Below are positions 1 to 39,249 of a DNA stretch of 39,249 bases, piece by piece. The stretch comes from a virus (Duplodnaviria > Caudoviricetes). The stretch lies in the IMG/VR virus record IMGVR_UViG_3300014202_001563, positions 1-39,249 of that record; one strand, 5' to 3'. The notes under the pieces are model-generated. The model had not been told where the DNA came from and searched no databases. It worked only from the letters and a program-made list of their open reading frames with translations. How positions within the stretch are numbered: the first letter of the stretch is position 1; each line of letters opens with the position of its first letter. The translations under genes were made by a program, and so were the position numbers.

Positions 1-420
1 TTATTTAGTTAATTGAATAATTTCACATGCTGCATAACCGAATGCCGCACCACCCAGTACGGCCAATATCTTGTGCCACCACTTCCAGCCCTCCTCAATA
101 ACCTGCATTGGAGTACTTTCAAACCTCCGGATCTCACCGGCTTGCATCTTTATAATTTCATTTAATGAGAGGATCGAATTGTCATACTTGATTTTATTGG
201 CATCACATAAACTATCATTCCGGGTAAGCCCATCCACCTGGAATTGTAGCTCCTGGTTATTTGCCCGTAATACACTGTCCTCCGCAATTATTAATTCAAT
301 CTCTTTGAACTCTGCCGTATCAAGGCAAAGTACCCCTTGACTGAATACGCTTGTGGAGATACCGCTTAACATTATCAACCCGGCTGCTATCAACAGGATT
401 TTGTAAGATATCTTTTTCAC
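1..420 (-). CDS. Spanin-like lysis accessory protein (signal peptide, coiled coil, C-terminal TM helix)
   Basis: MKK plus hydrophobic stretch ending VFS-Q; heptad-rich middle; C-terminal WWHKILAVLGGAAFGYAAC; overlaps upstream gene by 101 bp as Rz/Rz1 pairs do. Confidence 0.55.
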   Translation of the reverse strand: MKKISYKILLIAAGLIMLSGISTSVFSQGVLCLDTAEFKEIELIIAEDSVLRANNQELQFQVDGLTRNDSLCDANKIKYDNSILSLNEIIKMQAGEIRRFESTPMQVIEEGWKWWHKILAVLGGAAFGYAACEIIQLTK

Positions 421-691
421 GCTTTTTTAATTTATTATTATTAGATGAAACTCTCTCTTTACTTTCTTCAACCTCCCGGCTATTCAGATCACGCAAGAAC
501 TCATTGTATGCGATCTCTGACTTGACCTCGATCAACCCATCCTGTATGCTGTCGATCTTGGCCATTACAACGCTATCAGCTTGCATGAAAACAGATTGCC
601 TGTCTGAATCTATCATGCTACACCGGATAAATACAACCAGGATCAATCCGATCCCGATCAATGCAGCCCATTTAAAAAAATTGTCATTCAT
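320..691 (-). CDS. Spanin-like protein (N-terminal hydrophobic anchor, coiled coil)
   Basis: WAALIGIGLILVVFIRC then helical charged region; follows holin-like gene. Confidence 0.55.
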   Translation of the reverse strand: MNDNFFKWAALIGIGLILVVFIRCSMIDSDRQSVFMQADSVVMAKIDSIQDGLIEVKSEIAYNEFLRDLNSREVEESKERVSSNNNKLKKREKDILQNPVDSSRVDNVKRYLHKRIQSRGTLP

Positions 692-1014
692 TAGTTTTTA
701 CTTCTTCTTATGGCATTTACAATTAATTCTGAATTAACTCCTATGATTAAAGCCATCAGTAATTTTCCGGCCCCGAAATCTTCGCCTATGATCACCTTTA
801 TTGGCAACTGTTCAAAATAAGCTAACACCAAAAAAATTACGTTAAACAGGAATGATCCTACCACGTATGCGGCAAAATCATTCCAGTAACAAAGTATAGG
901 AGGAAATAAACCTTTCAATTTTGGAGTTTGTGTTTTATTGTAGCTCTCTGTATTCCATACGAAAACCGCAATCCATACAATCACCCCGATAACCCAGAAC
1001 ATTACATTTTCCAT
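691..1014 (-). CDS. Putative holin (about three TM helices)
   Basis: 107 aa, three hydrophobic segments, basic C-terminus RRSKN, precedes spanin-like pair. Confidence 0.5.
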   Translation of the reverse strand: MENVMFWVIGVIVWIAVFVWNTESYNKTQTPKLKGLFPPILCYWNDFAAYVVGSFLFNVIFLVLAYFEQLPIKVIIGEDFGAGKLLMALIIGVNSELIVNAIRRSKN

Positions 1015-1033
1015 TTTGTTAAAAGTTAAAGTT

Positions 1034-1897
1034 TTACGGGATTACATTAGCTCCCGTATATGTTAAAAAGGCCTTTATCCTGGCATAGACTAAAAGATAC
1101 TCTGCTTGTGTAAAATGTCTGAATACCCCAAAAAACGGGTATTGCCTTGCTGCGAAATTACCTGCTGTTCCAGAACCGTTATTATCACAAGAAACATACA
1201 AATCTGCGTTAGTCAAAGTGCCGGATACTTTAACATCCCTTATTCTAAGAGTATCATTTATATAACTATAAAGACTATCAGCGTCTTTACGTGTAACACT
1301 ACGCAACCCAAGCGAATGATTCATACCAAAAGCAGCTTGATCCAGAGAATTGATCCCTGTATATAATTTATTACCCAGTCTTATAAATACGAATGATCCC
1401 CTTGTTTGGCCGGAAACGAACACACCAAAATCACGCCCATTATTTATATCAGTTCTTGAATAGATCATCAAACTGCCATTGTTCAGGCTGTAATTTATTG
1501 CATCAACCGTAGGGTTATAATTAGTATTCATCCAGGTACTTGTGCCGTTTCCCAGCCAGCCCAAAAACGGAGTAAACGTAGTACCCCAATTAGTCAAGGT
1601 ATCCCCCGTTACCCAATCAACCCTGCTGGCTGCCTCGTTCTCTGTTGCAAACCATATACGATCCGCAATATCGTTAAGGTTTGTTTCGTTTAGATCTGTT
1701 TTCAGTCCTTTTATAAAAGTATCAATTGCCGTTTTTAACGTATCTGAAAACGTTCCCCGGCTAAAATATGCCTGTGCATCCGCATCATAAGATGGAGCAT
1801 CAATCGCCCCTGGTGTATTCCAGTAGTAATACTGAACACTTGAATTTTGTGCAAAGACAACTCCGGCATGAAATAATATTAAGAATATATACTTCAT
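1034..1897 (-). CDS. Signal-peptide-bearing protein with tail-fibre/lectin (LamG-like) beta domain
   Basis: Start moved to MKYIF (ATGA overlap with upstream stop at 1894-1896); signal ending VFA-Q; YDADAQAYF helix then G/N/T-rich beta region typical of phage adhesin-like proteins. Confidence 0.5.
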   Translation of the reverse strand: MKYIFLILFHAGVVFAQNSSVQYYYWNTPGAIDAPSYDADAQAYFSRGTFSDTLKTAIDTFIKGLKTDLNETNLNDIADRIWFATENEAASRVDWVTGDTLTNWGTTFTPFLGWLGNGTSTWMNTNYNPTVDAINYSLNNGSLMIYSRTDINNGRDFGVFVSGQTRGSFVFIRLGNKLYTGINSLDQAAFGMNHSLGLRSVTRKDADSLYSYINDTLRIRDVKVSGTLTNADLYVSCDNNGSGTAGNFAARQYPFFGVFRHFTQAEYLLVYARIKAFLTYTGANVIP

Positions 1898-2289
1898 TTT
1901 TCGCCCCATACCTGGATTGAAAATTCCTGTGCCGTGTTTTCACCCCAGAATTTCCGCAAGCACATATCACTGTATTCCTTTACACTAAACCGGCCTAAGT
2001 AATCCCAGTTTGATGATCCGGCAACCTTACGCCAATTACCGGCTGCATAAGTTGTATCACCGAAACTTACCTTTAAAACACTATCACATTTTACTGCAAC
2101 CTCATAATACTGATCATATACCTGCCCCATCTTTGTAATAGGTATTGGCAAAGTATCATGCGTACTTAAATTGATCTCAAACAAACTTGTTAGCAGTATC
2201 TTGTTTGTATCAACATTGCCGGTATAAATTGGCTGCGAATTCACCTGGTAACACAAAAACAGTAAAACAATAACGATTAATTTTTTCAT
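1894..2289 (-). CDS. Small secreted beta-sandwich protein, unknown function
   Basis: MKKLIVIVLLFLCYQVNS-Q signal peptide; alternating beta pattern; first gene after late promoter copy. Confidence 0.6.
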   Translation of the reverse strand: MKKLIVIVLLFLCYQVNSQPIYTGNVDTNKILLTSLFEINLSTHDTLPIPITKMGQVYDQYYEVAVKCDSVLKVSFGDTTYAAGNWRKVAGSSNWDYLGRFSVKEYSDMCLRKFWGENTAQEFSIQVWGEK

Positions 2290-2296
2290 AGTATTA

Positions 2297-2341
2297 CAAA
2301 TTTAAGTTTAAAATATTGTTTATTTACAGTGAGAGTATTTT
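2297..2341 (-). promoter_or_regulatory. Late promoter copy 2: 22-bp box plus TAnnTTTG element
   Basis: Minus strand AAAATACTCTCACTGTAAATAA (2341-2320), 15-nt spacer, TAAATTTG (2304-2297), 7 nt before ATG; box identical to 28968-28947. Confidence 0.8.
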
Positions 2342-2342
2342 T

Positions 2343-5300
2343 CTACTTCACTTCTTGTAGTTCTTTCCAGGCTCCCTTGATCTTTTTTTTCAGTTCATCA
2401 GCCTTTTTCTTGCTTAATTTCTTATTTTTTACACTATTTTCTAATATCTGGATTCTGCCATTTACCCATTTTTTATACTTCTTACCGGTTTTACTTTCAA
2501 GTTCTACATAGCCTCCACCCAGGTATCTTTTTACCCTCTGTTGATCGATCTTGTTACTTTTACGTTCCTTATCGCTTGGCTTATATGCATAGATACCGTT
2601 CTCTATCAGCACATCATTTATCCGGTTTAACTTGCTTTCAAAACCCAGATCCTTATTTGTTGTTTTTCCTCCCATCAATTCCATTTGCTTATTAACTTTG
2701 TCATTAAGTACATCCTGGCTGAATCTTAACCTTGATGGAGTTTTTATATTACTCTCATCAAGCAGCTGCCGGGTTTTCTTATTCAGATCCGTTAATCTCA
2801 ATGTTAAATTTGTATTGTCGGAGTTCTTATCAAACTCCAGCATCAGCCGGTATGCCTGTTCTTTTATATGCTCCGGCAAGTTCTTTTTTTCATTCAGCAG
2901 CTTTCTTAATCCGCTTAAGGTTTCATTTGTTTCATCATACAATATCTTCTGTTCAATGATCTGCTTTTTTTCCTCAACGCTGAAACTATCTCCGCTTTCT
3001 TTCAACCGGCTGAACTGCTGCTTTACTGCGTTATAACTATCATAAAAATTCCTGTAACTCCGGCCTTTCATTATGTAGTCCTTTTCCCATCTGTATATTG
3101 GTAAAGATGGCCGGTAATTACTTGCAGTCCTCATTATTAAACCGCCTAATCCTCCAAACTGATTTGATAACCAGTATTCTACTTTCATTGGAGAGAGTTT
3201 CAATACCTTACCGATAAACCTCGATACATTACTCGTATATTCAGTGTACTGCATTTCCGGAGCTTTATCCATAAGATACTGCGGTACTATTGGAGCAATT
3301 TCCGGGTAAGTCCTTACATTAGCTGCCGTTTCAAATGTAGGCCGGATCATTTTTGGTGTCCAGCTTATCAGCAGCTTTACAGGATCACTTACGTTGAACT
3401 GATCAGGAATCCAGCTTGTAGCTACCTCTGCATACTCCTTAAATGAAGTCTGGTTGTTTCCGTAATGACTGATCACAAATAGATATGCTAATCCGCTGAT
3501 TGATCCTATTTGCTCCGGGATCCGGATCCTGATGAATCCCTGGCCGCTTGGCTCCGGTATATATATTGCCCTGGTTAATTCTTTAACCGGCATTTCCGAT
3601 AACTGCCTTTTCTGATCATCACTACCGGCTATCATTGTCGCAATTGCATTTGTAAACGCTGATACAAGTATAGCTGCTGTCCACGTGCCGGTTCTTACAG
3701 GATGTTTCTGTGCTGTGCTGCCGAATTTTGCAAGTGCATTAATTGTTGCGCTGAAGTATGGTAAAGATCCCAGTATAAGTTTATCATGTCCCCACCAGTG
3801 GCCACGCTTATTAAATGGTACACTCACTTCATTAGCTAAGTATAAAGCCTCCAGATCACTCATCCCCTGTTCCTTTGCCCTCCTGAATTCAGCAAACCGG
3901 GTAAATAACTCCGATAAATTACTGGGCATCTCTAAGATCGATAACCCGGCATCAACAGCTTTCATTGCCTTACCTGTAAATGTATCACCTATTAGCTCCT
4001 GTTTAAGATCAGCTGGCGATTTATCACGCATTGAATTTGCGAATGTCGATCGTTTTCCTCCTATGTAATTATACTTTTTCCATAACGCATCACGGCTCAA
4101 CCAATCAACAAAACTCTTTGCAGCCGATACACCCGGCTTAAATCCGGTTTCACTTTGTATTGAGGCCGTTACCTGGTCAATCGTTAAGTTACCCATTGCC
4201 CATATTGGATTTGCGGATGTTGTCATTCTGGTAAATAATTTACTTGGCAAAGTTAAAACCTTTACAAGTAAACTCATTTCTTCTGATCTGAAATTTTCCT
4301 TTATTGCTTTGAGTTCCGGAGCTAACCGGAAATATAATTTTTCACCATCTACAAAAACCCTCATCAGTGAACTGTCCTTATCCTGTGGATATTCTATCTT
4401 GCCTGTTTGTTCATTCATAACACTGAATGTAGGTACATTCTCAAATCTCTGTGCTACCTGGTAGTGTTTTTCGCTAAGTTCCCATAACTTCAACCAGGTT
4501 AAATTTTCCAGCCCCTTGCCGATTGTTTCAGTTATGGCCGTGATCTGGTTATATACAGGATCGATAATATCTAACCGGCTGCCGGTATATTTCCGCAAAC
4601 TTCTTACCTTGCTTAAACTGTTCTGGCTAACATTCAAACTGCCCGTATTCAGTTCATCATTAACAAACCTGTAAAATGCCGTGTAATTATCTTTTTTATT
4701 GAATGCCTCCGCAATTTCAGGTTTTATCAATCCGGTTTTAAACATGAATTCAGTCAATGCCCGGTTTACTCTGTCATAGATACCGGCTGCCTCTGTAAAC
4801 TGATCCTCAAATTCACTCGTAACAGCCTGTGCATCCTGTAATGAAAAATCATTGTTTCTTATCCTGGATTCAACCTCATCATAATCACGCTGCAATTGGT
4901 TAATTTCAAACTGCAATTCTTTAGCCTCCGGATCATCCTTATCGTACTTCTCAATTTCCTTTTTCAGTTTGTTCAGTTCATTTTCCAGCTTGAACATTTG
5001 ATCGAATTCAGCAGATACACGCCTCATCACCAGATACCGGCTGAATTGTTTCTCTTTGCCCTCAATTAACTTAAGATAGCTCGAAACACTTCCCTCCAGT
5101 TCAGTGATATTACCACGTTGATCCAGTAAGATCATCTTATCGCCTTTTATCCACTGTGCCATAAAATGATTTTTTAAACCCCTGGCATAACCGAATACAC
5201 TCGGATCATGGATCGAATTCCGCACACCGGCATGTTCAGCAACCCTTTCAAGTGGCTCATTGGCATTCTGCATTTGATAGATCAGCTTTTGCCACCAGTT

Positions 5301-8300
5301 AAATCCGGTATCCCTGTGTACAACTTCTTTACCATCCCTTATCCTGGCTCCCACTCTCTCATCCGGAGTTAATTGAGCGAAATCATCAACTATCTCGTTT
5401 AATCCCTCCAGCAGCATTGTAAATTCTTTTTTGTAATACTGGCCATTAGGATTGATAAACTCCCTTACAAGTTCAGGATATGCATTTACCATACCTGCCG
5501 GGTTCTGGAAATATTCATGTATGAATGTTGCTATACCCTCTATGATCTGTAATTTTTTATTATCACCCTGCTTTGCATCCGGGTAATACATCAAATAAAG
5601 ATCCTGTAATTCATTGATGATAGATTTATCATTGTTCATTTTTATCTCATCAACAATCTGGTAAGTATCATCAATAAAATGTGCCGTTTCATGTGCTGCC
5701 GCAACTATATCATATAAGGCATTAACCCGGATCAGCTGGCTTATTTTGTTGAACTTACCGGCAAACTTTTTTAATAATCCTCTCTCACGTGAAAGTACCC
5801 CAATATCCTGGAGTACAGCCTTGATCCTGTCCGATACTAAAAACTCACCCGGCTTAATACCACTCAATACCCTGTTAGGATCTTTGGCAAGTTCCATCAT
5901 ACTCTTTCTGTCCTGGTGGCTTAAACTGTTATATCCGTGAGTTCTGTTTTTTAAACCCAGTTCAGCTATATTTTTGCTATCTTCAGCCTCATCACTATCA
6001 TCAATATCCTGTTCACTCTGCTCTCCTATACCCAGTTCATTATCAATTTCAATTGCTTTTACACTAAGTTCATTGTATTCAGCCTCGTTATCAAATGTCT
6101 TTTTCGCAAGATCACCCGATTTATCAAGCTCCCTTTTACTCTCAACAATTAACCGTTCATTAGCCTCAACTGTATGATCTAACCTGGTAGTAACCGCATT
6201 AAACATTCTGCTGTAATATTCATAGTTGCTTGCTGAATCCTGTTTAACATCTACAACAGGATAACTATCTTCACCTTTTAGCGAAACTTCAACAGCCCAC
6301 TTCTGTGCATCAGCGGATCTCGAAGCCCAGAAATCTTTTACCATTCGAACATTTATGTCGTATCCCAGAAAATCACCGATTGTTCTTTCAATTCCCTCTG
6401 ATCTCACCTCTGCAAAAAACTTCTTTATCTCATCAGCAACAGCGGCATCAAACTCTTTAAGTTTATCGTAATCCTTACCCTGCACTTTTAATGGATGATC
6501 CTCTACATGTTTTGCAATAGATTTTACATCACCCGGTATTTTCTTCCTGTCTTTATTTGCCCTTTTAATCTCATCTTGCAGATTAACGATCCGGCCCGGA
6601 TAAGTCGCAAGTATATGTTTCGCTTTATCAACCAGCTTGTTATGATCTTGCCGCAGCGCATTCAGTTTGTAAAGTCTATCCGCTACCTTAAATTTTTCAA
6701 GTACTAACGGATTACCAGTGGCAAGCGCCTTGGCCTCCGCATAGCTCAAATGCCGCCCATCTATATCCTCCGCTTTCCGGATATTGGTATCACCGGTCAT
6801 TATTTGCCCTATAAACCTGGCTTTATTTTCAAGCAGCTGCCACATATAAGCATCAAAACTTCCCTCCGTGATGTACCTGAAAATCTCTACTTCTGCATTG
6901 CTGTTACCCTGCCTTAATATTCTGCCCTCTCTTTGTTCAATATCTCTTGGCCTCCAGGCTGCATCAAGATGGTGAAGTGCTATAAGCCTCTTTTGAATAT
7001 TTACACCGGCTCCCATTCTTTCAGTGCTGCCGAAAACGATCCTTATTGTCCCGGCATTTACAGCATCATACAATTTCAGCTTGCCAATATCAGTATCAAA
7101 CTCCTGGTGAAAAGCAATCTCGTTTTTTGGAATACCCATTTCAACCAGTTTATTACGCATCTCATCATACAGGTTGAATTGCCCTTTTTTATAAGTGCTA
7201 AGATCCAGAAACATCAATTGTGTTGATTTCTCTTTTTTCGTCTTTTCCCATATTGAATACATATTTTTAACAGCCTCGTTTACCTTGCTGCCCGGATCAT
7301 CCGGCATTGTAGGATCGATCAGCCGCATATCTATACTTGCTTTTCTGCCGTCATTAGTGATCTTAAGCATGTTATCATCCCTGGGATCAACATCACGGCT
7401 CTTTACAGCCTCCATTCTCTCTGAAAGAGATACCTTGATGTAACGCTCCAGTTCTGGGCTTGGCTTGATCTTTACTACTGTCGGTTTACCGCCTTTTAAT
7501 TTTGGCCTTGGTAAGTTCAGCTGCTCTGCTGTTTTTATATCCGCAACTAACCTGAATACATTCATCAGTTCAGGTATGTTCATAAACTTGGCCATTCTTG
7601 TTTTTACCTGGAAACCGCTGCCTAAAACATCAACTTCATATTTTGTTTCCGTTTCACCGAAATCATGCACCCAGTTATCAAAATGTTCAATGCCGTATTC
7701 TTTCAATAATTGCGGCTGCAAGTATCTCTGCATTGTGAACATTTCCGCAAGTGAGTTACTTACCGGAGTACCTGTGGCAAATACTATTCCTTTACCGTAT
7801 TTACTCCGCAAATAATTGGTTTTAATATACAGATCCATTGCCCTATCACTGTATGTATTGGCAATCCCCGGCATGTTTGTGATCTTAGTTGCGAAAAATA
7901 AGTTCTTATAAAGATCAGCCTCATCTACGAATAACTGATCCACTCCCAGATCTTCATAATAAATTGTTTTATCACGCTTAATACCCCGGTCAATACTCCT
8001 TAATTTTTCCTCTAATTTCTTGATAGCGGCTACTATTCTTTTCACACTGTTCCGGCTATCAGTTTCATTTTGTGCCTCTATCAATGCGGCTTCAAGTATT
8101 GCTAATTGCTCCTCGATATGCTGGTTAAATGTAGCATTGGTAACAGGTAACATCTTGAAAGTACTGTGAGAAACTATGATACTATCCCAATCACCTGTGG
8201 CAATCCGGCTCATAAATATATTACGTTTCTCTTTTTTGAAATCATCCTTGGTAATTGTTAAGAGTTTCGCATTAGGATACAGCAGCAAAAACTCTTTACT

Positions 8301-11300
8301 GAACTGTGATACCAGCGAATTAGGCACTACAAACATAGGTTTCTTTGCAACTCCCAGCCTCCGCAACTCCATAGCTGCCGTTACCATTGTCCAGGTTTTT
8401 CCGGCCCCTACAACATGAGCTAATAATACATCCCTCTGTTGAGTGATCCTGAATGCTGCATCCCTTACATGTGGGAATAAACGATCCGCAACTTCATGGT
8501 TAGCTGCCTCCAGTGTTAAATGCTTACCATCAAATGTACGAACTTTAAGATTATTGAAATGTTTATTATAATGATCTACTAACCTTTTTTTACGATCCTC
8601 GTTTTCCCAGATCCACTCCTTAAACCTGGTTTTGATCTTCTGCTGCTTTTCCTGTGCTACTGCTGTATCCTTTTTGTTTAATACCCTCTTTTTTTCAGTT
8701 CCCTCATAATATGTATCATATACTTTCGGAGTTTTATGGTTCAAACTCATCAACAGAAGATCACTTCCCCACACTCTTTCAGTTCCCCACTCTGAATTAT
8801 TTGAACTGGTATTGCCGTAACCATACATATCCGGGTAATCAGCTTTCCAGTTATTTAATGCCTGACTGTAACCGATCTTTATAACACCTTTTCTATCTAT
8901 GATCATATCAGCGAATTCCTGGTAATCTTCAACCGGTATCCAATTACTGCCTAAACTTACATCAATTTCAGCAGCTACCAGATCTGCTGGCTGTACTTTG
9001 ATCAGTGCATCAACATTATCAATATACTCCGGCTCATTCTTTGCCTTTTCCTCCGCTAATTCAAGTTTCTTTTTAACATTGCCGCTTAAATATTCATCAC
9101 CTGTTTGAAACTCACCGGATTCCGGATCCTTGAAGATGATCCCTCTCAAATCCTGTACAGCCTCATCAGTGGTTTTGCCGGTTAGCTCTGCAATTCGTTC
9201 AAGGTTAATATTCCCGAATTCATTTAAACTTATTGTGAGTGCCTCCAGTGAATTATCAGCCTTATCGATTTTCTTTACAGGAAATGAAACACGCTTATTG
9301 AAAATATCTGATTTTGTATAGGTTTTTTTATCCTCATCATATATCTCAAGTGCTTTCAAAAATGCAAGGTTAGGATCTTCACCATACTCTTTATCCTTAA
9401 GCATGTTGATATTTTTCCGGTCATTCAAAAATCCGAATTCCTTTACAAATTTATCATACATCTTATTAAAGGATTTCATTTCTTTCTGCATCATACTATC
9501 ATCAGCAGATTCATTCTCTGTCCTGATGAGATCCCTGGCCGCATCATTGATACTGATCATACCCTTTATACGGTCAAGTGCTGTACCTTTTACATTTATC
9601 TTCCGTAAACTCTGTACAGTTTTTCCATCTTCCTTAAATTCATTGATCTTCCTGTAAACTACACCATCAATAATTACGAATGCACCATCCGGAAGTTCCT
9701 TGGTAGCCGGATTTTCCAGCATCAATTTATCATAAATATCCGTTGTTTCTGATTTCTCTGCCTGGAATATTCCCTTGGGTAAATGCCTGTCTATGATCTC
9801 ACTTAGCTGCTGTTCCAAATTATCACTTGTCGGAGTAACTATAAGCTCATTATTGCTGTATAATCCATCACCGATCTCCATTTTACCGGCAACCATTTCA
9901 GGATGATTTACAAAGTAAGTATTTATATTTACCGCTGCCGGTTCATCTTTACCCTGGAATGTTTGTTTTTCAGTCTTTATCCACTCATTGTTTTTTATGT
10001 ACCTTGGTGAGTACAGTATCTCATCACCCATTTTCTCATACATAACCCGTAACTTTGTCCTGATATTGCCAGTAACTTCATTCCATTGCTTTTTAACAGC
10101 ATCAAAATTTTCACGCTTTATACCCAGTGTTATACTCTTGCCGGTTACACCATCATAGATCCGGAAATTGCCGTTTTCACTTTCAGTATAAAACAGATCG
10201 TAATCCTCAAAACCGGCTATTGCTTCACTTAACGGAGTGCCTTTTACTTTTTTGAATCCTTTATCATAAGTATAATAATCCTTACTTACCCTGGTAGCAT
10301 TAACTGTTTTCTCATTATCAAATTTCTTTCGTAAGAAAATTATATCAGTTGCTACACTGGTATTGGCATTCTGCAAGAATGTATCATTAGGTAATCTTAT
10401 AGCTCCTACAAGTGCTGCCTGGCTGTTTAAATATTGCCTTACCTCTGAATTCAAACTATCCATTGTACCCTTAGAAGTAATAAAAGCAACTATGCCGCCT
10501 TGTTTAACCTTGTCAATTGCTTTTACAAAGAAATAATTATGAATTCTTGAAGTCTTGAATTTCTCTTTGTAATCAATATCAGTTATCGCATAATCACCAA
10601 ATGGTACATTGCTGATAAACAGATCAACACTCTCATCCATAATTGGTACATCCTCAAAACCCTGGATCAAATAATCAGAATCCGAATACAGATACTTTCC
10701 TATCTGACCGGTTAAGTTGTCGATCTCTACTGCTGTAAATTTTGAATTGTCGTGTATGGATTGTGGTGAAGTACCTATGAAATGCCCTATGCCGGATGAT
10801 GGCTCAACTATATTGCCGCCTGTGAATCCAAACTTCTGTATTGCGTTCCACATACCCCGGATTATTGCCGGATGAGTGAAATGTGCGTTTAATACAGATC
10901 CTTTGGCTGATCTATAATCAGCTTCCGAAAGTAATTCCTTTAGCTGCTTATATCTTTTAGCCCAGTTCTTTTTTCTCTCATCAAATATATCCGGGATACC
11001 ACCCCAGCCAACATACTTAACTAAGATATCTTTTTCTGCCTGTGTTACCTGGCTTGCACTTCTGAAATCAGATTGAATTTTTTTAAGGGTTTCAATTGCT
11101 CGTATGTTATCATCCGCTTTTTTTGTAGGTGAAAACTTCTCATCTACAATATCAGCATCATTGGTTATTCTGTAATTTCCTGATCCTTTAACAAGTGATC
11201 GCTCATCACCTGTTCCATCGCTGATAGGCCGGCCATTGTTTCGTTTGTTCCGTTCTGTATCATTTGTTTCATTACCTGATCCATCTCCTCCAGGATCAGC

Positions 11301-14300
11301 TTGCTTTTGCTTTCCAGCAGTTCCCTCTTTTCCTGTTCCGGCATTTCCGCTATCATCTTCGGATTTACCAGTTTCCAGTTCTCCAGGAGCATTGTCTTGA
11401 TCTTCCCTTTTGAGTTTACTTGTGTCGGTAACATCTTCTTTACTCTCTTTCTGTGCTGTAATATCGTCATTTTTTTCAGCTTTTTCAATAGCGGCATTGG
11501 TTATTTCCGATATGTCAAAATCCTTAACATATCCAAAATCATCCATTTTTGAGGATATTTCATCCTCTGTACTTGTCTTGTATGCATTGTAACCCATCTT
11601 AAGTGGATTGAACAATACCTTAAAATTATCCTCACCGAATTTCCGGTAAACATCTTCAAGCATTTGCTTGAAATTATAATAACCTTTTTCGATATACTTA
11701 CCTATCAACTGAACAGAGATTGTTAAAGCCTCCGGATCTATACCGGCTGATAGTTTTCCCCTGGTTAAATTCAGCAGCTTGTTTCCCAGATCCTCAATAT
11801 CTTTATCGATCTGATCAATTTTTGTATTCTTACCGGCATTTCTTTCTGCAAGTTCCTCACGTGTTAAAAAATCTGGTTGAATATCCGATATATTTGTAGC
11901 AATTTGAACACCGCTTTTTGATGGAATTACAGTAACTCTTTGAGTAAATTTTATATTATTTTTTCCTACATAGTAACGAACACCTTTTTGATCTTCCCAA
12001 ACATAATTACCATCTTCATTTATACCTAAAGGTTTATCTGTAACATACCCAGGCTGCTTTTTATCATCTGGCCTTACTGTAACTTTGGTTTCATGAATAA
12101 CTTCCTTTATTTCCTTGATCTTTTGTTCAGCTGCCGATATATCTTTTTTTGTTTCCTCCGAAATTTCCGGTTTAACTTTTTTACCTGGTTTTTTCTTAAC
12201 CGGTTTTTTTGCCGGTTCAACTTTGCTCCAGGTTTCAAGAAAACGGCTTTCATTCACATAGCCGCCATCTTCAAAATATACCTTACCGCTTTCGATCCTG
12301 GTTACTACACCATTACGATCATCACTAAACTCATGCTGGTAAGTAGCCCCTATTTCAATCTTCTGTTTAGGCTGCTTTTTAACTTTTTTCTTTTGATCAG
12401 CAGTTCCATAAGTTTGCTCATACCTATCAAGATGTTCATTAACAGTATCATTAATTTTTTTAACAGATTCACCGTTATTGATCTCATCAAAAATATCATC
12501 ACTGATCATTGATAGATCACTTTCCGGTATATTAATCTTACGTTTCTTTGCCTTATCCCAAATGATCCCGGCTATTTCCTCACCAAATTCAGCAGCTTTA
12601 GTATCAAGATCCGATCTTGACTGCTTAATTTCACCCTGTAATGCGGCTATTTGTTTCTTTAAATCTGCCTTAGTTTCCCTGGCTTTTTTGGTACTTCCCT
12701 TTACATTCTTTATATCTGCCCTTAACCTGCTTGTTATGTTTTCAGCACGTTTAATTTTATCCTCCAGCTTTGCCGATACCTGGTTCCATAGATCCGAAAA
12801 TTCCACATTTGTCCTATCAAAGAACTGGCCGGCATCAAAGTACTCACTTTCCGGATCGCTTGTATCTTGATTTTCCTCACTAATTTCAGTATCTTTGTAT
12901 ATGACATCAGAACTAACATCATTCGCATCAGAGGATAAATCATCAGGTAGATTTACAGTGTTTTCAGCTGCACTTGGAGAGTTCTTCATTAAATCCGGAG
13001 ATTCCTGGGTTAAAGATGTTCCATCACCGGATGATCTTAATGATAACTTCTCACGTGTCAATGATCCTAAATTATCTGCCAAACTCATAAAAGAGGCCGA
13101 AAACTCCGCTTCTGTCTGATTAACCCTCTTTAAATATTTCTGGAAAGCCTTATTATAAATCTTATTACTTTTTTGTAACGCTTTAGCATACTTCACCTGG
13201 TTAGCTTTCAGGTACTCCGGAGTTGCATTCCTCCATAGTTCAAATGCCTTATGGTTGATCTTCTTGGCTGCCTCAAGTTCTTTTATTGGTAAGTAATATT
13301 CCACCAGCTGCCCGTTAGCCATCTTAAGATCAAAACCTACAAACCTCCAGCCCCACTCTTTTGGAGTGAGCATTTTTTCAGTATCAACCTTTACAATTTC
13401 TAAACCTTTTTCATTTATCTTATCATATACATCCCTCAACTGATCAGTATTATCAATCACCGTTTTAAACCTGAAACTATCCCGAACATGTTCAACATCA
13501 TGCCACTGTTTTTGTGATTTGATAGATGGCCTGTTAGCCTTTTCAATGATCTTTTCCGGATCTTTATAACTGAACTTACTTGATGTTCCCAGATCAGCAT
13601 CAACCTCTTTGATGAACTCACTTACAACAGGTTCATTTTCAGCAGATAACTTCTGTAACTGCTGTACTTTTTCCTCCTGGCTTGCCTTGGGATCAATTGG
13701 ATTCATAATAAGGCTTTCCGGATCTGCCTCAACTTCGATCTTCTCACTGGGTTTTATTTCCTCAACAGGCTTATCTGTGCCGGTTTCCTGTTCCTGTGGA
13801 GCGCCTGTGAGCTTGTCTATGCCGCTTTTTACACCCACACCCATCACATTAGCCATTCCACCCAGTAACATGCCCTGTAAACCGCCTGTAATAGCCTCAT
13901 CCATTGCATCACGGCTATCATCATAGGTATTCCTGGCAACTAAGCCACTGGCTAAATTCTGCCCGAATTCCTGTAAACCCTCCTCAAATGATCCCTCTAT
14001 GCCGCCTTTCAGCAGCCGGGTTATTCCGTTTCCGGATACCTTATTGATACGATCCAAAGTTCTGCCAATTGGCAATCCCTCTGTCATACCTACCGGTATA
14101 TTTGCCAGGAAGATATGAAATGCTAATTGTTCATCACCGGTTTTTTCATACGCTGCGTTAAATTCACTTTGCCCCTGTACTACCGATCCGAATAACATAG
14201 GCATGATCTTGCTGTTCAAACCCAGTACATTACCGGTTAAACTTGTCAAATAAAATGCTGCCAAACTTCCGGCCCCACGTGAAAGACCTACATCAAAATT

Positions 14301-15053
14301 TTCCTCCACAAACGGATTAACCGGCAACTTTTCAGTTACACCCTTATCAAGCCTTTCACCGGTTTTATAAAATGGCCTGTCCTCCAGCTTTGTATCACCC
14401 ATCATAAGGCCGTATAGTGATGGCATTGGAAAATTCTTATTCCATACATCAATCGATTTCAACGGTTCAATTACAAGTGTTTGTGCGAAACTCTGTAATA
14501 ATCCATTGGCATAATCTTTTATATTCGCATGTACATCCTGTTTCCTGTAATCCTGTATTACTTTCGGAACTGGTAAACCTACCTTTACAGCCCAATCAAC
14601 TGCATCATTCTGTTTTTTTCTTTCATCCTGTTGCTTTTTTACCTCCGGATCAATTATATCAATTGTCTGCCGGTTCCTGTTTGTGCGTTTATTTCTGCTT
14701 AAAAACTCCTGGAATGAAACATCTTTATCCAGGTTTATATTCGGATAGATCATAGAATCTATCCCGGATTTTGCCTCAACCATCTTTGATGTAGGTACTA
14801 ATGTTTGCAGCCCTGGAGCGATCTTAGGATCACTCTGTTCATATTCCGGGTAAACAGTTGTACCATTTACGGATTTAGCTATTTTACTCTCAAAATTCTT
14901 TGGAGCTAAATTAAGTTGTAAAGGATTCCCTTGCAGCAATTCTTCAATCGATACCGGCTCTTTTTCCTTTTTTAAAAGATTTTCCTTTGCAACACTCTCT
15001 ATCCTCGAAAAATCTCTTTTATACTTTTTCCATTTCTTTATATCACTTCCCAA
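2343..15053 (-). CDS. Giant polyvalent DarB-like internal virion/ejection protein (RelA/SpoT-like NTase, N6-adenine MTase, SNF2-type SF2 helicase, zincin peptidase, LPD38-like C-terminus)
   Basis: 4236 aa; KDPEKIIEK/VRDSFRF/GWR..VEYYL; VEPSSGIG and SNVPFG; HVVGAGKT, VDEAD, ATGTP, MGAGVNIQ, EQREGR; HETAH; PYFSA..IRIRIPEQ; TTG start 1 nt after upstream stop. Confidence 0.88.
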   Translation of the reverse strand: MGSDIKKWKKYKRDFSRIESVAKENLLKKEKEPVSIEELLQGNPLQLNLAPKNFESKIAKSVNGTTVYPEYEQSDPKIAPGLQTLVPTSKMVEAKSGIDSMIYPNINLDKDVSFQEFLSRNKRTNRNRQTIDIIDPEVKKQQDERKKQNDAVDWAVKVGLPVPKVIQDYRKQDVHANIKDYANGLLQSFAQTLVIEPLKSIDVWNKNFPMPSLYGLMMGDTKLEDRPFYKTGERLDKGVTEKLPVNPFVEENFDVGLSRGAGSLAAFYLTSLTGNVLGLNSKIMPMLFGSVVQGQSEFNAAYEKTGDEQLAFHIFLANIPVGMTEGLPIGRTLDRINKVSGNGITRLLKGGIEGSFEEGLQEFGQNLASGLVARNTYDDSRDAMDEAITGGLQGMLLGGMANVMGVGVKSGIDKLTGAPQEQETGTDKPVEEIKPSEKIEVEADPESLIMNPIDPKASQEEKVQQLQKLSAENEPVVSEFIKEVDADLGTSSKFSYKDPEKIIEKANRPSIKSQKQWHDVEHVRDSFRFKTVIDNTDQLRDVYDKINEKGLEIVKVDTEKMLTPKEWGWRFVGFDLKMANGQLVEYYLPIKELEAAKKINHKAFELWRNATPEYLKANQVKYAKALQKSNKIYNKAFQKYLKRVNQTEAEFSASFMSLADNLGSLTREKLSLRSSGDGTSLTQESPDLMKNSPSAAENTVNLPDDLSSDANDVSSDVIYKDTEISEENQDTSDPESEYFDAGQFFDRTNVEFSDLWNQVSAKLEDKIKRAENITSRLRADIKNVKGSTKKARETKADLKKQIAALQGEIKQSRSDLDTKAAEFGEEIAGIIWDKAKKRKINIPESDLSMISDDIFDEINNGESVKKINDTVNEHLDRYEQTYGTADQKKKVKKQPKQKIEIGATYQHEFSDDRNGVVTRIESGKVYFEDGGYVNESRFLETWSKVEPAKKPVKKKPGKKVKPEISEETKKDISAAEQKIKEIKEVIHETKVTVRPDDKKQPGYVTDKPLGINEDGNYVWEDQKGVRYYVGKNNIKFTQRVTVIPSKSGVQIATNISDIQPDFLTREELAERNAGKNTKIDQIDKDIEDLGNKLLNLTRGKLSAGIDPEALTISVQLIGKYIEKGYYNFKQMLEDVYRKFGEDNFKVLFNPLKMGYNAYKTSTEDEISSKMDDFGYVKDFDISEITNAAIEKAEKNDDITAQKESKEDVTDTSKLKREDQDNAPGELETGKSEDDSGNAGTGKEGTAGKQKQADPGGDGSGNETNDTERNKRNNGRPISDGTGDERSLVKGSGNYRITNDADIVDEKFSPTKKADDNIRAIETLKKIQSDFRSASQVTQAEKDILVKYVGWGGIPDIFDERKKNWAKRYKQLKELLSEADYRSAKGSVLNAHFTHPAIIRGMWNAIQKFGFTGGNIVEPSSGIGHFIGTSPQSIHDNSKFTAVEIDNLTGQIGKYLYSDSDYLIQGFEDVPIMDESVDLFISNVPFGDYAITDIDYKEKFKTSRIHNYFFVKAIDKVKQGGIVAFITSKGTMDSLNSEVRQYLNSQAALVGAIRLPNDTFLQNANTSVATDIIFLRKKFDNEKTVNATRVSKDYYTYDKGFKKVKGTPLSEAIAGFEDYDLFYTESENGNFRIYDGVTGKSITLGIKRENFDAVKKQWNEVTGNIRTKLRVMYEKMGDEILYSPRYIKNNEWIKTEKQTFQGKDEPAAVNINTYFVNHPEMVAGKMEIGDGLYSNNELIVTPTSDNLEQQLSEIIDRHLPKGIFQAEKSETTDIYDKLMLENPATKELPDGAFVIIDGVVYRKINEFKEDGKTVQSLRKINVKGTALDRIKGMISINDAARDLIRTENESADDSMMQKEMKSFNKMYDKFVKEFGFLNDRKNINMLKDKEYGEDPNLAFLKALEIYDEDKKTYTKSDIFNKRVSFPVKKIDKADNSLEALTISLNEFGNINLERIAELTGKTTDEAVQDLRGIIFKDPESGEFQTGDEYLSGNVKKKLELAEEKAKNEPEYIDNVDALIKVQPADLVAAEIDVSLGSNWIPVEDYQEFADMIIDRKGVIKIGYSQALNNWKADYPDMYGYGNTSSNNSEWGTERVWGSDLLLMSLNHKTPKVYDTYYEGTEKKRVLNKKDTAVAQEKQQKIKTRFKEWIWENEDRKKRLVDHYNKHFNNLKVRTFDGKHLTLEAANHEVADRLFPHVRDAAFRITQQRDVLLAHVVGAGKTWTMVTAAMELRRLGVAKKPMFVVPNSLVSQFSKEFLLLYPNAKLLTITKDDFKKEKRNIFMSRIATGDWDSIIVSHSTFKMLPVTNATFNQHIEEQLAILEAALIEAQNETDSRNSVKRIVAAIKKLEEKLRSIDRGIKRDKTIYYEDLGVDQLFVDEADLYKNLFFATKITNMPGIANTYSDRAMDLYIKTNYLRSKYGKGIVFATGTPVSNSLAEMFTMQRYLQPQLLKEYGIEHFDNWVHDFGETETKYEVDVLGSGFQVKTRMAKFMNIPELMNVFRLVADIKTAEQLNLPRPKLKGGKPTVVKIKPSPELERYIKVSLSERMEAVKSRDVDPRDDNMLKITNDGRKASIDMRLIDPTMPDDPGSKVNEAVKNMYSIWEKTKKEKSTQLMFLDLSTYKKGQFNLYDEMRNKLVEMGIPKNEIAFHQEFDTDIGKLKLYDAVNAGTIRIVFGSTERMGAGVNIQKRLIALHHLDAAWRPRDIEQREGRILRQGNSNAEVEIFRYITEGSFDAYMWQLLENKARFIGQIMTGDTNIRKAEDIDGRHLSYAEAKALATGNPLVLEKFKVADRLYKLNALRQDHNKLVDKAKHILATYPGRIVNLQDEIKRANKDRKKIPGDVKSIAKHVEDHPLKVQGKDYDKLKEFDAAVADEIKKFFAEVRSEGIERTIGDFLGYDINVRMVKDFWASRSADAQKWAVEVSLKGEDSYPVVDVKQDSASNYEYYSRMFNAVTTRLDHTVEANERLIVESKRELDKSGDLAKKTFDNEAEYNELSVKAIEIDNELGIGEQSEQDIDDSDEAEDSKNIAELGLKNRTHGYNSLSHQDRKSMMELAKDPNRVLSGIKPGEFLVSDRIKAVLQDIGVLSRERGLLKKFAGKFNKISQLIRVNALYDIVAAAHETAHFIDDTYQIVDEIKMNNDKSIINELQDLYLMYYPDAKQGDNKKLQIIEGIATFIHEYFQNPAGMVNAYPELVREFINPNGQYYKKEFTMLLEGLNEIVDDFAQLTPDERVGARIRDGKEVVHRDTGFNWWQKLIYQMQNANEPLERVAEHAGVRNSIHDPSVFGYARGLKNHFMAQWIKGDKMILLDQRGNITELEGSVSSYLKLIEGKEKQFSRYLVMRRVSAEFDQMFKLENELNKLKKEIEKYDKDDPEAKELQFEINQLQRDYDEVESRIRNNDFSLQDAQAVTSEFEDQFTEAAGIYDRVNRALTEFMFKTGLIKPEIAEAFNKKDNYTAFYRFVNDELNTGSLNVSQNSLSKVRSLRKYTGSRLDIIDPVYNQITAITETIGKGLENLTWLKLWELSEKHYQVAQRFENVPTFSVMNEQTGKIEYPQDKDSSLMRVFVDGEKLYFRLAPELKAIKENFRSEEMSLLVKVLTLPSKLFTRMTTSANPIWAMGNLTIDQVTASIQSETGFKPGVSAAKSFVDWLSRDALWKKYNYIGGKRSTFANSMRDKSPADLKQELIGDTFTGKAMKAVDAGLSILEMPSNLSELFTRFAEFRRAKEQGMSDLEALYLANEVSVPFNKRGHWWGHDKLILGSLPYFSATINALAKFGSTAQKHPVRTGTWTAAILVSAFTNAIATMIAGSDDQKRQLSEMPVKELTRAIYIPEPSGQGFIRIRIPEQIGSISGLAYLFVISHYGNNQTSFKEYAEVATSWIPDQFNVSDPVKLLISWTPKMIRPTFETAANVRTYPEIAPIVPQYLMDKAPEMQYTEYTSNVSRFIGKVLKLSPMKVEYWLSNQFGGLGGLIMRTASNYRPSLPIYRWEKDYIMKGRSYRNFYDSYNAVKQQFSRLKESGDSFSVEEKKQIIEQKILYDETNETLSGLRKLLNEKKNLPEHIKEQAYRLMLEFDKNSDNTNLTLRLTDLNKKTRQLLDESNIKTPSRLRFSQDVLNDKVNKQMELMGGKTTNKDLGFESKLNRINDVLIENGIYAYKPSDKERKSNKIDQQRVKRYLGGGYVELESKTGKKYKKWVNGRIQILENSVKNKKLSKKKADELKKKIKGAWKELQEVK

Positions 15054-15054
15054 T

Positions 15055-16368
15055 TTATCTGTTTCCTTTCATGTATGATCCTATTGTGTCCCTTACTTCC
15101 TTAATTACCTCCGGAGCGAAACCATTTGCCTCAAGATCCTGGATGTAGCTTTCAAGTTCTTCCATCATTTGATCCGCTGTAAGTGTATTGCTCTCCCATA
15201 GTTTTTGGTAATAAATTAAGTCATTGGCAACAGCCTCTTTCTGTTCATTCCAATCATCTTTATTAGCTGCCCAGTTATCATGTTTCCCTCTGATCTTGTT
15301 TTCAGCGTTTCTTACATCAGCCCAAAGACCGGAGCTAACATCACCCTCCTCATCAGCATCATCCAGATTGCCCTCAAAATCACCATGTAAACCGCTTTCT
15401 TTATCCGATCCGGTTTTTTTCCTGGGGCCGGAGCTATATCTGCGGCTGCCGGTTCTTCTGCTGCCGGTTTTTTTTGTATCCTCCAGCAATGAGGCCTCAT
15501 AATCTTTTATTTCCTGATCAGTCAATCCACGTACCTTTTTAACTGTCCAGCCGCTTTCATCAGCGAAATTTGTTGCATAGTAATAAGTCCCATCCTCACC
15601 TTTTTCTACCCACCAGTTTTTTGGATTATTCCAGTGATCTTTCATAACATTTTTATTGCTATCACCAAAATCATCCATTTTAACCATGTTACCTTTTTCA
15701 TCAAAGTAATAGATCTTGTTATTGCTTATTACCGGTTTTAATTTCTGCTTTTCTTCCTTAGTTAAAGCTAAATTACTGCCCTGCTTTAAAAACTGCTGTG
15801 ATAACTTATTACCCAGGCTGCCGGAACTGTTCAGGTTCATTTCATTACCTAATAAGAAATCAAGTAATTTTTTGTTTTGCCCCTCAATATCCTTATCCCT
15901 GTATTTCCCGAATAACTCCATTTCATCCAGTGTAAACCCGGCTTTCTTGAATACAGCCTCATCATACACTTTCGGATCATAAGGTAACTCCTGGCTCGAA
16001 AGATAATTGTTGTAATCCGGAGAGTTCACTTTCAAAAAACTATCAAGCTCACCATCATTAACGATCCCTTTATTCAACTCCAGGTATTTCAGGTATGCCG
16101 GATCATTCTGCAATTCCGGTTTAGTCTTATCCAGTATTGATGTAGTGAACAGCCCGGAAACCTCACTATCTTCAAGTTCATTCAAGTCATATTTTTTCGC
16201 AAGTAATTTATACTTATCATAATTATCCTGTTCCTGTTTATAGCCCTCCATTTCATTCAATAAATCTCCATACCGATCCTTGACAATAATGTTATCCATA
16301 CTGCCGTATATTGATTTAAACTCATCCTGGTGTTTCTCTAAATATCTCTCAAATGGTGTTTTGTTCAT
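15055..16368 (-). CDS. Putative ejection (internal virion) protein
   Basis: 437 aa charged helical protein between small pilot-like gene and giant gene; low-complexity KKTGSRRTGSRR linker. Confidence 0.55.
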   Translation of the reverse strand: MNKTPFERYLEKHQDEFKSIYGSMDNIIVKDRYGDLLNEMEGYKQEQDNYDKYKLLAKKYDLNELEDSEVSGLFTTSILDKTKPELQNDPAYLKYLELNKGIVNDGELDSFLKVNSPDYNNYLSSQELPYDPKVYDEAVFKKAGFTLDEMELFGKYRDKDIEGQNKKLLDFLLGNEMNLNSSGSLGNKLSQQFLKQGSNLALTKEEKQKLKPVISNNKIYYFDEKGNMVKMDDFGDSNKNVMKDHWNNPKNWWVEKGEDGTYYYATNFADESGWTVKKVRGLTDQEIKDYEASLLEDTKKTGSRRTGSRRYSSGPRKKTGSDKESGLHGDFEGNLDDADEEGDVSSGLWADVRNAENKIRGKHDNWAANKDDWNEQKEAVANDLIYYQKLWESNTLTADQMMEELESYIQDLEANGFAPEVIKEVRDTIGSYMKGNR

Positions 16369-16380
16369 GTCCTCTAATGT

Positions 16381-16851
16381 TTAACCGGCTGATCCTCCCG
16401 GTACTTTTTTGAATAGATCCGCAAGGCTCATTCCACCGGCAAGGCCGGATGTTGCTCCACTGATGAATTTCATAATATCACTGTCCTCATCTTCCTGTCC
16501 CTCATTCAAACCGAAAAGATATTGTGCTATCTTATTACGCTCATTAGCTGCTGTCTTTTTGATCTGCTGTTCACCCTGCATTGTGGAATTTAAGATATCT
16601 TCCTCATTTGTGTATATACTGCCTGTGGCACTATAACCCTCTGAAGCTAATTTCTGGTTAGTATTCGATCTCCGATCCTTTTTCATGGCCTCACTGTACC
16701 TATGCAGATTTGAGATCTCGTTCTGTTCATCATAAGGCTTATATCCATACTTGATCAGATCATCTATGGTATAGGTTTTCTTTTCTTCACCACCCAGTAA
16801 ATTAGCAGCACCGCTTATTAAACTTGTAGCTGCCGGTAACATCCACCACAT
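16381..16851 (-). CDS. Putative small ejection/DNA pilot protein (P22 gp7-like architecture)
   Basis: G/A/S-rich hydrophobic ends (LPAATSLISGAANLLGG; ISGATSGLAGGMSL) flanking helical core; SD AAGGAGG upstream. Confidence 0.6.
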   Translation of the reverse strand: MWWMLPAATSLISGAANLLGGEEKKTYTIDDLIKYGYKPYDEQNEISNLHRYSEAMKKDRRSNTNQKLASEGYSATGSIYTNEEDILNSTMQGEQQIKKTAANERNKIAQYLFGLNEGQEDEDSDIMKFISGATSGLAGGMSLADLFKKVPGGSAG

Positions 16852-16882
16852 TGCAATACCCTCCTTTAGATAGGTTACTGGA

Positions 16883-17173
16883 TTACTTGGCTTTTATAGC
16901 CTTGTTGTTATAGAACTGGTTATAAAATTCGTTATATTTATCCAGGTTTTTACCAAATGGATTACCCTGCATTTCCTTGGATACCTTATCAAGCTCATCC
17001 CAGCCCGGCTGATTAACTGCATCAGTTTTGAACTTGGTTTTTAAAGATTCCCGGTTCTTCATTGCGTTATCACGCTTGGCTTTCAGCAGCATGTACTTGT
17101 CAAATGTATCCTTGGTAAATTCATTATCATCTACCAGATCATTCATCTTAAATGGAGTGTTGATCTTATTCAT
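16883..17173 (-). CDS. Hypothetical protein
   Basis: 96-aa ORF in operon, AAGGA and A-rich leader upstream. Confidence 0.6.
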   Translation of the reverse strand: MNKINTPFKMNDLVDDNEFTKDTFDKYMLLKAKRDNAMKNRESLKTKFKTDAVNQPGWDELDKVSKEMQGNPFGKNLDKYNEFYNQFYNNKAIKAK

Positions 17174-17217
17174 TTTGTGTTTTTCCTTTCCTGCGTTTAT
17201 GCAGAATTTATTTTAAA

Positions 17218-17463
17218 TTACCTATGTTTGTTTTTTAATTGATCTCTTTTTTCGATCTGGCTGAATTTCTCATCCCGGTATTTTTTAAATTCTTCACCCA
17301 GGATTTCCTCACAACCATAATTTATACTTGATGTTATCCATTCATTAACATCCATTCTGTTCAAATGTTTTGCAAAGATCTTACGCATATAGAGTGCAGT
17401 TGTCGTAACAACAGTAGTAATTATGGTAAGTAAAATTGTGTTTAAATACGATCCTAAATCCAC
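17218..17463 (-). CDS. Small single-pass membrane protein
   Basis: GTG start abutting upstream stop; ILLTIITTVVTTTALY segment. Confidence 0.6.
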   Translation of the reverse strand: MDLGSYLNTILLTIITTVVTTTALYMRKIFAKHLNRMDVNEWITSSINYGCEEILGEEFKKYRDEKFSQIEKRDQLKNKHR

Positions 17464-17691
17464 TTAAGCCTCCTCTGTGCCGGTTAATGAATAAACTTTA
17501 GTGCCGCTTTTCCAGAATATTTTATTACTGTATGTATATACAGTATTGTCCTCCATTGATGTAGCATCCTTGTTTGATAGGCTGTTACTGGCATTTTGCA
17601 CATTGCTTTGCTGGTTTGCCATTTCCTCAAGTTCAGATATTGCATCACGTAAATTAGGATCCTCAATACTGTATTTTTGTAAAATGCTCAT
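17464..17691 (-). CDS. Small putative tail protein
   Basis: 75 aa, ATGA-coupled, directly after nozzle genes. Confidence 0.5.
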   Translation of the reverse strand: MSILQKYSIEDPNLRDAISELEEMANQQSNVQNASNSLSNKDATSMEDNTVYTYSNKIFWKSGTKVYSLTGTEEA

Positions 17692-17951
17692 GGTTTTGTT
17701 AAAAATTTTGGAACTGCTTTAGCTGTAACTCTTATTTCATTTATGCTGGCACTTATGATACTGGCTGATGTTGCTGTATCTGATGATACCGATAACTTAT
17801 AAAAATTAACCGCTTTCCTTACTTTGCTTGTCCTGTAAAACTTCTTATTCAGTGTAGTTTCCAGTTTACCCTCAACTGTATCCACTAACAGATCACCGCT
17901 GCCGCTGTCATTTGATGAAACTTTGATCTTGATGTAAGTAGTATCTGCCAT
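17688..17951 (-). CDS. Probable separated C-terminal part of tail nozzle protein
   Basis: Beta-strand pattern resembling nozzle C-termini (FYKLSVSS..INEIRVTAK); TAATG overlap with 840-aa gene. Confidence 0.45.
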   Translation of the reverse strand: MADTTYIKIKVSSNDSGSGDLLVDTVEGKLETTLNKKFYRTSKVRKAVNFYKLSVSSDTATSASIISASINEIRVTAKAVPKFLTKP

Positions 17952-20473
17952 TATTCCTCTATCCCAGTTGCAGCTGCTACATCAATTCTCAATTCAATGT
18001 TATCGAATATCTTATGTTCTAAACTCGATCCGTGAGAAATGTACTGATCATACCCGAAATCGATCTTTGTGGTATTCAGATCACGGCCTATTGCCGTTGT
18101 TTTTGGCTCTGTCCTGTAAACCTTATTTGTATTTGAAAACAAAATAGCACCGCTTAATCCGGGCCTAAAGATTTCCGGAGCTACCGGGTATGTATATATT
18201 TTCCAGTGATTATATATAAGGTTAAATATGTAGATCTTGCTGTTTAAGTAAACAAATACTTCTCTGCTGTCCGGAAGAAAACCCATTATTGCGGCATCCT
18301 TGGCCGCTGTTGAGATCTTCTGATATTCCTCTCTCCACCTGTTTACAAGTAGATCCTCCGGTTCATTATTAACAAACCTGAATATACTCTCATAATTTAA
18401 CCAGTATATCCCTCCGAACACACCATCAACCTCTGCTTTTACAATACACCTTTTATTCAATGTACCTCTATGCAAAAAATTACGCATTACACGGAATAAA
18501 AGATTTTTCCAGTTTGTAACTTCAACCCAGATCATTTCTGTTGATGTGAATAACATGAACTGATTACCCAGCAGCGAAACACCACCAATTAGACTGCCGG
18601 TTTTGGATATTTCTCTCATCCTTTCAGTACTAAATATACTTAGTGCGCTGATATTACCATTCTGAATATTATTAAACCCTACTGCAATACTGCCGTTTTT
18701 ACGCTCTATTACGTTTTCACCCTCACTGGTTAAACTGTCATTACTGATATTAACAGCCACCATAAGATCCGAAAGTTTGATCAGCTGCTTGCATTTAATA
18801 TCAATATCTTTCCAGTAGTACTGGTTTAAATATGCATTCAACGATAAGCCAGTTGCAAACTTTGTAATTAAGCCATAATCATTAGGATACAGATCGAATA
18901 CCACTACTGCAAAAAGATCATCTTCTGTTTTTATTCCGTTATCCAGTACTGAAACATCCTGGCCGTTAGAAAACCGGTATGTCGGAAATACTTCATTATT
19001 TCTGGTATCTTTAGGTTCAAAATCATTATTTTCACCTCCAAATACATCAAAATGAGATAACCGCCTGTCATAACTATAAAGAAATTCAACATAGCAATGT
19101 TTAAGAGTTACTGATCCGGCATCATTTGTAACTACAATGTTTTTCAGAAATATCTCCTGAAACTCATCTAACCTTGCACAAATCGAAAAAGCCCTCCTTT
19201 GGGCTGATCCGCTGGTATTATAAAATATAAAGTGAACTTTGATACCTAATTCATAAAGCTGTGAATCCACGATATGAGAATATTCACCTGTTCCTGGCTC
19301 AAGCAAAAAGTACAGCAGCTTTTCAGTTATTACCGGCTGATCAAATGAAAACCAGAATCCATCCCAGGCATCACTATTTTTCTGAAATGTTATTACCCAC
19401 TGTTGATCAACAGGATGGCCATAAAATGTTTCCCAATAAACCTTTACATTATCACTCAAACTTCTTGGAGGATTATTGTTCGATACAACATCCTCTACAC
19501 TCCACGATCCCGAATCTTTTTTCCACACAAATCTATCATAGTCTATACCTCCCGATCCTGTATATGTTATCTTTACCGTAAATGTAGTTGTCGCATTCAA
19601 TGTATTCTTTGTAGCTGCTATTTTAAGATCATCCGCACCGCCTCCACTTTCTACAATGCTTTGTGCGGCTATACCAAAAAAATTCTTCTTCTGCAAAAAC
19701 CCTAACCATAATGTTCTGCTTTCATGGCCGCAAGCTATCTTAACCAAATTAGGCATTTCAGCCTCTATTGTCGTTTCAGTTATATCAGCCCAGTTACCGG
19801 CATTATGCATATTTACCGGAAACCGGCATACACCGGCATCAACATCTGCTGTTTCACCTGGATTTAACGCTATCTTAAAATATCCATATCCACCGCTTGT
19901 TATTGAGGCTGTACACATGCCAATAATATGACCTGTTGCAATGGCCGTGAATCCCTTGTAATAATTCTGATTTCTGCCGGTATGAATAATAGCGGTATCA
20001 CTTCTTAAGTTGTAAATTATGCCTCCTATGTCCCACGATCCTCCCTCAACAGTTACACCACTTTCACCACCCCGGTAATATTCTGTTAGCTCAATAAAAT
20101 CAGTATTCCAGCCAAATCCACTGGTTTTGTAACTGTTCTGGTAATCTGTATCCGGGCAATAATAATTTTTTAAATAGATCTTTGTTTTATCCGGGCTGAC
20201 TAAATTCCTTGCAATGACAATCAACACATCACTTTTTACACCATCAGATGAAATAAAGGATTTTTCAGCATAATCAATTATTTTGAAGTTTGCCGGTAAA
20301 CTGCTGCTTAAATCATGCAGCAATGATATTGGTACACGCCTTTTATCCTGGGCCGGAAAGAAATCCATATTATTACAATCATGCACTGAATCAACCGGGT
20401 TATTCGTTACATCACCATCAGTAATATAACCCTTGATATGCCCCTTTATATTTGCGGATAATTTATTGAACAT
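17951..20473 (-). CDS. Tail nozzle / packaged-DNA stabilization protein (P22 gp10 / T7 gp12-like beta-propeller)
   Basis: 840 aa beta-rich; N-terminal G-I-T-D..CNNMDF; blade motifs GIYWLNYESIFRF, IYIFNLIYNHWKIY; between adaptors and ejection genes. Confidence 0.7.
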   Translation of the reverse strand: MFNKLSANIKGHIKGYITDGDVTNNPVDSVHDCNNMDFFPAQDKRRVPISLLHDLSSSLPANFKIIDYAEKSFISSDGVKSDVLIVIARNLVSPDKTKIYLKNYYCPDTDYQNSYKTSGFGWNTDFIELTEYYRGGESGVTVEGGSWDIGGIIYNLRSDTAIIHTGRNQNYYKGFTAIATGHIIGMCTASITSGGYGYFKIALNPGETADVDAGVCRFPVNMHNAGNWADITETTIEAEMPNLVKIACGHESRTLWLGFLQKKNFFGIAAQSIVESGGGADDLKIAATKNTLNATTTFTVKITYTGSGGIDYDRFVWKKDSGSWSVEDVVSNNNPPRSLSDNVKVYWETFYGHPVDQQWVITFQKNSDAWDGFWFSFDQPVITEKLLYFLLEPGTGEYSHIVDSQLYELGIKVHFIFYNTSGSAQRRAFSICARLDEFQEIFLKNIVVTNDAGSVTLKHCYVEFLYSYDRRLSHFDVFGGENNDFEPKDTRNNEVFPTYRFSNGQDVSVLDNGIKTEDDLFAVVVFDLYPNDYGLITKFATGLSLNAYLNQYYWKDIDIKCKQLIKLSDLMVAVNISNDSLTSEGENVIERKNGSIAVGFNNIQNGNISALSIFSTERMREISKTGSLIGGVSLLGNQFMLFTSTEMIWVEVTNWKNLLFRVMRNFLHRGTLNKRCIVKAEVDGVFGGIYWLNYESIFRFVNNEPEDLLVNRWREEYQKISTAAKDAAIMGFLPDSREVFVYLNSKIYIFNLIYNHWKIYTYPVAPEIFRPGLSGAILFSNTNKVYRTEPKTTAIGRDLNTTKIDFGYDQYISHGSSLEHKIFDNIELRIDVAAATGIEE

Positions 20474-21082
20474 TTAAGAATTAACTTTTTGCAAGTTTGT
20501 CAACAGTACTTTAAATGCAGCCATTGTAATATCATTTACCCAGTTTTCAGGTTCAAATATATCCGCATTTGCTCCACCCTGTACAACCGCTATTGGCTGT
20601 ATAACACACATTGATGTAAGTGTATCATCATCAGTAGCAGGTACAGGCAATACATGAAGTGCATTATCGAATACAGAATATACCTCGTATGTCGAACTGG
20701 GTTTAAAAGTTGAATAAGGATTTTTAGCCGCATCCAGGAAGTGCTTGGCATCAATAAAATTTAATAAATGAATTCCACCGGCTACATCCCTGTGTAATTC
20801 AGCCGCAAGAACAGCTTTGATAAAATTATCTAATGGAAATTTGAGCGATACATCACATGATAAAACAACGCTTTGAACAAATTCCGGAAAGATCTCAATA
20901 AACTTATCGATCCCAAAATCCATTAGCCTGGATAAGTACAGCGTATTCCTGGCATCATTGATTGCCTCAAGCCTCATTGCTGCCGATATACCACCTACAC
21001 CATCTGCACTGGCTGATGATACCTCATCACCAATTCGCTTGGATAACTTTACCGATATTGCGTCTAATTTTGGCTGTGCCAT
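20474..21082 (-). CDS. Head-tail adaptor/ring protein
   Basis: LSKRIGD...LEAINDARN helical N-terminus, central beta region, C-terminal helix; position. Confidence 0.6.
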   Translation of the reverse strand: MAQPKLDAISVKLSKRIGDEVSSASADGVGGISAAMRLEAINDARNTLYLSRLMDFGIDKFIEIFPEFVQSVVLSCDVSLKFPLDNFIKAVLAAELHRDVAGGIHLLNFIDAKHFLDAAKNPYSTFKPSSTYEVYSVFDNALHVLPVPATDDDTLTSMCVIQPIAVVQGGANADIFEPENWVNDITMAAFKVLLTNLQKVNS

Positions 21083-22035
21083 TAACTAACACCGTTTAAT
21101 TGTTTGATAAGTTCCTCATCCTTGGCTTTTCTCATAGCCTGTAACCGCTGCTGTGTACTTGCCATTTCCTGTGGCATAGGTACTTTCAATGTCTGAATTC
21201 CATCCAGTAAATTCATATCCTGTACCATATTGAAGTTCTTATCCCTTATATCCAGCAGATCCTCCAGTGTTGTTACATGATACGGATTCCGGATGAAATA
21301 CATAGTCCTCACACCATAGCTATCCAGATCACCCTTGGCAAAAAATAGGTTTTCACCTGCCCTGGTACAAATGATCTGGTTTCTGTATGTTGAATAAGGA
21401 TACAATGATGGTTTAACGATCCCTTTGTATTCTGTGAAAGGAAACATTGAACATTCACCATGTATATCCGAAAATATACCGGTAATCCTTTCAATGTTTT
21501 TATAAATATCAAGTACACCGATATTGATCTCATCAGCATTGGAATTTGCGGTTATAAATGCAAGCAGATCATTACCGGCAATTGCAGCCGTGATCTTCTG
21601 GATCGTTCTTACATTTACCTTGGTAGCCGATACAATACTTTCAATAGTACCCGAATAAGATATACCCGTTGAAACCTTTACAATCGCTACATTAGCCCCG
21701 ATCCACGAAACATCAAAATCAGTATCACCTACCCAAACAATTCCGCTGCCGGAGGCCGGTATGGTTAATTCAGCAACATAAGCACTCCCACCGGCATAAG
21801 CAGCCCCGGCATCCTGTGAGCTTGATACACTCTTAGTAACTTCATTTAATGGAGCGCTATCTTTATATTCCTCATCATCTAATGCCCCGGTTAAAGCTAT
21901 AAATTCATCCGTATTCATATTCAAAATACGCATGTATTCTGTCGGAGTAATTTCTTTATCAGTGAATTTCCGTAACCTCACCCTGAAATTCTCGAATGCC
22001 TCTCCTACTTTGAATGTACCTATTCTGTTACTCAT
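21082..22035 (-). CDS. Head-tail adaptor/ring protein with inserted beta-barrel domain
   Basis: FENFRVRLR...YMRILN start; insertion TDFDVSWIGANV..TIESIVSATKV; MYFIRNP..LDI end. Confidence 0.6.
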   Translation of the reverse strand: MSNRIGTFKVGEAFENFRVRLRKFTDKEITPTEYMRILNMNTDEFIALTGALDDEEYKDSAPLNEVTKSVSSSQDAGAAYAGGSAYVAELTIPASGSGIVWVGDTDFDVSWIGANVAIVKVSTGISYSGTIESIVSATKVNVRTIQKITAAIAGNDLLAFITANSNADEINIGVLDIYKNIERITGIFSDIHGECSMFPFTEYKGIVKPSLYPYSTYRNQIICTRAGENLFFAKGDLDSYGVRTMYFIRNPYHVTTLEDLLDIRDKNFNMVQDMNLLDGIQTLKVPMPQEMASTQQRLQAMRKAKDEELIKQLNGVS

Positions 22036-22050
22036 TTTTTTATTCCCCTT

Positions 22051-22653
22051 TTAGAAGTTGATGTTTCTTAAACTTGATCCTTTAGCTAATTTTTTGGTTT
22101 TTACTCCTGATGATAAACCCTTAACAAAATTCAATACCTGCTTTAAACTCTGAAAACCCTTATCAGGTAAACGATCCTTATGTTCACTTTTTACGGCCTC
22201 TTTCAACCAGGGAAGATAATCATCACCTATTTCCGGATCATGTAATTCCGATATTGGAGCTGTGGCCTTTACAAACGATTCAACATATATCTTATTACCC
22301 GATACTATTTCAGCCTCATTCTGAAGAATGAAGATCCGCTTTGTACCTGCAACTTCACCTACTGTTGGGTATGGTTCATGTATCCAATCAACCCGGTAAT
22401 CCGTATCATTATTTGAATAAGGCTTATGTGTAACAGCTAAAATTGAATCATCCATAGGGTATTTATAAATGGCTGCTGCAAGCGGTATTTCCCAGCGTTT
22501 AAATGTTGTGAAATACGTGGTCATAAAAAGAGTTTGATAGTAATTCAACCTCTCATAGATCCCGTTATCATTCTTGTAATGAAGATTATCATTATCACCG
22601 ATTGCATCACGGATCTCAATAACTAACTTTTTTGATTTATCTCCAGCAGCCAT
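22051..22653 (-). CDS. Head-tail adaptor/ring protein
   Basis: IEIRDAIGD...IYERLN; YKYPMDDSILAV; DPEIGDDYLPWL. Confidence 0.6.
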   Translation of the reverse strand: MAAGDKSKKLVIEIRDAIGDNDNLHYKNDNGIYERLNYYQTLFMTTYFTTFKRWEIPLAAAIYKYPMDDSILAVTHKPYSNNDTDYRVDWIHEPYPTVGEVAGTKRIFILQNEAEIVSGNKIYVESFVKATAPISELHDPEIGDDYLPWLKEAVKSEHKDRLPDKGFQSLKQVLNFVKGLSSGVKTKKLAKGSSLRNINF

Positions 22654-22661
22654 AATATTTT

Positions 22662-23312
22662 TTAGTTATAAATTCTGATCTCAACAAACACAACACCGGT
22701 ATCAGTTGCGGCATAAGCAATTGCGGCATCATCCATTGTAGCAGTTCCACCGGCAATTGTTGCATTATCCATTGTAGCAGTTCCACCGGCAATCGCAGGA
22801 TCATTAATAACCGGAGGACTGCCATCAGTTATTAGCGGATCTGTGATCTGGCCATCAACTACGGTTATACCTGTATCTGTGATCTGGCCATCAACTACGG
22901 TTATACCTGCATCTGTTATTGCCGGTAATCCTAATTTGATGGTAACACTGTTTGCATCTTTTCTTGCCGCATGAGAATTAAGGAATGAGCCTTGTGGAGT
23001 GATAAATACAACAGTCTTATCTTCCGTAAATACATTACCGGCCACATTTATGTCATAATCACCGGCCCCGGTACGTGATATGCTCGAAATATCTACACCA
23101 GATTCATTCTGCAATACATCAAATGTTGGTGTAGTATCATCACCGGTTAAAAGTCCCGTAATCACTTTATAAGGTTCACCGGCTGATGAAAGTAAAGCTA
23201 TGATCTCCGCATCACTCGGAGGATTTGTATTTGCGTTTTTGATACTTTTCGGATTCCCCGGCTGCCCGAAGAAAAGATCCTTAAGTTTCTGCGCTAATGT
23301 TACGTTTAACAT
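22662..23312 (-). CDS. Putative capsid decoration/auxiliary structural protein with internal 12-aa repeats
   Basis: Directly after capsid; SD AAGGAG; SISRTGAGDY...VEIRIYN beta domain interrupted by repeats. Confidence 0.55.
   Translation of the reverse strand: MLNVTLAQKLKDLFFGQPGNPKSIKNANTNPPSDAEIIALLSSAGEPYKVITGLLTGDDTTPTFDVLQNESGVDISSISRTGAGDYDINVAGNVFTEDKTVVFITPQGSFLNSHAARKDANSVTIKLGLPAITDAGITVVDGQITDTGITVVDGQITDPLITDGSPPVINDPAIAGGTATMDNATIAGGTATMDDAAIAYAATDTGVVFVEIRIYN
22726..22797. repeat. 36-bp tandem duplication (AIAGGTATMDNA-type unit x2)
   Basis: gcatcatccattgtagcagttccaccggcaattgtt / gcattatccattgtagcagttccaccggcaatcgca. Confidence 0.95.
22839..22916. repeat. 36-bp tandem duplication (GITVVDGQITDx unit x2 plus partial)
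   Basis: atctgtgatctggccatcaactacggttatacctg(t/c) twice, then atctgt. Confidence 0.95.
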
Positions 23313-23338
23313 AATTTTTAAACTCCTTATATATTAAT

Positions 23339-23364
23339 GGCATGGCATATTTCTACGCCATGCC
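23339..23364 (-). terminator. Stem-loop after capsid gene (partial terminator or mRNA stabiliser)
   Basis: Minus strand GGCATGGCGTA-GAAA-TATGCCATGCC, 11-bp stem, GNRA loop; only weak U-tract on the minus strand. Confidence 0.7.
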
Positions 23365-23383
23365 TTTGTTATTAAATTATCCG

Positions 23384-24721
23384 TTATCCCCAGATCTTTG
23401 CAATATCATCCTTATCACCATAGATACCATGCATCTCTGCAAGTGCTAAGAAGAATGCGCCCTCTGTAAGTAACTGATCATGCGATCCATCCAGCCCCGG
23501 TAACTGAACATTAGCCTGGAATAATGTTGTTTGCAGCATACGCTGTTCAATAAACCTGGTATGGATAGGAATGTACAACGGTTTTTCATTGTCCGGAGCT
23601 ACATCAGTCAATATAGGATGTTCCCAAATATCCCACGTGCCTTTTCCGATCCTTACACGCTGAACATTAGGCACACCGTAACTCTTGACTTCCGGATTAA
23701 CGATACAAAGTTTATCCTCATTCAGTTCATTGAAGAAATCTATACCGGCTCCATTGGTAATACAAAGTCTGTGCTGGTATTTGTTACCCTGTACACGCCT
23801 TGGAACAAACAACTTATTGGCAAACTGTTTCAGCTTGGTATATGAATGAGAAGTGTATCCTGGGGCTGTACCACCGGTTTCAATAAATACATTCGGAGAT
23901 TTGTTGAGGATCTTGTAAACCATACCCTCATAAACGCCTCTGTATTCATTTGTATCATCAGCCGGTTTCTTTTCACGGTTCATAAGGATACTCCACTCCA
24001 TATCCTCACTGTGATCACCCTCACACTCCATTCTCATCCTGGCTCTTTCAGTTTCGCCATACAAACGCTCCTGGCTCATTGTTCTGCTTAAAGCATAGGA
24101 ATTCTTGAAGATCTGTGTTTGATAACCATCCTTGGTAGGTTTAACGGTCAACGGGCTTGATTTATCTGATCCCTGTGGAAATGCTGTACCAATATACATA
24201 ATCTTATCTGTGGCTGCTGTAATAGCGGTTAAAACCTTACTTACATACATTGGTATTACCGTGATATTGTCCCCGGTTCTTGCAGTAACAATAAACATGT
24301 TTGTTTCACCAGTCAATAAAGCATCAGTTTTCATGATCTTGTAATACTGGTTAGCTGCAAATGCTTTACCTTTTCCTGTGGGAAGATCGATTTCAGTCCA
24401 TGAGGCTGCTTTATTTTCAGCTACACTAAACAGCCTTTCACGTGATCTTTGCTCAAAATAGAAACCCTCTGAACTGTTAGCCTTTTGCCTGGCCAATTCC
24501 TGTGAAAGTTTAGTGAGAAATGTTACTCCCTCCCTATCCTTGAAGATCTCTTTCTTGAAATCGAAATCAATACGATCCTTACCATCATAAGATTTCATGT
24601 AATCCGGATGGTACACCGGTACATCTACTGCGAATGTGAAACTGGTAAACAGTGATACGACTGTTATTAAGATCAGCGATAATAGATATGTCGCTGATTG
24701 GAATAATCTGTGTAATTTCAT
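23384..24721 (-). CDS. Major capsid protein (DUF5309/SU10-like HK97 fold) with hydrophobic N-terminal leader
   Basis: YQTQIFKNSYALSRT, EDMEWSILMN, GVYEGM, IWEHPIL motifs; after scaffold; SD AGGAG 8 nt before ATG. Confidence 0.85.
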   Translation of the reverse strand: MKLHRLFQSATYLLSLILITVVSLFTSFTFAVDVPVYHPDYMKSYDGKDRIDFDFKKEIFKDREGVTFLTKLSQELARQKANSSEGFYFEQRSRERLFSVAENKAASWTEIDLPTGKGKAFAANQYYKIMKTDALLTGETNMFIVTARTGDNITVIPMYVSKVLTAITAATDKIMYIGTAFPQGSDKSSPLTVKPTKDGYQTQIFKNSYALSRTMSQERLYGETERARMRMECEGDHSEDMEWSILMNREKKPADDTNEYRGVYEGMVYKILNKSPNVFIETGGTAPGYTSHSYTKLKQFANKLFVPRRVQGNKYQHRLCITNGAGIDFFNELNEDKLCIVNPEVKSYGVPNVQRVRIGKGTWDIWEHPILTDVAPDNEKPLYIPIHTRFIEQRMLQTTLFQANVQLPGLDGSHDQLLTEGAFFLALAEMHGIYGDKDDIAKIWG

Positions 24722-24882
24722 TTCTTAACTCCTGGGTTTTGCCCCGAATAATTAATTAAAAAGTTTAGTAAAACTGGCTCTTTAGTTAATATCAGAATTT
24801 AGTTATTTATTACACCCTCTATTCCGTTATATCTGTTATCGCTGATATACTTGGGGTAGGATGTGGAAACAACCTGCCGAAC

Positions 24883-26055
24883 TTAAGCCATCAAGTTCTT
24901 GAGTTTTTCCTCTCTGGTATTTCCTTTTACTGCATAAACCGTATCCTTATCACTTGCACGATCTTTGCTTTTATCAGCATCATCACCAGTGCCGGATGTC
25001 GATTTATTTTGTTTATCCTTAGTTTTCTCCAGTTTTTTATCCAGATCTTTGCTGGCTTTATCCTTGGTTGAACTATTTTTCAAAAAATCTAAATGTGCGT
25101 AATTGAACTTGTAATTCCTGTAATAATCAACCGGTTTCATATCGCCAATTGTAGCTTTGTTGATTATCTCCAGCAGCAAGTAACCTTTCTGTACTTCCGG
25201 ATCATCCTTTGTCCTCTTGCCGTCTTTTTCCTCTTTCATTATAGCAATGTAATCATCACTTAATTTCAACTCCGGGAAGTTCTCTGCAAGATCGATTACC
25301 TGATCCTTAAAGTAATTGATCTTTGTTTCCCTAACAATATTCACCTTATCCAGCTGCAACTCATCAAGTTTTCTCTGTGCATCCCTCTGATCCATTTTGA
25401 GATCCATCTTTTTATCATCATCATCCAGGGTATCAGCCTTGGTATCAAGTATAGCCTTTAATCTTGTTTCCTGTTCAATCAGATCATTAGCTTTGGTTTC
25501 CAGTGCTGCACGTTCTGTTTTTATAGCCTCTTTTTCTTTGGCTATATCCTGATCTTTCCGGCCCTGGGTTTTCATCCACTCATCCCGGTTTCTGCCGAAT
25601 TCAATATCAATATACTTTTTGCGGTATGCCTCTTTCTGATCATCAGAAAGCATCTTGAAATCTGTGATGATACCCTCAAACTCTTTTTCTACCAACGGAT
25701 CTATTTCAGCCTGGGTAAAACTCTTTGCTCCGATCTTGTAAGGTTTTTCATCAGCTGCTTTATTCTTGCCGGATTTATCCTCTGTATCTTTTTTATCCTT
25801 GGGATCATCAGCTGGTTTATCTTTAACCGGTTTATCAGCTGGTTTATCCTTATCCGGTATAACCCCATCTTTACCCAGTTCAACCTCTTTATCATCCGGC
25901 AATAGTTCATGGATCTCACTGATCTCGAAATCTTGCTTAATTGCGTTTATATCCATTTCAGCATCACTGAATGAAAACTTACCGGCTGTTGCTGCTATAA
26001 AATATGATACTAATGAAAACAGATACAAAATGGAACTTCTAATTGATTTGATCAT
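24883..26055 (-). CDS. Capsid scaffolding protein with hydrophobic N-terminal leader
   Basis: D/K-rich disordered region, YKIGAKSFT motif, long coiled coil, immediately upstream of capsid; ATGA-coupled start. Confidence 0.75.
   Translation of the reverse strand: MIKSIRSSILYLFSLVSYFIAATAGKFSFSDAEMDINAIKQDFEISEIHELLPDDKEVELGKDGVIPDKDKPADKPVKDKPADDPKDKKDTEDKSGKNKAADEKPYKIGAKSFTQAEIDPLVEKEFEGIITDFKMLSDDQKEAYRKKYIDIEFGRNRDEWMKTQGRKDQDIAKEKEAIKTERAALETKANDLIEQETRLKAILDTKADTLDDDDKKMDLKMDQRDAQRKLDELQLDKVNIVRETKINYFKDQVIDLAENFPELKLSDDYIAIMKEEKDGKRTKDDPEVQKGYLLLEIINKATIGDMKPVDYYRNYKFNYAHLDFLKNSSTKDKASKDLDKKLEKTKDKQNKSTSGTGDDADKSKDRASDKDTVYAVKGNTREEKLKNLMA
25807..25860. repeat. 27-bp imperfect tandem repeat in scaffold linker (P-x-KDKPAD x2)
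   Basis: atcagctggtttatctttaaccggttt / atcagctggtttatccttatccggtat. Confidence 0.85.
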
Positions 26056-26651
26056 TGTAGTATTGTGATTAATTTAATAAAATATGGTATTAAGATTACT
26101 GTACACCCTATGATAAAACTTGCTTTAAACCTGCTGTATGAAAAATCTATGTAACCGAATAAGAAATAAAACCTTTTTAACCAGTATGGATTGCCCTGGT
26201 ATTCCTTAACCAGTCCCAATTGCCCTAATTCAATGTAGTATCCGAATTCAGCCACCATAAAGAACAGCCCTATCAGTGTTGTAAAGAATTCCAAATGCCT
26301 GGCTGCATAATCTAATGGAGCAAATACACTGATCTCAAAACCGATCCCAAAGAAGTAAATGAGTGCTAAAAATATTATATCGATAACAGCCTGGATTATT
26401 ACCCTGTACCTGAACACATTCTTATGATCAAGTATAACTCCGGTATTTTGCCTGGTTATTACAATAGCGTATTCAGTAAACAACCATTTCAGCTGCTTGC
26501 TGAATCTTTTGTACAGCCTGTTCCAAAGATCATTGAGATATATTGCGAATATCCCTACCGGATTTATCTGCCCTTTTATCTTACGTTCATAGAAAAACCC
26601 GTAAAACAAGGCATCAACTGTTATCTTCTTTATGAAAAATAGTAAACTCAT
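26052..26651 (-). CDS. Multi-pass membrane protein in head module
   Basis: 199 aa, F/I/L/Y-rich, about 3-5 hydrophobic segments; ATGA-coupled on both sides. Confidence 0.7.
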   Translation of the reverse strand: MSLLFFIKKITVDALFYGFFYERKIKGQINPVGIFAIYLNDLWNRLYKRFSKQLKWLFTEYAIVITRQNTGVILDHKNVFRYRVIIQAVIDIIFLALIYFFGIGFEISVFAPLDYAARHLEFFTTLIGLFFMVAEFGYYIELGQLGLVKEYQGNPYWLKRFYFLFGYIDFSYSRFKASFIIGCTVILIPYFIKLITILQ

Positions 26652-26839
26652 TCTCTGATATATACTGATATTCCTTTATCTGCATCTAATGGCATTGTTT
26701 CAATCTCACCATTGCCATCAGTTTTGTAGTTATTACGTACAGGATAAACTTTATCTGTTTGGTAAAACTCTACCATCACATTTACACCTGCAAGTGGCTT
26801 ATCATCCTGATCCATTAAACTTAATCTGATTTTTCTCAT
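26648..26839 (-). CDS. Small prealbumin/carboxypeptidase-regulatory-like beta protein
   Basis: DQDDKPLAGVNV...KTDGNGEI pattern. Confidence 0.5.
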   Translation of the reverse strand: MRKIRLSLMDQDDKPLAGVNVMVEFYQTDKVYPVRNNYKTDGNGEIETMPLDADKGISVYIRE

Positions 26840-26856
26840 TGTAATATAATTTAAAG

Positions 26857-28911
26857 TTATGCTGCTGCTGTTTGCTGTTGCTGATTTGCTGCCGGTTTCT
26901 TGCCGCTTTGTTCCTGTTGCATATCATACTGCTGCATCATCATTTGTAATTTCTGCATAAGTTCAGGCCGTTTAGCTAATTCACCGGCTAACTGCAATAT
27001 CTGATTTTCTTCACTAAGCAGCTTAAGAATTTCCTCTTTCTCATCACTCAAACCTACTGCATCATAGATCATCTGTTTTGGATAATCACCTTTTAAGTAC
27101 AGCTGCCATTTAACATTAAGATCCTGTTCCTTATCCTTGGCACTATCAAATTTGAACAATACCTTGATATTCAATCTATCATGCTCATCTAACGGATTGA
27201 TTATAGCCCTGAACTTGAATTTGAATTCCTCCGGGTTTCTTGTCATTGGAGCGATCACATGAACATCATTTTCCTCCTCAAACTTCTCAACAGTGATCTT
27301 ATTACGCTCCAGCAGATCCATGTACTCATCATGCCCCAGTGTAGCATTAAACGGAATGTAATAATCACTCTTGGTATTCTGATCCAGCAGTTGAATGTAA
27401 TGTTTATCCTCAAATTCTGTGGCTGCTATTTTGTAGATCAGTTTTGCCTCCTGGCTTGCTGCCCAGCTGTAATTTATATCCTTGTAGTTTGTAGGCCTCC
27501 TCTGTTCAGCTTGCAAAGAAAGTATGCTCTTTGTGCTTAATGCCTCTTTAGGATATTTACCCTCACTGGCATCAGTTATAAAACCGGCATCCATTAAATA
27601 CTGCTGTACTTTCATTATAAGAGGCTGTAAATCGTTTCCTAATCCCTCAACATTAAAATTGATGATCTGCTTTCTTATATCATCAGCATCAGCATTCTCA
27701 AATTCTAATGCACCGCCTGTTCTGATGAAATCTGTAATGGTATCAATACCATACTCATCAGAAAGAGTTTTAGCAACAAACAGTCTTAATTTGTTCCGCT
27801 GCCGAACATTATCTAACTGAACTGTATCCATGATATTGCTCAAATCCTGTAATACCCGGAAGAACTCAATATCGCTTAATGGATGTAACCGCAAATTACT
27901 GTGCTTATTGTAATACGGAGTTAAAGTGAACTGCTTGTAAGGATTTATTTCATGGTGTATTATTCCAATTGGCTTGTAATAAAGTGCCTTGAAGTAAACC
28001 ATTTCCTGATTGTTTACCATGCTGTCCTCATTACCGATCCTGTCCTTAACATCATAATGTGCAGCCATATCATATTTTGCAGGGAATACAATCCTGTATT
28101 GAATCTTGTAAACTGAACAATGAAGATCCTGTGCCTTTACAAACAGATCCTCATTAACGGAATGGTTCTCTCTCCATTCATTATCCGGAGTAACATCACC
28201 AGGATCGAAACCGGCCTTTTTACATAGCCTTTTAACCTCTGATATGGTTTCTTTCTTAAGATGAACAAAGTAATTGGCATCCTTGAAGTATTTTTTTGTA
28301 CTGTCCGGATCGATACCTACATCTTTTGGTGAAACCGTGTTCATTTCAATTGCACCACCCTGGGCAACAAGCCTTTCAGGATTGTAATCAATATCAGTGA
28401 AGTATAAGCCTAAAATATTAGTTTGCTCAATTGCAGGGATTCTGTAATCAGTCCACATGTTTTCATAATCATCCTCATCAATACCGGCTATATGATCTTC
28501 ATAGTATTCGAACATCCTTTTGATCTGTAATGTGATGTTCCTGTGTTTAGGGTTATTGCTGGCCTTGTTTACGGATATTGTTTTCTCTGCATCAGTGTAT
28601 TGACCGGTATAACGATCAATCATCTTTCTGCACATGTTGTTGATAACGAACATCTGATCATCATCATCTTTTTCCAGTGCATTTAATCCGTTCTTTGCCC
28701 TGAAATGAGCAACTATATCACCGCTAAACCCTGGAGGCACTTGATGTCCCTCATAATACAGAATATCATTGTCCCAGGTAGGTAACATCTTTTTTACTAC
28801 CTTAAAACTATCATCGATTTTAGCATCAAAATCAGTCTTTAACTGACTTTGTATTTCTGGCCTGATTAGATCCTTAAGGGATATTTGTCTTGGATCAGTA
28901 TATTCGTTCAT
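26857..28911 (-). CDS. Portal protein (P22/SU10-like)
   Basis: YYEGHQ, VINNMCRKMID, VSPKDVGIDP, Q-rich C-terminal tail; start moved to MNEY because the listed TTG lies inside the promoter element. Confidence 0.85.
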   Translation of the reverse strand: MNEYTDPRQISLKDLIRPEIQSQLKTDFDAKIDDSFKVVKKMLPTWDNDILYYEGHQVPPGFSGDIVAHFRAKNGLNALEKDDDDQMFVINNMCRKMIDRYTGQYTDAEKTISVNKASNNPKHRNITLQIKRMFEYYEDHIAGIDEDDYENMWTDYRIPAIEQTNILGLYFTDIDYNPERLVAQGGAIEMNTVSPKDVGIDPDSTKKYFKDANYFVHLKKETISEVKRLCKKAGFDPGDVTPDNEWRENHSVNEDLFVKAQDLHCSVYKIQYRIVFPAKYDMAAHYDVKDRIGNEDSMVNNQEMVYFKALYYKPIGIIHHEINPYKQFTLTPYYNKHSNLRLHPLSDIEFFRVLQDLSNIMDTVQLDNVRQRNKLRLFVAKTLSDEYGIDTITDFIRTGGALEFENADADDIRKQIINFNVEGLGNDLQPLIMKVQQYLMDAGFITDASEGKYPKEALSTKSILSLQAEQRRPTNYKDINYSWAASQEAKLIYKIAATEFEDKHYIQLLDQNTKSDYYIPFNATLGHDEYMDLLERNKITVEKFEEENDVHVIAPMTRNPEEFKFKFRAIINPLDEHDRLNIKVLFKFDSAKDKEQDLNVKWQLYLKGDYPKQMIYDAVGLSDEKEEILKLLSEENQILQLAGELAKRPELMQKLQMMMQQYDMQQEQSGKKPAANQQQQTAAA

Positions 28912-28923
28912 TAATTCCACATG

Positions 28924-28968
28924 CAAAAATATGGAATTAAAATATGTTATTTACAGTGAGAGTATTTT
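28924..28968 (-). promoter_or_regulatory. Late promoter copy 1: 22-bp box plus TAnnTTTG element
   Basis: Minus strand AAAATACTCTCACTGTAAATAA (28968-28947), 15-nt spacer, TATTTTTG (28931-28924), 12 nt before portal ATG. Confidence 0.8.
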
Positions 28969-29278
28969 ACAATTCCGGAAAAAGAGTGATTTCCCTCATT
29001 TCACGTGCAACAACACCACACTCAATCAGTGGCTTTACTTTGGGTTTACGCTTTACTGCAAATCTATCTGGTGTAAGTTTTTCCCAGTTATCAATTTGCC
29101 TACGGTATTTATAAACCAGCTGGTTTAATACTAATTTCTGCCTCCGGGATAACTGGTACAGGCTATTGGTGTATGATATACTAACCATATCCGCAATGAA
29201 TTTCTTAGTGAAATCAGCCCCATAAGGCAAGTTCACAAACTCTAATGCTTTTATCTGATTTACCTCATTTTTACTCAT
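28967..29278 (-). CDS. Hypothetical phage protein
   Basis: 103 aa, GGAG SD; LSRRQ..L..LVYKYRRQI helical motif. Confidence 0.65.
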   Translation of the reverse strand: MSKNEVNQIKALEFVNLPYGADFTKKFIADMVSISYTNSLYQLSRRQKLVLNQLVYKYRRQIDNWEKLTPDRFAVKRKPKVKPLIECGVVAREMREITLFPEL

Positions 29279-29299
29279 TTTAGCTCCGTTATTTTACCG

Positions 29300-29707
29300 T
29301 TATTTCAATCTATGATTCAAGATTTTTCTATATCTTTGCTTTAATACAGATGGATACTTTTTTGAAGTTCCGAAAAGCGTAACCACTTCATTACTCCTAT
29401 TGATTTTATCTGTTGAATTCCACTTCTCACCACCCATATTTACACCGCTTGCACAAGCCCCATACAATTTACTACAACCATTTTTAATTCCATCCATAAC
29501 ACAAACTCTCGAAACCTCTAAAACTAACCCATTATCTAACCTCCTCGAAACAGGCCTGCCGCAAATTGCAACGCCTACACACACATCTTTTTCATATAAC
29601 GAAATAGCAAATTTATACCCCTGTACTTTCTTATGATGCCTATGGAAACGCTCAACAAATGAACATGCGGCACGTAAAGAAATTGGCCTTATTTCAAAAC
29701 GGCTCAT
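29300..29707 (-). CDS. XF1762-family (Mom-like GNAT fold) protein, apparently with internal in-frame deletion
   Basis: FVERFHRHH, GVAICGRPVSRRLD, LEVSRVC, NGCSKLYGAC; expected GY..I.TY.L..E.G segment absent. Confidence 0.75.
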   Translation of the reverse strand: MSRFEIRPISLRAACSFVERFHRHHKKVQGYKFAISLYEKDVCVGVAICGRPVSRRLDNGLVLEVSRVCVMDGIKNGCSKLYGACASGVNMGGEKWNSTDKINRSNEVVTLFGTSKKYPSVLKQRYRKILNHRLK

Positions 29708-30051
29708 ATCCCATCAACCGGCTCTCTAACACTCGAAAACATCTTTCCATCTGGCCTGTTTTCCTCGAAACTCCTTAACCCATCCAATGCACTTTTTAAG
29801 CTATCTGGGATGATCTGTACAGGCTTTTCCTCTTGAACAAACTCCGTTATTGGCCGATTCATCCAGGTACATACCAGCATAATTGTATCTATATCAGATT
29901 TATCACACCGCAATAACCGGCTCAATGTTGAGGCTGATATACCGGCAAGTTTACCGATCTCTCTCAATCCCAGGTTTCTCTCTGCTTGTTTCTGCAAATT
30001 ACACCTGGTTTCAATTATCGCTGCCTTAAACAACTCTTTGTCAAATTTCAT
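29704..30051 (-). CDS. XRE/Cro-CI-type HTH regulator
   Basis: LGLREIGKLAGISASTLSRL..DIDTIMLVCTWM. Confidence 0.85.
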   Translation of the reverse strand: MKFDKELFKAAIIETRCNLQKQAERNLGLREIGKLAGISASTLSRLLRCDKSDIDTIMLVCTWMNRPITEFVQEEKPVQIIPDSLKSALDGLRSFEENRPDGKMFSSVREPVDGI

Positions 30052-30053
30052 AA

Positions 30054-30944
30054 TTATTCACAAATATGATAAACTGATTGACACTGGGGAATACCCCACA
30101 ATGTTGGTGGATTTTTCATCTGAACATACTTTACAACATCTTCCATTACCGGAGCTTTACCTGGTGTACCATCTTTACGAAATACTGGCTTGCTACAATA
30201 TCGCTCCGGAATGTAATCCATAGGAAAGAATGTTGTATCATTCTCTTTTTCGTATTCGGCAATCTCTAATAATCGATCCGGATCCTGTTGAGAAATCAAT
30301 AAAACCTCCCCTAATTGACACATTATACAAGGATAGCAGCCTACCCTGGAATAGCCTTTGTAATACAATGGATTTATACGCTGCCCAGCCTCAAGACAAT
30401 AACTGATCACTTCTTTAGCAGTCCAATCAAATACTGGTCTTATAACTGTTGTAGTATATATTTCTGAATGATACTTTACTTCAAGTTTCCTGTATTTCTG
30501 AAATTTTGGTTTACCTTTTTTATCAACACCATAAGGCTCAAAGTAATACCTGAAATAGTTATCAACCTTATTCATCAATGCTCTTTGTTTGCTTTCATCT
30601 GCCCTCACACCCTGATAAATGACAACATTTGAACTAAGAGATAATATATAATCAAGCATAGGTTCAAACTTCAATTTCTCTGTACAAAATCTACTCATTG
30701 TTGATGGAAATCTACCTTTTTTTCTTACAAGATCAATCATTCCGTAATACTTCTTACTGGTTAAAACAATGATCTCAATCTTATTTACTTCTTGCAGGTA
30801 TAATAAATGCTGATACGTTACATCTTTTTCCCAATCAGTATCACAAAACACATACAAGATAATACCGGTAAGATGTCTTTTAGCCCAGATCACTGTGGCC
30901 TGACTATCTTTTCCACCACTAACAGGTACTATATGGATTATCAT
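30054..30944 (-). CDS. PAPS reductase / DndC-like PP-loop protein
   Basis: SGGKDS, FCDT, RFCTEKLK, GVRADES..R, RVGCYPC. Confidence 0.9.
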   Translation of the reverse strand: MIIHIVPVSGGKDSQATVIWAKRHLTGIILYVFCDTDWEKDVTYQHLLYLQEVNKIEIIVLTSKKYYGMIDLVRKKGRFPSTMSRFCTEKLKFEPMLDYILSLSSNVVIYQGVRADESKQRALMNKVDNYFRYYFEPYGVDKKGKPKFQKYRKLEVKYHSEIYTTTVIRPVFDWTAKEVISYCLEAGQRINPLYYKGYSRVGCYPCIMCQLGEVLLISQQDPDRLLEIAEYEKENDTTFFPMDYIPERYCSKPVFRKDGTPGKAPVMEDVVKYVQMKNPPTLWGIPQCQSVYHICE

Positions 30945-32410
30945 ACAATCGATCTCCTCCTCCTGTTGGCTAATCTTTGTTTGATTTCCTCATCTTTATC
31001 ACTGGTTCTCTTGAAAGGCTGCCTAAACCCTACTATTGCGTTCCTACCGGCCTCATACCAGTGATCATCATCAGTATCCTGATCAATATCATCCTCATAA
31101 ACCGGATCACGCCTCAAATATGGCATTGTTTCTACCAGCTTCGGGCATCTGCCCCGGAAGATGTAAAACTTCGGTTTCCTCGTAAAGATATCTTCACCGG
31201 CTGCATTCAGCGTTCTATCCCACATCATCAAGTCCTGTATATGCTTTCCAGTCCATACCCTGAAATTCATATCTTCGCTCTTTACCTTGCTAACCGGAGC
31301 TATTTTCATTCCCATTGCCTCGAACTTGGCTGCTGGAGCTATTTTAACATCAAGTAATTTGTTCTTAGCCCATAATGTTACATCCCACCTGGTAATCACA
31401 TCCAGATCACCCAGCCTTTCAAGAAACTTGTAACAGCTTTGTGCCGCTGCTGTTGTTCCGGCCCCACCATCAGTTGTATGTTCAGCGTAAAAGAAATAAT
31501 CACCATCAGAACTCCTGGCTACCATTTCCATACAAGTTACATTGCCGTAATCGCCTCCACCCTGCTTTTTCCAGTCATCAGGTATATCAAATGGCTCTAT
31601 CACGTGAACTTCTATGTTCCACATACTGAAATACTGCCCCTCATGTGTATCCCAGTTGCCCTCAAAATACCTGGCTCTATCAGCTGCCGGTAACTTCGAT
31701 AACCTATCAACGATCCCCGGATCCCTTTCGATCAGTAATTTATTATCGAATACATTTGCCGGTATAAATAATACTTTATGCGGTTCATAAGGATTCTGTA
31801 AATTAACAAGTTTTGGAAACTTCACATTAAAATCCTTGTCAATGAAATAACTTTTTAATGCCCTGGTACTATCAACCGCTGCTGATGGATCACCTGGATT
31901 AGTTGTAAGCATCATAAACGGAGTGAAACCTTTTATACTTGCCGCAAGCCTTGATCTCAACAGCAATATCAGTTCCATACTCACCGTTACAGCCTCATCT
32001 ACACCGATAATATCATACTCATTACCCAGCCTGTTCCGGAACTCTGCCCTGGTTTGTCCGTATGCAAATCTTAAAATACTATTGGTACAGTACGTGATCC
32101 TGTATTTCTGTCCGTTATACGTGTACCACTCATCCGGAAGATCATATTCCAGTTTTTCTATATGGTTTTCCTCCAGCTGCCCCAGGGTATTCCTTATCAG
32201 CAGCATTTTAAGCCCCTGAAACTGCAAACCAAAATAATGCATGGTAAACCTCAAACTATGGCTCTTGCCGCCTTTAGCTGCCCCTCCATACATGAATTCA
32301 GTTATCCCGGTTTCATCACGCCTAAGTACAGCATCATGGAAAAATGTTTGCTTTTCCTGGCTCTCATACCAGATCTTACCCGAACTATCCTTTATTACTA
32401 ATGGCTGCAT
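30941..32410 (-). CDS. terL: Terminase large subunit
   Basis: YGGAAKGGKS Walker A, IGVDEA Walker B, TTNPG coupling motif, GGDYG and DDHWYEA nuclease motifs. Confidence 0.93.
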   Translation of the reverse strand: MQPLVIKDSSGKIWYESQEKQTFFHDAVLRRDETGITEFMYGGAAKGGKSHSLRFTMHYFGLQFQGLKMLLIRNTLGQLEENHIEKLEYDLPDEWYTYNGQKYRITYCTNSILRFAYGQTRAEFRNRLGNEYDIIGVDEAVTVSMELILLLRSRLAASIKGFTPFMMLTTNPGDPSAAVDSTRALKSYFIDKDFNVKFPKLVNLQNPYEPHKVLFIPANVFDNKLLIERDPGIVDRLSKLPAADRARYFEGNWDTHEGQYFSMWNIEVHVIEPFDIPDDWKKQGGGDYGNVTCMEMVARSSDGDYFFYAEHTTDGGAGTTAAAQSCYKFLERLGDLDVITRWDVTLWAKNKLLDVKIAPAAKFEAMGMKIAPVSKVKSEDMNFRVWTGKHIQDLMMWDRTLNAAGEDIFTRKPKFYIFRGRCPKLVETMPYLRRDPVYEDDIDQDTDDDHWYEAGRNAIVGFRQPFKRTSDKDEEIKQRLANRRRRSIV

Positions 32411-32825
32411 TTTCTTTTACTGGATTTGAAATAACTGGTAAATTTTTCACTTCTTTGCTTTTATCTAAATATGGATTATCTGGCGCTGATGGAGCGAATA
32501 AATTGATCTGTAATCCCTTGGCCCCGGCATCCTGTAATTCATTCTGCTTTGCTGCTTTCATAAATGGCAATAGCTCAAGTGCAAGTTTAAGCCTCACCTT
32601 GGGATCATCATGTGATAAACCATCATAAGCAATCACCGTATATACATATTTTTCAATGTCCTCCCAGCTTTGAACTGTTAATTCATTGTTAGCTATCTTC
32701 TGCATAATACCCCGAACAGCAGTTTTTATCGCTGTTGTTTTATTCAACGTGCCTTTACCTCTGCCTTGACCGGCCTTATTGCCTGGCTTAAATTTTGAAT
32801 CTTTCTTCACACCATTTTCGGGCAT
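32385..32825 (-). CDS. terS: Terminase small subunit
   Basis: FKPGNKAGQGRGKGTLNK motif; overlaps terL start. Confidence 0.7.
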   Translation of the reverse strand: MPENGVKKDSKFKPGNKAGQGRGKGTLNKTTAIKTAVRGIMQKIANNELTVQSWEDIEKYVYTVIAYDGLSHDDPKVRLKLALELLPFMKAAKQNELQDAGAKGLQINLFAPSAPDNPYLDKSKEVKNLPVISNPVKENAAISNKG

Positions 32826-33039
32826 AGTAATTCCTCTTTTTAATTATTTCTTTAACATTGTTCAGCATTGCTTTTTTATCTATCCGGAGTAGCAGTCCTC
32901 CATCAAATGTTTCAAGATCCTTTTTCAGCAGCTTCAATTCATCAGTTGTCATATTTCCTAAACCTACAAGCACTTCCGAAAGTACACGGTTCTCCGCTAC
33001 CTTGTGATTTTTATGCCAGTATAAGATCACCTTTTTCAT
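32788..33039 (-). CDS. Hypothetical protein
   Basis: 83-aa ORF filling the gap between HTH gene and terS. Confidence 0.55.
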   Translation of the reverse strand: MKKVILYWHKNHKVAENRVLSEVLVGLGNMTTDELKLLKKDLETFDGGLLLRIDKKAMLNNVKEIIKKRNYYARKWCEERFKI

Positions 33040-33040
33040 T

Positions 33041-33304
33041 TCAGAATTGCTTATCCTTGGTTTTACTTCTCAATTCGTAACTTAAATTTTGCCTTTTTAT
33101 GATCTTCTTTTCCAAACAATATACCACAAGCCCTAACCGGCTTTTAACATTTACTGCCCGGAGCATACGTGATACTGCGTTCTCTACCGATTTATACGGC
33201 AATCCTAACAGTTCCGCTATCTCTTTGCTTGATTGATCCTTGCAGATCAAAAATATAAGATCCCTCTGTTTATTTGTAGGTTTCCAGCTTCTTTTTGTCC
33301 TCAT
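33041..33304 (-). CDS. Stand-alone LuxR/GerE-type HTH regulator (candidate late activator)
   Basis: TNKQRDLIFLICKDQSSKEIAELLGLPYKSVEN...LNV-like VKSRLGLVVY pattern. Confidence 0.85.
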   Translation of the reverse strand: MRTKRSWKPTNKQRDLIFLICKDQSSKEIAELLGLPYKSVENAVSRMLRAVNVKSRLGLVVYCLEKKIIKRQNLSYELRSKTKDKQF

Positions 33305-33774
33305 TACAGCAACTCCCTCACCTGGATTGTATCATAAGCTATCATGTGATTATAACCCCTCCAGCGCCTTTCATAATTGAACTGTGTTATTGTGGCCGTA
33401 ATGTTCTGCGCTATGATCAGCAGCAGCATGTTATTCCGGAATATCATTGTTTTTTTCTTCATGGTAATAATGTCCTCCGCTGATGGTTTTGCATTATCCG
33501 ATACATGAAAATGCCAATCACCTATGTACTGAACTTTATTTTTTGTCTTGAAAAACAGCCATACCAGTATTTTCAAAAATCCCCTTTTTGCAAAGAACTT
33601 GAAATATTTTGTATGCTCATTCTTCATTCTGATTAAACTGGTTACTGTGATCTCATTCCCGATCCTTTCACCCAGGATGATACCACCCTCCTCATTTACA
33701 AACCGGTACCCGGCCTGAAAATAACAGTCAATCAGCTGTTGGATCATTCTTTGGTTTACATTTACTTTTTTCAT
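33304..33774 (-). CDS. JAB/MPN (JAMM) metalloprotease
   Basis: EEGGIILG and YIGDWHFHVSDNAKPSAED = E...HxH-x7-S-x2-D. Confidence 0.88.
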   Translation of the reverse strand: MKKVNVNQRMIQQLIDCYFQAGYRFVNEEGGIILGERIGNEITVTSLIRMKNEHTKYFKFFAKRGFLKILVWLFFKTKNKVQYIGDWHFHVSDNAKPSAEDIITMKKKTMIFRNNMLLLIIAQNITATITQFNYERRWRGYNHMIAYDTIQVRELL

Positions 33775-33898
33775 CTTCGATAATTCTTAATAATTTTATT
33801 GCCGCCTGATTTTTTGAGATATATGTCCTGTGAAACTCATCAAGTATTTTATCGATCTTAACCAATACATCACTTTCGATCTTTACAACTGTTATCAT
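33728..33898 (-). CDS. Small hypothetical protein (56 aa, not in ORF track)
   Basis: MITVVKIESDVLVKIDKILDEF...; ATGA overlap with upstream ORF. Confidence 0.55.
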   Translation of the reverse strand: MITVVKIESDVLVKIDKILDEFHRTYISKNQAAIKLLRIIEDEKSKCKPKNDPTAD

Positions 33899-34059
33899 TT
33901 GATGATCCGGATAAGCTCTCTCCAGTACTTCTTTCTCTCATCCCTGGCAAGACCGGCCTTTTTCAGTTCCGCATCAACATCTTTCACATCACGGCAAATT
34001 CTCTTGATCTTCTGGCTAATATGAAAATTAGCTATCTTTGTTTTCAAGCCTTGCAGCAT
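33895..34059 (-). CDS. Small basic hypothetical protein (54 aa, not in ORF track)
   Basis: MLQGLKTKIANFHISQKIKRICRDV...; fills gap, GGAG-like site upstream. Confidence 0.55.
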   Translation of the reverse strand: MLQGLKTKIANFHISQKIKRICRDVKDVDAELKKAGLARDERKKYWRELIRIIK

Positions 34060-34240
34060 CACCCAGATCCTCCTTATTATTAAATGCTTTTTCTAAATGA
34101 CAAGTGTAAAACTCAACATAAGCATCAGTGTAACCGGTATAATAATCATAAGTATCATCAGCTTTGCTTTTATCATAAAACCAAAAACTTTCCGGCTCTG
34201 CCCCTGGTATATTTATAACCAGTATTAAATATCGTATCAT
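34028..34240 (-). CDS. Hypothetical protein
   Basis: 70 aa, ATGA-coupled. Confidence 0.6.
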   Translation of the reverse strand: MIRYLILVINIPGAEPESFWFYDKSKADDTYDYYTGYTDAYVEFYTCHLEKAFNNKEDLGDAARLENKDS

Positions 34241-34617
34241 ATTTCAAACAGCCTCTCCAATTGCTGCTTTCTTCTGTCCGTTCCACGTTCCCATAGCCTA
34301 CGGTTCCTGATTGTCATTACAATGCTCTCATTGAATTTTTTCCACTCACTTTTTTCCAGCGTATTTAATTTCCGCTGCCATAAATCATACTCCACCTTGG
34401 TAAAAAACTCACCCAGATCAACATTGTAAAACTCCGGGTACATGGTTTTCATCAGTGATTCCAGACCTATGGTTTCGTGTTTACCATCTTCACATATCGT
34501 AACCGTGTTATTTAACTTTGCCTTGTTATTCCGCTTAAATGTCGATACGATCCTGAATACATCACCAAATTCAGATAAGAAATATTTATTCTTACCCTTT
34601 ATCTTTCTTAGTTGCAT
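34237..34617 (-). CDS. NUMOD4-like domain protein, no HNH motif
   Basis: KIKGKNKYFLSEFGDVFR..TVTICEDGK resembles the NUMOD4 pattern. Confidence 0.45.
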   Translation of the reverse strand: MQLRKIKGKNKYFLSEFGDVFRIVSTFKRNNKAKLNNTVTICEDGKHETIGLESLMKTMYPEFYNVDLGEFFTKVEYDLWQRKLNTLEKSEWKKFNESIVMTIRNRRLWERGTDRRKQQLERLFEI

Positions 34618-35185
34618 AGTAGTAGTAATTGTTTTTAATTTTAGAAATATCGATCACTTCAATTTTATCAAACTTTGATTTGATCCCCGTTTTATCACCG
34701 AATTCCTTTTTTGCGGCCTTTTCATCAGCTGCATGTATTACCGCTACCTGCCCGATCTTTGCGAATGTCTTTTCAAAATCATAGATCACCAGGAACATTT
34801 TAAGTTCAGGCTCATCACTTACCGGCCTGTATATCTTGGCAAATATATCCGGCTTGTAGGAATAGAATTCACCATTAACACCCTTTACGATATAGTCACC
34901 CTCTGGCACATTCCCCACTAAACCATTACTATGCAACGATAATTTTTGCTCCTGTGGATGAAACTCCAGCCAAGATTTTGAATCTTTATCAATCGGAAAG
35001 GATCTGACTAAATCTGCCCCGGTATGAGGATTGAATTTTGCAGCCTCGATCACTACCGGTAAGTTTACATATTTATGCTTCCGGTCAATATGTATTTCCT
35101 TAATTTCTAACGAAACTACACCTGTTTGTTTCTTTGATCCTCTTTTGCTGCCGGGCCGCCCTTTTGATAAACTGTCTTTTTTCAT
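34592..35185 (-). CDS. Conserved phage protein with GDYIVKG..GEFY..KPDIF domain plus extensions
   Basis: VIEAAKF...EGDYIVKGVNGEFYSYKPDIFAKIY; SD AAGGAG. Confidence 0.7.
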   Translation of the reverse strand: MKKDSLSKGRPGSKRGSKKQTGVVSLEIKEIHIDRKHKYVNLPVVIEAAKFNPHTGADLVRSFPIDKDSKSWLEFHPQEQKLSLHSNGLVGNVPEGDYIVKGVNGEFYSYKPDIFAKIYRPVSDEPELKMFLVIYDFEKTFAKIGQVAVIHAADEKAAKKEFGDKTGIKSKFDKIEVIDISKIKNNYYYYATKKDKG

Positions 35186-35242
35186 GCTGTTCTCCTTTTA
35201 GATATGTTAAATTATTGAATGATACTAATTTGCTTTTCCTTT

Positions 35243-35869
35243 TTAGAATCCTTTAATCTTAGATCCTTTAAACAGATCATTATAAACTTTCTTTTCACCA
35301 CTCGTTACGCTTTTAAAACTCATGTTATTGGTAACTTTATCAATTATCGAATTCAGTTTTTTTTTATCATTGTTAATAACTTGTTCAATATTTTCTGAAT
35401 TTTTTATTATATTCTTATCTTTATCTACATTCTTAACCTTATTGTTTGTGTCGGTTCTGCTGTCGTGTTGTTGCTTGAGTTGCTGTATGCTTTGCTGTTC
35501 AAGCAGCTGCATACTTTGCTGTATATCCTCTGTGTATAAACCGTTATATATGTCCCAATTAGTAATTGTTATTACAGTTGTTACAAAAGTAATTCTGCTG
35601 CTTATCATTTCCTTTTTTTCAAGGTAATTTAAGAACTTACTCACTGTCTGCCGGTTCCATTTCCACCGCTTCGATAATGAAAGTTGACTCCAGCATAGCT
35701 CACCCGGTTCAAGCTCTACTTGAACATGCCTTATAAACACCGTTCTTTTCATATAACTTGCAAGCATAAGCAGATCCATCCACGCTTGCCACCTGGTAAA
35801 ACGTTCAGCGAAATACAGATCGTTATCTTCTGATTTCCGGTAAAACTTTATATAACCTGCTTTTGCCAT
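35243..35869 (-). CDS. Phage replication initiator (wHTH, lambda O/replisome-organizer-like)
   Basis: GYIKFYRK, W..LLMLA, LSKRWKW...V..FL..LE..MI, ITITNWDIY; internal repeats. Confidence 0.85.
   Translation of the reverse strand: MAKAGYIKFYRKSEDNDLYFAERFTRWQAWMDLLMLASYMKRTVFIRHVQVELEPGELCWSQLSLSKRWKWNRQTVSKFLNYLEKKEMISSRITFVTTVITITNWDIYNGLYTEDIQQSMQLLEQQSIQQLKQQHDSRTDTNNKVKNVDKDKNIIKNSENIEQVINNDKKKLNSIIDKVTNNMSFKSVTSGEKKVYNDLFKGSKIKGF
35458..35540. repeat. 12-bp-period iteron-like repeats (putative replication origin)
   Basis: tgttgcttgagt, tgctgtatgctt, tgctgttcaagc, agctgcatactt, tgctgtatatcc at 35469/35481/35493/35505/35517; AT-rich tract adjacent (about 35340-35450). Confidence 0.7.
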
Positions 35870-35874
35870 TTACC

Positions 35875-35911
35875 TAAAAATTAAAATTAGGCCGGTTAAA
35901 CTCACCGGCCC
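35875..35911 (-). terminator. Intrinsic terminator-like hairpin upstream of initiator gene
   Basis: GGCCGGT-GAGTTTA-ACCGGCC followed by TAATTTTAATTTTT on minus strand. Confidence 0.65.
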
Positions 35912-35927
35912 CAATACAACCACCAAA

Positions 35928-36644
35928 CTAAAGGATCAAGAGATTGGAATTCAACGCTCCAGCCTCTTTAAAGATGTACTCCTTGATCCTTTTTACAGCC
36001 TCTATCTGCCACGCTCCACCATCAGCCTCAAATAAAGCGAATGATGGCTCTCCCTGGCCGGATCTGCCCCGGATAATAAATGGACTTTCAACCTGTTCAA
36101 CCTCCGAAAATGTTCTTTTCGGATTAAGTTTAACCGGGTTCTGCAATGGTACATTTTCCAGCCTGGTAATACCTACCCTGGCTGTTACTTCCTGGGTAAT
36201 ACCATCATCAAGCCTTGAGATTACCTGCCCATCTTTAATATTTCCGATCAGTTTCAGCAGCGTAGTTTTTTCCGGAGTTTCCTCAAATTGACTTTGCATC
36301 AAAATGATGAATTCCTCTACACCATAGTAATACCCGAATTTGAAAGTAAAATAACCGAATGATGTCGCTAAATAACAAGCCCTGTCCTGGTAAAGCTCAT
36401 CCAGCGATCCTCTCACCTGTACAGTACTGGTATCACATGTTACTACCAGCTTTGTATCTGCCGGTTCTGATTTAATATACCCTACAACCCCGGCAAGCCC
36501 CTGTACTGATAAGGCTGTCGGTAATGGAGGATTAATTATTTCAAAATCCCTCCCAAACGTAAAGTACTTGCGTTTATCAACTTCTACGATCTTATCCGCA
36601 CCCTTTACGAAATCAAATAAATACGTGATTAATTCTTTAAGCAT
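35928..36644 (-). CDS. Conserved phage protein (DUF2303/YfdQ-like)
   Basis: DDGITQEV, LNPKRTFSEVEQ, ALFEADGGAW motifs. Confidence 0.7.
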   Translation of the reverse strand: MLKELITYLFDFVKGADKIVEVDKRKYFTFGRDFEIINPPLPTALSVQGLAGVVGYIKSEPADTKLVVTCDTSTVQVRGSLDELYQDRACYLATSFGYFTFKFGYYYGVEEFIILMQSQFEETPEKTTLLKLIGNIKDGQVISRLDDGITQEVTARVGITRLENVPLQNPVKLNPKRTFSEVEQVESPFIIRGRSGQGEPSFALFEADGGAWQIEAVKRIKEYIFKEAGALNSNLLIL

Positions 36645-36653
36645 GTTTATTTT

Positions 36654-36851
36654 TTACCCTTTCGGAACTTGTGTAAGTTCACTTTGATTTTCAAATGCGT
36701 TTAACTGCTGGATGTCATTGTCCCTGGCTATTAAACCGGATTTTGTTTTGCCGATAAACAAAACATTCTCATAACCAATAGCCTTGGCAAGTTTTACATC
36801 ATAAGTCATTCCGTAATTAACTGCATCCCTGGTTTTTGTCGGTACAAAAAA
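36654..36851 (-). pseudogene. C-terminal half of the usual small partner gene (YfdP-like) of the downstream protein
   Basis: VPTKTRD..V....KLAK..G.E..LFIGK..G..A matches the partner's C-half pattern; N-half absent; begins at T6 run inside upstream RAMP ORF. Confidence 0.55.
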
Positions 36852-37234
36852 TCCAGTTCCCACTCATAAAAAATTGGCCGGGAACGCATGATCTTATTTT
36901 TCTGTATATTAACCGGCTTCTTATCAACACTCCACTTTGGAAATTTATGTGGAATGAAATCCGGCTCCACAAATACACCCGATTTCAAAAAATCCAAATA
37001 AGTTTTTCTGCCGGAGTATTTAAAATTCACACCGGCTTTCTGCATACTTCTTTCAAAATGCTCTGCTGGCTGATAAATTATACCTCCGTTTATATAAAGC
37101 CTTTTCTCTGCCTCCTCCTGATCATTATATTCTTTTTTGGTTTTCTTATTACCGCTTTCATCAGTAAATTTATTCATAAGAAGTGGAGAAGTACCCTTTA
37201 CCGTTACTCTGAAAATTCTTTCTTCATTCTGCAT
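36806..37234 (-). pseudogene. Stand-alone RAMP/Cas7-fold protein, C-terminally truncated
   Basis: VTVKGTSPLLMN, IYQPAEHFERSM, D...V....RSRPIFYEWELDF; ends 13 aa later with no C-terminal helix or glycine-rich loop. Confidence 0.7.
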
Positions 37235-37616
37235 TTTTTTTCTTTCCTTTTGGTTTATAATTATTACCTGCTATTTGTACCATTTTACAATCAACTATTT
37301 TCCAGTCAATACCCCAATTCATTTTACGCCTTTTATACCGTTTCTTAATAATCTCCACTGTTACCGGCCTCAAATTATCCTTATACCAGTTCAGATTTAA
37401 AAAGTACTCCAGCATAAATAATACATCCATTGGCATTATATTCAGATCCAGCGAAACAGCCTCTACCGGAAACCTTTCATTTACTCCCCAGCCATAGCCA
37501 TGTTTGGTAAATGAATCCCATAGCTGCCCCTTAGTTATTCCGGTAAAAGCACGTTTCCGCTTAACCTTGCCGTAATCATATTCAGCCTCACGATATACAC
37601 CTGGATCATACATCAA
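37224..37616 (-). CDS. Hypothetical protein
   Basis: 130-aa ORF overlapping neighbours at both ends. Confidence 0.55.
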   Translation of the reverse strand: MMYDPGVYREAEYDYGKVKRKRAFTGITKGQLWDSFTKHGYGWGVNERFPVEAVSLDLNIMPMDVLFMLEYFLNLNWYKDNLRPVTVEIIKKRYKRRKMNWGIDWKIVDCKMVQIAGNNYKPKGKKKNAE

Positions 37617-38140
37617 TTTTTCAGACTTTCATCAAAATCTTTCAAAGTTAAATCACCCGAATTAAGGCTCATGAGCAATGATCTACCGGATACCACCCCG
37701 GCATTATACTGATCTTTACACATCTTGCTAACCAGTATATACATATCATGCAAAATTTTCCAATTCTCTTTATCAATCGATATTGGAATATCCCACTGAT
37801 ACTTATCACCGATTCCATATTCTTCACCTTTGAAAAAATACCGCTTATAATCTTTGTCATTAGTTAATGCATCCCAATCTAAGTACACCGATAATTTTTC
37901 AACTACCTGGTGAAATAAATCTTGAAATTCAGGCTCATAATCCTCCTTTGTTGAAATATAAGGTAGTGCATAAGATTTTTCTTTTCCAATAACAATAACA
38001 TTATTGTCATTTTTCTTTAGCTGTTCCAGTAGTTTAGGATATTCAGCAACAGCCTTTCTGCAATCCTCACACAAAACCGGTTTCTTTCTTTGCCAATAAG
38101 TGTTTTTTTTACCACATCCCACACATACATAATCACGCAT
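37613..38140 (-). CDS. Hypothetical protein with N-terminal Zn ribbon
   Basis: CVGC...CEDC. Confidence 0.65.
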   Translation of the reverse strand: MRDYVCVGCGKKNTYWQRKKPVLCEDCRKAVAEYPKLLEQLKKNDNNVIVIGKEKSYALPYISTKEDYEPEFQDLFHQVVEKLSVYLDWDALTNDKDYKRYFFKGEEYGIGDKYQWDIPISIDKENWKILHDMYILVSKMCKDQYNAGVVSGRSLLMSLNSGDLTLKDFDESLKN

Positions 38141-38615
38141 CCACCACCCACTTTCCGGTTTCTATGGCACGTTCCATCAGCAGCCATTCAAGATCAGCCT
38201 TTTGAAAATCATAAAGATATCTTATCGTAAATGTAATGGCATCCTCTTTCAGCTTAAGGTATGGATGATACACCGGCTCGAAATCCATTCCCTTGTATAT
38301 CCAGCAATCAGATCTCCAGTCAAAGTACATGCACTTCCCGATCTTCTCACGCAAGGCCGGATCATTAACCATATCACACCGGTTTATGTAAAAATCTATC
38401 CGGTAATCCTGATCCATCAGCCGGGTAATAAGCTCAACCTTATCAACATCACAATCCCATACATCAGCCGCTACCCTGGATTCCGGATCAAATTCATACA
38501 TCACCCAGAAGTCTTTATCACCATGCACAAGATCACTTTCGTATTCTGCCATAAGGTTTTTTATAAACCGAACATTTTTTAATTCCTTTGGCTGCATTGC
38601 TCCTATTACGCTCAT
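38133..38615 (-). CDS. Hypothetical protein
   Basis: 160 aa, ATGA-coupled. Confidence 0.6.
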   Translation of the reverse strand: MSVIGAMQPKELKNVRFIKNLMAEYESDLVHGDKDFWVMYEFDPESRVAADVWDCDVDKVELITRLMDQDYRIDFYINRCDMVNDPALREKIGKCMYFDWRSDCWIYKGMDFEPVYHPYLKLKEDAITFTIRYLYDFQKADLEWLLMERAIETGKWVVDA

Positions 38616-38938
38616 ATCGATCCTACCTTTCTTACCTGTTTTATCTTTTCTTTGCTCATCCAGCCTACAACCGTATCACATTCATCAATTCCCGGCATCA
38701 TTGTGGCAACTTCGATCCTGTAATTGTCAAGTTCACCGGCATCATAACCCAGCAGTTCACATAATCTGCTTTTTGAAATATCAATATCATAGTTCACTAT
38801 TACAGGATTCATAAAGATTGTATTCCCAAAATGAAAAATATGACAAACAAACACATCACCATTCCACACAAATATATTCTGCAAATTTGCCTGGATAGTT
38901 TTGTAATTATCCTTGCTTTCCACTTTACCTAATGTCAT
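38612..38938 (-). CDS. Hypothetical protein
   Basis: 108 aa, TAATG-coupled. Confidence 0.6.
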   Translation of the reverse strand: MTLGKVESKDNYKTIQANLQNIFVWNGDVFVCHIFHFGNTIFMNPVIVNYDIDISKSRLCELLGYDAGELDNYRIEVATMMPGIDECDTVVGWMSKEKIKQVRKVGSI

Positions 38939-39141
38939 TAGCTGTTCTCCTCCTCATCTACCCAGTTCTTTTTGGAACATACTCCGCAGATACCTGAAAC
39001 CAGAAAATCCCGATCATCTTTAGCAAGATCCGGCATTGCCTCTTTGATTGCCTTACCCTCTTTCCAGGCAATATATTCCTTAGTCGTTAGCTCAAGGGTT
39101 ACTGTATTCTCACACATCACGCAGCGTTTTGATACAACCAT
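38938..39141 (-). CDS. Small Zn-binding phage protein
   Basis: CVMC...RDFLVSGICGVC; SD GAGGAGG. Confidence 0.7.
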   Translation of the reverse strand: MVVSKRCVMCENTVTLELTTKEYIAWKEGKAIKEAMPDLAKDDRDFLVSGICGVCSKKNWVDEEENS

Positions 39142-39144
39142 AGC

Positions 39145-39249
39145 TCAATTCCTCCTCTCGTTTAAGTTCTGTACTAACAGCCTTACCTGGTCATTTTCCA
39201 AATCATGCTGCATTTCAAATTTGAAACCCAGCTTACTTAAAGCATCCAT
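39145..39249 (-). CDS. Short or 5'-truncated ORF at window edge
   Basis: MDALSKLGFKFEMQHDLENDQVRLLVQNLNERRN-stop open to the edge. Confidence 0.45.
   Translation of the reverse strand: MDALSKLGFKFEMQHDLENDQVRLLVQNLNERRN

What the first reader, a model, noticed from the sequence alone, without database searches (positions are those of the whole stretch)
24629..26055. Scaffold and major capsid share a homologous ~30-aa hydrophobic leader: candidate membrane-linked head assembly/processing system
Seen: the scaffold starts MIKSIRSSILYLFSLVSYFIAATAGKFSFSD and the capsid starts MKLHRLFQSATYLLSLILITVVSLFTSFTFAVD. They align without gaps as S-x-x-Y-L-[FL]-S-L-[VI]-x10-F-[ST]-F-[SA], with Y to F spacing of 16 in both. 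The codons differ at synonymous sites (TAT CTG TTT TCA TTA vs TAT CTA TTA TCG CTG), so the conservation is at protein level. Both long starts are supported (AGGAG SD for the capsid, ATGA coupling for the scaffold). Known: S. aureus phage 80alpha scaffold and capsid share a short N-terminal motif cut at F|A by the host Prp protease. Inference: this is an analogous but different system, in which membrane-length leaders tether procapsid subunits to the inner membrane and are removed at F|S and F|A.
Basis: partly seen in the sequence, partly recalled or inferred. Interest (0 to 1): 0.8.

Follow-up and report, generated by a model that had tools for sequence, protein, structure and literature searches.

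The report
Greasy capsid leaders with JAB protease
In this uncultured short-tailed phage lineage the shell protein, and often its scaffold, starts with an added greasy leader that likely ties it to the inner side of the cell membrane until a phage-encoded, ubiquitin-protease-like enzyme likely cuts it off, which would be an undescribed way to mature a phage head.

Summary
The leaders are real. The capsid (HK97 fold, SU10 type) belongs to a clade of 29 proteins (support 1.0, leaders removed before the tree); 26 have a hydrophobic N-terminal stretch, against 1 of 114 outside. In 26 of 29 an aromatic-small pair ([FY]-[ASG]) sits about 18 residues before the capsid fold, where leaderless sister capsids begin. 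Leaders of a related phage pair are under purifying selection (pN/pS 0.08). The scaffold carries a leader in 4 of 5 pairs. Prp was not found in 151 genomes of the likely host class (Ignavibacteria), and the leaders as a set fit host signal peptides poorly. New here: a Cap3-like JAB zinc protease gene lies just upstream of the terminase in 3 of 3 leader-clade phages, and in none of 7 near-complete leaderless controls; a published Cap3 cuts after Phe-Ala. Best reading: a membrane tether removed by the phage JAB; membrane binding, cleavage and cutter are all untested. The scan noted hydrophobic capsid leaders, and JAB plus Gly-Gly leaders, before on other DNA.

The parts
23384..24721 (-). Major capsid protein, 445 aa, HK97 fold, SU10 type
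   Evidence: Pfam PF17236 E 3.5e-8; AF2 model pLDDT 81; Foldseek best hit Vibrio phage VP1 capsid 9in6, E 6e-24
24629..24721 (-). Capsid leader, residues 1-31: basic start, hydrophobic helix (about 10-26), end motif F-T-F-A
   Evidence: KD19 2.24; residues 2-26 one helix, 27-47 pLDDT <50; kept in 3 of 3 close relatives
24629..24640 (-). Predicted cleavage motif of the capsid leader (F28-T29-F30-A31); bond inferred
   Evidence: [FY][ASG] at this register in 26 of 29 clade capsids, shuffle mean 12.6, max 20 of 2000
24729..24733 (-). AGGAG ribosome-binding site of the capsid gene
   Evidence: 7 nt before the ATG
24883..26055 (-). Likely scaffolding protein, 390 aa (by position between portal and capsid and by charged composition; no family hit)
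   Evidence: same position in L002, L004, L021
25966..26055 (-). Scaffold leader, residues 1-30, weaker hydrophobic stretch, end motif F-S-F-S
   Evidence: KD19 1.54; leader kept in P0189, which has no Met at the position of M34
26052..26651 (-). 199-aa membrane protein of unknown family; not a fixed part of the module
   Evidence: no Pfam or PHROG hit; homologue lies in the lysis region of G402 and was not found in G403
26857..28926 (-). P22-like portal protein, no hydrophobic leader
   Evidence: PF16510, phrog_156; KD11 0.3
30941..32410 (-). Terminase large subunit
   Evidence: phrog_979, PF03237
32385..32825 (-). Likely terminase small subunit (by position only)
   Evidence: overlaps the large subunit start; no family hit
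33304..33774 (-). Stand-alone JAB/JAMM zinc protease, Cap3-like, with E..GG and H-x-H-x7-S-x2-D intact; candidate leader protease
   Evidence: PF14464 E 2e-9; PADLOC JAB models to E 4e-17; homologues upstream of the terminase in G402 and G403

Best explanation
The capsid protein and the likely scaffold carry an added hydrophobic N-terminal leader that likely holds new subunits on the cytoplasmic face of the inner membrane, and the phage's own JAB zinc protease likely cuts after the aromatic-small pair to release them with a near-ancestral N-terminus. Shown by sequence: the leader is a gained, clade-wide feature of the capsid; the [FY]-[ASG] pair keeps a fixed distance to the capsid fold; a JAB gene with intact catalytic residues sits before the terminase in the three leader-clade phages where that region is covered. 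Inferred: membrane binding; removal of the leader; JAB as the cutter; cut after the small residue (A31|V32 in capsid, S30|D31 in scaffold). HK97 N-termini face the shell interior (own knowledge), so hundreds of subunits cannot stay membrane-inserted in a closed shell. The cut would therefore come before or during shell closure, and the tether would serve to concentrate subunits and time assembly. The scaffold leader is likely a secondary copy that puts the scaffold in the same place.
For: Clade of 29 with support 1.0 in a tree built without leaders. Hydrophobic stretch in 26 of 29 versus 1 of 114. Motif in 26 of 29, no shuffle of 2000 above 20. Leaderless sister capsids start M-A-D-V-P-V-V-Y or M-P-D-V-P-V, matching the window's F-A-V-D-V-P-V-Y. 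12 synonymous and 4 non-synonymous changes in two leader pairs, pN/pS 0.083, p 3e-6. L002 scaffold leader matches its own capsid leader best (67 versus next 40); the L004 pair shares PLFA. Basic residues between hydrophobic stretch and site in 14 of 24 leaders versus 4 of 40 host signal peptides, which favours a cytoplasmic site. JAB in G000, G402, G403; none in 5 leaderless records at least 90% complete, 2 cultured leaderless relatives or 40 kb of a leaderless host-class prophage. No other protease family in the Pfam scans. E. cloacae Cap3 cuts at a C-terminus that ends R-F-A (bioRxiv 2022.03.31.486616, passages). T4 and SPN3US proheads are released from the inner membrane by proteolysis (PMC9958956, PMC7411985, passages).
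Against: Nothing shows membrane binding or cleavage. The JAB link rests on three independent phages of one clade, so it may be a lineage trait, and no clade member was seen to lose leader and JAB together. G402 and G403 JABs score under the Pfam cut-off. No JAB in the 1.97 kb before the terminase ORF of L021, where the contig starts (inconclusive). Another prophage end carries JAB before its terminase with head genes unknown (G001:C84). The JABs are Cap3-like, and Cap3 overexpression blocks CBASS, a ready alternative job. The window's own capsid leader fits signal peptidase I geometry (gap 7, no K/R, T-F-A). 3 of 29 capsids lack the motif; 1 of 5 scaffolds lacks a leader; 2 of 4 scaffold leaders do not resemble their own capsid leader more than others (ranks 6 and 19 of 29). 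The small residue may be kept for the mature N-arm, not for a protease.
Confidence: 0.38

Rival explanations
1. The leader is a membrane tether that is removed, but by a host protease other than Prp (cytoplasmic or intramembrane); the phage JAB is a Cap3-derived counter-defence enzyme that strips CD-NTase conjugates and only travels with this lineage.
For: All phage JABs match PADLOC JAB models; after a prophage JAB, the next host-class hit of the phage JAB profile is a real Cap3 in a type II CBASS operon whose cyclase ends G-R-S-A; Cap3 overexpression counteracts CBASS. 80alpha shows that a host protease can do this job (PMC5744158).
Against: The JAB gene sits directly or within three genes upstream of the terminase genes in all cases, not among distant early genes; no host protein with this leader was identified; no paper on phage-borne Cap3 came up (listing; passages of one paper).
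Confidence: 0.25
2. The leader is a soluble assembly or folding element (like the 80alpha scaffold N-terminus or the HK97 delta domain): hydrophobic helices of capsid and scaffold pack on each other inside the procapsid, with no membrane step; it may be cut by JAB or not at all.
For: Several leaders are weak or amphipathic (KD19 about 1.0-1.1 in P0019, P0026, P0041, P0078). In 80alpha the scaffold's N-terminal sequence is needed for assembly but its cleavage is not (PMC5744158, passages). The L002 pair is alike along the helix end.
Against: Leader sequences diverge freely while bulk hydrophobicity is kept, which suits a membrane partner better than a protein partner; the scaffold leader can be absent.
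Confidence: 0.18
3. The leaders are Sec signal peptides cut by host signal peptidase I; the subunits engage the translocon and are either released back to the cytoplasm or exported, with shell assembly on the periplasmic side.
For: Basic start, hydrophobic core and small residue at -1; the window's capsid leader has T-F-A with a 7-residue gap; 10 of 40 host-class signal peptides have F or Y at -2; the 20 residues after the site are mostly net negative.
Against: Leaders are longer (median 32.5 versus 22.5), less hydrophobic, have longer gaps (13 of 24 at 10 or more versus 2 of 40; the host gap is capped near 13 by my search) with up to 6 K/R, and none of 24 has Gln at +1, which 40 of 75 host candidates have. 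The site is fixed to the capsid fold, not to the hydrophobic stretch. Portal and terminase have no leader, and packaging needs the cytoplasm.
Confidence: 0.14
4. The long starts are not used; translation begins downstream (scaffold M34, capsid V36 or M42) and the leaders are gene-calling artefacts.
For: In-frame downstream starts exist in the window; the scaffold ATG has no clear ribosome-binding site; database starts come from gene callers.
Against: Purifying selection on leader codons; hydrophobic leader across a clade at 19-36% identity; P0189 lacks the M34 equivalent; purine-rich site before the L002 scaffold ATG.
Confidence: 0.03

Closest known systems
Staphylococcus phage 80alpha capsid and scaffold leaders cut by host Prp (PMC5744158, passages)
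   Same: Both head proteins carry an N-terminal add-on that ends at Phe plus a small residue.
   Different: 80alpha loses 13-14 residues; here 19-51 with a hydrophobic helix. Prp not found in 151 host-class genomes, L27 has no extension, and the candidate cutter is phage-encoded.
CBASS Cap3 JAB protease (bioRxiv 2022.03.31.486616, passages)
   Same: Same family and catalytic motif; cuts a linear bond right after a short C-terminal motif, R-F-A in E. cloacae.
   Different: Cap3 sits in an operon with CD-NTase and E1-E2; the phage gene stands alone before the terminase, and its substrate is inferred.
T4 and SPN3US membrane-bound prohead maturation (PMC9958956, PMC7411985, passages)
   Same: Heads start on the inner membrane and are released by phage proteolysis that removes capsid N-terminal propeptides.
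   Different: In T4 the anchor is the portal with gp40 and YidC, and the enzyme is a packaged prohead protease. Here the candidate anchor is on the capsid itself and no such protease family was found.
Lambda and T1 tail assembly protein K, JAB plus NlpC/P60 (PMC1779556, passages)
   Same: A phage JAB in virion morphogenesis.
   Different: Tail module, fused to NlpC/P60, predicted to cut a ubiquitin-like tail protein at Gly; none of that is here.
SU10-type podovirus capsids of cultured phages (Caulobacter phage Kuura, Pseudomonas phage PaMx41; structure of Vibrio phage VP1)
   Same: Same capsid family, P22-like portal, same gene order.
   Different: Kuura and PaMx41 capsids have no leader and their genomes gave no JAB match.

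Membership tests
HK97-fold major capsid protein (SU10 type) | Family profile and fold match | tested here: met
   PF17236 above cut-off; Foldseek E 6e-24 to 9in6
Prp-processed phage leaders (80alpha type) | Host encodes Prp (PF04327) | tested here: not met
   0 of 151 genomes of the likely host class; control rings in 3 of 14. The host class is inferred from relatives, not shown for this window
Prp-processed phage leaders (80alpha type) | Host L27 has an N-terminal extension with the same motif | tested here: not met
   4 of 4 L27 read start MAHKKG
Prp-processed phage leaders (80alpha type) | Phe followed by a small residue at the leader end of capsid and scaffold | tested here: met
   26 of 29 capsids; 4 of 5 scaffolds
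Sec/SPase I signal peptides | Basic n-region and hydrophobic h-region | tested here: met
   KD11 at least 2.0 in 26 of 29, though lower than host peptides
Sec/SPase I signal peptides | Short, uncharged c-region, site fixed to the h-region | tested here: inconclusive
   Met by the window's capsid (gap 7, no K/R); not met by 13 of 24 clade leaders (gap 10 or more). No SignalP available
Sec/SPase I signal peptides | Export and cleavage by SPase I | not testable with these tools
   needs reporter fusions or inhibitors
JAB/JAMM (MPN+) metalloproteases | Catalytic Glu and H-x-H-x7-S-x2-D zinc motif | tested here: met
   E28, H88, H90, S98, D101 invariant in 5 of 5 aligned; the G403 spacer is one residue shorter
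JAB/JAMM (MPN+) metalloproteases | Cuts the capsid or scaffold leader | not testable with these tools
   needs an assay; the complex prediction could not be run
Type II CBASS | JAB in an operon with CD-NTase and E1-E2 | tested here: not met
   No such neighbours in the window, G402 or G403
Classical prohead proteases, C39 or rhomboid leader proteases | A gene of such a family in the phage | tested here: not met
   No Pfam hit among 35, 22 and 64 ORFs scanned; ORFs under about 100 aa, non-ATG starts and the 4993-aa G403 protein were not all scanned, and the window is 84% complete

The most novel reading that the evidence does not exclude
A tailed-phage lineage makes its HK97-fold capsid as a membrane-anchored precursor and has co-opted a Cap3-type deconjugating protease of bacterial immunity as its head-maturation enzyme, cutting after Phe/Tyr-small; the same enzyme might also blunt host CBASS. 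This would add a new protease class and a capsid-borne membrane step to tailed-phage assembly.
Probability: 0.3. Interest if true: 0.85.

Novelty: new variant of a known kind. Interest (0 to 1): 0.68.

Why it matters
Described prohead proteases are Ser-His enzymes (PMC7411985, passage), with host Prp as an exception, and the membrane anchor described for T4 is the portal. A capsid with its own membrane-type leader and a JAB cutter would change both points and link head assembly to the ubiquitin-like immune toolkit of bacteria. It is cheap to test with three small genes in E. coli. Ten full-text searches (listings, plus passages of seven papers) showed no report of hydrophobic leaders on tailed-phage capsids or of a JAB head protease; the library lacks most subscription papers.

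Tried and rejected
SxxYLxSL and the Y-F spacing as a shared signal: lost in P0189 and not specific among clade leaders. Prp: rejected. The membrane gene 26052-26651 as a fixed receptor or protease: its homologue lies elsewhere in G402 and was not found in G403; Atlas hits were unnamed and under 0.9. Locus searches that found nothing; the portal scan gave only the two known records; class and phylum scans of 401 genomes each gave no new clade member beyond G001 and G002. GenBank phages: only 11 distant records for the capsid, none for P0017 or the JAB (the JAB tblastn is too weak to count as a control). AF2 of the JAB from 5 sequences failed (pLDDT 42) and was not used. The JAB-leader complex prediction could not be run because the queue was full; this says nothing on binding. 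One public run held a small share of the DNA; its contigs did not cover the capsid leader start, the scaffold leader or the JAB; no RNA holder listed. G117 and G418 were not usable as JAB controls (contig ends, partial capsid). PMC4351075 had nothing relevant, so the earlier notes' claim about phage Patience was not checked. Supplements were not read.

Full report
Setting. The window is a whole virus record classed as a provirus, 84% complete. Its minus strand carries a podovirus-type module: terminase, P22-like portal, a membrane protein, a charged 390-aa protein, and an SU10-type capsid. The capsid model (pLDDT 81) matches HK97-fold capsids, best Vibrio phage VP1. The scaffold label rests on position and composition only. 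The host is inferred: one clade member lies in Ignavibacteria assemblies; the window itself has no host flank.

The observation. Sequences, register, codons and start signals are as stated. The register beats shuffles (94 of 10,000), but the window's scaffold leader scores as well or better with five other clade capsid leaders (own rank 6 of 29). P0189, paired with capsid P0006 by equal contig length and source, keeps a leader ending FVFS-D without the proposed motif (rank 19 of 29). What is shared is a design, not that motif.

The leader is a clade trait. A search of 1.84 billion representatives gave 207 hits, of which the best 150 were listed. I marked 30 proteins as leader-bearing (by hydropathy and by eye, with three under the threshold added and six flagged ones left out as fragments or short internal stretches), dropped 9 proteins under 340 aa, cut off the N-termini and built a tree of 144. 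Twenty-nine form one clade (FastTree support 1.0, midpoint root) beside a sister group of 11 leaderless capsids; P0146 is a separate case. Four of the 29 are close (80-84%), so they are not independent. An 11-residue window of hydropathy 2.0 or more occurs in 26 of 29, against 1 of 114 outside, P0146 excluded. AF2 draws residues 2-26 as one helix followed by a low-confidence link.

The leader end. [FY]-[ASG] lies 12-30 residues before the conserved R50 position in 26 of 29 (mostly 15-21; shuffles mean 12.6, max 20 of 2000), while its distance to the hydrophobic stretch runs from 3 to 27. Sister capsids begin M-A-D-V-P-V-V-Y, M-P-D-V-P-V-I-Y or M-A-D-K-P-V-V-Y, where the window reads F-A-V-D-V-P-V-Y. 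The leaderless L021 scaffold likewise starts where the window's scaffold leader ends (weak local match, score 37). The leader is thus an add-on, and its removal would restore the old N-terminus. In near-identical copies of a related phage the leader codons show 12 synonymous and 4 non-synonymous changes (pN/pS 0.083, p 3e-6), so they are translated. No such DNA pair was available for the window itself.

Pairs. Of five capsid-scaffold pairs, four scaffolds have leaders. L002 matches its own capsid best (67 versus 40; 10 of 19 residues identical), L004 shares only PLFA (rank 5), the window and P0189 are unspecific, and L021 has none (in-frame stop 21 nt upstream). The site positions of three motif-less capsids and of P0027 were set by eye. 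Leaderless loci have no hydrophobic scaffold leaders.

Who cuts. Prp was not found in 151 host-class genomes and L27 is short in 4 of 4. For signal peptidase I, I compared 24 leaders (P0004 and P0005 dropped as redundant, three without motif dropped, P0027 site set by hand) with 40 host-class peptides picked by a heuristic from 237 ORFs. The phage leaders are longer, weaker, more basic before the site, and never have Gln at +1; my host rule requires that Gln and caps the gap, so the contrast is partly built in. The window's own capsid leader would pass as a signal peptide; many clade members would not.

The JAB gene. ORF 33304-33774 is a JAB protease. Homologues lie upstream of the terminase genes in both other clade records, G402 and G403, with catalytic residues intact; G002 holds a 99% copy of the G402 gene. 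Controls with PF14464: 1 weak 23-residue hit among 17 leaderless records, none in the 5 that are at least 90% complete, two of which share a near-identical capsid; none in Kuura and PaMx41. With my JAB profile, none in 40 kb of the leaderless G335 prophage. L021 is inconclusive, and G001:C84 shows JAB before a terminase with unknown head. The JABs resemble Cap3. Published Cap3 cuts a linear fusion right after the cyclase's last residue, and the E. cloacae tail ends R-F-A (bioRxiv 2022.03.31.486616, passages). That matches the leader end, but the same paper shows Cap3 can switch off CBASS, which is the main rival job. I had tested the JAB link before seeing earlier scan notes on JAB with Gly-Gly leaders in actinobacterial phages; those notes are unchecked and are not counted as support.

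Mechanism. Shown: gained, translated, hydrophobic leader; fixed end motif; co-occurring JAB. Inferred: membrane binding (about 0.7), removal (about 0.8), JAB as cutter (about 0.5 overall); jointly 0.38. T4 and SPN3US give precedent for membrane-held proheads freed by proteolysis, and 80alpha for paired leaders, where cleavage itself is dispensable.

Verdict. Real and clade-wide; works like the 80alpha leaders plus T4-type membrane staging; not a member of the Prp system; a new variant with a testable candidate enzyme. Recalled rather than tested: the inward orientation of HK97 N-termini, signal peptidase rules, the Prp-type label for LQLFA motifs, and the hydropathy values.

Noticed in passing
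P0146: An SU10-type capsid outside the clade with a canonical-looking signal peptide ending A-N-A; an independent gain.
   Followed up: partly
L025:4288-5169; P0086; P0108: Scaffold and capsid N-termini with LQLFA or LQMFA, the Prp-type motif (label recalled), in distant SU10-type relatives: a second leader system in the same capsid family.
   Followed up: no
L087:2263-3103 (G001:C84): A different prophage end next to host genes, with JAB directly before small and large terminase; head genes not on the contig.
   Followed up: partly
L088:3555-7675 (G165:C12): Type II CBASS operon (CD-NTase ending G-R-S-A, E1-E2, JAB, plus a patatin-like gene by recall) in a host-class genome.
   Followed up: partly
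window 26052-26651; L071:9629-10207; L084: Unnamed membrane protein family that sits between portal and scaffold here but beside the lysis genes in G402; Atlas neighbours are unnamed Bacteroidota proteins (scores 0.89).
   Followed up: partly
L073:2199-3149; L092:2960-3910: Reverse transcriptase (RVT_1, E 4e-22) in the early region of G402 and G002, possibly a diversity-generating retroelement.
   Followed up: no
window 2343-15053: 4236-aa DarB-like polyvalent protein (methyltransferase, helicase, LPD38) at the end of the virion module.
   Followed up: no
window 1034-1909 and 1894-2289: Two genes with ordinary signal peptides followed by Gln, as in host-class secreted proteins; similar genes lie inside the virion modules of L002 (10719) and L004 (13951).
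   Followed up: no
window 29300-30944: Mom-like DNA modification gene, an HTH gene and a PAPS-reductase-like gene inserted between terminase and portal.
   Followed up: no
L002:9454-10038: The gene after the capsid has an E1 FCCH-like domain hit (PF16190, E 8e-13), a second ubiquitin-system echo in this lineage; likely a beta-barrel decoration domain.
   Followed up: no
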